Origin: an uncultured cyanobacterium | GTDB lineage: Bacteria > Cyanobacteriota > Cyanobacteriia > Cyanobacteriales > Cyanobacteriaceae | Direction: 5' to 3' | NCBI GenBank assembly: GCA_963749915.1 | Contig: CAVVOP010000022.1 | Location: forward strand, 512,001-576,000 | Length of the DNA: 64,000 nt | Shown here: piece by piece, positions 1-64,000 of the stretch | Layout of the letters: each line of letters begins with the position of its first letter | How positions within the stretch are numbered: the first letter of the stretch is position 1 | Notes under the pieces: model-generated | What the model saw: only the letters and a program-made list of their open reading frames with translations | Database searches by the model: none | What the model was told of the DNA's origin: nothing | Program-made: the position numbers and the translations under genes

Positions 1-222
1 CAACCTCTATCCCTAAAACAATTACGCAAACTGGCGGAGGGTTACGAACCGAAACTCAATTCAGAGGGGAAAATAGTACAATTGACTTTGCAACTAATGA
101 GTGAAAATAAAACTTTAGGAGATATTGCCAAGCAACTTACCCATGAATTACCACAACGCTTTTCTTCTCCACAAGAAGCTCTTACTTATGTGGGAAAAAT
201 TTCTCAGAAATATAGTAAATAA
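1..222 (+). CDS. 3' end of a gene entering from the left edge; possibly a PRMT-like class I SAM methyltransferase
   Basis: Frame 1 is open from base 1 to TAA at 220-222 (QPLSLKQLRKLAEGYEPKLNSEG...ALTYVGKISQKYSK). The product call is recollection of similar C-termini only. Confidence 0.45.
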   Translation, partial: QPLSLKQLRKLAEGYEPKLNSEGKIVQLTLQLMSENKTLGDIAKQLTHELPQRFSSPQEALTYVGKISQKYSK

Positions 223-426
223 GATAAATAAGTTCAAATCAATTCAAAAAAAATCCAGGTGTGAATTTTCCGTTGATGAGAAAATACAGATTGCCGTTTT
301 AGGGATTGGTGATTAGGAATTGGGACTGAGGAATCTCCCATTGCCCAATCACCATTTTTTTCAAGCACGGGAGGATTGATCTGCTCAATGTTAGACTAAA
401 AGACAGTTATTAGATAATTTTAATCA

Positions 427-1257
427 ATGTTGGAGACAAAAGAACAAAACTCTCAATCTTATTTCACAAAATTGGGCCTAACCAATAGATTTGGGCCAGT
501 TCCCGAAACAACAATCGAGAAAAACCATCCTAGCCCATCAGCTTTAAATGAAAATTCTCTCAAAGTTTTAAGTTGGAATATCGCTAAAAATAATCGTCGT
601 CAAAGCTGGACTAGGGATTTTCTCGCCATTGTCGAGCAATACCAGCCAGATAAAATCTTTTTGCAGGAAGTTCGTTTATGTTCCAGAGTTAGAGACATTC
701 CTGAATTGAGAAATATGGGTTGGAGTTTTGCACCTAACTTTATCGATAGTTTTGACTATACCTATTCGGGAATTTTAATCGCTACTAAGGCAGAACTCCT
801 GAATAGCAGATCTTTGATTACTAAACATTATGAACCAGTTACTAACACTCCTAAAGTTTCTCTATTTGCGGAATATTTTTTATCAGATAGCCTCGGAAGT
901 TTACTAGCTGTAAATACTCATTTGATTAATTTTGTTGAACTAAGCAAGTTTAAAGCCCAATTACAAGAAATAGAGTTAATACTCTCCGGGCATCAGGGAG
1001 CAATCATTTTTTCAGGAGACTTTAATACTTGGAATCGTTCCCGGTGGTTGCTTTTGTCCCAGATGGCCACTAGACTAAATTTAACGTCGGTATCTTTTAG
1101 CCCTTGGGATACAAGAAAAATTAAAAACTTTTTGTTATCCCCGCCACTAGATTACATTTTTTATCGGGGATTTAATCAAAAACCATTCAGTGCTAAGGTA
1201 ATAGACAATATTTCTTCCTCTGATCATAATCCCCTTTTGGTAGAGTTTGGTCGTTAA
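427..1257 (+). CDS. Endonuclease/exonuclease/phosphatase (EEP) family protein
   Basis: LSWNI, FLQE, GDFN, LDYIF and SDH motifs. Confidence 0.9.
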   Translation: MLETKEQNSQSYFTKLGLTNRFGPVPETTIEKNHPSPSALNENSLKVLSWNIAKNNRRQSWTRDFLAIVEQYQPDKIFLQEVRLCSRVRDIPELRNMGWSFAPNFIDSFDYTYSGILIATKAELLNSRSLITKHYEPVTNTPKVSLFAEYFLSDSLGSLLAVNTHLINFVELSKFKAQLQEIELILSGHQGAIIFSGDFNTWNRSRWLLLSQMATRLNLTSVSFSPWDTRKIKNFLLSPPLDYIFYRGFNQKPFSAKVIDNISSSDHNPLLVEFGR

Positions 1258-1284
1258 TAAATAACTAGATAATCTTAATGATGG

Positions 1285-2727
1285 ATGATGACAGCGATTA
1301 ATTTTCTCTCAATTTTCAGCGTAGTATCAATATTTGTTCATTGTTTGGGCATTGCTAATGCTGGTCATGCTGTCATGAAGGTGCGTTCCTCTAGGGGTGC
1401 GATCGCTTGGGGAATTGCTTTGATTACCCTACCTTGGTTAGCCATTCCTTTGTATTGGATTTTGGGAAAGAATAAATTTCAAGGATATGCCGAAGCTCTA
1501 AATAGTGCTTATCTCGAACATCAAAAATTAGTCCATTATGCATATAATGAAATACTAGAATTTGGAGCTGTACTACCAAGTGAGTTTGCTACTTTAGAAA
1601 AACTCGCAGCAGAATTTACACCTCTTCCTTTTACCTCCAGCAATGGCATTGAATTATTAATTAATGGTCAGCAAACTTACCCACAAATGCTCAATGCCAT
1701 CGCCAAGGCGAAGGATTATATTCTGCTGCAATCTTATATTATCAACAGTGATGAAGTTGGGAATAAATTTAGGGAAGCTTTGATTGTAAAAGCTAAAGAA
1801 GGAGTAAAGGTTAATGTACTTTATGATGAAATTGGTTCCCACAAACTATCCCGCGCTTATCTTAAATCTCTGGGTCAAAATGCCATTAAAGTTAGTGCTT
1901 TTCGTACCACTCAAGGTAAAGGAAATCGCTGGCAACTTAACTTTCGCAACCATCGTAAAATACTCATTATTGATGGACAAATCGCTTTTATGGGGGGCTT
2001 GAATATTGGCGATGAATATCTAGGAAAAAATCCCCGTTTTGGTTATTGGCGAGATACCCATGTGAAGCTCCAAGGACCTGCGGTTAAATGTTTACAAACA
2101 ACCTTTCTCCGAGACTGGTATTGGGCGACCAAAGAACTCCCCACCGTGTCTTGGGAGGTACAAAAAAACGATGGGCATCGGCAAACTGCATTTATCTTAG
2201 GTACGGGTCCTGCCGATAAACTGCAAGCTTGCACTTTGTTTTTCCTCAATCTGATTAACCAAGCAGAAAAAAGGCTGTGGATTGCCAGTCCTTACTTTGT
2301 TCCTGATGATTCCATCCTCAATGCTTTAAAACTAGCGGCAATGCGTGGTGTTGATGTGCGAATTATCTTACCAAATCATCCCGATCACTTATTGGTCTAT
2401 CTCTGCTCTTTTTCTTACTATGCCGAGTTACGGGAGGTCGGAATTAAGTTATATCGTTACCGCCCTGGATTTATGCATCAAAAAGTTATCTTGTGCGATG
2501 GCAATCTCGCGGGAGTAGGTACGGCTAATCTTGATAATCGCTCATTCTTTTTAAATTTTGAAGTTATGACTTTTGTGATCACTCCTGACTTTATTGAAAG
2601 TGTCGAGGCTATGCTGTTAGATGACTTGAATGCTTCCAATCCGGTTGACTTTTCCCAATACGAGAAAAAAAGTTTTTGGTTTAAGTTAGGGGCTAGGATA
2701 TCTCGTTTGTTAGAACCCATACTCTAG
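1285..2727 (+). CDS. cls: Cardiolipin synthase
   Basis: Two N-terminal TM helices and two HKD motifs (RNHRKILIID, MHQKVILCD). Confidence 0.92.
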   Translation: MMTAINFLSIFSVVSIFVHCLGIANAGHAVMKVRSSRGAIAWGIALITLPWLAIPLYWILGKNKFQGYAEALNSAYLEHQKLVHYAYNEILEFGAVLPSEFATLEKLAAEFTPLPFTSSNGIELLINGQQTYPQMLNAIAKAKDYILLQSYIINSDEVGNKFREALIVKAKEGVKVNVLYDEIGSHKLSRAYLKSLGQNAIKVSAFRTTQGKGNRWQLNFRNHRKILIIDGQIAFMGGLNIGDEYLGKNPRFGYWRDTHVKLQGPAVKCLQTTFLRDWYWATKELPTVSWEVQKNDGHRQTAFILGTGPADKLQACTLFFLNLINQAEKRLWIASPYFVPDDSILNALKLAAMRGVDVRIILPNHPDHLLVYLCSFSYYAELREVGIKLYRYRPGFMHQKVILCDGNLAGVGTANLDNRSFFLNFEVMTFVITPDFIESVEAMLLDDLNASNPVDFSQYEKKSFWFKLGARISRLLEPIL

Positions 2728-2899
2728 TGGTCTGACAACTTTGTTTTGAGGGACCGGGAACGGATAATTTTGGATCTCTTGGTCGGCATTCCCTCTCTTG
2801 GTGGACGTTCCCTTGCGACTTCCGTCGTCGCGGGGTCCGACCGCTTTTGGATTTTGGAGAATTGTTTTATCCCTGATTTCAAAATTGGCAGACTACTAG
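2724..2899. mobile_element. MITE-like element with ~30 bp imperfect terminal inverted repeats
   Basis: Left end CTAGTGGTCTGACAACTTTG...GAGGGA; reverse complement of right end CTAGTAGTCTGCCAATTTTG...CAGGGA. Internal GGTCGG...CCGACC stem. Overlaps the cls stop codon. Confidence 0.7.
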
Positions 2900-2917
2900 T
2901 GAGAAAGTGCCTCAATC

Positions 2918-5488
2918 TTATTCTTCCGTCATCGCTGATTCTTCAGCTTCTGCCGATGGTGGGACTAAGGCAATGGCAGCGATTGCGTCATCGGAATCAA
3001 GTTTTTGAACCCTTACTCCACTAGCATTACGGGACTGGAGAGAGACCGCATTAACATCACAACGGATAATAATACCACGAGTAGTGATAATCATAAATTC
3101 ATCATCACTATTAACAATTTGTAAAGCCGCTAATTCTTCCTTCGGCTTGCGGAAACGAATAGCTTTTACCCCAATGCCAGCCCGTCTTTGTAAACGGAAT
3201 TGAGAGACAGGAACTCTCTTCCCGTAACCACTGGTGGTCACAGCCAAAGCCCAAGGGGCATTTTTGCTGGTATCATTGTTTAGTTCTTCTTCATTCTCAA
3301 TATTATCATCATCGTCGTTTTCTCCAGCCTCAGCAATATTCGCCACAATTTGAGACGGTAGAATGTCCATACTAATAATTTGATCACCTGATCGCAATTT
3401 CATGGATTTAACCCCTTTTGCCGTGCGACTGAGGGGACGTAATTGTTGATTATCGGCATGAAAGTGAATAGCCATACCACGACGAGAACCAATTAAAATA
3501 CTATCCTCTTGAGTCGCTAACCGTACCCACCGCAATTCGTCATTATCCTCTAAAGAAATGGCAATTAAACCGTTGCTGCGAATATTGCCAAAGGCTGATA
3601 GGGCAGTTTTTTTGACAAACCCTTTTTTGGTAAGCATGACTAAATATTCATGATCTGTAAATTCGCTTACTGGTATGATGGAAGTAATTTTCTCGTCACT
3701 GGCAACGGGCAATAATTGTACTATTGGTACACCCCTTGCAGCACGGGAACTAGAGGGTATTTGATAGGCACTTAGTCCATATACTACCCCTTTATCACTA
3801 AAGAATAATACCCGATCGTGATCACATCCCGTGAAGAAATGTTCGACGACATCATCCTCTTTAATTTTTGCTCCTGATTTACCTCTTGTGGCACGGTTTT
3901 GAGCCTCAAAGGTATTGACGAGCATTTTTTTTAAGTAACCTTGTTGGGTTAATAAAATTACCACCTGTTCATTCGCAATTAAGTCAATATCACCTAAATC
4001 TCCATCGGCTTGGACAATTTCTGTACGGCGAGGGGTAGCGTGAATAGTCTTAATTTCCGCTAATTCTTCCTCAATAATGGTGTAAATTCGCTCTCTACGT
4101 GCTAAAATGTCGTTTAAATCTATGATTTGAGCCATTAAGTCCTGATGTTCAGCTTCGATTTTTTCAGCTTCAAGGGCGGTTAATCGTCGCAATTGCATCT
4201 GTAAAATAGCATCGGCTTGAGTTTCAGAAAGTTCAAAATCCGTTACTAACTCTTGTTTTGCTGTACCAGTATCCGCCGCACCTCTAATTAATCGAATCAC
4301 CGCATCAAGATTACTCAAGGCGATCAATAAACCTTGTAATAAATGATCTCTTTCTTCGGCTTTTTTGAGCAAATAAAGGGTGCGTCGGGTAATAGCTTCT
4401 ACTCGAAAATCGAGGAATACTTCTAAAAACTTGCGCAAAGTCAATAATTGTGGCTCATTATTCACCAAAGCCAACATATTTGCCCCGAAATTACTTTGAA
4501 TCGCTGTTTGTTTATAAAGGTTATTTAAGACAACTCTAGGGTAAGCATCCCGTTTTAATTCTATAACAATGCGCATCCCGTTACGATCGCTTTCGTCTCG
4601 GATGTCAGAAATACCATCAATTTTCTTATCATTGACTAATTCAGCAATTTTCTCAATTAAACTCGCCTTATTAGTTTGATAGGGTAATTCGGTAACAATA
4701 ATTGCTTCTTTATCCTGTCTGCCTTTATTAGAAACCGTTTCAATATTGGCCACGCCGCGCATGGTAATCGAACCTCGGCCAGTAGTATAAGCCTCCTTAA
4801 TGCCCTGTCTGCCAAGAATTTGTGCTCCTGTGGGAAAATCAGGACCAGGGATATACTGCATTAACTCTAAATCCGTAATCTCAGGATTGTGAATCATTGC
4901 CACGGCACCATCAATCAATTCCGCTAAATTATGGGGAGGAATATTGGTCGCCATACCCACAGCAATACCCGTCGCACCATTTAACAATAATTGAGGTATT
5001 CTGGCAGGTAACACTACAGGTTCTTGTTGTGAACCATCAAAATTATCGATAAAATCAACTGTTTCCGCTTCAATATCTCGTAATAGGCCATTAGTGGCTA
5101 AAGCCTGTAAACGACACTCCGTATAACGCATCGCCGCCGGAGGATCATTATCGATACTACCAAAATTTCCATGACCATTGATGAGGGGGTTACGCATGGA
5201 AAAATCTTGTGCCATCCTTACCAAAGCATCATATACTGCCGTATCACCGTGAGGATGATATTTACCCAAAACTTCCCCTACAACTCTCGCACATTTACGA
5301 AAAGGGCGATCGGGCATTAATCCTAGTTCATACATGGCGTAAAGAATGCGACGATGAACAGGCTTTAATCCATCCCTTGCATCAGGCAACGCCCTACCGA
5401 CAATAACGCTCATGGCGTATTCTAGGTAAGAGCGAGACATTTCGTTGGTTAAATTAGTGGGTACTATGCGTTCTTGGATAGATGTCAT
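2918..5488 (-). CDS. gyrA: DNA gyrase subunit A
   Basis: [29 protein letters not shown] and GyrA-box-like QNRATRG. Confidence 0.97.
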
Positions 5489-5737
5489 AAGTATTTTTAA
5501 GCAATGATTAGTTATCTACTGCAATAACTAATTAGTTTGAGGATGACAGTAGTTAGTTTTGACGATGTAAGGTCAATCTACTCCCAAAATAATTAAATTA
5601 GGGCGTTTGAATCTTTACATCCTGAAATTATTTTATTAATGGTTGTATTTTAGCATATTCGGGCAGTTAAAATTCCACAATACCCATAAACTAATCAGGA
5701 CAAACCCACGGGTTTATTTAGGTTTCCAAAATAGCTC

Positions 5738-5857
5738 GAAAAACCCCATCAGTTTGTACTTTCAGTCGAGCAATTGACTAACAATTTTCCCAAAAGCGAA
5801 TCAGATGGTTTAACTTCTCAGTTCAGACGTGCCGCCATTTCCATCCCCGCAAATATT
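5738..5857 (+). pseudogene. Four-helix-bundle (23S rRNA IVP/Avd-like) gene remnant
   Basis: Hand translation EKPHQFVLSVEQLTNNFPKSESDGLTSQFRRAAISIPANI matches the family pattern; no start and no C-terminal half. Confidence 0.75.
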
Positions 5858-6068
5858 CCAATAGTATTGAGTGCAAAAAAACTCCTGACTCCTACTTTTA
5901 AAGTAATGAGTAGAAAAAAAGCATTTACAACCGAAACGTTACTATAATTTATGTGATTAAATAATGAACTACGCTAAAGTAAAATCTAAACCCCTGATTA
6001 TTTTTTCTGCAAAATTGAGAACAAAGGCTAGAATTAGCAATTATTCATTATCCGTTATCAATTATAAT

Positions 6069-6659
6069 ATGAACATTCAAGTAGGACAAAAAGCACCAGA
6101 TTTCACAGCTACGGCAGTTATTGGGCAAGAGTTTAAAGTCGTTAAATTATCTGACTATTTGGGGCAATATGTGGTGTTATTCTTCTATCCCCTTGATTTT
6201 ACCTTTGTTTGCCCAACGGAAATTATCGCCTTTAGCGATCGCCACAGTGAATTTGAGAGTTTGAACAGCGAAATATTGGGGGTTTCCGTAGATAGCGAAT
6301 TTTCCCATTTAGCCTGGATTCAAACCGAGAGGAAACAAGGAGGTATCGGTGACATTGAATATCCCTTAATTTCCGATTTGAAAAAAGAAATTAGTACCGC
6401 TTACAACGTATTAGAACCTAATGCTGGTGTGGCATTAAGAGGTTTATTTATCATTGATCCCCAAGGGTTCATACAATATCTGACAGTGAATAACCTTTCT
6501 TTTGGGCGTAGTGTTGATGAAACATTAAGAATCTTAAAAGCTATTCAATATGTGCAATCCCACGATAACGAAGTGTGTCCTGTGGGTTGGCAAGAAGGAG
6601 ACAAAACCATGAATCCTGATCCCATCAAGTCTAAAGTTTACTTTTCCTCTCTCGGTTAA
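6069..6659 (+). CDS. 2-Cys peroxiredoxin (AhpC/TSA)
   Basis: [13 protein letters not shown] and EVCP motifs; ATG 6069 is the likely start. Confidence 0.95.
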
Positions 6660-6710
6660 CAAATATTAAGTGTAGAATGGTTAAAAAACCACAATTAATA
6701 ATTGAAGTTT

Positions 6711-7067
6711 ATGACACAAGCAACAGCAGTTTCTAAGGGTATACAGTTAACAGAAAATGCCCTTCACCACGTTTTAATGTTAAAACAACAACAGGGTAAT
6801 GAGGATCTGTGTTTACGGGTCGGCGTCAGACAGGGCGGTTGTTCTGGCATGTCTTATCTGATGGACTTTGAAAATATAAGTAACATCACTGAACATGATG
6901 ACGTTTTTGATTATGATGGTTTTAAAATAGTCTGCGATCGCAAAAGCTTATTATTTTTGTACGGCTTAGTCCTAGATTATAGTAACGCTATGATTGGTGG
7001 CGGTTTTCAATTCACCAATCCCAATGCCAATCAAACCTGCGGTTGTGGAAAATCTTTTGCTGCTTAA
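6711..7067 (+). CDS. iscA: A-type Fe-S cluster carrier (IscA/SufA)
   Basis: GGCSG and CGCGKSF motifs. Confidence 0.9.
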
Positions 7068-7189
7068 TTTTGGATTATTTGACAATTAACAATTAATGAC
7101 TAACTAATGAAACCTTGCACTCCCATTAAAAATTGCCTGGTTAGGGAAGGGAATAGAGAACAGTAGTAATAATTGAATTTTATATAAAG

Positions 7190-7459
7190 ATGGCTAAATA
7201 TATTTTATTCGGAAGTTATTGTGGGAATGCTCTAGAAAAAAGGAGTCCCTATCGTCAAGCACATTTAGACGGATTGGGAAAGCAAAAAGAATCAGGTATT
7301 TTAATAACCCTAGGTCCAACAAAAGATAATACTAAAGTATTTGGTATTTACGAGGCTGATAATGAAGAAACTGTCAAAAATATAATCGAATCTGATCCTT
7401 ATTGGCAAAACGGTATTTGGACTGATTATGAAATAAAAGAGTGGATTCAGGCTTTTTAA
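7190..7459 (+). CDS. YciI family protein
   Basis: R..HL, GPT and DPY motifs; 89 aa. Confidence 0.85.
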   Translation: MAKYILFGSYCGNALEKRSPYRQAHLDGLGKQKESGILITLGPTKDNTKVFGIYEADNEETVKNIIESDPYWQNGIWTDYEIKEWIQAF

Positions 7460-7618
7460 TTATCATAGGAGAATCCGTCATTATTAGTAAGTAATTATCA
7501 ATTAGTAAGTGATTATCAGGGAAAAATAAAGGTAAAAGAAAATACAATAATCAGCCTTTTTTTTCGTTAAATGATTAAAGAAGATTAATCAGATTCAGAT
7601 CTGCAAATTAGAAAAATT

Positions 7619-8815
7619 ATGGGCCATAGCAAAAGAATCGGTATTTTAACCAGTGGTGGAGATTGTCCGGGATTAAATGCCATTATCAGGGCAGTTGTCA
7701 AATATTCCACTTTGAAACAATGGGAAGTTTTTGGAATCCCTCGTGGCACGGATGGTTTTATTGACGTTGCTAAAGGGAAATTAGAAGTCGATGACCTCAA
7801 ATTACAACCTCATGGTTATGACGTACCTGGAGTATTACAGGGGCTTGATATACTTCAGTTTATGAGTGGTAGTGTTTTGGGTTCTCTTAGTAGAGGAAAT
7901 CCAAAAGAAGAACAGGTCACTGATGATATTCTTGAAGGGTATAAACTTTTGGGATTAGACGCCTTAATTGCTATTGGTGGAGATGGTAGTTTAGACATCG
8001 TCTATGACTTGGCCAAAAAAGGAAATTGGAATTTAGTAGTTATCCCGAAAACTATTGATAACGATGTAGCATTTACCGAACGTTCGGTGGGCTTTGACAC
8101 CGCAAGGAATACAGTGACTCAAGCCTTATATGATCTTACCTTTACTGCCGCTAGTCATGAGCGTATTATGGTGGTACAAATTATGGGTAGAGATGCCGGA
8201 CATTTAGCCTTACATTCAGGTATTGCCGGAGGTGCGGATTGTATTTTAATTCCTGAACTTACCCCCAAATTAACAGAAAAAACCATTGAAGGAATTTGTA
8301 AATATATTGCCAAATTAAGAAAAGATAGACGAAGATTTGCCTTAATTGTGATAGCGGAGGGCGTTCATGGATTAAACAATCAAAAAGATCCTTATATTTC
8401 AGAAACTTTAGCTAATTTAATTACTGAATATAGTCATCGTCTGTGTAGCAGTAATCATGCCGACTATGAAGGTTTAAATCAAGTTGATACTCGTGCTACT
8501 ATCTTAGGACATTTACAACGTTGTGGTGCACCTAGTTCTTTCGATCGCATTTTAGCCACCGTTTTCGGCATCAAAGCCCTACACCTCATTGAAGAAGAAC
8601 GTTATAATCGTCTCGTTATCTGGCAAAATGGCAGTGTTGAGAGTAAATCTTTAGAACAAATAATGCCGATGATTAAATGGTGTCATCAAGAGAAAACTTG
8701 TCCTTCCCCTGTAGATCCTGAAGGCTTCATGGTGAGAACAGCTTTATCTTTAGGAATTTACGTCGGTGAATCCCATGTTCACCCTGAGAACTTCAACGAC
8801 AAAACTGATAATTAA
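7619..8815 (+). CDS. pfkA: ATP-dependent 6-phosphofructokinase
   Basis: [28 protein letters not shown] and LGHLQR. Confidence 0.95.
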
Positions 8816-8872
8816 CAATTAACAATTAACAATTAACAATTAACAATATTCTGAATTTTGAATTCTGAATTT
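8812..8872. repeat. Heptamer tandem repeats (TTAACAA)n followed by TTCTGAA-type units
   Basis: Directly visible after the pfkA stop. Confidence 0.85.
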
Positions 8873-8969
8873 CCCCAATAATGGTGTTATTGCCTCACCT
8901 ATTGTCATTAATTAATAGATGCGAATTTGTCTACCTTTATCTAAGGACTTTTTTTAGCAACGCCTATTT

Positions 8970-8988
8970 ATTAATCTAATCTTAACTT
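8970..8988 (+). promoter_or_regulatory. Candidate cyanobacterial Pho box (SphR site)
   Basis: ATTAATCT (8970) and CTTAACTT (8981) at 11-bp spacing upstream of pstB, matching PyTTAAPyPy(T/A); a third unit is weak. Confidence 0.5.
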
Positions 8989-9132
8989 AGATTTGTCGAA
9001 GAAGAATTATAATTGTTTGAGTACTCGTATATTAATAATTTACATAATTGGCGGCTGATTTTCCCTGCCGATTTATGATCACAAAAAAACTTAAATTAAC
9101 TGTTCATTGAATTTAAATAATAAACTAAAATT

Positions 9133-9942
9133 ATGAGTAATTTATCTTCCTCAGCAATCATCGACGAAGCGGTATTAAGGACGGAAAATGTTGATGTTTA
9201 CTATGGTTCACACAAAGCCGTAGCGGGAGTTAATTTAGAAATTCCTAAAAATAATGCGGTTGCTTTTATTGGTCCTTCTGGTTGTGGTAAAAGCACAATT
9301 TTGCGCTGTTTTAACCGTATGAATGATTTAGTGGCTAGTGCTAGAATTCACGGTAAAATCACTTTCAGAGGAAAAAATATTTATGGTAATAATGTAGATC
9401 CTGTCAAATTAAGAACTAATATTGGCATGGTATTCCAAAAACCGAATCCTTTCCCTAAATCAATTTATGAGAATATTGCATGGGGTGCAAGAATTAACGG
9501 TTACAAAGGTAATATGAATGACCTAGTGGAAGATTCATTGCAAAAAGCCGCTTTGTGGGATGAGGTCAAAGATAAATTGCGTGAGAGTGGTTTAGCATTA
9601 TCTGGTGGACAACAACAGCGTTTATGTATTGCTAGAACTATAGCCATTCAACCTGATGTTATTTTAATGGATGAACCTTGTTCTGCACTAGATCCTATCT
9701 CTACCCTGAAAGTGGAGGAATCCATTCATGAACTAAAACGCAATTACACTATAATTATTGTTACCCACAATATGCAACAAGCCTCAAGGGTATCTGATTA
9801 TACTGCCTTTTTCAATGCCAAAAGTGTGGAAGGAGGAAGCGGTAAACTGGGTTATTTAGTAGAATACGATCGCACAGAAAATATCTTTCAATATCCCGCG
9901 GAACAAGCTACCCAAGAGTATGTTAGTGGACGTTTTGGGTAA
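9133..9942 (+). CDS. pstB: Phosphate ABC transporter ATP-binding protein
   Basis: [38 protein letters not shown]. Confidence 0.96.
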
Positions 9943-10138
9943 ACCTCCCTCGAAATAAAGGCGCGATGGTAATCGCTTTATTTAATATTAATAAGAATAA
10001 CCGAAATAATTAGCATTAACCGCTGTATATTTTGCTTGTTTTTTCCACATATTTTCTCTTAGGGAATCTTAGGAAAGAATATTTGTGTATTCACTATCCT
10101 TTTTATAAAGAACATTGGGGAATCGAAAAATAAGATAA

Positions 10139-10210
10139 CTGGGATGCTAGGATTCGAACCTAGGAATGGCGAGACCAAAACCCGCTGCCTTACCGCTTGG
10201 CGACATCCCA
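10139..10210 (-). tRNA. trnQ: tRNA-Gln (TTG)
   Basis: TGGGATGTCGCCAAGCGGTAAGGCAGCGGGTTTTGGTCTCGCCATTCCTAGGTTCGAATCCTAGCATCCCAG folds as a cloverleaf with anticodon TTG. Confidence 0.96.
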
Positions 10211-10362
10211 TCGATTTCGCACATTTATTAATATAACAAAGCCTTAACAAATTTGTCAAGGCGAAAATTAATTTTTTATTAAGATTAATGCTATAAAATC
10301 TAAGTAATAATTAAGGAAATAGAGAATCAAGAATAGGCAATAGAAAAAGTAAAAGTAGTTAA

Positions 10363-11460
10363 TTAACGGTTAACTATCAACTCACATTGACTATGATGTC
10401 TTAAAAGATGATCACATAAAATAAGGGCAACCATCGCTTCCACCATAGGTACTGCTCTGGGTAATACACAGGGATCATGTCTGCCTTTAGCGGCTAAAGT
10501 AGTTTCTTCTCCTTCTTTACTGACGGTGTTTTGTTCCTTACCAATAGTCGCAGTGGGTTTAAAGGCAGCCCTTAAGACTATATTTTCTCCATTACTAATG
10601 CCCCCTTGAATACCGCCAGATCTATTGGTTTTAGTGCGGGTGTTTCCTTTTTCGTCCAGATAAAATTCATCGTTATGTTGACTACCTTTAAGAGTTGTAC
10701 CTGCAAAACCTGAGCCAATTTCAAAGCCTTTAGTCGCTGGTAAAGACATAATTCCCTTGGCTAAATCTGCCTCTAATTTATCGAAAACGGGTTCGCCTAA
10801 TCCCCTGGGTACATTTCGGATCACACATTCCACCACCCCTCCCAAAGAGTCTTTTTCTCGGCGAATTTGATCTATTAAATCGATCATTTTTTCCGCACAT
10901 TCACTATCGGGGCATCTAACAATGTTACTCTCCACTTGCTCAATAGTTACGGTTTCTTGATTAACCACTGCTTCTAAGTCTTTAATACGCTTCACATAGG
11001 CAATGATTTCTACTTCGGCTACTTGGTGAAGAATCTTTTTGGCGATCGCCCCAGCCGCCACTCTACCAATGGTTTCCCTCGCAGAAGAACGTCCGCCACC
11101 TTGCCAGTTACGAATGCCATACTTAGCATCATAGGTAGCATCAGCATGGGAAGGACGATATTTAACCGCCATCTCATCATAATCTTGGGAACGGGCATCC
11201 TTATTGCGTACTAAGATGGCAATGGGAGTACCTAACGTTTTGCCTTCAAAAACCCCAGAGATAATTTCGCATAAATCGGACTCATTGCGAGGGGTAGTAA
11301 TCTTACTTTGTCCGGGTTTACGGCGATTCAACTCCACTTGTATTTCCTCGGCGGTAATCTCAATTTGAGGAGGACAACCATCGATGACGACACCAACCCC
11401 TCCCCCATGAGACTCGCCGAAGGTTGAAATTCTAAACAATGTACCGAAATTACTACTCAT
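10363..11460 (-). CDS. aroC: Chorismate synthase
   Basis: [28 protein letters not shown]. Confidence 0.97.
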
Positions 11461-11647
11461 TTAATAATTAAAAATTAGGAATAAAATAGTTATTGATTTA
11501 TATAGTTATTTGTTTTAAGTTACCACAAAACTCTGCACTAAAAGAGGCGATCGTCTGTTGTGAAGGCTTTAGCCTATATTTTTAAAACTCGTGTATAGTT
11601 TACTACGAACAATAGTTTCCATCAATAAGATGCAAGGATAGAAAAAT

Positions 11648-11746
11648 ATGACTGTTATTGTAGAAACTAAATTGAAATGGACCGGTGCTGATTTGGAATT
11701 GCTACCTGAGAATGACGAGCGAGTTGAAATTATTGAAAAGTTTTGA
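11648..11746 (+). pseudogene. Uma2 (DUF820) endonuclease N-terminal stub
   Basis: MTVIVETKLKWTGADLELLPENDERVEIIEKF* resembles the cyanobacterial Uma2 N-terminus (WT..DL..LP....R.EII). Confidence 0.65.
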
Positions 11747-11870
11747 TAACTTACGTTAAATTAAATTAATAATTAAGTAAAAAATTATTTTATTCAATCA
11801 TGATCGCTTTTACGGAAAAAATAGAACTTGAATGAAAATGTAGTGCAATTATATGTCATATTTCCTACAC

Positions 11871-14280
11871 TTACACTGCCTTATTTTCAAAGCTTCCTTC
11901 ATAGTCTTTTCGGCTTAATACTGTATCAAACAATCCAATGTCTTCGCCTTCGTGTTTGTTTATTCCAATGTACTCTAAACTTGCGTCTTCGTAACGTTTG
12001 AATTTGTAAACGGCATCATTCATTAATGCAGAATTGAAAACGCCAAGACTAACAAGTAACTCAAAGTCTTTTACGGTTAAGCCTGTTACTTTTTTGAATA
12101 GACCTGGCTCTAATTGCGTGATTACGTCTTTCAGACTTCTTTCTCGATAGTCAGTCAGATACATAAACACAGGAACACGAGTTGCAAATTTGATTAGCTT
12201 GTCTTGTATTTTTTTTCTCAGGCTTTTGTATTCTTTCTCAGTATCGGTAAGCTCTTTCTTTTCTTGTTTTGTGAGCTTTTCATCATTTGCTTCTTTCTTT
12301 AGCTTTTTTAACAGCTTCCGATTTATTGATGATGGTTTCAATGTCCTGATTCAAGTTTCTGAAGCCTTCAATGCTCATTAAAGCTTTCATTGCTTCTTCA
12401 TTTGCCATCAATCGGGCAAGGGTGTTGTTGTCCACATTTACGAGCAATGCACTTTCCCAACGTCTTGCCAAAAGCGTGGCAGTTGTGCCACTCATTGCCA
12501 TATCTAAAATTCCCGCTGCATCCACTTGCTTCATTGAACTGCCGTCATAAGCCAACACAGGCAGGAAGTTGATAAACTCGGCAACTTTTGCTTCGGGGTT
12601 CGATTCGTTTACATTTAGTCGGCAACTGTAATCGGCAATTTGTCTTAATGCACGGTCGGGAGCAAAGTCAAAAACGTAACATTCTTCTTTTAAAATTTCT
12701 TCTTTGTTGGGCGATTTGCTGTCAGGGTTTTTAATGACCCAAGGCGTTTGCACTCGGAATGCTGCTTGAAAATAAGTTTCAGGACTGGAAGAATTACGCA
12801 ACATAAAAATACCTGTCCACGGTTTTACCGATACGCCTGTGGTGAGTTTACCACACGAGAGCGTAATGGTTTTTGATTCCAATGGATTGTCGGTCATGGC
12901 ATCTAAAACTGGTGGCAATGCTTCTATTCCAATTCCTGCTTGTGTTCCTGCTGCAACCACCACTTTGTAATCGTGGTAAAAAATATTTTGTCTTCTTTCA
13001 AGCAACAATGCTATTGCATTACACGCTGCAACGGTTGGCAAAAACCAAAAAGTGTGATTCAACACTTTGAGCAATGGAGCGTGTGAAAACGGCAAAGGCG
13101 GCTTTTTTGCTCCCATCTTTAAATGGTCAACGGTGGTTTCGCTAAACGAACCCCGAATTAAATCCAACCATTTTTGTACTTCGTCTTCGTATTTGAAATG
13201 TGCTTTTCGTCCTTCTCCTTCGGCTGAAAAGAATATGTTTAAATCAAAACCATCAAACTCGCCTTGCATTGCAATTTGGCGAATGGAATCGGGCAATTGA
13301 TAGGTGAGCATTACCATTCGTGGCAAGGCTGCATACGGATTTGAACCTTTTGATTTGTCCCAATTTTCTTTTTCTCTTTGCTCGTCTGAATATGTCCAAT
13401 TGAAAATTTGCTCTTCGATAAATTCACCCGAACTAATAGCACGAAATGGAGTGCCTGACAAATACAAATAGTGATTGGTGCTGATAGGGATTATCTTCTC
13501 TAAGTGTTCCGCTTTGTCTTCTTCGGCAATCCCTTCTTTTTCAATCTTTGTGTATTCTTCAATTTCCTTCTCGGCTTCTAAATCTTTACCGAATAAATCT
13601 TTGGCGTTTTCTCGCCAAGCACCAAAATGGTATTCGTCAAAAATGATACAATCCCACACGGTGGCGTGTACCCATTCGTTTTTGGTTTTGATACCGCCTG
13701 TGTTGGTGTTCTTGCCTAAAAAATCCTGAAACGAACCAAAGCAAACCAAAGGTTTTTTGGTGTCAATATCTTGGCTCGATAATTCATCCGCGTGTTTGGA
13801 AATGAATTGCCAACCTTTAAAGTCAACGTGAGAAACTAAATCTTCTTTCCAGGCATCTTCAACGGCTGGTTTGAAGGTTAGCACCAACACTTTTTTCCAA
13901 CCCATTTTTTTAGCCAATTGATAACTGGCAAAGGTTTTTCCGAAACGCATTTTGGCATTCCAAAGGAAATGGGGCGTTCTGTCTTTATTCTCTTTCTTGA
14001 AACTTTTGAAATAGGCAATGGTTTTTTCAACGGCTGCTTCCTGCTCGGGTCGCATGCCGAAGTTTAGCACTCGGTTTTCATCTGTTTTTTCGCCTGTTTT
14101 GATTTGGTGAATGGCTCTCCGCAAATCATTCAAGGTGCATTTATACCATTCGCCACTGGCGTTTACTACTTTCCATTCTCTTAAAAGACGGTGTACATCG
14201 TGGTCTGTAAATGAACTACCGTCACGCTTCATTGCCGATTCTTCAAATACAATTTTGTATGGAATGGCTGCCGTTCCTAA
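11871..14280 (-). pseudogene. Restriction-system DEAD/DEAH (ResIII-like) helicase subunit; 5'-interrupted and frameshifted near 12300
   Basis: AKMRFGKT, DEYH, LSGTP and YFQAAFRVQTP motifs. ORFs 12283..14232 and 11871..12341 join if one extra A is removed from GCTAAAGAAAG. The frame is open upstream to 14280 (LGTAAIPYKIVFEESAM). Confidence 0.8.
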
Positions 14281-14296
14281 TCAATTATGTTTATTC

Positions 14297-14325
14297 AATC
14301 GACATGAGCGCTTTTCATGTCGATT
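14297..14325. repeat. Perfect 11-bp inverted repeat downstream of fic
   Basis: AATCGACATGA-N7-TCATGTCGATT; TCGACATGA recurs at 14339. Confidence 0.75.
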
Positions 14326-14387
14326 AGTTTGATTATTTTCGACATGACAGCCACTTCGTCTTTATCAAGTGTACATGACTACGCTTC

Positions 14388-15485
14388 CTATTCAGATAGT
14401 ATTCTAAGCAGTTTATGGTTGATATAATAGGTCTCCTTCCAAACCTGCACGCTCGCAAGCCATCCCGCTTTTTCTATTTCTTTCAAATAGCGCGATGCTG
14501 TTTGTCGTTTGGCAATTCCATTTTCCTCCAGAATCCCAATTTTTATGTAAGGATAGCTGAACAGCAAATCGTTCAACTCTCTGGAGAAAGAAGCCCCCAA
14601 CACAACTTTAAGATCATTTTCGGCATTTGCCTTCAGTTCTAAAATGCGCTTGACCTTATGCAGTGTAGTTTGAGAGGTTTTAGCAACACCATTTACTACA
14701 TACAGCACCCATTCATTCCAGTTGTTTTGCTCTGTTACTTCGCGCAATAGGCGATAGTAGTCTGACTTGTTTTCGATGATGTATTTACTCAAATACAACA
14801 CCGGTAAACCAATCATGTCTTGCTGTATCAAATACAGAATGTTAAGAATACGCCCCGTTCGCCCATTTCCATCACTAAACGGGTGAATGGCCTCAAATTG
14901 ATAATGAATCAGAGCCATTTTAATCAATGGATCTAATTGGCTACTATCAGGTTCATTAATGAACTTCTCTAATTCGAAAAGCTTTTGCCTGATCAACTCT
15001 TCGCCCTCTGGCGGAGTATAAACCACTTGTGCTGTTACAGGATTAGACAATTTAGTGCCCGTATTTCGCCTGACCCCCTCATTGCTGTTACGCAGTTTTT
15101 GCATAATGCCTACCAAAAGATTGGTAGTGATGATGCCTTTCCTCTTTAATTCTTCCAAACCAAAATACATGGCCTCGCGGTATTGCAACACCTCTCTGGC
15201 AGCCTGATTTTTCACCTTATCGCCCATCAAGGTGGCCTTGTATAGCTCATCTTGGGTCGTAACTATGTTTTCAATAGCGCTCGATTCCTTACTTTCCTGC
15301 AACACAATGGTATTGAGCAAAAGCTCAGGATTAGGCAAGGTTTGACAAAATCCCTTCAACTCTGCCAATAGCCTGTTTGCGCGAATGCAAGCCTTGAAAA
15401 TTTCAGGGGTTTCCAGATTAGCAGCAGGGGGTAAATCCGGCAGGGCATTGAAGGGCATGTCGCGGTTGAATACTGTTCTACTCAT
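14388..15485 (-). CDS. Fic family protein (Fic/DOC N-terminal domain, AMPylase)
   Basis: HPFSDGNGRTGR catalytic motif and SSAIEN inhibitory helix. Confidence 0.93.
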   Translation of the reverse strand: MSRTVFNRDMPFNALPDLPPAANLETPEIFKACIRANRLLAELKGFCQTLPNPELLLNTIVLQESKESSAIENIVTTQDELYKATLMGDKVKNQAAREVLQYREAMYFGLEELKRKGIITTNLLVGIMQKLRNSNEGVRRNTGTKLSNPVTAQVVYTPPEGEELIRQKLFELEKFINEPDSSQLDPLIKMALIHYQFEAIHPFSDGNGRTGRILNILYLIQQDMIGLPVLYLSKYIIENKSDYYRLLREVTEQNNWNEWVLYVVNGVAKTSQTTLHKVKRILELKANAENDLKVVLGASFSRELNDLLFSYPYIKIGILEENGIAKRQTASRYLKEIEKAGWLASVQVWKETYYINHKLLRILSE

Positions 15486-15517
15486 CGTGCTATTTTTTTA
15501 TTCCTGAAAATCCTGCT

Positions 15518-15559
15518 TCAGACCCATGGTCGGGGTGGGAAAAATTCTTTTTTATTCAT
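15518..15559 (-). pseudogene. Orphaned 5' end of the restriction helicase gene
   Basis: MNKKEFFPPRP(WV*); its ATG overlaps the stop of the methylase tail (ATGAATAA coupling). Confidence 0.6.
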
Positions 15560-15734
15560 CGACTCCGCCATTTTGTGATAAATCCATTGGACGAATCATA
15601 CTTTCAATAAATGAAATTTCTTCTTCTGTTAAGCCGTATTTTTTGTGGAGTTTTTCATCCGTCCAAGATTCTGAGAAGTCTTGCATTGGTACAAAGTGAT
15701 ATACTTTTTTGGTGGCGTGTTGTGCAGGTTTATT
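15552..15734 (-). pseudogene. C-terminal 60 codons of an Eco57I-type RM methylase
   Basis: Hand translation NKPAQHATKKVYHFVPMQDFSESWTDEKLHKKYGLTEEEISFIESMIRPM...; not in the ORF track. Confidence 0.7.
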
Positions 15735-16171
15735 ACGGGATTAGTAAAGTCTAAAGCATCACCCCAAAGTATGTTTCTGCTCAATAAAAACCGAACAGAA
15801 CGGATGCACTCATTTTTCACTTGATTGAATACTTTAGAATACCAATCGGTATAAATTCCAAGCAAACGGTCACGACATTCTTGGGCGTTGTCTTCCAAAA
15901 TGTCCACTCCGTAAATACTCGATACGGCAATTACAGAATAGCGTTCCCATTCCACTTGACTTTTGCTATACCTGCTGTCAACCGCAGCTAATTTTCGTCT
16001 CAATACTTCGGCTAAAAAGTTTCCGTTACCGCAAGCAGGTTCAAGGAAACGAGAATCAATTCTTTCTGTTTCGTGTTTTACTAAATCGAGCATAGCATTT
16101 ACTTCACGTTGGTTTGTAAAAACCTCACCGTGGTCAGTAACCCGCTTTTTGGATTTGACTTGTTTTTGCAT
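15735..16171 (-). pseudogene. N6-adenine methyltransferase-like 'subunit M', 3'-truncated by deletion
   Basis: HGEVFT, FLEPACGNGNFL, IYGVDI, NILWGDAL; runs out of frame into the methylase tail after ~15735. Confidence 0.75.
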
Positions 16172-16322
16172 CGCTTATTTATCTGTTTTTCCTGGAGCTA
16201 GCTATTGATTATAATATTCCTCAGTTGTGCCAATAGACTATTTACCCACCCTCTTTGCAAAAAGAACCCCCTTTTGTAGAAACTTAGCATGGCTACATTG
16301 TGGGGATTTAAGAGGATTACAT

Positions 16323-17606
16323 TTATGCCAAAGACGGTACTGGAATTTTTAAATGGGGATAAAGTGGAAAGCGATCGCACAATGCTTCTACACGATTAAT
16401 ACAATCTAGTCTCACGGCTTCATCTTCAGGGTTTAAAAGGCGATCAGCGATAATATTAGCAATCTCGGTAAATTCCGCTTCTTTTAAGCCTCTGGTAGTT
16501 TCCGCAGGTGATCCTAACCGTAGGCCACTGGTAACAAAAGGAGATTCAGGATCGAAAGGAACAGTATTTTTATTGGCAGTGATGCTAGTTTTACCTAGTA
16601 ATTGATCTGCTACTTTACCAGTCATGCCGATCGATCGCAAATCTACCAAGTTAAGGTGATTATCAGTACCGCCAGAAACTAACTTAAAGCCTCTATTAAC
16701 TAACTGATTACCCAAAGTTTGAGAGTTGGTGATGACTTGGGCGCAATAGGTTTTAAATTCAGGTTTTAAGGCTTCTCCAAAGGCGACGGCCTTACCGGCG
16801 ATAACATGTTCTAAAGGTCCTCCCTGAGTACCAGGGAATACAGCTTTATTTAACTGTTTGCCTAATTCAGCGTCACGGCTGAGGATTAAACCACCACGAG
16901 GTCCTCTTAAGGTTTTGTGGGTTGTGGTTGTTACTACATCACAATGGGGAACGGGGTTGGGATGATAACCAGTGGCGACTAAACCAGCAATATGGGCAAT
17001 ATCTGCCAATAAATATGCACCTACTTCATCGGCGATGGCTCTAAACTTATCAAACTCAATGATGCGAGGATAGGCAGAATAACCGCAAATAATTAATTTA
17101 GGACGTTCTTGTAATGCTAATTCCCGAATTTGATCATAGTTGAGGCGTTCAGTTTCTTTGCTAACTCCATATTGACATACCTCGAACCATTTACCTGAAA
17201 AGTTTACGGGTGATCCATGAGTTAAATGTCCACCGTGAGACAAATCCATGCCCATAATTTTATCACCAGGTTTGAGAAGGGCTAAAAACACAGCAAAATT
17301 AGCTTGTGCACCTGAGTGGGGTTGAACATTCGCCATTTCCGCTCCAAATAACCGTTTTGCCCTTTCAATGGCTAAATCTTCCGCTTGATCTACAAACTTA
17401 CAACCACCGTAATAACGCTTTCCGGGTAAACCCTCCGCATATTTATTGGTTAAAACTGAACCTTGTGCTGCCATGACCGCAGGGGAGGTAAAGTTTTCAC
17501 TAGCAATTAATTCTAAATGTTTTCTTTGACGTTGTAATTCGTTGGCAATAATTTCAGCGATCGCTGGATCTGTATCGGCTAAAAATTCTAGGTTGGTCTG
17601 ATTCAC
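16323..17606 (-). CDS. glyA: Serine hydroxymethyltransferase
   Basis: [25 protein letters not shown]. Confidence 0.97.
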
Positions 17607-17768
17607 TTTAATTTAATTTTTCATATAGGTATATTTTATTTATCATAATAGATTGTTGCTTCATCGTTGAATCGAAAACAGGGTAAACCCTAGCTGGGGA
17701 TACAAGAAAAATAGGTGTTTTGTCCCTCTTTGAAGGGGATATGGCGGTGTAGTCAAAAAATCTAGATT

Positions 17769-17846
17769 ATGGACAAAAAGAGTCTTTCTGAAAGGGATAT
17801 TTGTACCAAATTTGTTACACCTGCATTGTAAAAAGCTAACTGGGAT
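17769..17846 (+). pseudogene. Type I restriction HsdR (EcoAI/EcoEI-like) N-terminal stub
   Basis: MDKKSLSERDICTKFVTPAL*KANWD resembles the HsdR start (SERDICTK.ITPAL..AGWD), with an in-frame stop. Confidence 0.7.
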
Positions 17847-17879
17847 AATAATCATTCAGTAGGTGATGGGATGCAGCAG

Positions 17880-18235
17880 GCTCTAAGCTATCAAAAATAA
17901 CTCCCGTACAGGCACGGGTGATATGAGGAAATAAGCGGTGTTCAATGGGGTTATATTTAGAAGTATAAGGAGGATAATGGGCAATTCTGATTTCAATTCC
18001 TAATTCTTGCACCCTCTTTTGATTGTATCCGGACGACATCCGAATAGCCTGACGATATAACTTATGCCCCCATACCCCAATTTTTCAGCTTCTATGGCTG
18101 CATAACGCCTTCGCTCTTTTTCTGATAGACTGTGATAGTATCTAATCATTTTTTCTTCTATTTCTTGGGGATAGGGTTGTATTTGTTTCATTACTCTCTT
18201 TCTACTACATCAGCTATTTTGCCATATTGCTTAAG
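17880..18235 (-). mobile_element. ISAzo13-family transposase remnant, internally deleted
   Basis: N-terminal LSEKERRRYAAIEAEKLGYGGISY piece is fused to C-terminal AHYPPYTSKYNPIEHRLF piece; ends approximate. Confidence 0.8.
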
Positions 18236-18291
18236 CAAATCTCTTTTCTAAAACTTTACCATTTTATTTAATCCTCATTCCTTAGCTTTCA

Positions 18292-19416
18292 ATGCATATC
18301 CTAATTCCGGCATTACACCGACCCCTACAACCCACTGGCGTTTGCAGACATGCAGTAAATCTGGCACAATCTCTGGTTGATACTGATGAAGTAACTAAAG
18401 TAACCTTAGTGGTTGGGGAATGGCAAAAAGACTACTTCCAAAAATCTTTTGATTTTTTGTCCCCCAAAATTAATTTAGTTTCTGTAGCAATTAAAAATAG
18501 TTCTTTTTCCAGAAATAAGTGGTTTCTTTTGGGTTTGCCAAAACTAGCTAATGATCTCCAGTCCGATATTATTCATATGTCCTTTCCATTCCCATTCATT
18601 CGTCAATGGTTTAAAGCACCTGTGATATCGACTATTCACGATTTATATCCTTACGAATGTCCGGAGAATTTCGGCTACCCTCAAGTTTGGTTCAATCGTT
18701 GGTTTCTCAAACAATGTGTAGATAACAGCGATGGACTTACTTGTGTTTCCAAATGCACCTTAGAATCGCTCAAACATTATTTTCCTGGTATTGATTTACG
18801 TAAAGAAACCACCGTAATCTATAATTATGTAGATTTTGATAATATTATTCCCAAAATTCCCGAAGATCTCGGTGTTGGCGAGAATTTTCCCTTCTTACTT
18901 TGTGTTGCCCAACATCGCAAAAATAAGAATTTGGATTTATTAATTCAATCCTACGCACTTTTGCTAAACAATGACAGACTAACACCCTCAACTAAATTAG
19001 TCCTTGTTGGTAGTCCAGGTCCGGAAACAGAAAATATTCAAACTTTAATTCAAACTCTTGGTTTGCAAAGGCAAATAATTTTGCTGTCTTCACTTGATGA
19101 TGAAGAATTATGTTGGTTGTATAAAAACTGTAAACTTTTCGTAATTCCTTCATCTACAGAAGGATTTTGCATTCCCCTGGTGGAAGCAATTTTTTTCTCA
19201 TGTAAGGCTATCTCTTCGGATATTCCTATTTTTAGGGAAGTGGGTTCTTCAAATTGCACATACTTCGATGTGAAGAATAACCCCGTGGAAAATCTAGCAG
19301 ATGCCATAGCTGATGTTCTCTCACAGACCCATAGTGACCGCTCCCTAGCCGATCCACGCTTTTCAAAAAGTAATGTAGCCCATCAGCTTTTAAATTTTTA
19401 CGCCTCAGTCAAGTAA
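18292..19416 (+). CDS. Glycosyltransferase family 4
   Basis: TIHDL, KNLDLLI and EGFCIPLVEA (EX7E) motifs. Confidence 0.9.
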   Translation: MHILIPALHRPLQPTGVCRHAVNLAQSLVDTDEVTKVTLVVGEWQKDYFQKSFDFLSPKINLVSVAIKNSSFSRNKWFLLGLPKLANDLQSDIIHMSFPFPFIRQWFKAPVISTIHDLYPYECPENFGYPQVWFNRWFLKQCVDNSDGLTCVSKCTLESLKHYFPGIDLRKETTVIYNYVDFDNIIPKIPEDLGVGENFPFLLCVAQHRKNKNLDLLIQSYALLLNNDRLTPSTKLVLVGSPGPETENIQTLIQTLGLQRQIILLSSLDDEELCWLYKNCKLFVIPSSTEGFCIPLVEAIFFSCKAISSDIPIFREVGSSNCTYFDVKNNPVENLADAIADVLSQTHSDRSLADPRFSKSNVAHQLLNFYASVK

Positions 19417-19530
19417 TTGGTTCTTTTGCAAAAAGTTATAAAGAAAAAAATAATACCATCTAAAGATGATGGAAAAATTTATAACTCTTGTTCCTCGTTT
19501 CTGTGTTCATGGACTACTACCCCCTATTTT

Positions 19531-21240
19531 TTAAAACAGAAAATAACGCTGAGTCATGGGTAAAACTGTTGCCGGTTCGCAGGTTAATAACTCCCCGTTT
19601 GCCCTCACCTCGTAGGTTTCTGGATCCACTTCTATTTGGGGGACAAAATCGTTTAATTTCAAGTCCTTTTTACTTAAAGTGCGAGTATTTGTCACCGGTA
19701 CTGCTCGCTTTTGTAAGCCGATTTTTTCGGGAACGTTTGCCTCCAGAGAGGCAACGGAAACAAAAGTAATGGACGTAGCGGCGATGGCACCACCAAAACT
19801 AGCAAACATTGGGCGCATATATACGGGCTGAGGGGTGGGGATACTGGCGTTAGGATCCCCCATTTGGGCATAAGCGATGGTGCCACTTTTCAGCACCAGT
19901 TCCGGTTTTACCCCAAAAAATGCCGGTTTCCACAGGCACAAGTCCGCCAGTTTTCCCTCCTCCACGGAACCCACATAATCGGCAATGCCGTGGGTAATTG
20001 CAGGATTAATCGTATATTTAGCAATGTAACGTTTGGCACGGAAGTTGTCATTTTCTCCCGACTCTTCGGCTAGTCGTCCCCGTTGCACTTTCATTTTGTG
20101 TCCCGTTTGCCAAGTGCGAATAATGGTTTCCCCCACCCTTCCCATCGCTTGGGAGTCGGAGGAGATCATGCTAAATGCGCCCAAATCATGGAGAATATCC
20201 TCCGCCGCGATGGTTTCTCGGCGAATGCGGGACTCAGCAAAAGCCACATCTTCAGGAATGCTTTTATCGAGGTGATGACATACCATCAGCATATCTAAGT
20301 GTTCGTCCAAAGTATTAACCGTGTAAGGACGGGTGGGGTTAGTAGAGGAGGGCAAAACATTGGATTGACCGCAAACCTTAATAATATCCGGGGCGTGACC
20401 ACCCCCTGCACCCTCAGTATGGTAGGTATGAATTACCCGATTTTTAAAAGCGGCAATGGTATTCTCGACAAATCCTGCTTCATTGAGGGTATCGGTGTGA
20501 ATAGCTACTTGAATATCATACAGGTCAGCCACCGTTAGACAGGTGTCGATGGCCGCCGGAGTAGTTCCCCAGTCCTCATGCAGTTTCAGACCCATGGCAC
20601 CAGCGATCACTTGTTCTACTAGCCCTGCCGGTTTACTACTGTTACCCTTTCCCAAAAAACCCAGGTTCACAGGAAAAGCATCCGCCCCTTGCAACATCCG
20701 ATAAATATTCCATTCCCCTGGAGTACAGGTAGTGGCGTTTGTTCCCGTGGCGGGTCCAGTTCCGCCACCAATCATTGTAGTAATTCCAGATGCGATGGCA
20801 GTTTCAATCTGTTGAGGACAAATAAAGTGAATGTGGCTATCAATTCCCCCCGGGGTGAGGATCATTCCTTCCCCGGCGATGACTTCCGTCCCAGGTCCAA
20901 TGATAATATCGACATTATCCTGAATGTGGGGATTCCCCGCTTTGCCAATCTTATCAATCTTCCCGTCCTTAATGCCCACATCAGCTTTGACAATACCCCA
21001 CCAGTCCAAAATCAAAGCATTGGTAATAACTAAATCCACCGCCCCTTCTTGACGAGAAAGTGGCGACTGTCCCATCCCGTCTCTGATCACTTTACCACCG
21101 CCAAACTTTACCTCATCGCCGTAGGTGGTGTAATCTTGTTCTACCTCAATCCAGAGTTCCGTATCAGCAAGACGAAGACGATCTCCTACTGTCGGCCCGT
21201 AGGTTTCAGCATAGGCTTGACGATCCATTCTATAACTCAT
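19531..21240 (-). CDS. ureC: Urease alpha subunit
   Basis: [39 protein letters not shown]. Confidence 0.98.
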
Positions 21241-21316
21241 AAATACTTTAGATAACAGTCCTAAATATAATTCAATCTGATATATTTGAACACAAACTCA
21301 CCAGATAGATGATCTC

Positions 21317-21757
21317 ATGGCATTAATTCTCGATCGTTTAATTCCAAAAACTCCTGAGTCTCAGATTAGTTTAACTCTAGCATTAACTGCTGAAGAAAGA
21401 AGACGATCCCATCAACGACTAGAACTTTCTAATGGGACAATCATTCATTTACAACTTCCCAGAGGAACAGTTCTCCATTCTGGAGATTTACTCCAAGGAA
21501 ACACTCCAGACATTATAGTAAAAATTATTCCCAAAGCAGAAGAAGTTGTAACGGTTAAGAGTAATAATTATTTAGACTTAATCAAAGCCGCCTATCATTT
21601 AGGTAATCGTCATATTCCCCTAGAAATTACGAGAGATTACCTAAGATTTTCTGCCGATACTGTACTAGCAGATATGGTGAAAAGAATGGGATTACAAGTA
21701 ATTATAGAAATACAAAACTTTGAACCAGAATCTGGTGCCTATAAACACGAGCATTGA
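21317..21757 (+). CDS. ureE: Urease accessory protein UreE
   Basis: AYHLGNRH and FEPESGAY..H. Confidence 0.93.
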   Translation: MALILDRLIPKTPESQISLTLALTAEERRRSHQRLELSNGTIIHLQLPRGTVLHSGDLLQGNTPDIIVKIIPKAEEVVTVKSNNYLDLIKAAYHLGNRHIPLEITRDYLRFSADTVLADMVKRMGLQVIIEIQNFEPESGAYKHEH

Positions 21758-21784
21758 CAAAAATGAGATGATAAATAGTTATAC

Positions 21785-22468
21785 ATGAATAGCAAAATAT
21801 TACATCTTTTACAACTTGCCAGTCCAGCCCTACCTTTAGGGGCATACAGTTATTCTGACGGCTTAGAAACCCTAGTAGAACAACTCAAAATCAGAACCCA
21901 TACAGACCTATTTTCTTGGCTTGAACAAGAATTGATCTACGGAGCAATTCGCATTGAATCCGCATTAATGCTAAAAGTATATCAAGGATTGATAAACGAT
22001 CAATTAGATACTATAATTTCTTGTAACCACTGGATAACGGCCAGCAAGGAAACTAAAGAACTCCGCCTACAAAGCTGGCAAATGGGCAATAGTTTAGTTA
22101 AGTTAATGTTAAGTTTGATTGAAGGGAATCAACGGCTATTGCCGGAAGTTCAGAGAATTTTGGGACAAGAATGTAACTATGCCATCGCCTTTGGGATTGC
22201 CGCTGCTTTATGGGACATCGATGGGGAATCTGCCCTACTGGCATATCTTCAAAGTTGGGCTACTAATTTAATTAGCGCAGGGATTAAATTAATCCCCTTA
22301 GGACAAACGGCAGGACAACAAATCCTCAACAAATTAAACAATATCATTCTTAGAGAATCCCAGTCAATATTAACTTTAACGGACGATCATTTATACTGCT
22401 GTAGTTTCGGCTTAGGTTTAGCTAGTATGAACCATGAAAATCTATATACTCGTTTATTCCGCAGTTAG
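21785..22468 (+). CDS. ureF: Urease accessory protein UreF
   Basis: LPLGAYSYSDGLE and C-terminal RLFRS. Confidence 0.94.
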   Translation: MNSKILHLLQLASPALPLGAYSYSDGLETLVEQLKIRTHTDLFSWLEQELIYGAIRIESALMLKVYQGLINDQLDTIISCNHWITASKETKELRLQSWQMGNSLVKLMLSLIEGNQRLLPEVQRILGQECNYAIAFGIAAALWDIDGESALLAYLQSWATNLISAGIKLIPLGQTAGQQILNKLNNIILRESQSILTLTDDHLYCCSFGLGLASMNHENLYTRLFRS

Positions 22469-22516
22469 GTTATCCTATAACAATCATCCCACTAGTTTAC
22501 GTTTAAAAATTGTACA

Positions 22517-23119
22517 ATGAATGCGTTTCGAGTCGGAATTGCTGGTCCTGTGGGCTCGGGAAAAACTGCCCTGTTAGATGGTCTTTGTAAAAGAATGCGA
22601 GAATATTGGCAAATTGGGGTAGTAACTAATGATATCTATACCCAGGAAGATGCTCAATTTTTAGTACGTTCCCAAGCATTACCCCAAGAGAGAATTATCG
22701 GGGTAGAAACGGGGGGATGTCCTCATACGGCTATTCGAGAAGATGCCTCAATTAACCTAGTTGCCATGGAAGAATTGGAGTTAAAATTTCCTCAATTAGA
22801 CTTGATTTTTCTCGAAAGCGGTGGCGATAATTTAGCAGCAACTTTTAGCCCCGAATTAGTAGACCTAACTATTTATGTTATCGATGTAGCCGCAGGGGAT
22901 AAAATTCCCCGTAAGGGCGGTCCAGGAATCACTAAATCCGACTTACTGGTGATTAATAAAATAGACATTGCCCCTCAAGTCGGAGCGGATTTAAGGGTGA
23001 TGGCAAGGGATAGTAAAAAAATGCGCATAGATAAACCTTTTGTCTTTACCAACTTAAAAACAAAGGAAGGGCTTGGGCAAGTTATAGTATTTATTGAATC
23101 CTATTTGCAAACTAAATAA
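22517..23119 (+). CDS. ureG: Urease accessory GTPase UreG
   Basis: [20 protein letters not shown]. Confidence 0.96.
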
Positions 23120-23177
23120 ACTGTAGTTACAACTTTAATTGTCTATTATAAAAACCGACGATGATGCTAGTATCAAA

Positions 23178-24005
23178 ATGTCAGAATGGGAAGGTGTTTT
23201 AAATCTCACTTATCAAAAAATCGGGAGTAAGACTAAAATTATTTCAGCTTATAGTAAAGCTCCGTTAAAAATTCAATCACCTTTTTATCCCGAAGGAGAA
23301 GAAATTTGTCACAGTGTTTCGTTACACACGGCAGGGGGAATAGTAGGCGGCGATCGACTATTACAAAATATCCATCTTTTCCCTGATTCCCAATCCCTAA
23401 TTACCACTGCTGCAGCAGGAAAAATCTATCGCAGCAACGGGAAAAGTGCTCAACAAGAGATTAATATTAAACTTGAAAACAATGCCTGTATAGAATTTTT
23501 ACCCCAAGAAAATATTGTTTTTAATGGGGCAATTTTTCAACAAAATCTACAAGTAGAACTAGAAGAAAATACCACCTTTTTGGGCTGGGAAATTACCCGA
23601 TTTGGACGCACAGCAAGAAAAGAAATTTTTGGTCAAGGCGACTGGAAATCAAAGACAGAAATCTGGCAAGATGGTCAACCTCTGTGGATCGATCGTCAAT
23701 GGTTACCGGGTAATAAACAAGTATTTTATAGTAACAATGGATTGGCCGGTCAACCCGTTGTCGGAACGTTAACTTATATTGGTCTAAAAGTTACACCTGA
23801 ATTGTTAACTGCAATCCGTCAATTATGGCAAAACGGCGACAACCGAGGAGAAGCTGGAGTAACACAACTAATTCAAGGTTTAATCTGTCGTTATCGGGGA
23901 GACTCCACAGCAGAAGTCAAAAACTGGTTTCTCGATGTTTGGGGACTTCTGCGCTCACAATACTTAGAAAGGGGTGCAATTAAATCAAGAATCTGGCAAA
24001 TTTAG
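23178..24005 (+). CDS. ureD: Urease accessory protein UreD
   Basis: PLKIQSPFYPEG, HTAGGIVGGD and position in the ure cluster. Confidence 0.92.
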   Translation: MSEWEGVLNLTYQKIGSKTKIISAYSKAPLKIQSPFYPEGEEICHSVSLHTAGGIVGGDRLLQNIHLFPDSQSLITTAAAGKIYRSNGKSAQQEINIKLENNACIEFLPQENIVFNGAIFQQNLQVELEENTTFLGWEITRFGRTARKEIFGQGDWKSKTEIWQDGQPLWIDRQWLPGNKQVFYSNNGLAGQPVVGTLTYIGLKVTPELLTAIRQLWQNGDNRGEAGVTQLIQGLICRYRGDSTAEVKNWFLDVWGLLRSQYLERGAIKSRIWQI

Positions 24006-24190
24006 ATTAGACTTTTAATCCAAATAAATTTAACTGATAATTAAGTTAATTTTATATTTACGCTTTCTTTATATAAAAATATTTTATAATTTAGTTAAGA
24101 AATTGACATTTTACAAGACTAGGGAATTGAGCCAATAATAGGAATATAGAAATAAGTAAAAAATAAATCCCAGAAAAAGGAGGCTTTGTT

Positions 24191-25918
24191 ATGGTTGCAG
24201 TCACTACGAAAGAACATAAAAAAATGGTCGGTCGTTTAACAATGCAAAAAGTAAATATAGGAGATGAAACTATAGCACTTCGCAGCTTAGACTGGGATAG
24301 AGATCGTTTTGATATTGAGTTTGGTTTAAGGAATGGAACTACCTACAATTCTTTTATTATCAAAGGGGAAAAAACGGCTTTAATTGACACTAGCCATAGA
24401 AAATTTGAGTCTTTATATCTGGAAACGTTAAAGGAATCAACTGATTTATCCTATTTAGATTATCTAATTATTAGCCACACAGAACCTGATCATAGTGGCT
24501 TAGTTAAAGATGTTTTAGCATTAGCACCGAATGTAACAGTAATTGGGGCAAAGGTAGCGATTCAATTTTTAGAAAATATGGTGCACCAAACCTTTAAACA
24601 CAGAATCGTCAAAAGTGGGGATAAACTAGATTTAGGAAATGGCCATGAATTAGAATTTATTTCAGCACCTAATTTACACTGGCCTGACACAATCTTCACT
24701 TATGACATCAAAACGCAAATTTTGTTTACTTGTGATGCTTTTGGGATGCACTATTGCGACGATCATACTTATGACTCCGAACCCTCATTTTTAGAGGCTG
24801 ATTTTCAATATTACTATGACTGTTTAATGGGGCCAAATGCTCGTTCGGTGTTAGGAGCGATTAAACGGATAGATAAGCTAGATGTCGGCCTAATTGCGAC
24901 GGGTCATGGTCCGTTATTGAAATATCATCTTACCGACTGGGTTAGTTCTTATAAACAATGGAGTGAAGCACAGACCAAAACAGAAACTTATGTGGCGGTA
25001 TTTTATAGTTCAGACTACGGTTATAGTGAACAAATTGCCAGAGCCATCGCCCTTGGGATTGAGAAAACGGGAGTTGATGTAGAGTTAGTAGAATATGGGG
25101 ATACTGACACCGGGGAAACCCGAGAAGTTGTCAGTCAAGCGGCGGGTTTAGTTATCGGAATGCCCTCACAAACCGATGTTGCGGGTCATGCGATCCTAAG
25201 TACCATCCTAGCTTCTGCGAACCGGAAACAGGCATTCGGACTTTTTGAAACGGGAGGTTGGCAAGATGAACCAATTTATCCCTTACGCAACAAATTTCAA
25301 GAAATCGCTTTAACGGAGGCATTTCCCCCAATTTTAATCAAAGAAACACCGACCACTTTGACTGAAAAATGTGGCGAAGAAGCGGGGGTTGATTTAGGTC
25401 AATGGTTAAACAGGGATCGGACTGTCAAAGAGATCAAATCCCTTGATCAGAACCTCGATAAAGCTTTAGGCCGTATTAGCGGTGGGTTGTATATTATTAC
25501 AGCGAAAAAAGAGGAAGTCCACAGTGCCATGTTAGCTTCTTGGGTCATGCAGGCGAGTAATTCACCATTAGGGGTGGCCATCGCCGTTGCTAAAGACCGT
25601 GCCATTGAATCATTATTACAAGTGGGCGATCGATTTGTGCTAAATGTACTAGAAGAGGGTAACTATCAAGAGTTAATGAGGCATTTTCTGAAACGTTTTG
25701 CTCCCGGGGGCGATCGTTTTGAGGGAATCAAGACCTATCAAGGGAATAACGGTTCACCGATTTTAGCAGAAGCTTTAGCCTATATGGAATGCGAAGTAAC
25801 AACCCGTTTAGAGTGTAGTGATCATTGGATTGTTTATAGCATAGTAGAAACGGGACGAGTAGCGAACCCTGACGCTTTAACGGCTGTACACCACCGCAAA
25901 GTAGGCAACCATTATTAA
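24191..25918 (+). CDS. flv4: Flavodiiron protein, Flv4-like
   Basis: SHTEPDH di-iron motif plus flavodoxin and flavin reductase domains; first gene of the flv-psiE-flv arrangement. Confidence 0.8.
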   Translation: MVAVTTKEHKKMVGRLTMQKVNIGDETIALRSLDWDRDRFDIEFGLRNGTTYNSFIIKGEKTALIDTSHRKFESLYLETLKESTDLSYLDYLIISHTEPDHSGLVKDVLALAPNVTVIGAKVAIQFLENMVHQTFKHRIVKSGDKLDLGNGHELEFISAPNLHWPDTIFTYDIKTQILFTCDAFGMHYCDDHTYDSEPSFLEADFQYYYDCLMGPNARSVLGAIKRIDKLDVGLIATGHGPLLKYHLTDWVSSYKQWSEAQTKTETYVAVFYSSDYGYSEQIARAIALGIEKTGVDVELVEYGDTDTGETREVVSQAAGLVIGMPSQTDVAGHAILSTILASANRKQAFGLFETGGWQDEPIYPLRNKFQEIALTEAFPPILIKETPTTLTEKCGEEAGVDLGQWLNRDRTVKEIKSLDQNLDKALGRISGGLYIITAKKEEVHSAMLASWVMQASNSPLGVAIAVAKDRAIESLLQVGDRFVLNVLEEGNYQELMRHFLKRFAPGGDRFEGIKTYQGNNGSPILAEALAYMECEVTTRLECSDHWIVYSIVETGRVANPDALTAVHHRKVGNHY

Positions 25919-25942
25919 CAGTTGATAGTTGATAGTTAAATA

Positions 25943-25974
25943 CTCCCCCCTTATTAAGGGGGTTGGGGGGGATC
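25943..25974. repeat. CCCCCTT..AAGGGGG palindromic dispersed repeat
   Basis: CTCCCCCCTTATTAAGGGGGTTGGGGGGGATC; relatives occur in mutS2 and the DUF1156 gene. Confidence 0.75.
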
Positions 25975-26021
25975 AAAAGTAACTTTGTTCAAAATAGCTA
26001 ATTCTATATCAGAAAAAAATC

Positions 26022-26519
26022 ATGTACAAATCATTTCCCAATTCTTCTGTTGAAAGAGAAAGCTGGTTAAATTTAGGTCGTATTGTGCAAACCTTGGAAC
26101 TAATTCAAGATTTAATAGTTATTTGTCTCTGTTTTGGTTTATTTGGCTTCATGGTACTGCAAATAAAAACCATGTTTATGACTTTATTGTTACCGTTGCA
26201 ATTTCATACAGTTACAGCAGATATTCTCTCCTTGCTAATTTTGGTGGAATTATTCCGTTTGCTGATTATTTATTTACAAGAACAACGTATTTCGATAGGC
26301 GTTGCAGTTGAAGTATCAATTGTTTCCGTATTAAGAGAAGTCCTTGTTAACGGTGTGTTAGAAACCAACTCAACTCAAATGCTGGCCACTTGTGGATTTT
26401 TACTGGTTCTTGGTGCATTGATGGTATTAAGAGTTTGGCTACCTCCCACTTTTGAAGGTGTTGATCCAGAGCAGAAAGTGTCTGAAAAACATCAAAAACA
26501 CCGCCTTAACCAAGAATAA
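26022..26519 (+). CDS. PsiE-family membrane protein, Sll0218-like
   Basis: Four TM segments, LILVELFRLL..YL, SIVSVLRE; lies between the two flv genes. Confidence 0.85.
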   Translation: MYKSFPNSSVERESWLNLGRIVQTLELIQDLIVICLCFGLFGFMVLQIKTMFMTLLLPLQFHTVTADILSLLILVELFRLLIIYLQEQRISIGVAVEVSIVSVLREVLVNGVLETNSTQMLATCGFLLVLGALMVLRVWLPPTFEGVDPEQKVSEKHQKHRLNQE

Positions 26520-26530
26520 TAAGCTAGTTT

Positions 26531-26708
26531 GTAGGGTGTGTCACACAGACAAACTATCGGTTTAATCTTTATTTCTTCATGTGACGCACCCATTTTGTGA
26601 GATACAGCCTTTATTTCGTGTAAACCTGTTACAAACCCCATTAATAAGGTGCGTCACCAGCAAAGATGACCTCTTTAAGCAATAATTTGTTACGGTGACG
26701 CACCCTAC
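26531..26708. repeat. REP-like doublet (GTAG-type palindromes, REPIN/BIME-like)
   Basis: GTAGGGTGTGTCAC...GTGACGCACCC and GGTGCGTCACC...GGTGACGCACCCTAC. Confidence 0.75.
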
Positions 26709-26751
26709 AATATTTAAAAATCAAATTAATCACTAATGAGAGGATATAATT

Positions 26752-28476
26752 ATGGAGACTTCAACCTTATCAACTCAAACTACCAATATTCGGGATGTCC
26801 AAGTAGCGGAAATTGCTAGTAATACAACAATTTTCAGATCCCGTACTTGGGATCGTCTCAAATTTGAAGTTGAATATGCCCGACAAAAGGGTACAACTGC
26901 AAATTCTTACTTGATTCAAGCTGACAAGACTGCTTTAATTGACCCCCCTGGCGAGTCATTTACGGAAATTTTCTTGAATAAATTAGAGCAGCATTTTAGT
27001 TTAGAACAGTTAGATTATCTAATTCTCGGTCATGTTAATGCTAACCGAATCACGACTTTAAAACGTATCCTTCAAACTTCCCCTCATGTTGTGGTTATTT
27101 GTTCTAAACCTGCAGCAAAAAGTTTAAAAACAGTATTTCCCCAGTATTCAGCACAAATTCAAACTGCTGGTTCTGATTTAGATTTAGGACAAGGCCATCA
27201 ATTAAAATTTATCTCTGTACCAACTCCTCGTTGGCCCGATGGTTTATGTACTTACGATCCCGCAACTGCTATTCTTTATACCGATAAGTTTTTCGGAGTT
27301 CATGTTTGTAGTAATAATCTTTGGGATGAAGATTGGAAAAAATTGGATAGTGATCGCCGTTATTATTTTGATTGTCTTCACAGCAACCAAGTCAAACAAG
27401 TGGAAACTGCTTTAGACAAATTCGACACCCTAACTGCTAAATATTATGCTCCGAATCATGGTCCTTTGATCCGTTATAGTTTGAGTCGTTTAACCTACGA
27501 TTATCGTCAATGGTGTCAACAACAACAAACCCAAACTTTGAGTGTGGCTTTGCTTTATGCTTCTGCTTACGGTAGCACGACGAAATTAGGGGAGGCCATC
27601 GCCCAAGGATTAGAAGAACAACAACTTAAGGTTAAATTAATTGACTGCGAATTGGCCACGCCTGAGGAAATTGCAGAAGCAGTGCAAACTGCAGACGGTT
27701 TTATCATCGGTTCCCCCACTTTGGGTGGTCATGCGCCCGTACAAATGCAAACTGCTTTGGGACTTGTCCTTAACGCAGCACCGAAGACCAAACTAGCTGG
27801 AGTGTTCGGGTCATTTGGTTGGAGTGGGGAAGCCGTCGATTTAATTGAAGGAAAATTACGAGATGCTAATTATCGTTTTGGTTTTGAGACTATCCGCGTG
27901 CGTTTCACACCTAGCCAAGATGATTTAGAAACCGCCAAAAAAGCGGGGGCAGAATTTGCCCAAACCTTGCAAAAATTGAAAAAAAATCGTCCCCAAGGTA
28001 CTGAAACATCCAGCACTTTAAGTTCCGCACGTACAGAACAAGCAGTCAGCCGCCTTGTGGGTTCTCTGTGCGTAATAACTTTTAAACAAGGGGATATTGA
28101 CAGGGGTGTTCTTAGTAGTTCCATCTCTCAAGCTAGTTTTACTCCTCCCGGAATTATGATTTCAGTTAGTGAGGAGCAAAAAGCCGATTTAATTAGGGAA
28201 ACAGGGACTTCTTTTGTAGTTAATCTTCTTAAAGAGGGACGTAATTTACGCCGTTATTTTGACCCTCGTTCCCCTCAATCTAGCGATCCTTTCGCCGAAT
28301 TAAGCACCAAAATAGCTAATAATAGTTGCCTGATTTTAACTGAAGCTTTAGCCTATTTAGAATGTACCGTCAAACAAAGTGTTAAATTTGGCGATAAATG
28401 GCTTATTTATGCTCTTGTCAATCAAGGTGAACTCCTGGAAAAAGTGGGTCTGACAGCGATCGCCCACCGTAAATAA
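26752..28476 (+). CDS. flv2: Flavodiiron protein, Flv2-like
   Basis: RSRTWDRLKFEVEY, non-canonical GHVNANR site, PTPRWP; third gene of the operon. Confidence 0.8.
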   Translation: METSTLSTQTTNIRDVQVAEIASNTTIFRSRTWDRLKFEVEYARQKGTTANSYLIQADKTALIDPPGESFTEIFLNKLEQHFSLEQLDYLILGHVNANRITTLKRILQTSPHVVVICSKPAAKSLKTVFPQYSAQIQTAGSDLDLGQGHQLKFISVPTPRWPDGLCTYDPATAILYTDKFFGVHVCSNNLWDEDWKKLDSDRRYYFDCLHSNQVKQVETALDKFDTLTAKYYAPNHGPLIRYSLSRLTYDYRQWCQQQQTQTLSVALLYASAYGSTTKLGEAIAQGLEEQQLKVKLIDCELATPEEIAEAVQTADGFIIGSPTLGGHAPVQMQTALGLVLNAAPKTKLAGVFGSFGWSGEAVDLIEGKLRDANYRFGFETIRVRFTPSQDDLETAKKAGAEFAQTLQKLKKNRPQGTETSSTLSSARTEQAVSRLVGSLCVITFKQGDIDRGVLSSSISQASFTPPGIMISVSEEQKADLIRETGTSFVVNLLKEGRNLRRYFDPRSPQSSDPFAELSTKIANNSCLILTEALAYLECTVKQSVKFGDKWLIYALVNQGELLEKVGLTAIAHRK

Positions 28477-28519
28477 AGTCAGTAGTGGTAGAATGCAGAA
28501 TTAAGAATGTAGAATGTAG

Positions 28520-28576
28520 AACTGAGATCTTGCACCAGTACATAAATACTCAATAAAAGGTGCAAGATCTTCAGTT
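28520..28576. repeat. Hairpin-type dispersed repeat
   Basis: AACTGAGATCTTGCACC...GGTGCAAGATCTTCAGTT, preceded by (AGAATGT)n units. Confidence 0.75.
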
Positions 28577-28714
28577 AAATAAAAATCCCTGTAGTCCTTG
28601 AGTTGGACACATCTGAAAAAACGACCTTCATTTTTTGCAACAGGACCTTCTAATTACCTGTTAAGATAATTTACAATACTTAACAAAAAAATAATTCTCG
28701 AAAAGGCAAAGATA

Positions 28715-31700
28715 GTGAAACGCATAGTTTTAATTACGGGATTTGAAACTTTCAATAGTAGTTTATATCGCCAAGCCGCACATATTGCCACATCTCGTTG
28801 TGAAAATTTGGAAGTAATCGTCTTCAGTGATAATAGTTTGACTACCGAAAAAGAGAAAGTTGAATCAGCACTACAATCAGCGGATGTTTTCTTTGCCAGT
28901 CTTCTTTTCGATTATGATCAAGTGGTGTGGTTAAGGGAGAGAGTTAGTCATATTCCCATTCGTCTAGTGTTTGAGTCAGCGTTGGAACTGATGAGTCTTA
29001 CTCAAATCGGCAAATTCGCTATCGGGGATAAACCCAAAGGAATGCCTAAGCCGGTGCAATTTATCCTCAGTAAGTTTACCAATAGTAAAGAAGAAGATAA
29101 GTTGGCAGGTTATATTAGTTTCTTAAAAACTGGACCTAAACTATTAAAATACATTCCCGTCAAAAAAGTCCAAGATTTGCGCAATTGGTTAATTATCTAC
29201 GGTTATTGGAATGCTGGAGGAATGGATAACGTTGCCTCGATGTGTTGGGTGATTGCGGAAAAATATCTTGGTTTAACCGTCTCGGAAATTCCTCCTGTTA
29301 TCGAAACTCCAAATATGGGTTTATTGCATCCTGACTCTAATGGTTATTTTCTTTCTCCCCATGAGTATTTGAGTTGGTATCAGGAAAGGCAAAAGGAAGA
29401 AAATGTTAACTTTCAAGTTCCCATTGTCGGAATATTACTCTATCGTAAGCACGTTATCTCGAAACAACCTTATATTCCTCAACTAATTCGCCATTTTGAA
29501 AATGCAGGTTTAATTCCTTTGCCTATATTTATTAATGGCGTCGAAGGTCATGTTGCTGTAAGGGATTGGATGACAACGGATTATGAGCAGGAAAAACGTC
29601 AACGGGGCATTAACCAGATTCCTTCTCTATCTGAAGAGGCAGTGAAAGTGGATGCTATTGTTTCTACTATTGGGTTTCCTTTAGTGGGTGGTCCTGCTGG
29701 CAGTATGGAGGCCGGTAGGCAGGTGGAAGTGGCAAAACGTATCTTAACGGCGAAAAACATTCCTTATATTGTTGCTGCACCTCTTTTAATCCAAGATATT
29801 CATTCATGGGTAAGAAAAGGTATAGGTGGTTTGCAAAGTGTTGTATTATATGCCCTACCGGAGTTAGATGGTGCTATCGACACTATTCCCTTAGGTGGTT
29901 TAGTGGGTGAAGACATTTATTTAATTCCTGAAAGGGTAAAACGTCTTACAGGCAGGATTAATAATTGGATTGCCTTGAGAAGGAAAGAAAAAGGCGATCG
30001 CAAAATTGCTATTATATTGTATGGTTTTCCTCCTGGATATGGTGCAACCGGCACAGCTGCTTTATTAAATGTGCCGAAATCTCTCCATAAACTTTTAACG
30101 GTATTGAAGGAAGAAGGATATAACGCAGGGGAAATTCCCGAAGACGGTGAAGATATTATTAAACAAGTCAAAACTGCCGATGATTTTATCTCTTATTCTC
30201 ATAATGCCCCTAAATCCTCGAAGTTGGGGACTTTTTCTTCTCCGGAATTGGCGGTTGATGAGCAAAATTCCCAGAATAATCTCCCCCAGAATTGGGGGCA
30301 AGGAGGCGAAAATCCGTTAGAATTAGGGGTGAATAGTCAAAATGCTGTGGATGTCAAAACCCTTGATAGATGGTTAGGCTACCTTTTAACTAATCGTATT
30401 CAAAAACAATGGGGTAACTTAACTCAAACAGGCATTAAAACTCAAGGGGATCGCTTTCAAGTTGGTGGATTGCAATTAGGTAATGTCTGGATTGGAGTAC
30501 AACCACCTCTTGGTATAGCAGGCGATCCCATGAGACTAATGTTTGAAAAGGATTTAACCCCTCATCCCCAATACGCCGCCTTTTATAAATGGTTGCAAAA
30601 CGAATTTAAAGCTGATGCCATAATACACTTCGGAATGCACGGCACCGTGGAATGGTTGCCAGGTAACCCTCTCGGCAATACAGGTTACTCATGGCCAGAT
30701 GTATTATTAGGCGACTTACCCAATCTCTATATTTATGCCGCTAACAATCCCTCCGAATCTATGTTGGCAAAAAGACGGGGTTATGGAGTATTAATTTCTC
30801 ACAATGTGCCTCCCTACGGTAGGGCTGGATTATATAAAGAGTTAATGGCGTTAAAAGAGTTAATTAACGAGTATCGGGAAGATAGTGAAAAAAATGCCCT
30901 TTTAAAAGTAGATATCATCCAAAAAATTGTCGATAGTGGCTTAAATAAAGATTGTAAATTTGCCGAAGGAGAAAAACTAGGCATAGAATTTACTGCCGAC
31001 AATGCAAGACTATTTAGTAAAAAAGCCCTTAAGGATTATTTTGTCCAGGTTTATGACTATCTGCAAATTGTCGAACAAAGATTATTCTCATCAGGTTTAC
31101 ATATCTTAGGAGAAAAACCTACCCCGGAGCAATTACAATCTTACCTTGAAGCCTATTTTAACGATACCGAAACCCAACAGGATTTCGCCCAAGAATTGAG
31201 TCAAGGAGATTTATTTACCAGAGTTGAGAAAAAAACCTTAAAAGAAGGGGAATTAAGCCAACGTTTTCAACAACAACAGCTAATTACCGACTTGTTAATG
31301 CAGACAGAAGACGAATTAACTAACCTTGTGCGAGGCTTAAACGGTGAATATATTCCCCCTGCGCCCGGGGGTGATTTACTCAGAGATGGTGCTGGGGTAC
31401 TACCGACAGGACGGAACATTCACGCATTAGATCCCTATCGGATGCCCTCCCCAGGTGCATATCTGAGGGGGAGAGACATTGGCAAGAAAATTATTCAGCA
31501 GAATTTAGCGGAAAATGGTTGTTATCCTGAAACTGTGGCCGTGATGTTATGGGGTTTAGATGCTATCAAAACTAAGGGCGAGTCCATTGGTATTTTACTC
31601 GAATTGGTAGGTGCAGAGCCTGTCAAAGAAGGCACAGGGCGCATTGTGCGTTATGAATTAATGCCATTAGAAAAGGTTGGGCATCCCCGCATCGATATTC

Positions 31701-32587
31701 TAGGTAATTTATCGGGTATTTTTCGAGATACTTTTATCAACATTATCGAATTGTTGGATGATTTATTTCAACGGGCGGCAACCATTGAAGAATCTACGGA
31801 AAATAACTTTATTCGGAAACATTACCTTGAATTACAACAAAAAGGAGTGGAAAATGCTTCTGCACGTCTATTTTCTAACCCTAGCGGCGATTTTGGTTCA
31901 TTAGTAAATGATCAAGTTGTAGATGGTAACTGGGAATCCGGAGATGAATTAGGGGATACATGGAAGAACCGCAACGTTTTCAGCTATGGAAAGCAAGATA
32001 AAGGTAACCCACGCCCAGAAATTTTAGAGCAATTGTTACAAACTAGCTCAACGGTAGTGCAAGAAATTGACTCAGTGGAATACGGCTTAACGGATATTCA
32101 GGAATATTATGCCAATACCGGAGGCCTAAAACGGGCGGCAGAAAAACAAAGCGGGAAAAAAGTTACGGCTAGTTTTGTGGAGAGTTTTTCACAGGATACC
32201 ACCCCTCGCAAATTAGACCAAGTTTTACGGATGGAATACCGCACTAAGTTACTTAACCCTAAATGGGCAAACGCCATGGCTAATCAGGGTTCTGGTGGCG
32301 CTTACGAAATATCACAACGGATGACAGCTTTAATCGGCTGGGGGGGAGTAGCGGATTTTACTGATAATTGGGCATATGATCAAGCAGTGGATACCTACGC
32401 CTTAGATAAAGACATGGCGGATAAATTGAGAGAAGCGAACCCCGAAGCCTTCCGTAATATTATCGGTAGAATGTTAGAGGCTAATGGACGGGGTTTTTGG
32501 GATGCGGATCAAGAGAAATTGGAGAAACTCAGAAGTTTATATGAGATGACGGAGGATGAATTGGAGGGAGTTACTGAGGTAAACTAA
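28715..32587 (+). CDS. bchH: Magnesium chelatase H subunit (CobN/ChlH family), second-paralogue type
   Basis: GFPLVGGPAGS, HFGMHGTVEWLPG, ANNPSE, LPTGRNIHALDP; GTG start. Confidence 0.85.
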   Translation: MKRIVLITGFETFNSSLYRQAAHIATSRCENLEVIVFSDNSLTTEKEKVESALQSADVFFASLLFDYDQVVWLRERVSHIPIRLVFESALELMSLTQIGKFAIGDKPKGMPKPVQFILSKFTNSKEEDKLAGYISFLKTGPKLLKYIPVKKVQDLRNWLIIYGYWNAGGMDNVASMCWVIAEKYLGLTVSEIPPVIETPNMGLLHPDSNGYFLSPHEYLSWYQERQKEENVNFQVPIVGILLYRKHVISKQPYIPQLIRHFENAGLIPLPIFINGVEGHVAVRDWMTTDYEQEKRQRGINQIPSLSEEAVKVDAIVSTIGFPLVGGPAGSMEAGRQVEVAKRILTAKNIPYIVAAPLLIQDIHSWVRKGIGGLQSVVLYALPELDGAIDTIPLGGLVGEDIYLIPERVKRLTGRINNWIALRRKEKGDRKIAIILYGFPPGYGATGTAALLNVPKSLHKLLTVLKEEGYNAGEIPEDGEDIIKQVKTADDFISYSHNAPKSSKLGTFSSPELAVDEQNSQNNLPQNWGQGGENPLELGVNSQNAVDVKTLDRWLGYLLTNRIQKQWGNLTQTGIKTQGDRFQVGGLQLGNVWIGVQPPLGIAGDPMRLMFEKDLTPHPQYAAFYKWLQNEFKADAIIHFGMHGTVEWLPGNPLGNTGYSWPDVLLGDLPNLYIYAANNPSESMLAKRRGYGVLISHNVPPYGRAGLYKELMALKELINEYREDSEKNALLKVDIIQKIVDSGLNKDCKFAEGEKLGIEFTADNARLFSKKALKDYFVQVYDYLQIVEQRLFSSGLHILGEKPTPEQLQSYLEAYFNDTETQQDFAQELSQGDLFTRVEKKTLKEGELSQRFQQQQLITDLLMQTEDELTNLVRGLNGEYIPPAPGGDLLRDGAGVLPTGRNIHALDPYRMPSPGAYLRGRDIGKKIIQQNLAENGCYPETVAVMLWGLDAIKTKGESIGILLELVGAEPVKEGTGRIVRYELMPLEKVGHPRIDILGNLSGIFRDTFINIIELLDDLFQRAATIEESTENNFIRKHYLELQQKGVENASARLFSNPSGDFGSLVNDQVVDGNWESGDELGDTWKNRNVFSYGKQDKGNPRPEILEQLLQTSSTVVQEIDSVEYGLTDIQEYYANTGGLKRAAEKQSGKKVTASFVESFSQDTTPRKLDQVLRMEYRTKLLNPKWANAMANQGSGGAYEISQRMTALIGWGGVADFTDNWAYDQAVDTYALDKDMADKLREANPEAFRNIIGRMLEANGRGFWDADQEKLEKLRSLYEMTEDELEGVTEVN

Positions 32588-32597
32588 ATCATCCAAA

Positions 32598-32660
32598 TTA
32601 GTAATATATAACTTAAGGTTTTGAACCCAAAATCTTACTATGAAAGAAACTTATAATTAA
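32598..32660 (+). repeat. ~60 bp dispersed repeat, copy 1
   Basis: TTAGTAATATATAACTTAAGGTTTTGAACCCAAAATCTTACTATGAAAGAAACT, near-identical to 63909-63970. Confidence 0.8.
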
Positions 32661-32710
32661 TTGAAACGGTTTTAGTTTATAAACTGAAAATTATTAAAGG
32701 AGAAAAGATC

Positions 32711-35419
32711 ATGACCACAGATAAAACCCATGATATCATGAGGTACAATTATAACCCCCTCGATTTTATGTTTGCACCGAAATCCGTTGCCTTAATTGGT
32801 GCTAGTGAAAAAGAGGGTAGTGTCGGCCGCACTTTATTGTGGAATTTAATCAGTCATCCTTTTGGTGGCACGGTTTTCCCCATTAATCCTAAACGGAAAA
32901 ATGTTCTCGGTATTAAGGCTTATAGTAGTATTAAAGATCTACCAGAAATCATAGATCTTGCCGTAATTGCAACTCCTGCGGTGACAGTACCGAATATTAT
33001 TCGGGACTGTGTCTCGGCAAAAGTGAAAGGAGCGATTATTATTTCTGCCGGATTTAGGGAAATTGGGGCACAAGGAATTGAATTGGAGCAAGAAGTCTTA
33101 ACAGAGGCTCGTAAAGGCAATTTACGCATTGTAGGTCCTAATTGCTTAGGTTTAATGTGTCCTCCCACTGGATTAAATGCTAGTTTTGCTAGTACTAGTG
33201 CCCGAACTGGTAATGTGGCTTTTATTAGTCAAAGTGGTGCTTTTTGCACTTCAATTCTCGATTGGAGTTTGAAGGAAAATCTCGGTTTTAGTGCTTTTAT
33301 CTCCGTTGGTTCGATGTTAGATGTTAATTGGGGGGATTTGATCTATTATTTAGGGGACGATCCTTTAACCAAAAGTATTGTCATCTACATGGAGTCAATC
33401 GGTGATGCAAGATCTTTTATTTCTGCCGCTAGGGAAGTTGCTTTAACAAAGCCGATTATTGTTATTAAAGGTGGGCGCACAGAGGAAGCTGCCAAAGCTG
33501 CATCATCCCACACGGGGGCCTTAACTAGCAGTGATAAAGTCTTAGCCGCTGCCTTCCGTCGTTGTGGAGTTTTACAAGTAGATACCGTCAAGGAGGTATT
33601 TAACGTAGCTGAGTTATTAGCTAAGCAACCTCGCCCCAAAGGTAGGCGCTTAAGTATCTTAACTAATGCCGGGGGACCAGGTGTTTTGGCAACGGATGCC
33701 CTAACATGGGGTAAAGGGCAATTGGCTTCCCTCAGTGAGACGACGGTACAGGCTTTAAACGAGATTTTACCTACCCATTGGAGTAAAAGTAATCCTATTG
33801 ATATTTTAGGGGATGCTACACCTCAACGTTATGCTCAAGCCCTAGAAATTGCGGCAAAAGATGAAAATAGTGATGCCTTGTTAGTTATACTAACTCCTCA
33901 AGACATGACGGATCCCACTCAAACAGCAGAAGAGTTAACTAAGATGAATGGCAAGATTATAGGTAAACCCATTTTGGCTAGTTGGATGGGAGGAAGTAGC
34001 GTAGCTACGGGGGTAGAAATCCTCAATCGGGCAAACATTTACACCCAAGCCTATCCTGATGATGCGGCGAGGTTATTTAATCTGATGTGGCGTTCTAGTT
34101 ATAATCTTCAAGGTTTGTACGAAATTCCCAGTTTTTCTGAGTCGGATAATCTCATTAATCGGGATTTAGCCACCAACATTATTAGTTATGCCCATCAAAC
34201 TAAACGCACTTTATTGACAGAATACGAATCTAAGCAGCTTTTAGAGGCTTATGCTATTCCCACCGTTACTACTATCATCGCTCAAAATATCGAAGACGCC
34301 ATCACCTCGGCGGAAAAGACGGGTTATCCCGTGGTGATGAAGCTACACTCAGAAACTATCACCCATAAAACCGATGTCGGAGGGGTTAAGTTAAATTTAA
34401 CTAGCCCAGAGGATATTAAACAAGCCTTTCTCGCTATTCAAAATAAGGTTAGTGAAGCTGACTTTTTAGGGGTAACAGTACAACCAATGGTTAATCTTGA
34501 GGGTTATGAGTTAATTTTAGGTAGTACTGTAGATCCCCAATTTGGCCCCGTGTTATTATTTGGTACGGGAGGCCAATTAGTAGAAGTGTATCAGGATCAG
34601 GCTTTGGGTCTTCCTCCTCTTAATAGTACTTTAGCTCGGCGCATGATGGAGCAAACGAAAATTTATAGGGCTTTACAGGGCATTAGAGGGCGAAAACCTG
34701 TAGATTTAGAGAAATTAGAGCAAATTTTAGTATTCTTTAGTCAATTGGTGATCGAACAACCTTTAATTAAGGAAATTGACATTAATCCCCTGTTAGTGGG
34801 AGAAAATCAGTTAATTGCTTTAGACGCACGGGTGTTATTATATGACCCTGAAACTGATAAAAATGACATCACTCTTCCTGCCATTCGTCCTTATCCTAAT
34901 CAACATATATCTCTGGCTCAATTAGCCGACGGTAAACAGATTACAATTCGTCCTATTCGCCCAGAAGATGAACCACAAGTAGTCGATTTCTGTACCGGTT
35001 TATCTCAAGAAACTGTTTATTTACGTTTTTTCCAGTCTATCAGTTATCAGTCTTTGATTTCCCATGAACGTCTTGCCCGGATTTGCTTTGTCGATTACGA
35101 TCAAGAAATTGCTCTAGTGGCTAGTTATCGCCATCCTGATACTAATGAAAGGGAAATTTTGGCCATCGCACGTTTAAGTAGAATACACGGCAATACGGAA
35201 CAGGCAGAGTTGGGCTTATTAGTCAAAGACAATTATCAGAGGCAGGGATTAGGGACATTATTGGGGCAAAGTTTAATTGAAATAGCAGAAAAAGAGGGTA
35301 TTAAAACAATTATTGCCGATATTTTACCCCGTAATCAAGGAGTGCAGAGTTTGTGTAAAAAATTGGGCTTTAAATTGGAAAAAAGTTCTGATTTAGTCAG
35401 AGCAATTTACGTTTTATAA
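32711..35419 (+). CDS. Acetate-CoA ligase (ADP-forming) family / GNAT acetyltransferase fusion (Pat-like)
   Basis: [25 protein letters not shown] and C-terminal [12 protein letters not shown] domain. Confidence 0.92.
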
Positions 35420-35421
35420 TT

Positions 35422-37899
35422 TTATTTTAAAACGGCTACCGTAACCCCGGCACCACCCTCGTTTTGAGGAGCTAGTTCAAAATTACTAACTTGAGGGTGA
35501 TGTTTCAAAAATTCATGAACTCCTGCCCGTAGGCTTCCTGTCCCTTTCCCGTGTATGATCCACAATGATCCCATATCGGTAGCATCAGCGATCGCCTTTT
35601 CCAACATTGGTTCAGCTAAATGCACTCTTTTGCCGCGAATATCGACAGTATTTTGGGACGTTCTCACATTAATAGGCTTAGACGCAGGTTTAGACGAGGT
35701 GACTTGTTTAGAAGGTTGTTTATTAACTGTTACTTTCGTTTTTTCAGGGGTTTGGTCAACTTTTTCAAAGCGTTTGCCGTCTAAAGATTCAATATCTGTG
35801 AAGGGTATTACCATTTTCATGATACCGAAACGGACGCTTAATTGCTCCGTGGCCTCATCAACTGTTAAAACCTCTGCGGTTTGCCCAATGCTTAAAATCC
35901 GCACTTTTTCGCCAACTTTTGGCTTATAGCTTGATTTTACTTGAGATTGCTCTACAGGACTTAAAAAGCGATCGCTAATTTTGGTTAAAGTTTCTGTCGC
36001 TTGGTGAGCATCTTGAGCAGTCGGCTCACCTTTTTTCTGTAATTCCTTGATAACTTGAGCAATTTGACTTTTAGCATCAAATAATAGTTTTTGTACCTCT
36101 TTTTCTTGCTGTAGCTTCAAATCTCTTTCCCTAGCTTGTAAAGACAAGGCTTTTTCTTCTACTTGCTGATAAAATAACTCCGTTTTAGTTAATAAATCTT
36201 GTGCCTGTTTATGTTTATTTTCCTGTTCCCTGCGTTGATTTTCAAGTGCCGCAATTAACTCATTGACATCCTGAGAAAAACCCCCTACTAATTCTTGTGC
36301 CTCGGCGACAATATCCGAAGGTAAACCCAATCTTTGGGCAATAGTAATGGCATTTGATCGTCCCGGAATGCCCCATAATAGTCGATAGGTAGGCTGTAAA
36401 CTCACGTCATCAAATTCGACGGAGGCATTTTCAAAACGAGAATCATTATATTTCAAACTCTTTAACTCTCCGTAGTGGGTGGTGGCAATGGTTAACAGGT
36501 TATGTTCTGCTAAGTATTTCAATATAGCTATGGCGATCGCCGTGCCTTCACTGGGATCCGTACCTGCACCTACTTCATCCAACAACACCAAACACCCCCC
36601 TCTAGTTAAAGACATTCCCCCCGACGGCACCCCCCCCTTGACGAAGAGAGGTTGGCAGGAATCTAAAGCTTCAATAATGCGAATAATACGGCGAATATGG
36701 CCGGAAAAAGTCGATAGACTTTGTTCTAAGGATTGTTCATCGCCAATGTCAGCTAATATCTTATTAAACCAAGGAATTTGAGCGGGATGTTTAGCAGGAA
36801 TATATAAACCCACTTTTGCCATTAATGCCGCAATACCGATGGTTTTCAGGGCAACGGTTTTACCCCCAGTATTTGGTCCTGTAATAGCTACAACCCTTGT
36901 CTCTGGGGTGATCAACACATCAATAGGGACAACTTCATTGCCCTCCTCCTGTTTTTCCTGCCACACTAACAACGGGTGTCGAACTTTTCTTAAACTGATA
37001 CTTTCCCCGTCCTGAAAATTCACAAATTCTGGAGGATACCCGTTTAACCATAAACTATAACGGGCTTTGGCTGTGGCTAAATCTAAAGCTGTGGCAATAG
37101 CTAATAATTGTTCTAATTCTGGCCAAACTTGGGCTACTTTTTCCGTTAATTGCCGTAAAATCTTTTCTTCTTCCTTTTTTTCCTGATTACGGCTAGTTTG
37201 TAAGTTATTCCCTAAATCAATAATAATCCTCGGTTCTAAATACAACGTTGAGCCACTGGTAGAGGTATCATGGACTATACCTTGAATTTGCCCACTATGA
37301 CTTGATTTGACAGGCAACACAAAGCGATTGCCTCTTTGAGTGATAACAGCCTCTTGTAAAGCATTGCTATTTTTTTGAATAATACCCTGTAAAGTTTGCT
37401 GAATTTTACTGCGTAAAGCTTTTATTTTTTGGCGTATTTCACCTAATTGAGGACTAGCCCTTTCTGTGATCTCCCCACGATCATCTATACAATAGTGAAT
37501 TTCTTGCTCTAATTCAGGAAAAGTTCTTAAATCATTAACCAATTTTTGAAGGGTAAAAGTCTTTTCTTCCTCCTCAATTACCCGTCTTAATTTGCGCACT
37601 CCCGATAAAGTTGTCGCTAAATTTAACAACTCATCACCGCTTAAAATGCCGCCAATTTTTGCTCTTTCAATGGAATCCCCAATATCATGAATACCATTAA
37701 AAGACCAATTAGCATTTATGTTAGTTTCTATTTGACAAACTTCCTTCGTCTGCTCTAATAAATGCTCAGTTTCGGTGATACTCGAGGGTATGGGCAAGTT
37801 ACTAGATGCCATCGCACCTAATTTAGTAGCAGCAAAAGTGGAGAGATGTTGACACAACCTCTGCCATTCTAATAAACGGAAAGTTTCTTGTTCAATCAA
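35422..37899 (-). CDS. mutS2: Endonuclease MutS2
   Basis: ITGPNTGGKT, LSTFSGH, LDEVGAGTDP and Smr domain IIHGKGTG. Confidence 0.96.
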   Translation of the reverse strand: MIEQETFRLLEWQRLCQHLSTFAATKLGAMASSNLPIPSSITETEHLLEQTKEVCQIETNINANWSFNGIHDIGDSIERAKIGGILSGDELLNLATTLSGVRKLRRVIEEEEKTFTLQKLVNDLRTFPELEQEIHYCIDDRGEITERASPQLGEIRQKIKALRSKIQQTLQGIIQKNSNALQEAVITQRGNRFVLPVKSSHSGQIQGIVHDTSTSGSTLYLEPRIIIDLGNNLQTSRNQEKKEEEKILRQLTEKVAQVWPELEQLLAIATALDLATAKARYSLWLNGYPPEFVNFQDGESISLRKVRHPLLVWQEKQEEGNEVVPIDVLITPETRVVAITGPNTGGKTVALKTIGIAALMAKVGLYIPAKHPAQIPWFNKILADIGDEQSLEQSLSTFSGHIRRIIRIIEALDSCQPLFVKGGVPSGGMSLTRGGCLVLLDEVGAGTDPSEGTAIAIAILKYLAEHNLLTIATTHYGELKSLKYNDSRFENASVEFDDVSLQPTYRLLWGIPGRSNAITIAQRLGLPSDIVAEAQELVGGFSQDVNELIAALENQRREQENKHKQAQDLLTKTELFYQQVEEKALSLQARERDLKLQQEKEVQKLLFDAKSQIAQVIKELQKKGEPTAQDAHQATETLTKISDRFLSPVEQSQVKSSYKPKVGEKVRILSIGQTAEVLTVDEATEQLSVRFGIMKMVIPFTDIESLDGKRFEKVDQTPEKTKVTVNKQPSKQVTSSKPASKPINVRTSQNTVDIRGKRVHLAEPMLEKAIADATDMGSLWIIHGKGTGSLRAGVHEFLKHHPQVSNFELAPQNEGGAGVTVAVLK

Positions 37900-37948
37900 G
37901 GCTTAATCATGGGATAACAGTCTCATTAATTATCAATAGTACATCAAA

Positions 37949-38305
37949 TTAACGAACTAAGAGACTATGATCATAACTTGGGGCTTTACTGTCAACGGAC
38001 TTAATCTGATATTTGACTAGATTAGCTAATTCTTCTAATTGGCTGATAGCTTCTGCACCTTCTAACTTCATTAATTCTCTGTCGTCTTGCATTTCAGTCC
38101 AAGTAATACCATAATCAGAGACGAGAAAACGAATTAAATGATTGTCCCCCAGGCTGACCATAAAGGAAGCACTAGTTAAATTAGTACCACAAGTGTAACA
38201 CGAGGCAATGTAGTTTCTTTTTTCCAAAACGATTGCTAAGGCTTGAAGATTCATCACTAAATCCTTAACAAATTCCCGATACTGATGTGCTAATCGAATA
38301 AACAT
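37949..38305 (-). CDS. DUF1815 family cyanobacterial protein
   Basis: MFIRLA...LVMNLQALA...ASCYTCG; AGGAGG RBS before ATG 38305. Confidence 0.8.
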   Translation of the reverse strand: MFIRLAHQYREFVKDLVMNLQALAIVLEKRNYIASCYTCGTNLTSASFMVSLGDNHLIRFLVSDYGITWTEMQDDRELMKLEGAEAISQLEELANLVKYQIKSVDSKAPSYDHSLLVR

Positions 38306-38524
38306 TGATTCCTCCTGATGACACCATACTAATTTCAAAGATTCTTAATATTTTTTTAAGATTCTCTCCTTGGATTATATGATATTTTTTCCAAAAAGTG
38401 CAAAATTCCCAATATTTGCTCTAATATCAACATATACCACATAGACGATAATTGATCAATAAGGGAATGGAGAATAAGGAGACAGTTAATTATTTATTAT
38501 AATTCCGAACCCCCGAAATCATCA

Positions 38525-40174
38525 TCAATTACCCATTGCCAAACTGGACTCTATAGCGGTTGAGTTTGTTCCCGCAATTTGGACATAAGATTGACGGATT
38601 TCCCCATTTACCGCTACAGTTTTCGCATCATATAGTTGAGTAGCCAATTTGGGATATAATCCAACACTGATAATTAAGGCTAAGAAACAAGTGGCAATAA
38701 ATATCTCTCTTGGTTTGGCATCTTCGTAAACCGCTTCACCTGGTAAAACACAGTTAGTGCCAAAACAGACAGCAGGATCATTCTCAAAGTTTTCTTTTTC
38801 TTCAGTATCTCCAATAACACACATTTGAATTTTATCTGTGCCATAGAATAGTTGCCTTAACATCGAGAGTAGATAAATAGGAGTCAAAATTAAACCCACC
38901 GCACTAAGAATTACCGTTACGGTGCGGAAACTTGAGTCATAAACATCACTATTACTAAAACCAACAAATACTGCTAATTCACTGACAAAACCACTCATGC
39001 CGGGTAAGGCTAAAGAAGCCATGGCACCAGCCGTAAATAGGGCGAATACTTTGGGCATTGCTTTTCCTATATCCCCCATTTCATCTAAGAACATTGTATG
39101 TGTGCGATCGTATGTTACCCCTGCAAGGAAGAATAATAAGGAGGCGATTAAACCATGAGATAACATTTGCAACATGGCACCACTGATACCTAAATCAGTA
39201 AAAGAAGCGATACCGATTAATACAAAACCCATGTGGGAAACGGAAGAATAGGCTAAACGGCGTTTCATGTTAGTTTGACCAAAAGAGGCAAAACCGCCAT
39301 AAACTATGTTTACAACGCCTAAAATCACTAACACAGGAGCAAAATAAACATGGGCTTCAGGTAATAATCCTAAATTAAGGCGAATTAAGCCGTAACCTCC
39401 CATTTTCAACAAAACTCCCGCTAAAATCATTGACACAGGAGAAGAGGCTTCTCCATGTGCATCAGGTAGCCATGTATGAAGGGGAAAAACCGCCAATTTG
39501 ACACCGAAGGCAATTAATAAACCGCCATAGAGGAGAACTTCTAAACTGATGGGATATTCTTTTAACCCTAATGCCACCATATCGAAGGTGATTTCTCCAC
39601 CACCATATAAAGCCATGGCTAAACCAGCGATAAGGATAAAAACAGAGGCGAAAGCAGTGTATAGCAAAAATTTTGTAGCGGCATAACGTCTTTTTTGTCC
39701 ACCCCAAATAGAGACTAATAAATAGACAGGTACTAATTCTAATTCCCACATGATAAATAGTAGTAAAATATCTTGGGCAACAAATACTCCTATTTGTGCG
39801 GAGTATAGTACTAACATTAAAAAGTAAAATAAACGGGGTTTTCGATCGACTTGCCAAGCAGAAAAGATTGATAAAGTGGTAACTAAACCGGCTAAAAGCA
39901 CTAAAGGCATAGATAAACCATCTACCGATACCGACCAACTTAAACCCAGTTGGGGAATCCATGAATACTGTTCGACAAGTTGTAAACTGGCATTACTTGT
40001 ATCGTAGTGTTGCCAAAAAACGTAGCACATTAAAATAAAATCAATTAATCCGACTCCTAAAGCATACCATCGTAGGTTTTTACCTTCTTTATCCGGCACC
40101 AAGGGAATAAGTAGTGCAGCAGCGAGAGGAAAGGCAATTATTACGGTAAGCCAGGGAAATTGATCCGTTATCAT
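38525..40174 (-). CDS. ndhD2: NDH-1 subunit 4, NdhD2 type
   Basis: [26 protein letters not shown], plus the C-terminal CFGTNCVLP insertion. Confidence 0.85.
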
Positions 40175-40398
40175 AATTACTTGAATTTAATTTTTAATTT
40201 TTAGTGTAATCATCATACTATGTTTTGTTAACTTTTGTTAAAATTCATCTGATAGATCCCTTGGAAAATTAAAATCAGAATCAACCATGAGCGGGAAATC
40301 ATCAATTTTAACAATTATTGCCCATTTCCCATCCCCCATTCCCCACTTCTCCAAGAATTCTAAATGTTGTTTTGCTAATTCTTCATTGTTAATTATCT

Positions 40399-41517
40399 AT
40401 GTATGATTGTATTATAGTTGGTTCAGGTCCAGCTGGTGGCACTGCGGCTTATCATTTGGCGAAAAAAGGGCATTCGATTTTGATTTTAGATAAGGCAGAT
40501 TTACCCCGTTATAAACCCTGTGGCGGTGGTGTTTCTTCTGTAATTCAAGAATGGTTCGATTTTGATTTTACCCCTGCTATTTCTTTAAAAACCAACACGG
40601 TTTATTGTACATGGGAACATGAAAAAGCCATCGCCGTAGATATGAAAGATTATCCGATTTGGATGGTGCGAAGGGATGTATTTGATTATTTTTTAGTACG
40701 ACAAGCCGTCAAACAGGGTGCAATATTGCAGGATAAAACAGAGGTTATTGATGTTGATTATAAAGGCGATCGTTGGATTGTGAAAACCTCTCAGGAAGAA
40801 TTTTTCGGACGTTATCTCATCGCCGCCGACGGTGCAAAAGGTACGATGGTGAAATTATTGGATTTCAAAAAACAAAAAAAATTAGTCTCCGGGGCCCTAG
40901 AAATCGAAATCCCTTTTGAGAATCCATCTAATGATACTTATTTTGAATTTGGCTTTGTGCACCATGGTTATGCTTGGAATTTTCCGAAAGCTGATGGTTT
41001 TTCAATGGGTGCTGGGGTTTTTGCCCAACAACGCAAGGCTCAAAACTACCATAAAATTATCGCCCATTACGCTAGTTTATTCGATCTTACCCTCGATAAT
41101 GCCATAGAACATGGACATCCCATCGCCTTATGGAATGGGGATCAAAAATTACACACCGATAACGCAATTTTAGCGGGGGAAGCGGCCTGTGTGGTTGATC
41201 CTTTTACTGCTGAGGGTATTCGCCCGTCTATTTTTAGCGGTTTAAAAGCCTCGGAAGCAATCCACAACGCCTTATCTGGGGATATTAACGCCTTAGAAAA
41301 ATATAGCGAAATTATGGTAGAACAATGGGGGAAAGAGATGATTTGGGCACAAAGATTATCACAAGTATTTTATCGTTTCCCTCGATTGGGGTATCAAGTC
41401 ATGGAAAAACGTCCTTCTTCAGCTTCGACGATGACGAAAATTTTTAGCGGGAAATTAAGTTATTCTCAAGTCGCACAAAAAGGTATTAATTTGTTAACTA
41501 AATCTCTCCTGCAGTGA
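40399..41517 (+). CDS. Geranylgeranyl reductase family FAD oxidoreductase
   Basis: GSGPAG, PRYKPCGGG, GEAACVVDPFTAEGIRP. Confidence 0.9.
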   Translation: MYDCIIVGSGPAGGTAAYHLAKKGHSILILDKADLPRYKPCGGGVSSVIQEWFDFDFTPAISLKTNTVYCTWEHEKAIAVDMKDYPIWMVRRDVFDYFLVRQAVKQGAILQDKTEVIDVDYKGDRWIVKTSQEEFFGRYLIAADGAKGTMVKLLDFKKQKKLVSGALEIEIPFENPSNDTYFEFGFVHHGYAWNFPKADGFSMGAGVFAQQRKAQNYHKIIAHYASLFDLTLDNAIEHGHPIALWNGDQKLHTDNAILAGEAACVVDPFTAEGIRPSIFSGLKASEAIHNALSGDINALEKYSEIMVEQWGKEMIWAQRLSQVFYRFPRLGYQVMEKRPSSASTMTKIFSGKLSYSQVAQKGINLLTKSLLQ

Positions 41518-41900
41518 CATGCTCCCGACTTTGATGCTTACGCATACAGAGCGGGCTTCTCATCGACTCCAGCTATTGCTTCGGACGTTAGATGAGCTTT
41601 AAGAACGGAATGCCCTACCGCTGTGTATTTGATGTTTCTGGCTGCGTTGTGGTCACGGTCAAGAGAACATCCGCAATTTGAGCAGGAATGCCATCGGTCG
41701 GAAAGCTCTTTCTTGACCTTGTAACCACAATTCGAGCAGTCTTGAGAAGTACCCTTTGGATTCACCGCAATCGTAAGCAATCCGGCTCTTTCAGCCTTGA
41801 TTGAGAGAATTGAGAGGAATTGACCCCAGCCAGCATCATGGGTTGATTTTGCGAGTCTTGTTCTCGCAAACCTTTTGATATTTAACTTTTCATGTGCAAT
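41514..41900 (-). mobile_element. tnpB: IS200/IS605-family remnant: tnpB 3' part plus right end
   Basis: HEKLNIK...DAGWGQF...TSQDCSNCG...[17 protein letters not shown]; the element ends ...GCATGTCAC at 41514. Confidence 0.88.
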
Positions 41901-41929
41901 TTGGGCGCATGGTAGGAGAGTATTTATAC

Positions 41930-44900
41930 TTAAGTTTGAGTTTCTTGACTCATTCTACGATTTTTCAAACACTCTCTCTTAGTTAAACTTAATAATCGAT
42001 CGAATAAAGGCTCACCGATCGTCATTAACTTCAATGAAGGGTATTCATCAAAAATATCGGGATAAAAAGTAACACGGTAACTTTTATGATCAAAATGTAA
42101 CAACCAGGTATTATTTTCTTGAGGTTTAAATCCAATTCCTTTGCTTTTTAGCAGGCGTGAATTAGTAACTATTTCTTCTACTTGTTTACCAGAGATAGGA
42201 CTAGGAGGAATTGATTCATTGATTAGTTGTAAATCTGCATCAACATTCATCGCCATCATCTGTCCTAAATCTGAACGAATGGAGGGATTATTCAATAAAT
42301 CTTCTAATTCACTTAATAACACACCCTCTTCCTCTGGATCTGCCGACATTACAGCTTGTTCAATGAAAGTAGGAACTTGAGCTAATATGGGCTGTAAATT
42401 GCCTACAACTGTTTCAAAAGCATTAATTCTGCTTCTTAACTTTTGATAGACTTTTGCCTCTACCGTGCCATCGTAATAAAAGTTGTGGATACGAATAGTT
42501 GCATGAATTTGTCCGATTCTATCTAAACGTCCTATTTGTTGCTCAATTTGCATCGGATTCCAAGGACAAGAATATTGAAATAAGACACCACAAGTTTGCA
42601 GGTTTAGCCCCTCACTAGCAGACTTAGTACATAATAAAATCTTGATGATACCTTCACGAAATAATTTTTTTATTTCTTCTTTTTTGACAGTTCTCCAATA
42701 ACCATCTTGATACAACTCTCCTCCTCTTCCTGAGTAACAAGCTATCTGAGAACCATATAACTGGACAAGTGTATCTCTAACATAATCCATTGTATCTGTG
42801 TATTGAAAGAAGGTAATTACTGTTTCTCGATTAATCAATTCCTGTCTTAAAAGGGTTAAATAGTGTGAAAGTTTGGTATCTTCTCCTGTTTGTTCGCATT
42901 GTCTTAAAATGTTTTCTAAATACTCTATTTCAGCAGGATCTGTTGGTTGAAAATAGGACTCTAATCCTTGAATGATATTATCATCAGCATCATCTAAGTC
43001 GATTAAGTCATCATCAGTAATGCTGATACCGTCTAAACGACGTTCTAAAGATTTTTTAATGGCATAAAATGAACTCGTTAAACGGCGGCGATACAATGTC
43101 ATTAAAAAGCCTAGTCCCTTTCTATTTTCTTGTTGGGCTAAGTTGTAAAAATGACGCACATAATCACTTACAGCTTGGTATAAGGGAATTTCTCGTTGTG
43201 GTTCAAGGACGATCGCATTATCAAAAACAATTCTATCTGGTATTGGTTTATCTAAAATGCCTCGGCGGTGATATTCCCTTAAAGTATCTCTGGTATGACG
43301 AAACATTAAATCTTTGAGAGGGGTATTCACAGTTAAAAATTGTCGGGAAGCATCGATAAAACTTTTATCTTGAGATAGTCGTTTGGAGTTAGCGATCGCT
43401 TTTCCTTTTTCCCATGTATCTTTAAGAGAATAGAGTAATAAACGGTTATTGTTTCTCAAATATTGCTCTAGTAAAGGACAAGACTTACCTCCTTGTTGAA
43501 AGTAATCTACGGCTAGAGATTGCCAAAATTCAAGTTTTTGAGGGTTAGCTGGTTGCGGTAAACTATCAAAATAGTCACAAAAGTTATCTTGATATTGCCA
43601 CAATCCTTTTAAACCAACCAGATGCAGTAAGTCAAAAATTTCTACCGCATCCATTTGCATAGGGGTAGCGGTTAATAGTAACAAGGATTTGGTTTTATCT
43701 TTCAACTTCCTGAGTAAACTCAGTAAGCGATTGGGGTTATCTTCCCTTTGTTGAGGGTTACGACGACGGGCATGATGTGCTTCATCTACTACTACTAAAT
43801 CCCAATCATTAGCCTCTAATAATTCGTTAGCACGCTCTTGCATTCGCACAAGGTGGGAAGAAGCTAAGATTAAATCGACTTCATTCCAAGGGTTAGAAAT
43901 AGGTGTAATAGTTTCTCCGTCAGGATTGGTAAAAATTCCTTTACTGTAACTCCAAAAATGAAGGTTAAATTTTTCTCTTAATTCTTCATGCCATTGAGGT
44001 TGTACACTAGCAGGTGCAAGGATTAAGACTCGTTTTGCTTGACGGGAAACTAATAAATATCTGGTGATAATACCAGTACTAATAGTTTTACCTAAGCCTA
44101 CTTCATCACTGATCAAAGCAGAGGTAGGAAACTTGCCAGTGAATTGTCTTAAGATTTTGGTTTGATGTATCCAAGGTTTGATGGGTATTGATTCTAAACT
44201 GTAAGCAAAACAGCCTTGATGTTGATGAATATTAAGTAAAGGCTCAAATAATTTTAACTCTCTTTCAATTTCTGTTGGGGTTAATTCAATCTTTTTAGCT
44301 TGATTTTTTTCTATTTCGTCATCATTCCCAATCCTATCATTTGATTCATCTCTACTAACTGTACTCTGTTCACTGTTATCTGTACTCTGCTCACTGTTCA
44401 CTACCAAATCATCTTCTTTTTTCCAGATGGGTTTAGTAGAGGGAGTATAACGCAGTAATTTTTTTTTAATGGCTTCAGGAATCTCAAAAACTCTGACATT
44501 TTCTGCTAAATTATTCCATAATTTATCAAATCTAAATTGCTCTTCATTAACTCTTTGTAAATCTCTTTCTCCTTCCCAAGCACAATAAACGTGAAATGAT
44601 TCTACATTTGTTTCCCAGCCTCCTATTGATTCATTATTGGAGCCACTAAAAGCAATTTTATTTCCTTCTCTATCTGTAAAAATACCCGTTTTTTCATGAA
44701 ATAATTTATGTTTATTTAATTGTTCTGGTAAGCCATTTTTTTGTAGAGGAATCGCAATTTTTATATCTAAAAAATGATGGGCTATTAACCAACTTAAAAT
44801 TTGAAAATGTTTAACCCCCGCAAAATTTTCTGGCTCTTTTAATTCTCTATTTAAACGGTACTCTAATTTCTCTTTTAATTCATAGCCAAGAGCGATCGCT

Positions 44901-45130
44901 TTCAAGTCATGATGACTAAATTCACAACCCATAATTAAACGCATTTTGCCCTCATTATAGAGCATTGCACCTAATCCTTGAGCTACTTTAGATAAAATGG
45001 CACTATTGAAAAAACCTGATTTACGATCATATGCCACTGCACTTTCAAGGGCGGGAATATAAAAGTCAGCAATGGGGTTATTTTCATTACTTGAGTAACT
45101 AATTAACCAATCTTTTTCTGTTAACAACAT
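41930..45130 (-). CDS. PLD-nuclease / SNF2 helicase fusion of a DUF499-DUF1156 restriction-like system
   Basis: FHEKTG...SGSNNES (PLD), [34 protein letters not shown]. Confidence 0.9.
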
Positions 45131-45180
45131 TACAGATTACAGTGAACAGATTACAGTGAACAGATTACAGTGAGCAGTGA
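45131..45180. repeat. CAGTGAA-type heptamer array directly before the SNF2 start
   Basis: TACAGATTACAGTGAACAGATTACAGTGAACAGATTACAGTGAGCAGTGA. Confidence 0.9.
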
Positions 45181-45187
45181 AAAAATA

Positions 45188-45541
45188 TTATTTTTTGTTT
45201 TTGCTTGTCTTAATACTAGATATTAAAATTTTTAGGATTTCTTTCAAATCGAAAATAATTGAATTATAACCTTTTTCTCCAATATAGTTTGATTGATATA
45301 GTAATTCCAACCAATATTCAGATTCATTGGCTTCTTTTAAGGCGATAGATAACTTATGGATGAAATCGGCTTTGCTTTCGGCATACTCTGATTCCCTTAC
45401 CAAAGCACCAATAGAAGTACCACTTCTTAGAAGTTGTTTTGATAAAACATATTCTTTCTTTTCCTCTGTCAAATACTGATAAAGTTTAATAATTCTCAAA
45501 GCAAAAGCAAAAGACTTATTTTTCAAAAATGGTTCACTCAT
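45188..45541 (-). CDS. Four helix bundle protein (TIGR02436-like)
   Basis: KSFAFALRI, QLLRSGTSIGALVRE, SKADFIHKLSIALKEANESEYWL. Confidence 0.92.
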   Translation of the reverse strand: MSEPFLKNKSFAFALRIIKLYQYLTEEKKEYVLSKQLLRSGTSIGALVRESEYAESKADFIHKLSIALKEANESEYWLELLYQSNYIGEKGYNSIIFDLKEILKILISSIKTSKNKK

Positions 45542-45572
45542 CAAGAATTACTTTTAACACTTATAATAAACT

Positions 45573-45604
45573 ATTGTTCACTGTACTCTGCTATCTGTTC
45601 ACTG
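45573..45604. repeat. Heptamer array in the opposite orientation (TGTTCAC)
   Basis: ATTGTTCACTGTACTCTGCTATCTGTTCACTG. Confidence 0.85.
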
Positions 45605-45608
45605 AAAA

Positions 45609-46037
45609 GTGCAAGAATTTCAACTTAAGATAATTCCTTTAAAAGATAATAATTTTTTCTTAGAATTATATCAATGTGCTTACAAAAAAGCGGGACAAAA
45701 AAAACGCCCTTCGGCTCAATGTATGGGGAAAGTAAAAGGAAACAAGTTAGTTTTAATTAGACAGGCTATTTATCAAGTATTGAAAAGTAATAAATATAAT
45801 CCTCAAACTCTTTCTTATAAACGAAAATCTCCTTATATTTTAAATGAAGAATCAGGGACAAATTTAGCAATTTTATTTCAGACAATACAACCACTTAGAA
45901 AAGAAGACAAAATTGTTAATATTCGTGATGCAGTCATGGCAATGAGTAATGAAGAAGCTCATTATTGGTTTGCTAAAATTAATCACGGGAAACGTAATTC
46001 TGCTCTGAAGGCTTTAAGGATTTTACTGGGAGAATAA
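45609..46037 (+). CDS. Small basic hypothetical protein; probable DUF3780-analogue subunit of the restriction-like system
   Basis: 142 aa, GTG start, EESG..LA.LF...MS.EEA.YW..K pattern; context between DUF499/DUF1156/SNF2. Confidence 0.6.
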   Translation: MQEFQLKIIPLKDNNFFLELYQCAYKKAGQKKRPSAQCMGKVKGNKLVLIRQAIYQVLKSNKYNPQTLSYKRKSPYILNEESGTNLAILFQTIQPLRKEDKIVNIRDAVMAMSNEEAHYWFAKINHGKRNSALKALRILLGE

Positions 46038-46102
46038 ACAATAAATAATTAATATTAAAGGCTATAGTTAAACTATAAGATCAATTATCTTTACTGTAAA
46101 TT

Positions 46103-46336
46103 ATGATGAGCGAATTAATCACTGTAACTTATGATGGGGTAGTATTAACCCCAAAAACAGCATTAGATTTGGAGACAAATAAAGAATATCACATTCAAAT
46201 AATTTCTGATTCTAATCAATCCTCAATCATCGATGAGTTAAAGACTTCTGCTGATTTATACGCTGAAATTTATCAACAAGATTTAGAGTTACAACAGTTA
46301 ACCGATGTTGCTTGTGAGGATTTTATTGAAGAATGA
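46103..46336 (+). CDS. Putative antitoxin (AF2212/DUF104-like N-terminus)
   Basis: ITVTYDGVVLTP; overlaps the toxin start (ATGA). Confidence 0.7.
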   Translation: MMSELITVTYDGVVLTPKTALDLETNKEYHIQIISDSNQSSIIDELKTSADLYAEIYQQDLELQQLTDVACEDFIEE

Positions 46337-46685
46337 TTTTGACAAGAGGAATGATTATTAATGTCAATCTTAATCCCACTTTAGGTTCAGAAACAGGAAA
46401 AATTAGACCATGTATTATAGTAACAAATAATATTTATAATCAACGAGTACCAGTTATTCAAGTTGTACCTATAACTAATTGGACTGAAAAAAAGCAAGAA
46501 TTAAAACCAATATTGAAATCAATCCTACTGTTACTAATAATTTAGATAAAAAATCTATTGCTGATTGTTTACAAACTCGTCCTATTGATTATAATTCTCG
46601 TTTTGTTAGTTTCAGAGGAGAATTAGAAAATGATCTTATCCAACAAATAGATACCGCCCTGAAAATAGTTTTTGCTTTAAATTAA
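46333..46685 (+). pseudogene. PemK/MazF toxin frameshifted in a poly-A tract
   Basis: LNPTLGSETGKIRPCIIV. Adding one A to the A7 run near 46490 restores KKARIKTN...IADCLQTRPID...ALKIVFALN*. Confidence 0.8.
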
Positions 46686-46767
46686 TATTAATTCGATACA
46701 TTTATTTGAGAACGATCACTTTATAAACTCTAATTGAAGGTGGATTAGTAACAATTAAACATTTGTG

Positions 46768-46806
46768 ATTTTAACTCTTAAGAAGCTCAAAAACCGATCG
46801 CACTTT
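46768..46806 (+). repeat. Direct repeat, left of TA module 2
   Basis: ATTTTAACTCTTAAGAAGCTCAAAAACCGATCGCACTTT. Confidence 0.8.
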
Positions 46807-46848
46807 ATCCTATGATAGAAATACCCATTGTTTATTGTTTATTGAACT

Positions 46849-47064
46849 ATGTCTCAAATAATAACTGTTACCTATGACGGGGAAGTATTAAAACCTAGTC
46901 AAAAACTATTCTTAGATATAGGAAAAAAATATCAAATTGAATTGATAGACGATAATAACATACATTCTTTACCTGAAAATCAACCCCGAACAAATATACG
47001 CTCCCATGAATCATTTTTAAATGGATATGCTCCCGAAGATGAAGGATTATATGATGATTATTAA
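46849..47064 (+). CDS. Putative antitoxin (AF2212/DUF104-like N-terminus)
   Basis: ITVTYDGEVLKP, C-terminal FLNGYAPEDEGLYDDY; overlaps the toxin. Confidence 0.7.
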   Translation: MSQIITVTYDGEVLKPSQKLFLDIGKKYQIELIDDNNIHSLPENQPRTNIRSHESFLNGYAPEDEGLYDDY

Positions 47065-47380
47065 AGCAGGGGATTTTTGGGTAGCTAAAATAACTTTTAC
47101 TGATGGTATCAATTTTAAAAAACGTCCTGTGTTAATTCTTTGGTGTGACGGTGATGATGTTATTGTCGCTGTAGTAACATCCGCTCAACCTAGAACACAA
47201 ACTGATGTAGTTTTAAAAGACTGGCAAAAAAGTGGCTTAAAATTAGCCTCTACTGTACGTTTGTCTAGATTAGATTCTTTAGAAAAATCGTTATTGATAG
47301 CCAAAATTGGTCATCTCACTACTGATGATGCTCAAAATCTTCTCAATACTTGGAATAAATACATTAAACCTCAATTTTAA
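47051..47380 (+). CDS. PemK/MazF family toxin
   Basis: GDFWV..I.FTDG..FKKRPVLIL, SGLK..STVR. Confidence 0.85.
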   Translation: MMIIKAGDFWVAKITFTDGINFKKRPVLILWCDGDDVIVAVVTSAQPRTQTDVVLKDWQKSGLKLASTVRLSRLDSLEKSLLIAKIGHLTTDDAQNLLNTWNKYIKPQF

Positions 47381-47411
47381 CTCTTAACAAGCGCAAAAAA
47401 CGATCGCCTTT
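47374..47411 (+). repeat. Direct repeat, right of TA module 2
   Basis: ATTTTAACTCTTAACAAGCGCAAAAAACGATCGCCTTT. Confidence 0.8.
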
Positions 47412-47530
47412 CATTCTCAGCATATAATAATCAATCACCATTAATCTTAGTTCGCAGAACGTAAAACTATTAGCCTTGTAATTCATTACAAGGTGGGAAA
47501 ACTAAACACAACCCATAACTAATACCCATC

Positions 47531-50500
47531 ATGAGAAAACAATTATTCATCGAAAAAATTATGCCTGTAAAATTCCTCAATGAGCAGGTATATTATGAAC
47601 ATGGCGGTAATCCTTTCAAAGGTTTACATCGCTGGTATTCTCGTAAACCTTTATCTTTTTCCCGTGCTTCGGTGTTGGCTTCCCTTCTACCTGCCGATAT
47701 TACCATGGAAGAGTTTTTATATGTGATGGGTTTATATGGTGAAGATGATGTCAGGTTTTGGGAAAGTAGTAATAAATCTGAGGAAGAAAAGGATAAACTG
47801 CGGAATAATAAGCAGGTTAGGTTATATAAATGTCCTCCTAGTAATAAGCAAATTCAAAGGTTTGAAGAACTTTGTGAGCGGGTTTGGGGTACGAAAAAAC
47901 CGTCAATTTTAGATGCTTTTGCTGGCGGTGGCAGTATTCCTTTTGAGGGTGTGCGTTATGGTTTAAATGTTTTTGCTTCCGATTTAAACCCCGTGGCGGT
48001 AATTACCATGAAGGCGGCGATGGAATATCCATTAAAGTTTGGGGCAGATTTACAAACTGATATTGATAGATGGGTTAAATATGTGGGAGATGAGGCGGAA
48101 AAAAGGTTAGCTGAGTTTTTTCCTAATTCAGATCCTCCCCAGCCCCCCTTAACAAAGGGGGGAGAAGAAAAAGTCCCCCTTAGTAAGGGGGATTTAGGGG
48201 GATCAAATCAGAGTAGTACGATCCCTTCTAGCCCATCTTCAAATACTTCCACCGCCGATTTAGGGGAATCAAATCAGGAGAGTGAGATCCCCCCCAACCC
48301 CCCTTTGAAAGGGGGGAGTAAGGTTAAAAATGCTTCAAAAGAGGGGAATACGGAAACGGTGCAAAATTATCTTTGGGCGCATACTGTTACTTGCCCTCAT
48401 TGTCATTCTACTATTCCTCTTTCTCCTAATTGGTGGATCGATCGCTCTCCTTCTGCAATCAAAAATCATCGTATTTGTGCGGTTAAACCTATCCCTAATC
48501 TTGAAGAAAAACGGGTTGATTTTGAGTTAATAAAAGGCAAAAAAGGTAAAGGGACAACTATTACAGTTAACAGTGAACAGTTAACAGTGAACAATAGGGA
48601 GAGTGTAAATAACAGTCAACAGGTTATAGATTTTGATCCAAGTGATTACAATACCATCGGGCGAGGTGTAGGAAAATGTTGTAATTGTGGCAATGTGATT
48701 GAAGATGATGTTATTAAAAATCAAGCGCAAAACGGTAGGTTTAGGACATCAATTATATGCAATAGCTTTTAAGAAAGGAAAGGGAAGTTTAGAATTTAGA
48801 ATCCCTAATCAAATTGATTTAGAAGGTGTTAAAAAAGCAGAAGAATTTTTACAAGCTAAATCAGAAGAATATTAACGTTAATCAATTAATACCCTGAAAA
48901 CTACTTATAGTCATTGATGGTGAAAGAAGTACAGATGATTACAGAATATGGTATTGAAAAATGGCATAAATTATTTAACCCACGTCAATTATTAACCCTT
49001 GTTACTTATGTAGAAATAATTAACGAAGCCAAGGCAAAAATACAAGCAGAATATGAACCAGAAAAAGCCGAAGCAATTGTAACTTATTTGGCTTTGGTTT
49101 GCGATCGATGTGTTGATAGAAATTGTCGATTAGGCAGTATGGGATCCTTCAAGAACATAATGCACAAGGTAGCATCAGCACAACACGCATTAAATTTAAT
49201 GTGGAATTATCCTGAAACTAATGGAAGTAGATAGATTATGGAATGGTGTGCTGATACAGTTGCAGACGATTTTACGAAACTTTGCGAATATGTAAACCAG
49301 CAAAAAAAATCAAATCAACTAAATCTTTTAACAGAAAATTTCACTGATAAAACTATTAAAATTAACCTCGAATCTGCCGATAGTTTGTATCATATTCCTG
49401 ATAAAAGCATCGAAGCAATCATTACAGACCCACCTTATTACGGTACAATTCAATATGCCGAATTAGCCGACTTTTTTTATGTCTGGCAAAAGCGCACATT
49501 AGGAGATATATTTCCCGATATTTTCTGGCAAGAGTTAACGGATAAAGATAGAGAAGCCGTTGCCAACCCTTCCCGTTTCCGCAACATGGGAGTATCCGCT
49601 GATGAGTTAGCCAAACAAGACTACGAAGCAAAAATGGCGATGGCATGGAATGAAGCCTATCGGGTTTTAAGAGACGATGGGGTATTAACAGTACAATTTA
49701 ACCATAAAGAATCAGGGGCATGGGATGTATTAGCAAAAGCCTTAATTGATGCAGGTTTTGAAATTACCGCTAGTTGGGCAGTTTCCACCGAAAACCCCCA
49801 AAATCTCCATCAAGCAAAGAAAAACAGCGTATCTAGCACCGTTATTTTAGTATGTAGAAAACGTCAACAAGTCCCCCTTACTAAGGGGGATTTAGGGGGA
49901 TCAAGTCAAGGGAATGAGATCCCCCCTAGCCCCCCTTCAAAAGGGGGGAATAATAGCTTTCAGGGTGCGTGGTGGGATGACTTACGCCCCGAAGTCGCTA
50001 ATCAAGTAGAAGCAAGGGCAAGTTACTTCGAGGATAATGATATAACGGGCATTGACTTATATTTAAGTGCCTTTGGAGTCGCCTTAAACGTCTTTTCCAA
50101 GTCTTACCCCATCCTCGACAATACAGGTAACGAAGTGCGCCCAGAAGTTGCCTTTGCCGAAGCCAGAAAAGCGATCGCCAGTTATCGTTTCCGTAAACTA
50201 TTACAAACCGATACCGCAGGATTTGATGCCTTAACCCAATGGTATTTACTAGCTTGGGATGCTTTTTCTGCCCGTGAATTTCCTTTTGATGAAGCGAGAC
50301 AGTTAGCCTTAGCCATTGGTGGATTTAACGTTAATGACTTAACTAAGGAATATAAACTAATTGATTCAGCTAGTGGCACTTGTAAATTTTTAACTCCCCA
50401 ACAACGGCTGAAAAAACGAGCTTTTACCGTTAATCCTCAAGAATTTACCATTAAATACTTAATTGATGGTTTACACGCCTTAATAGCGGTTTATGAAGAT

Positions 50501-50698
50501 GAAGGCAACCTCGAAGCAGTACGCCAATTTATGAAGAAAACGGGGTTGAATAGTAATGATTTACTAACCAAGACGATCGAAGTTGCGTTTAAAGTGATTC
50601 CCGATAATGTCAAGGAGAAACAGACGTTAGTTAATTTGTGGTTGGGAATTGATGAGATTAAAACGAAGGTTGTTTATTTGCAGGGAGAGGTTTTTTAA
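47531..50698 (+). pseudogene. DUF1156 adenine DNA methyltransferase, split by clustered indels at ~48740-49240 (possibly sequencing errors)
   Basis: LHRWYSRKPL, DAFAGGGSIP (motif I), CPHC/CCNC zinc ribbon and TDPPY (motif IV). The three ORFs plus an intermediate frame (LGHQLYAIAFKKGKGSLEFR) form one gene. Confidence 0.85.
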
Positions 50699-50737
50699 GT
50701 AAGAAGTAAGAAGTAAGAAGTAAGAAGTAAGAAGTAA
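50696..50737. repeat. (TAAGAAG)n heptamer tandem repeat
   Basis: Directly visible after the methylase stop. Confidence 0.9.
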
Positions 50738-50756
50738 AAAGTTTAGTTTATGAAAA

Positions 50757-52145
50757 ATGATGAAGATAAAAGTAAGAAATTTAGGCACATTAAAACAAGC
50801 TGAATTCAATTTAGGTGAATTAACAATTATATGTGGTGGTAATAATACAGGAAAAACCTATGCTACTTATGCTCTATTTGGTTTTTTATCTATTTGGAGA
50901 CAAACCATAGAAATTGAGATTAAACAAACTCAAATTAATCAGCTTTTTCAGGAAGGAGTTATTAGTATTAACTTAGAAAAATACTTAAATAATGCAGAAA
51001 ATATTCTTAGGAAAGGATGTAAAAAATATACGAATATTCTGCCTAAAATTTTTGCCTCGTCCCCTGAAAACTTCAAAAATACAGAGTTTTTTATTGATAT
51101 AAATATATCAGATAATAAGCTCAATCAAAATCATGAAGAAATTATAGGATCAACTAACAAAAAGATATTTTCTTTAGTTAAATCAGAAAATAGTAATGAA
51201 TTAATTGTTACTTTACTCACGGAGGAAGAAAATCGAAAAATTCCCGATAATGTAATTAGAGAAATTATAGGTTCAGCCATAAAAAATATTATTTTTAAAC
51301 AGTTTTTTCCCAATTGTTTTATTGCTAGTGCTGAAAGAACAGGAAGTGCTATCTTTCGTAAAGAATTAAATTTTTCTCGTAATCGTTTGTTAGAAGAAAT
51401 TAGTCAAACTGATAAAAATATTGACCCCATTGAACTTTTACTTAAAGGTTATGATGATTATGCTTTACCAATTAAAGAAAATGTTGAATTTATTAGAAAT
51501 TTAGAGACTATTGCTAAAAAAACCAGTTTTGTAGCGGAAGAAAGTCCAGATTTATTGGAAAATTTTGCTGATATTATTGGTGGACAATATACTGTTACTA
51601 AAAATGATGAACTTTATTATATTCCTAAAGGAAAAAGAATCAAGTTATCAATGGATGAAAGTTCTAGTGCTGTACGTTCACTATTAGATATTGGTTTTTA
51701 TCTCAAACACATAGCAAAAAAAGGAGATTTATTAATTATTGATGAACCCGAATTAAACTTACATCCTGAAAATCAGAGAAGAATGGCTAGACTTTTCGCT
51801 AGATTAATTAATTTAGGGATCAAAGTATTTATCACTACTCATAGTGATTATATTATTAAAGAATTAAATACTTTAATTATGCTTAATCAAGATAAAACCT
51901 ACCTCAAAGAAATTGCTCAAAGAGAAGGTTATCAAGAAGATGAATTATTAACTGTGGAACAAATTAAAGTTTATATAGCAGAAGAAGCATTAATAAAATT
52001 AGATAATCGTCAGAGAAAAAGTCGTTGTCAAACTTTAACGCTAGCTAATATTACTCAAGATTTAGGCATTGAAATTAGTAGTTTTGATACTGCTATAGAA
52101 ACAATGAATCGTATTCAAGAAGAAATCATCTGGGGAGAAGAATAA
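50757..52145 (+). CDS. ABC-type (AAA_15/AAA_21) ATPase
   Basis: GGNNTGKT Walker A, SSSAV signature-like motif, LIIDEPELNLHP, TTHS. Confidence 0.88.
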   Translation: MMKIKVRNLGTLKQAEFNLGELTIICGGNNTGKTYATYALFGFLSIWRQTIEIEIKQTQINQLFQEGVISINLEKYLNNAENILRKGCKKYTNILPKIFASSPENFKNTEFFIDINISDNKLNQNHEEIIGSTNKKIFSLVKSENSNELIVTLLTEEENRKIPDNVIREIIGSAIKNIIFKQFFPNCFIASAERTGSAIFRKELNFSRNRLLEEISQTDKNIDPIELLLKGYDDYALPIKENVEFIRNLETIAKKTSFVAEESPDLLENFADIIGGQYTVTKNDELYYIPKGKRIKLSMDESSSAVRSLLDIGFYLKHIAKKGDLLIIDEPELNLHPENQRRMARLFARLINLGIKVFITTHSDYIIKELNTLIMLNQDKTYLKEIAQREGYQEDELLTVEQIKVYIAEEALIKLDNRQRKSRCQTLTLANITQDLGIEISSFDTAIETMNRIQEEIIWGEE

Positions 52146-52147
52146 GG

Positions 52148-52711
52148 GTGTATAGTTCTAATGATATAACTATTCTTGATCAGATAATTAAAGATAATGC
52201 CAAAGTACCTTTAATCGATAATTATGGTAAAAAACAAGTAAATTTAACTGAAACTCATGGAACAGATTATTCTGTAACTATAAGAGGAATTCCTGATGAT
52301 ACTTTAATCATAAAAATAGATCTATTTGAAGCTCCTAAAAGTTTATTTCAAGGAATAAAAGGGGAATGTAAACGTTGTGATTATGTAATTATTTCTGATT
52401 CTCCGATAAAAAAGATGATTGTATTAATTGAAATGAAAGCAGGTAAAGCCTTAGAGAAAGAAGTTATTCAGCAATTAAAAGGAGGTAAATGTTTAGTGAA
52501 ATACTGTCAACAAATAGGACAAGAGTTTTGGCGGGAAATAGACTTTTTGAATAATTATGATTATCGTTTTATTAGTTTAAAAAATATTAGTATATCTAAA
52601 AAATCTACTAGGAACAAGAAACAAGCACAATTACATGACTCTCCTGAAAATATGTTAAAAATTTACTCCCCAAAAGGATTACAATTTAATCAATTAATTG
52701 GTCAACCATAA
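52148..52711 (+). CDS. Hypothetical protein, putative PD-(D/E)xK nuclease
   Basis: CDYVII...LIEMK pattern; starts 2 nt after the ATPase stop. Confidence 0.55.
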   Translation: MYSSNDITILDQIIKDNAKVPLIDNYGKKQVNLTETHGTDYSVTIRGIPDDTLIIKIDLFEAPKSLFQGIKGECKRCDYVIISDSPIKKMIVLIEMKAGKALEKEVIQQLKGGKCLVKYCQQIGQEFWREIDFLNNYDYRFISLKNISISKKSTRNKKQAQLHDSPENMLKIYSPKGLQFNQLIGQP

Positions 52712-52754
52712 TCTATTAAAATATTTATTATTTACTACCGATTTCAATTTCTTC

Positions 52755-52786
52755 ATTGTTCACTATAGTCTGTTCACTGTTCATTG
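52755..52786. repeat. Heptamer array (TGTTCAC orientation) overlapping the DUF499 stop
   Basis: ATTGTTCACTATAGTCTGTTCACTGTTCATTG. Confidence 0.85.
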
Positions 52787-55700
52787 ACAGAGGCTTTCAA
52801 ATTAAGTCGCTCTACAGGATTACGTTTTAAAGCATCAAAAATCATATTAATTTCTGTGCCGTCAGGAGTAACAGGTGATGTAAAGTCGATCGTCAAACTA
52901 AGAGAAAGATTAGCTTGAGCAGAAGGAGAATTAAGCAAACTATTTAAAGTATTAAAAAAGCTCTGAAATCCTCTGGTATCACCCTGATATTCTAAACGAA
53001 TAAACTGCTCTTGTGCTTGAATAGTAACAGTTTGGTCAATCAATATTGACCATAATTGAGGACGATTTAATAAAGATAAACTGGTGCCTAACTTGCGGTA
53101 ATCCATCACTGAATCAACAGTAATAATCAAGGAAGAAAGAGCAGTAATTTTATAGTCTGAACATTGATCTTTTAGGTAAGTAAAAGTGGCGTTTACAGTA
53201 CCTTCTTTGACAATTTCTGATGGTTTTAACTGAAAAATATCAGGTTCAGGATTAACAATATATCCCCCAGAAGGCTCTTTTACTCCTATGGTTGCTAAAC
53301 TAACCGTGGTTTCTTGAATAGCTGTTTCCCCACTACCATAGTCAGCTACGACTTTAAATATCGTTAACTTCTCAATTGCAGTGGTATATTCATCACTAGG
53401 GCGAAAATCATCCTTGATTAAACTATTATCCTGATAAAGACTAACCATCAAAGCACCTTTCGCTTTCCATCGCACCCTCACCTCTTTTGTTTCTTGATTA
53501 ATTACTTGAGCCGAAAGCTGAATTACTTTTGGTTCGGGGGGTTTTAATATACCTCGACGATAAAGAGTGTAATTGTCGGAAAATTCGATAATCTCAGGTA
53601 AATTAGATAAACCTGTATCAGTTTTGATATACATTTTCTCACCTAGCTGCATATCCCAAACCCCTTCAGTTAAGCCTTGACGAATAGTATCCCGTAATAA
53701 AGATATCTCTGCATCTAGTAAAAACTTCAAACTTAAATCCTTGGCAAAGGTTTCTTTCAGTGCCATAGTGCTGATAGAATCTAAACCTTTTGCCCATACC
53801 TTCTGCATAATATAAGCAGGTGCATAAGCTTTTAAAGGCTCATCGGAACGTACTTTTTGACAATCCTTAAGGGCTTTGAGTATGACATCTTGTTGGTTAT
53901 TTTTCCCCTTAACAGTGCTAGAATCTTGAGCTGGTAAAACGTAATGCTTTAAACCATCGGGAGCTTTGACTGGGTCATTGTCAGGATAGAATAAATGACG
54001 ATAGGCATTAGTTAAAGCAATTCGTACCTCTAAATCCTTCGCCCCATACCTTTGTTTTAACTGTTTTTGTTGACTTTCTGATAAGTCTTCTAAACGAGTT
54101 TGAGAATTAAGAATATTGTGGATAGCCTTATATTCTCTAGTAATATCGATCGCTCTGTCTATTTCCGCTTTATTTGCCAATAAAAATAGTAAACGATTAC
54201 GATAGATCCTAAATCGTCCCGATTCACCTGTATTATTAAATATTTGAGTAATGAAACTGGGAGCAGTATCAGTGGCATTAGTAATAATGGCTTCATCAAA
54301 ATCGAGCACGCACAAGGCGATTTCATCTGCCCGATCATCTACATCAGAAGAACTATCAGGGGCAGAAATTAAAGTAAATAACTTTTTAGCAAAAATACTG
54401 TCTCGACGGGTGCGTAATTCTTCTTTGGCTTCACTACGTCCGATTTGTTCTTTTTCTTCACTAATAATTTTATTAATTGATGGCTCTTCCTTAAACCGAG
54501 CAATATTGCTAATCGGATCTACATCTAAATACCAGGCTACTGCTTGTAAATTATTCAAGGCTCGATCGACAAAATTAGCATCTAACCCTGGTGTTAATAA
54601 AGATAAATTTAATTCCCCTAAGCGAATTCCCGCACTAATACCATAATTGAGAGAATGGAGGAAAATAGTTCTCCCAATATAGGAAGAAAAAGGGGGTTTG
54701 CCTGCTGTTAACCATTCTTCATCTTGTTGTTGAGCGTAAGCGAGTCTGCCACTGGGATTATAAATATCGGCATTAACCGCAGGACGCATGGTTCCTCTCT
54801 GTATTCTTGAGGTTAAATCATCGGTAATATTTTTTTCTAAGCCCACTGGTAAATGATGGGTATGAATCAAAGGAATATATTCAGGGGGATTTTGCCACAG
54901 ATAACGCACTAATTGAGCCAGTAATCTTAAGGCACCCCTGGTCTTCTGAAATTCAGGAATAGCAGCTATTTTCTTGGTTAAGAGGTTAAATAACTCAGGA
55001 TGAAAAGGATAACTTTGAGCGATCGCTTCTCCATAGGTAGCATCTTTGCAACTATCAGGTAAGTTGAGATGATTGGTTTTATAAGTTTGCAAATAAGTTT
55101 TAGCGATAGTGTCAGCGGTATCAACGTTAACCGAATCAAACAAACGCTGTTTGACTATATTGTAAATTTCGACATCAGTACTAGGAGTTAAGACTCTTTC
55201 TTGACGGGCAGAAGCACTAATTAACTCTTTTAATTCATTGGTATCCTCCGCAAAAGTATCACTACTAGAAGCCAAAGAATAGACTAAAACTAAATTATTA
55301 GTAGCAGAAGCTAAATCCATCAGGGAGAAAAGAAAATTAACCACCTGTTTAGCTAAATTACTATCTTGTATTGCTTTCCCTTTGGCAGTACTAAGATAAC
55401 GGGCAATTTCATCCAACATAATCACCGTGGGTCGATTATTCACTAAACGTTCAATCACAGAAGTACCGGGACTGACTCCAGAGCGATCGCTTTTTTGTAA
55501 AAGTTGATAACCTTCTATGTGTCCTATTTGATAAGCAATCTCTCCCCATAAGGTATAAGTCGTGATACCGGTATCTTGATGATAAATGCCATTCTCAGGA
55601 TCTAAATCTCTCCCATCAATAGCTGCCACTTGAATGGTATCGGCAGGGATAATCTCTAAATCAGTAAAACGTTCTAAAGCCTGAATCTTTCTGCCCTGTT

Positions 55701-55998
55701 TAGCAATATGCCAAATAGCGATTTGGTCATGGGTTTTACCGCCACCAAAACTAGTTTCTAATCTTAAAATGGGAGAACCGCTACCCTTGCCGCTGAGACG
55801 AGTAAATACCTCTCCGATTAAAGTTTTTATACCATCGGTGGGAAATGTATTAGCAAAAAATAAATCAGGGTTTTGATATACTTGTGGAGCTTTTCCTTCT
55901 ACTACTAAACGCAATTTAGCGGCAAAAAGATCTAACTGTAAATCGCCTGATAATATTTCACCTCTGGGAGTACAACTATCTAAAACAGAAGGGAGCAT
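52774..55998 (-). CDS. DUF499 AAA+ ATPase
   Basis: FFANTFPT, LETSFGGGKTH, MLDEI, SYPFHP, FQKTRGALRL. Confidence 0.9.
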   Translation of the reverse strand: MLPSVLDSCTPRGEILSGDLQLDLFAAKLRLVVEGKAPQVYQNPDLFFANTFPTDGIKTLIGEVFTRLSGKGSGSPILRLETSFGGGKTHDQIAIWHIAKQGRKIQALERFTDLEIIPADTIQVAAIDGRDLDPENGIYHQDTGITTYTLWGEIAYQIGHIEGYQLLQKSDRSGVSPGTSVIERLVNNRPTVIMLDEIARYLSTAKGKAIQDSNLAKQVVNFLFSLMDLASATNNLVLVYSLASSSDTFAEDTNELKELISASARQERVLTPSTDVEIYNIVKQRLFDSVNVDTADTIAKTYLQTYKTNHLNLPDSCKDATYGEAIAQSYPFHPELFNLLTKKIAAIPEFQKTRGALRLLAQLVRYLWQNPPEYIPLIHTHHLPVGLEKNITDDLTSRIQRGTMRPAVNADIYNPSGRLAYAQQQDEEWLTAGKPPFSSYIGRTIFLHSLNYGISAGIRLGELNLSLLTPGLDANFVDRALNNLQAVAWYLDVDPISNIARFKEEPSINKIISEEKEQIGRSEAKEELRTRRDSIFAKKLFTLISAPDSSSDVDDRADEIALCVLDFDEAIITNATDTAPSFITQIFNNTGESGRFRIYRNRLLFLLANKAEIDRAIDITREYKAIHNILNSQTRLEDLSESQQKQLKQRYGAKDLEVRIALTNAYRHLFYPDNDPVKAPDGLKHYVLPAQDSSTVKGKNNQQDVILKALKDCQKVRSDEPLKAYAPAYIMQKVWAKGLDSISTMALKETFAKDLSLKFLLDAEISLLRDTIRQGLTEGVWDMQLGEKMYIKTDTGLSNLPEIIEFSDNYTLYRRGILKPPEPKVIQLSAQVINQETKEVRVRWKAKGALMVSLYQDNSLIKDDFRPSDEYTTAIEKLTIFKVVADYGSGETAIQETTVSLATIGVKEPSGGYIVNPEPDIFQLKPSEIVKEGTVNATFTYLKDQCSDYKITALSSLIITVDSVMDYRKLGTSLSLLNRPQLWSILIDQTVTIQAQEQFIRLEYQGDTRGFQSFFNTLNSLLNSPSAQANLSLSLTIDFTSPVTPDGTEINMIFDALKRNPVERLNLKASVNEQ

Positions 55999-56020
55999 TT
56001 GTTTTTGGAAAATAAATTAA

Positions 56021-56442
56021 TAGAACTCTTGCAAAAATAAAATGAATATGATTATTCTAATTGTAATGGGCGATCGCCAAAAACAAAAATCGTCAAAATT
56101 AGTTGAATCAGGACTTAATGCATAAAAAATACTTATGTTATTCTAAAAAATCAAGAAAAAATAATTATTAATAGAAAAAAAATCAGAAATTAACCATAAT
56201 AATTATCGGAAACTTTCAGATAGTTAAATAGATTTTGTTTGGAGTTCATATTTGACTATTTCTACTAATAAATCATAGGTTTTTTTAGTTACTCCAAACC
56301 TTCTCTTAAACTTTTTTGGTGGCAATTTTTCTATTTTTTAAAATTTCATAAGCAAATCTTATACTTTTCTAGTAAGCGATCGCTTATATTAACAAATTTT
56401 GACACTTAATTTTAACTGATATTCAATTTTGCAAGAGGTTTA
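56021..56442. mobile_element. MITE-like element with 16-bp terminal inverted repeats
   Basis: TAGAACTCTTGCAAAA ... TTTTGCAAGAGGTTTA (14/16 match); two internal HIP1 sites; non-coding and AT-rich. Confidence 0.65.
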
Positions 56443-56525
56443 ATATTATTACTTGAATTTCAAGCCTGCCAGGCATGACTAATATTTGCCTTAATAAGTC
56501 ATTTTTTATCTAGTTTGGGCTGGTT

Positions 56526-56767
56526 CTAACGGATTTTGTGGGTGGGCAATTTTTCGGCTGGTCGGCGACCATTCATCGAGCTGGCAATCAACAAATTGTG
56601 CAACCAGTTGTCATGGTATTGAAATCCATTGAGGTCGTTAAAGGGCGAAACGTGCCTGACTAGCGATATAGGAGATTGTTCGTCTCCGCTTCGCTCCGAC
56701 TCACGCGCCTCTCATCCCGACGCTCACCCTATCGGTTAGAGCTCGGGGCTTCCCGGCTAGGAGCTAA
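56526..56767 (-). mobile_element. GC-richer IS remnants: probable transposase C-terminal tail plus an IS200/IS605-like end
   Basis: Minus frame ...FQYHDNWLHNLLIASSMNGRR...*; CCGGGAAGCCCCGAGCTCT...AGCGTCGGGATGAGAGG hairpin-rich end. Family assignment from memory only. Confidence 0.45.
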
Positions 56768-56876
56768 AGCAAAAGGCATAGGGAATATTTGAAAGGTTCA
56801 GTAAACCTATTTTATTTAAGGTTGACTCGATCATATAATAGTTGTAGGTTAACTTATAATTTCTCTTGAAAATAAT

Positions 56877-57449
56877 TTGACAATTCCGAATCAAAAAAAA
56901 CAGTTAAGAAAACAATTTATCAAAAAAAGATTACAACTTTCTCCCACTCAATGGCAAAAAAAAAGCGATCGCCTATGTCAAAATTTAATTGATAGTCAGA
57001 TTTTTCGCCAAGCTAAAGTGGTTTTAAGTTATGTTAGTTTTAAACAAGAGCCTGATTTAAGTTTATTGCATCAACAAGCCGACGTTATTTTTGGTCTACC
57101 CCATTGTCAAGGAAAAAGTTTAATCTGGCATCAATGGCAATGGGGGGATAAATTACAAAAAAATTCTTATGGTATCAGTGAACCTTTTTCAGATTCTCCT
57201 TTAATTGATATTAATACCGTTGATTTAATTTTAGTTCCAGCAGTGATGGGCGATCGCAAAGGTTATCGATTAGGTTACGGCGGCGGTTATTACGATCGAA
57301 TGTTAGAATTACCGTCATGGAAAAATATTCCTACCGTTGGGGTTGTGTTTGATTTTGCTTATGTGTCTGAATTGCCCCAAGAACCATGGGACAAAAGTTT
57401 GTATTGTATTTGTACAGAATCAGGAATCAAAAAGAAAGAAAAGAATTAA
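56877..57449 (+). CDS. 5-formyltetrahydrofolate cyclo-ligase
   Basis: YGISEP, DLILVP, RLGYGGGYYDR, EPWD. Confidence 0.92.
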   Translation: MTIPNQKKQLRKQFIKKRLQLSPTQWQKKSDRLCQNLIDSQIFRQAKVVLSYVSFKQEPDLSLLHQQADVIFGLPHCQGKSLIWHQWQWGDKLQKNSYGISEPFSDSPLIDINTVDLILVPAVMGDRKGYRLGYGGGYYDRMLELPSWKNIPTVGVVFDFAYVSELPQEPWDKSLYCICTESGIKKKEKN

Positions 57450-57522
57450 GGAACAAAATCAGTAAAATTCTCCGTCACAGGGTACAGTTTGTTAGACTGA
57501 CAATGAGTAAAATTATTATCTT

Positions 57523-58077
57523 ATGTTAAATAACATGAATTTATTAAAAATTAGCCATAAAGGTTTTTGGACAACTTTAGCTTTAAGTGCAACTTTAGTT
57601 ACGGCTTTACCTCATGTTGTTTCAGCACAAGGTGGCAGTAACCCCGGATTAACCATTTTCAGCGGGGTAGATCGCCAAGATATACTTAGTTACCACCTAG
57701 ATTTTGGTGGCAAAGCGGGGGGATGGGATCGTTATCGTCTCAGAATTCCAGGTAAAAAAATCACTGAAGGAGTTGCTAAATTTTTCATCACTTACCCCGA
57801 TTATTACACTGGTAAATTTGACGTTGACTCCATTGAAGTCAGGGTAAAAAATAACAAATTGCCTATCAGAGAAATAATTTGGGATCAAGAAAGTCGTATT
57901 ATTGAAATTGACTTGGAAGAACCTTTATTGGAAAGTAACAAAGTTGAATTAGTGTTTTCTAATGTGAAAAACCCCGATCCTGGTGGTACTTTCTACTTTC
58001 AAGCCCAAGTTTTAACTCCAGGGCAAGTACCTATCAGATTAAATGTAGGTACGTGGATTGTGAGCATTAGTAAATAG
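57523..58077 (+). CDS. DUF2808 family exported protein
   Basis: Signal-peptide-like N-terminus, DRYRLRIP, SNVKNP..GG.FYF. Confidence 0.8.
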   Translation: MLNNMNLLKISHKGFWTTLALSATLVTALPHVVSAQGGSNPGLTIFSGVDRQDILSYHLDFGGKAGGWDRYRLRIPGKKITEGVAKFFITYPDYYTGKFDVDSIEVRVKNNKLPIREIIWDQESRIIEIDLEEPLLESNKVELVFSNVKNPDPGGTFYFQAQVLTPGQVPIRLNVGTWIVSISK

Positions 58078-58087
58078 TTGAGGAACA

Positions 58088-58120
58088 TTGTGGGGGCTTA
58101 GTAATATTTCGCCCCTACAA
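58088..58120. repeat. REP-like hairpin / possible terminator
   Basis: TTGTGGGGGC...CGCCCCTACAA between convergent genes. Confidence 0.6.
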
Positions 58121-58239
58121 GAAATTGATAATAACAAGATAAGCTAAGATGCAGTCAAACTACTTCTTTTCAAAGTAGTTAAATAAGTTTGAGTTTTGCA
58201 TTTGCAAAAGATTTAATGCCGTCAATCACTAATTATTCA

Positions 58240-58620
58240 TTATGTCCCAGGTTTGCAAACATTGTAATCTTCATGGGAAACCACAGCTTCAGGAGCGACC
58301 AAATCACCATAGTCTCTGCAAATTAGACGGTAATTTCTAGTGACGGGAATACTAATTATAAATCGATCATGTCTTAGTCTTTTTCCCCTAAAGTTAGTAT
58401 AACTGGCTCGATTTTGAATATTGTAGATTATTTGTCTAGCCTTTAAGACTACATTTCTCGGCAAAGAACTTAAGTCAATAGGATCCTGCGAAAATGTTGC
58501 TTCCCAAGCATTCTTTTGTTTTCTCTTTTCCTCTCTAAGTGCTTGTTTTTGTTCACACTTATGACAATCTCTACCGTAGCCTAAATGACCACAAGCAAAT
58601 TTTTTTCTTCTTCTAGACAT
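58240..58620 (-). CDS. Small protein with a Cys/His zinc motif and a RelE/ParE-like C-terminal region
   Basis: CGHLGYGRDCHKC, then ISIPVTRNYRLI and SHEDYN. Confidence 0.6.
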   Translation of the reverse strand: MSRRRKKFACGHLGYGRDCHKCEQKQALREEKRKQKNAWEATFSQDPIDLSSLPRNVVLKARQIIYNIQNRASYTNFRGKRLRHDRFIISIPVTRNYRLICRDYGDLVAPEAVVSHEDYNVCKPGT

Positions 58621-59326
58621 TTCTGACCTCTCTTTGGACTGGTGTTTAGCATTTATTTGAGAATCAGTCAGCAAAGCTTACAGAAAATTTCTCACAGGTT
58701 TAAAATCTAACCTTAAGTTTTTAAAATACAAATATCCTTATTGTTACCTAAGTATTATTTAGTTATGTTTGTTAATATTTATTAATTGTGTAAAGTTGTT
58801 AATTAAAACCTTTGCATTATCAGGAATAAAAAAAGTTTGTATTTATCCACTTAAATAGTAATAACAAGATCAGTTTCCTAATTTAAAAAACTTAGATTTT
58901 AAAAAAGTAATTACTCTAAAAGCTTTGATTCAAGATTGATCCCCACATTATTAGGATACAAGATCTCCCTTAAAATCCACAAACTTTATTACAATTTCTT
59001 AAGGAAATAGCTTAATAAAACTTTAAGATCCTCAGAATTAACTCGGAGATTCAGTAAGTAGTTCTACATAATCGTTTAATCTTAGGCAATAAAAAAAAGA
59101 AAGACCAAACACAAAACTACTTAATTAAATTATTTAAGATAGTGTAAATTTGACAAAAATAGGCTAAAAAGATCCGTAAAAATACACAAAATTAATTTGA
59201 AAGAGAAAATCAAAGATTTTTTCGCTAAAATTAGTTTAGATTACAAAAATTATAAATAATTTGTTGATATTACTGGGGTAATAGACTATATTTAATAATG
59301 ATTTTTCATAACCACTGATAAAACTG

Positions 59327-61042
59327 ATGAATCAAAATAACCTTTCCGCTCAAGTTTTTTTAACCGTTAATACCCTTGAAGATCAAAACGATGGTAGCGA
59401 AGTTGATGGTTTATCTCTCAGAGATGCCATTATCCTAGCTAATGCTGATCCTAGAAGACAATACATTATCAATGTACCGGAGGGGACATATAACCTCACT
59501 CTCACAGCAGACGGTTCTTTAAATATTGCTAGTAATATTACAATTCTCGGAGTTAGTGCCGGTGGAACTTTACTCACGGCTAGTTTCCTGGGCGATCGCA
59601 TTTTTACTGTTTCTGGTACTGGAAATCTTAATCTGGCGAATGTTACTCTCCAAGATGCGAATGTCGGCACAGAAAATCCTATTATTGATGATGGGACGAC
59701 GGGAGTTATTGCCGTTGACGGTGGTGCTATTAAAATCGAATCCGCAGGAAAAGCAACTTTAAACAATACCATCATTGCCCAAAATAGCACCAATGGTAGA
59801 GGAGGTGGTATTGCTAATAATGGAATTTTAGAAATTAATGATTCTGTTGTACTGGTTAATTTTGCGGTGGGTAATGGCGGTGGAATTTATAACGGCGATG
59901 GTGGTACAGTTCGGATAAATCGTAGTACCATAGCTTTTAACTCCACCAGCAACACCCTAGACGAAAATGCGTCCCTCGGTGGTGGCGGTATTTTCAACGA
60001 TGTTGGCGGGGAGATAACGATTGTTAATAGTACTATTTCTGGGAATAACAGTATCATCGGCGGTGGGATCTGGACTCAAGGAGATCAAGCCACGATTATT
60101 AATAGTACGATCGCCCAAAATAGTGGTTCTACAGGTTCAGGTATTTTTTCGGGCAATCGCCAAGATGCTACTACTCCAGTCAACACAATACTCCGCAATA
60201 GCATTGTGGCTGAAAATATCAACAGTGCCGACATAGACGGAAAATTCGATAATCTGAGTTCTTATAATCTTATTGGTGCATCAGAAAAAGGTAGTTTAGT
60301 TAATAACTTCAATAATAATCTTGTTGGCAGTTTAGAAAGTCCTATTGATCCTCTTATTGGGGATTTACCCGGAGAATTTACCACTACTGATGGGGCGTCT
60401 GCATTATTAGTTCACCCCCTGCTTGAAGGTAGTCCTGCTATTAACGCAGGAAATAATGCCAATACTCAAATTCGTAATCTTTTTAACTATTATGGCAACC
60501 AAGATCAACGGGGTGAGGCTAGAATTATTGATGGTACGGTGGACATAGGTAGTTATGAATTTATACAAGGTTCAGGAATCGGGAATGATGACCTTACTTC
60601 AGGATTGAATACCCCCATTTATCGCTTTCAAAATACTTCCCTACCCGGTACTTATCTATTTGCAGGGGAGGAGGAAAGACAAAGTATTAAACAAAATAAT
60701 CCTAATTTTGTCGAGGAAGGTTTTGCTTTTAGTGTCGCAGTACAACCCGAAGATGATTTAATTGCTATTTATCGCTTTCAAAATAGCAGTGTCCTGGGTA
60801 CTTATCTTTATGTTGGAGAACAAGAAAGACAAAGCATAAGACAAAACAACCGCAACTTTATTGAGGAAGGTCTAGCTTTTTACGTTTATGGTGCCGATGC
60901 GAACAAAGGACAAGATATTTACCGTTTCCAAAACTTAGATCAACCCGGTACGTATTTATTTGTGGGAGAAGCCGAGAAAAATAATATTACGGCTAATTTC
61001 TCTAACTTCCGCTTAGAAGGAGTTGCTTTTGAAGTGGCTTAA
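59327..61042 (+). CDS. CSLREA / choice-of-anchor-Q beta-helix surface protein with three C-terminal YRFQN repeats
   Basis: GLSLRDAI, GGGI.N repeats, GSPAINAG...DQRG..R...GTVDIGSYE, three IYRFQN...GTYL units. Confidence 0.8.
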   Translation: MNQNNLSAQVFLTVNTLEDQNDGSEVDGLSLRDAIILANADPRRQYIINVPEGTYNLTLTADGSLNIASNITILGVSAGGTLLTASFLGDRIFTVSGTGNLNLANVTLQDANVGTENPIIDDGTTGVIAVDGGAIKIESAGKATLNNTIIAQNSTNGRGGGIANNGILEINDSVVLVNFAVGNGGGIYNGDGGTVRINRSTIAFNSTSNTLDENASLGGGGIFNDVGGEITIVNSTISGNNSIIGGGIWTQGDQATIINSTIAQNSGSTGSGIFSGNRQDATTPVNTILRNSIVAENINSADIDGKFDNLSSYNLIGASEKGSLVNNFNNNLVGSLESPIDPLIGDLPGEFTTTDGASALLVHPLLEGSPAINAGNNANTQIRNLFNYYGNQDQRGEARIIDGTVDIGSYEFIQGSGIGNDDLTSGLNTPIYRFQNTSLPGTYLFAGEEERQSIKQNNPNFVEEGFAFSVAVQPEDDLIAIYRFQNSSVLGTYLYVGEQERQSIRQNNRNFIEEGLAFYVYGADANKGQDIYRFQNLDQPGTYLFVGEAEKNNITANFSNFRLEGVAFEVA

Positions 61043-61093
61043 AATATTTTTACTTTTACTGAATTTATTTATTGATAACAAGAGGTTAAAACC

Positions 61094-63745
61094 ATGACAA
61101 CATTTGATTTTTCTCGCCAAGTAGTATTAAATGTCACCACCACCGAAGACCAAAACGATGGTAGTACAGCTAATGGACTTTCATTGAGAGATGCCATCTT
61201 ACAAGCCAATGCCAATCCCTCTAAGGAATATATTATTAACCTGCCTGCGGGTACTTATAATTTAACCATTCAAAATATTTTACAACCACCTGCTATTGAC
61301 GACAGTACTCCTGATTTAGATACTTTAAAAGAAAGTCGTAAAACTACGGGAGATGTCGATATTAGCGGTAGAATTACCCTTATCGGTGAAGACCCGAATA
61401 ATACGATTATTAGCGGTGCAGGATTACAAAAAATCTTTAACGGTGCTAATTTAGAAGGGAATCCACCCAGAACTGTAACTCGTGTTTTTACCGTAGGCGA
61501 TCGAGTATTTGATGTTCTTTCAGGGGGGAATTTAACGTTAGAAAATGTTACGGTGCAAGATGGACTACTGATTGAGGATCAAACTATCTTTGTGGATACC
61601 AATGGCGATGGTAGGATTAACACTTTGGACCCGCGAGAAGTAATACAAATAGGAAATATCGATACAACACCAAACGGTGGTGCCATTAATGTTGAAATAG
61701 GTGCGACAGCCGTCATTAATAATACTATCATTGCCAATAGTATCAGTGAAGTTAAAGGAGGCGGAATTAATAACAGTGGGAATCTGATCTTAAATGACTC
61801 TATCATCAAAAACAATAAAGCTACCATAATTAATACCGCTAACTTTATTAACGCCGAAGTTAAAACAGGAGGAGGTATTTTTAATAACGGTACTTTAGAG
61901 ATAAACCGTAGTTCGATTATTGGCAATTTTGTTCAATCTTCTCAACCTACGGACATTGAGGGTGCTGGGGCCGGTATAACCAATGATTCAGGGGGTATTC
62001 TCACCATTGTTAATGGTACAATATCAGGCAATGACGCAGGAGTAGATGCCGGTGGGGGGATACTGACCAGAAGTAGAACCACGATCATTAACTCAACTAT
62101 TACTGACAATATCGGGCAAGTAGGTGGTGGTATTTATTCTGAAACTACAGGAGCAAATACAGTAATTAACAATAGCATCGTTGCCGATAATAAAATTCCC
62201 ACAGAATTAGTAGAAGAAATTACAAGGGATTTTCCTCAATTCAATTTAATTGGTGTGAACGACGTGAATTTTGTGAATGAGTTCATTTGGGATATTATTC
62301 AGGATACGAATAATCTAATTCAACCACCCCCTGATGCTGATCCTTTCAGAGATTCCTACTATGATATTCGTATTCTTTACAAAAACGGAGATCCTTTTTC
62401 TCCTTTTCCTCCTGAGGGATTAGATATAAGTTCAAGAGTGGATCTTGAAAATCTAGTCTTTGATCAAAATGCTGATGTTCAATATGTTTTTAATCGTTAT
62501 TCTGGAGAGGATTTAGATAACTTTTTTACGGAGAATAACGGTTTTGTCAATGAAGATAATAATTTAGTGACAAACGTGGATCAAAACTTTGTTTTTGCCT
62601 ATCGCAATGACTCAAATAATTTAGTTTTTCTAGAAACAGATTTTGAATTTGACTCTGAAGGAAAACTGGTTTTAGTACTTACAGATTCCACCGTTAATCC
62701 CAGTACTGAGTTTACTCAGGATATCTTTATCGCTGACAAAGAGGAAATTTTTACTTTTGATACTTTTAACAATACTTTGTTACTTGATGACGCTAATAAA
62801 CGTCAGGCTAGTTTTGTGCGAGATCAAAATAATCAGGTTCGTAACTTTTCCAATGTAGTCAATTTTCAAAATAGGACGATCGCAACTATTACTACAGAAA
62901 TACCAAATCCACCTTTACCCACGGATATTGATGGTTTTTTTGGTAGCGGTAGCTCATTTAATTTAATCGGTAGCAGTAGTGCTAATGGTATTGTGGATGG
63001 AGTTAATAATAATATTGTTGGTAGTACAAGTAATCCTCTGAATCCGCAATTGGAACCTATTACAGATTCTCAGGGAAATATTATTGCCTATGAATTATTA
63101 AGTGACAGTCCGGCTATAAACGCTGGAAATAACGAAATTGTCTCATTACGTCAGTTTTTTTCTGATAATCCCGTAGATCGATTTGGTAATCCTCGCATCA
63201 ATGACGGTACTGTAGATATTGGTAGCGTGGAATCTGGTTTTAGTAATAGTAACAATAATAATAATTTAGATCAGATCCCCGTTCTCAACGATGGTGATTC
63301 TTTATTAAATACTCCCATTTTTCGTTTTCAAAATGCTAATGTACTGGGTACTTACCTTTATGCAGGTGAACAAGAAGCCCAAAGTATTCGCTCGAATTTT
63401 CCCAATTTTATCGATGAAGGATTAGCTTTTAAAGTGGGAATTAACCCCGATGACGAATTAATTCCTATATACCGTTTCCAAAACAGTGCAAAACCCGGTA
63501 CTTATCTTTATGTTGGGATGGAAGAGAGACAAAGTATTTTAAGCAATAATCCTAATTTTCTTGATGAAGGTATCGCCTTTTATGTATATGGTGCGGATGC
63601 CAATAAAGGACAAGATATTTATCGTTTCCAAAACATTAATAATCCAGGTACTTACTTATTTGTAGGAGAAGCAGAAAAAAATAATATCCTCGCCAATTTT
63701 AACAACTTCCAATTAGAAGGAGTTGCTTTTGAAGTAAATGCGTAA
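61094..63745 (+). CDS. Tandem paralogous CSLREA / choice-of-anchor-Q surface protein with a large internal insert
   Basis: Same N-terminus, beta-helix repeats and triple C-terminal repeat; DTNGDGRINTLD Ca-binding-like motif. Confidence 0.8.
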   Translation: MTTFDFSRQVVLNVTTTEDQNDGSTANGLSLRDAILQANANPSKEYIINLPAGTYNLTIQNILQPPAIDDSTPDLDTLKESRKTTGDVDISGRITLIGEDPNNTIISGAGLQKIFNGANLEGNPPRTVTRVFTVGDRVFDVLSGGNLTLENVTVQDGLLIEDQTIFVDTNGDGRINTLDPREVIQIGNIDTTPNGGAINVEIGATAVINNTIIANSISEVKGGGINNSGNLILNDSIIKNNKATIINTANFINAEVKTGGGIFNNGTLEINRSSIIGNFVQSSQPTDIEGAGAGITNDSGGILTIVNGTISGNDAGVDAGGGILTRSRTTIINSTITDNIGQVGGGIYSETTGANTVINNSIVADNKIPTELVEEITRDFPQFNLIGVNDVNFVNEFIWDIIQDTNNLIQPPPDADPFRDSYYDIRILYKNGDPFSPFPPEGLDISSRVDLENLVFDQNADVQYVFNRYSGEDLDNFFTENNGFVNEDNNLVTNVDQNFVFAYRNDSNNLVFLETDFEFDSEGKLVLVLTDSTVNPSTEFTQDIFIADKEEIFTFDTFNNTLLLDDANKRQASFVRDQNNQVRNFSNVVNFQNRTIATITTEIPNPPLPTDIDGFFGSGSSFNLIGSSSANGIVDGVNNNIVGSTSNPLNPQLEPITDSQGNIIAYELLSDSPAINAGNNEIVSLRQFFSDNPVDRFGNPRINDGTVDIGSVESGFSNSNNNNNLDQIPVLNDGDSLLNTPIFRFQNANVLGTYLYAGEQEAQSIRSNFPNFIDEGLAFKVGINPDDELIPIYRFQNSAKPGTYLYVGMEERQSILSNNPNFLDEGIAFYVYGADANKGQDIYRFQNINNPGTYLFVGEAEKNNILANFNNFQLEGVAFEVNA

Positions 63746-63878
63746 CTAAAAAGATCGTCAAATTTTAGGAAAAAACAACAGGGTAATCGCAGCTAATAAT
63801 AGTCGATTGGTCTATTGTCTGGTTCTTTTCGTCCCAATACTGTTCGGAAGCGTGCCGAAAAGGTTACTGTGAGGGAAA

Positions 63879-63970
63879 AGTAATAAGTAATAAGTAATAA
63901 GTAATAAGTTAGTAATATATAACTTCAGATTTTGAGTCCAAAATCCTACTCTGAAAGAAACTCAGAACTA
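63879..63970 (+). repeat. (AGTAATA)n heptamers followed by copy 2 of the ~60 bp dispersed repeat
   Basis: TTAGTAATATATAACTTCAGATTTTGAGTCCAAAATCCTACTCTGAAAGAAACT versus 32598. Confidence 0.8.
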
Positions 63971-64000
63971 TAATTTCCCTGATTTTATTACCTTCTAACT

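Follow-up and report, generated by a model that had tools for sequence, protein, structure and literature searches.

A MANTIS-like defence locus in an uncultured cyanobacterium carries a middle block probably inverted once in the ancestor of its clade

The defence system listed as Gao_RL or Gao_29 is the same as MANTIS, a type-2 BREX-related (BR) system centred on DUF499 (bioRxiv 10.64898/2026.09.23.753747; PMC12839542). MANTIS is a single co-directional operon that encodes a DUF499 AAA+ ATPase, a small DUF3780 partner, a DUF1156 adenine methylase bearing the FxGxG and DPPY motifs, and an N-terminal PLD/HKD nuclease fused to an SNF2 helicase, with A-B-C-D as the ancestral order. The system hemimethylates an asymmetric 6-bp site and restricts phages or plasmids. 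All four proteins are required, and a knockout of mtsC is non-toxic (bioRxiv 10.64898/2026.09.23.753747). The type-1 BR system Hma has three genes, and its helicase carries an N-terminal TUDOR and a C-terminal REase.

Here, we analyse a window, meaning the whole stretch of 64,000 nucleotides of cyanobacterial DNA from which the locus at 41930-55998 was taken. Its profile matches place the locus among MANTIS-like (Gao_RL, type-2 BR) defence systems of the restriction-modification type, as a variant in which DUF7680 replaces DUF3780. A previous sequence-only reading had already called the family as Gao_RL, and the call holds, with DUF499, DUF1156 and PLD-SNF2 all matched by profiles. The locus shares with MANTIS the ATPase, the small partner gene, the methylase with both motifs, the fused nuclease-helicase and the ancestral order; it differs in that the middle block is inverted, leaving the four genes in three blocks, that several cassettes have been inserted, that the methylase is fragmented in the assembly, and that the core proteins score far under the NCBIfam equivalog cut-offs. 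Although the best PADLOC matches include HmaC (for the ATPase) and HmaB (for the methylase pieces), the N-terminal PLD nuclease and the small fourth gene are type-2 features, and the three-gene architecture of Hma with its TUDOR-REase helicase is not matched.

The MtsD-like PLD(HKD)-SNF2 helicase-nuclease (41930-45130, minus strand, 1066 aa, intact) matches Pfam SNF2/Helicase_C and PADLOC PLD_Helicase (E 5e-75), with a score under the cut-off for NCBIfam NF042964; its motifs are HEK..D and GSxN (as GSNN) in the N-terminal nuclease, followed by GLGKT and DEAH. The MtsA-like DUF499 AAA+ ATPase (52774-55998, minus strand, 1074 aa, intact) matches PF04465 (E 3e-31) and scores 220 bits against NF042962, for which the cut-off is 1200; Walker A (GGGKT) and Walker B (LDEI) are both present. 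The MtsB position is held by a small subunit of 142 aa (45609-46037, plus strand). Its presence had been recognised, but not its family, for which Pfam gives DUF7680 (PF24728) only and not DUF3780. When an alignment of 24 DUF7680 sequences was compared with one of nine DUF3780 sequences using hhalign, there was no profile match (probability 0.6%, E 0.099), and a PDB sequence search with the DUF7680 alignment returned a single weak match (E 0.019). The AlphaFold2 model of DUF7680 (pLDDT 93) has four strands and five to six helices; the DUF3780 fold has five helices behind a sheet of four strands (PMC12839542).

For DUF499, SNF2, DUF7680 and the C-terminal piece of the methylase, dN/dS between the window and its relatives is 0.06-0.18, which indicates that each of the four core genes is under purifying selection. 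By analogy with MANTIS, intact copies of the system would mark self DNA through ATP-dependent adenine hemimethylation, and the PLD-SNF2 protein would cut DNA that is unmarked.

The methylase deserves a closer look. The sequence-only reading identified the gene correctly but took it as a single gene, overlooking that the MtsC-like DUF1156 adenine methylase (47531-50698, plus strand, by profile matches) is spread over three ORFs at 47531-48772, 48914-49234 and 49238-50698. The lesions are single-base indels clustered within about 500 bp (~48730-49240), and they leave the FAGGGS motif in the first piece and DPPY in the third. In L003, L002 and L021, all of them inverted loci, the methylase is one ORF of 967-1093 aa, and one of 40 full-span methylases among the relatives is broken; the background of broken genes, scored as a frame change or stop, is two in 128 orthologue-like genes. 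No near-identical contig spanning the lesions was present among the Logan contigs of the runs examined. Faulty sequencing of this short region may account for the lesions. If they are real, the system of the window is predicted, from what is known of MANTIS, to be inactive, and such a loss of the methylase would silence it without harm to the host.

Several modules lie within the inverted block. The two toxin-antitoxin (TA) modules reported earlier are present, though it had been missed that the first toxin is frameshifted. This first module, recognised from its ORFs and profile matches, consists of an antitoxin-like ORF and a MazF/PemK-like toxin (46103-46686, plus strand); the frameshift falls in a poly-A run near 46486, where contigs from runs X1, X2, X5 and X12 have one extra base. 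The second is an AF2212-like antitoxin with a PemK-like toxin (46849-47380, plus strand, profile match), a pair also found in L026 and L102. An ABC-type ATPase (462 aa) and a small putative nuclease (187 aa) follow at 50757-52711 on the plus strand, with PADLOC scores of 780 bits (PDC-M47A) and 256 bits (PDC-M47B); on these matches, the two genes are a separate PDC-M47 / PD-T4-4-like module. The same pair precedes SNF2 in L112.

The strand layout is as first described, with SNF2 and DUF499 on the minus strand and the block at 45609-52711 on the plus strand. It had been proposed that an inversion would restore the order DUF499 > small subunit > methylase > ATPase > nuclease > SNF2, and exactly this order exists whole in L112, a sister locus on plasmid AP025633.1 with the complete ancestral order on one strand. 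An inversion, therefore, did happen. A search of 20 genomes of the family for DUF7680 gave six with a match, and in all six, which represent three genera, SNF2 is divergent from DUF7680; their loci form one clade in a tree of 54 loci (support 1.0). The metagenome loci L102, L103, L104 and L106 are divergent as well (L103 and L104 are repeats of the L002 type), and the divergent layout is thus seen in 10 of 10 clade loci that show both the SNF2 start and DUF7680 (the window, L001, L002, L003, L021, L026 and these four). Outside the clade, 52 of 52 loci have DUF499 immediately ahead of DUF7680 and on the same strand, and all four genes are in order in 36. Carriers of the inverted layout are separated by dS values of 0.7-2.5.

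We consider it quite probable that the middle block was inverted once in the ancestor of the clade and has been inherited since, and that the heptamer arrays around it are gene-edge repeats and not switch sites. The breakpoints would fall in two gaps, one from the DUF499 stop to the start of the small gene and the other from the nuclease stop to the start of SNF2, and the locus would since have had three transcription units, with arrays and cassettes gained, lost and swapped in their units faster than the genes. There is a negligible chance that misassembly at the repeats created the inversion. The small lesions in the region do resemble sequencing faults, but the layout is common to independent assemblies, a result that disposes of the concern that the junctions might be misassembled, and one X2 contig (45507-45723) spans array B, reading out of the four-helix-bundle gene and into DUF7680 with a single difference.

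All five heptamer arrays reported earlier are confirmed in the sequence, including the two in-frame copies. Array A (45129-45180, plus) runs into the start codon of SNF2, array B (45571-45605, minus) ends 3 nt ahead of the DUF7680 start, and array C (52753-52787, minus) lies 43 nt from the nuclease stop and provides the final codons and stop of DUF499. Array D (48560-48597, plus) lies in frame in the methylase linker, and array E (44349-44404, minus) in frame in the SNF2 linker, at codons about 242-260; in relatives, the same SNF2 linker holds arrays of other units. A further array with a different unit, AAGTAAG, is found at the methylase stop, which is a co-directional junction (50697-50742, plus). 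The arrays are a locally clustered family and not a product of chance: five of the nine genome copies of ACAGTGAACAG and all three of CAGAGTACAG lie inside the 9-kb locus.

Between arrays A and B, one finds a gene that was overlooked in the earlier annotation. It encodes a four-helix-bundle protein of 118 aa (45188-45544, minus strand; profile matches to TIGR02436 / PF05635, 23S_rRNA_IVP), with dN/dS of 0.11-0.20 against two relatives. When the minus-strand RNA of 45125-45612 is folded, A pairs with B (z = -2.9, with none of 100 shuffles as good), and the two arrays are the arms of this cassette, A downstream of the gene and B upstream. The co-directional loci L050, L032 and L110 each have a four-helix-bundle gene of their own, flanked by arrays, after DUF499 and before DUF7680. 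The ORF-bearing intervening sequences of 23S rRNA (e.g., the Coxiella IVS, PMC4990558) likewise combine an S23p/IVP gene with inverted heptamer arms that can pair, but the cassette of the window lies between protein genes and not within rRNA. If the cassette behaves as such sequences do, RNase III would excise it from the RNA. We dropped the idea that the oppositely oriented four-helix-bundle gene of L001 is an in-place flip: its divergence (dS 0.67) is three times that of the flanking sequence (0.22), which points to a separate cassette.

The STRR repeats of cyanobacteria are a comparable known case. This genome has at least 580 heptamer arrays (contig C8 has 120, versus one in its shuffle), and approximately 12% of gene junctions carry one regardless of orientation (co-directional, 281/2340; convergent, 77/612; divergent, 74/601). 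The arrays have a polarity, with the purine strand being sense at stops (125 versus 35) and the pyrimidine strand sense at starts (70 versus 27). The same rule is reported for Xanthomonas and Nostoc heptamers in PMC4692102, which describes 7-nt units repeated a few times per array, inverted pairs, and the sense strand at stops with the antisense strand ahead of starts. Relative to those repeats, the CAGTGAA-like unit of the window differs in not forming G-quadruplexes, and its genome in having many units, with arrays of the same unit clustering within about 5 kb. Given the polarity, any stop array and start array are automatically inverted with respect to one another. The arrays at the locus are gene-edge repeats of a widespread kind, and unlikely to be switch sites.

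The sequence-only reading saw in them a recombinase-free switch, in which recombination between A and C toggles the split and co-directional states and recombination between B and C excises the methylase block. The geometry of the arrays is as that reading described, and the co-directional state does occur in nature, outside the clade; we nevertheless regard a live switch as highly improbable, since the layout is clade-wide, old and persists without junction arrays. In L102, the closest relative (small subunit 95% identical in amino acids; nucleotide identity to the locus 93-96%), the divergent junction holds a DUF433-type TA pair and no junction array, and L106 and L021 are also divergent without junction arrays, the very layout that was expected to tell against a switch. 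Array units at equivalent sites differ among the window, L003 and L001. Co-directional copies, too, have arrays at the starts and stops of genes. X1 and X12 contigs match the 5' end of SNF2 over 228 nt with 0-1 differences and then continue without array A, and one X12 contig arrives at the DUF7680 start without array B. Intact genes are kept in the inverted loci, so inversion is no off state.

Well-known invertible loci such as fim, hin and the hsdS shufflons are driven by recombinases. The window resembles them in that inverted repeats bracket an inverted segment, but differs in having no linked recombinase, repeats that are not conserved between relatives, and a single orientation among the clade members examined. 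The lack of a recombinase noted earlier is confirmed among the ORFs of the window; no tyrosine recombinase (Pfam PF00589) matched on the contig, and the nearest resolvase-like match (PF00239) is weak and about 85 kb off. In the assembly, the sequences flanking the junctions occur only once each. At the read level, which was checked with Logan contigs, no opposite-strand joint at an array was found among the joints listed for seven runs (X1-X6 and X12), where cover is patchy, no run covers half of the stretch, and contigs drop rare forms, so we give this result no weight. One X1 contig begins in the nuclease gene, crosses array C without a mismatch or gap and ends 7 nt past the array, too short to serve as a bridge. 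Between 44900 and 46200, a promoter scan picked up 13 weak sites against 6.2 expected, which is uninformative in such AT-rich DNA.

There is a counterpoint to the single, inherited inversion with bystander arrays: the arrays of the window sit where its breakpoints must fall. Together with the inverted likeness of A and C (24 nt similar at 92%), this makes ancestral arrays possible breakpoints, and it is possible that older arrays seeded the single historical inversion. In a broader form, rare recombination of stop arrays with start arrays would have produced both the ancestral inversion and a second flip, that of the methylase block in L002, as fixed events and not as a switch. This is compatible with the best explanation, to which it would be an addition, and we rate it as rather doubtful. 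Breakpoint intervals coincide with array positions; the L002 flip has ends adjoining arrays, beside which its homology blocks terminate; and L112, the co-directional sister, already has a start-type array ahead of SNF2. The family has two inversions in six loci versus one (L013) in 52 outside loci, and five of six family loci have an array at one of these gene ends or at several, whereas only five of the 52 outside loci have arrays at core-gene ends. On the other side, L112 has no array at its DUF499 stop, and L013 is rearranged, yet no array was found there. Because the intergenic DNA, which also contains other repeat families, has been subject to turnover, breakpoints are not assignable to arrays, and the divergence of the L001 four-helix-bundle gene points to a separate cassette. 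Efficient RecA recombination is usually quoted as needing roughly 25 bp, and the perfect inverted identity of A and C is only 12 bp. PMC4692102 also reports greater stability near heptamer repeats. L002 and L003 share a sequence next to their arrays, which we considered as a breakpoint trace and dropped, since it is the terminal part of a multi-copy element, of which genome G000 has 11 copies.

Taken one step further, the stop/start polarity would give every gene inverted ends, and rare recombination could shuffle defence operons gene by gene with frames intact, the clade inversion and the L002 flip being two such events; we put this forward tentatively, as a less probable reading. No account of heptamer-driven inversion of a defence locus was found in the literature searched, where the supplements of papers may include this clade. 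Were arrays to have seeded these inversions, repeats that are so far unexplained would have a role in genome rearrangement. For those who annotate array-rich cyanobacteria, we recommend caution, as inverted arrays at an inversion junction are alone no evidence of a switch. For the family, the locus means that a cyanobacterial branch has DUF7680 in the MtsB slot, and that purifying selection can maintain a MANTIS-type system even once it has been split into divergent units.

The ORF map and family scans place the PLD-SNF2 gene (41930-45130) and the DUF499 ATPase gene (52774-55998) on the minus strand, flanking a block of plus-strand genes, as the sequence-only reading had described. Its gene inventory was incomplete, however: it overlooked a minus-strand four-helix-bundle gene (45188-45544) between heptamer arrays A and B, the division of the methylase into three pieces, and the identity of the small gene, DUF7680. 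All five related arrays that it listed are in the window: A lies at the SNF2 start, B before DUF7680, C spans the DUF499 stop, and E (44349-44404) and D (48560-48597) lie in frame within SNF2 and the methylase, respectively. PADLOC models PDC-M47A/B and PD-T4-4 match the ABC-ATPase and the small nuclease, which form a module separate from the core system. A TnpB-like zinc-ribbon remnant (41538-41780) sits directly beyond the SNF2 stop, and a type III restriction res-like helicase gene adjoins a Fic gene (12283-15485), a small defence-like pair.

Type-2 BR systems are described as being defined by DUF499, an N6-methylase, HKD-SNF2 and DUF3780 (PMC12839542), and a preprint (10.64898/2026.09.23.753747) gives MANTIS as the new name for Gao_RL and reports that restriction requires all four proteins. 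Three of the four MANTIS families are present in the window, with catalytic motifs. Profile comparison of DUF7680 with DUF3780 gave no match (probability 0.6%). DUF7680 lies directly 3' of DUF499 in all loci outside the family, and in its confident predicted model four strands are accompanied by five to six helices, a make-up that would resemble DUF3780 as published, the two being compared by description only. The locus departs from strict MANTIS membership in its small subunit, its operon layout and, in this assembly, its methylase; by analogy, the system is predicted to work like MANTIS. Elsewhere in the genome, a partial DUF3780 match (L101, C10:3512-3841) may be left over from a canonical type-2 BR system.

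The inversion is genuine; it is also old and inherited. Outside the family, 52 loci were counted, excluding five duplicates, four fragment matches and five loci without DUF7680. DUF499 is followed by DUF7680 on one strand in 52/52, and all four genes occur in order in 36; 13 display the first two or three genes only, one has no methylase match, one has an extra upstream SNF2 fragment, and in one (L013) SNF2 and the methylase are flipped. Within the family, DUF7680 was matched in 6/20 genomes from three genera, and SNF2 is divergent from it in all six. These six loci form one clade (support 1.0) in a FastTree tree of 54 loci and, because kin are not independent, count as one event. In plasmid AP025633.1 (L112), which belongs to the sister group, DUF499, DUF7680, methylase, ABC-ATPase, nuclease and SNF2 follow one another on a single strand, exactly the ancestral order that had been predicted. 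In comparisons of the window with three inverted relatives, core genes show dN/dS of 0.06-0.18 at dS 0.7-2.5; the middle methylase piece, about 90 codons of variable region, gives 0.23-0.37, and dS is saturated in the first piece. Since dN/dS is low and the methylases of these relatives are intact, the inverted state is compatible with long maintenance. In L002 (5282-8563; also L103 and L104), only the methylase is flipped compared with other clade members, a second rearrangement, and the DUF7680-methylase gap of L021 (reverse, about 6400-7500) is filled by a ~190-bp repeat in several tandem copies.

Did the arrays drive the inversion? The breakpoints must fall in intervals that now hold arrays, A and C are inverted with 24 nt at 92% (perfect identity covers just 12 bp), a start-type array already precedes SNF2 in L112, and homology at the L002 methylase flip ends beside arrays. 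However, the DUF499 stop of L112 has no array, the flip in L013 took place without arrays, and the cassette of L001, another homologous locus, which faces the other way, looks like a separate insertion. We regard an array-seeded historical inversion as unlikely and a live switch, as originally proposed, as highly improbable. The comparison suggested for the switch, a search for divergent homologues without arrays, came out against it. The closest relative is metagenomic L102, 95% identical at the protein level in DUF7680 and at the start of SNF2; its divergent junction holds a DUF433-type TA pair, and neither start has an array. The divergent L106 has an array-free junction of about 45 nt; and L021 has no heptamer array across 19.9 kb. 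Among single, low-depth contigs from one study, those of runs X1 and X12 match the 5' end of SNF2 with 0-1 differences over 228 nt and then lack array A, an X12 contig reaches the DUF7680 start without array B, and an X2 contig has both array B and the four-helix-bundle gene. Where relatives carry arrays at matching sites, the unit differs from the window's. Judged from these sequences, arrays are not needed for the divergent layout.

Tandem Repeats Finder, which misses B and C, reports 580 heptamer arrays in 4.69 Mb, a lower bound; contig C8 has 120, versus 1 in its shuffle. Based on 3731 simple ORF calls, the share of junctions with an array is 12.0% where genes are co-directional, 12.6% where they are convergent and 12.3% where they are divergent, which shows no preference for strand switches. 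Among 572 oriented arrays, the purine strand is sense at stops (125 vs 35) and the pyrimidine strand at starts (70 vs 27), with 293 in neither class nor within an ORF; such polarity is reported for Xanthomonas and Nostoc heptamers (PMC4692102), and A, B and C obey it. Array sequence is locally specific, one 11-mer having 5/9 of its genome copies here and a 10-mer 3/3. Neighbouring arrays share units more often than under shuffled labels (21/48 vs 6.5; 40/182 vs 24.4), falling to 38/259 vs 34.7 beyond 5 kb; since the excess extends to about 5 kb, the local cluster reflects a general habit of this genome, and same-unit clusters likely arise by local copying. Several relatives (L003, L002, L106) carry in-frame arrays at identical SNF2 and methylase linker positions, each genome with its own unit, the site being retained and the sequence swapped; L003 has several tandem copies. 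A second, GC-rich palindromic repeat family, in frame in the methylase (48130-48321, 49866-49953), encodes PPxPPLxKGG-type peptides and draws many unrelated metagenome contigs.

Arrays A and B form the two arms of a four-helix-bundle (TIGR02436) cassette, and they pair in the computed RNA fold (z = -2.9). The genome has 37 TIGR02436 matches, and most full-length copies have inverted array arms (scored by eye on 30 merged matches). In the co-directional loci L050, L032 and L110, an armed cassette of their own separates DUF499 from DUF7680, and the Coxiella rRNA intervening sequence is described with the same build (PMC4990558). A 555-bp non-autonomous element (e.g., L114, C21:70463-71018), with 12 copies on eight contigs and none in the window, has terminal inverted repeats, 9-10 bp target duplications and, as sole cargo, a four-helix-bundle gene flanked by inverted heptamer arrays; its terminal motif is also found at the ends of L113, a 1.5-kb element that carries an IS4-family transposase. 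It is a route by which such cassettes can multiply.

In sum, the locus belongs to a known kind of defence system; its inverted arrangement is fixed and specific to one clade, and the repeats that decorate it are common ones. In this copy, a stretch of about 500 bp in the variable middle region of the methylase contains a stop and several single-base indels, in an otherwise clean assembly (2/128 genes with lesions). Broken methylases are rare in relatives (1/40 full-span); that of L026, not full-span and outside this count, is decayed too. Contigs of four runs lack the nearby MazF lesion, a homopolymer difference, and a local fault in sequencing may therefore explain the methylase lesions. At 48868-48946, the X3 and X5 contigs share both flanks and differ within the stretch, in line with a variable target-recognition region of the methylase. 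An mtsC knockout is reported as non-toxic in MANTIS (10.64898/2026.09.23.753747) and, if the methylase lesions are real, MANTIS genetics would predict a silent, harmless system.
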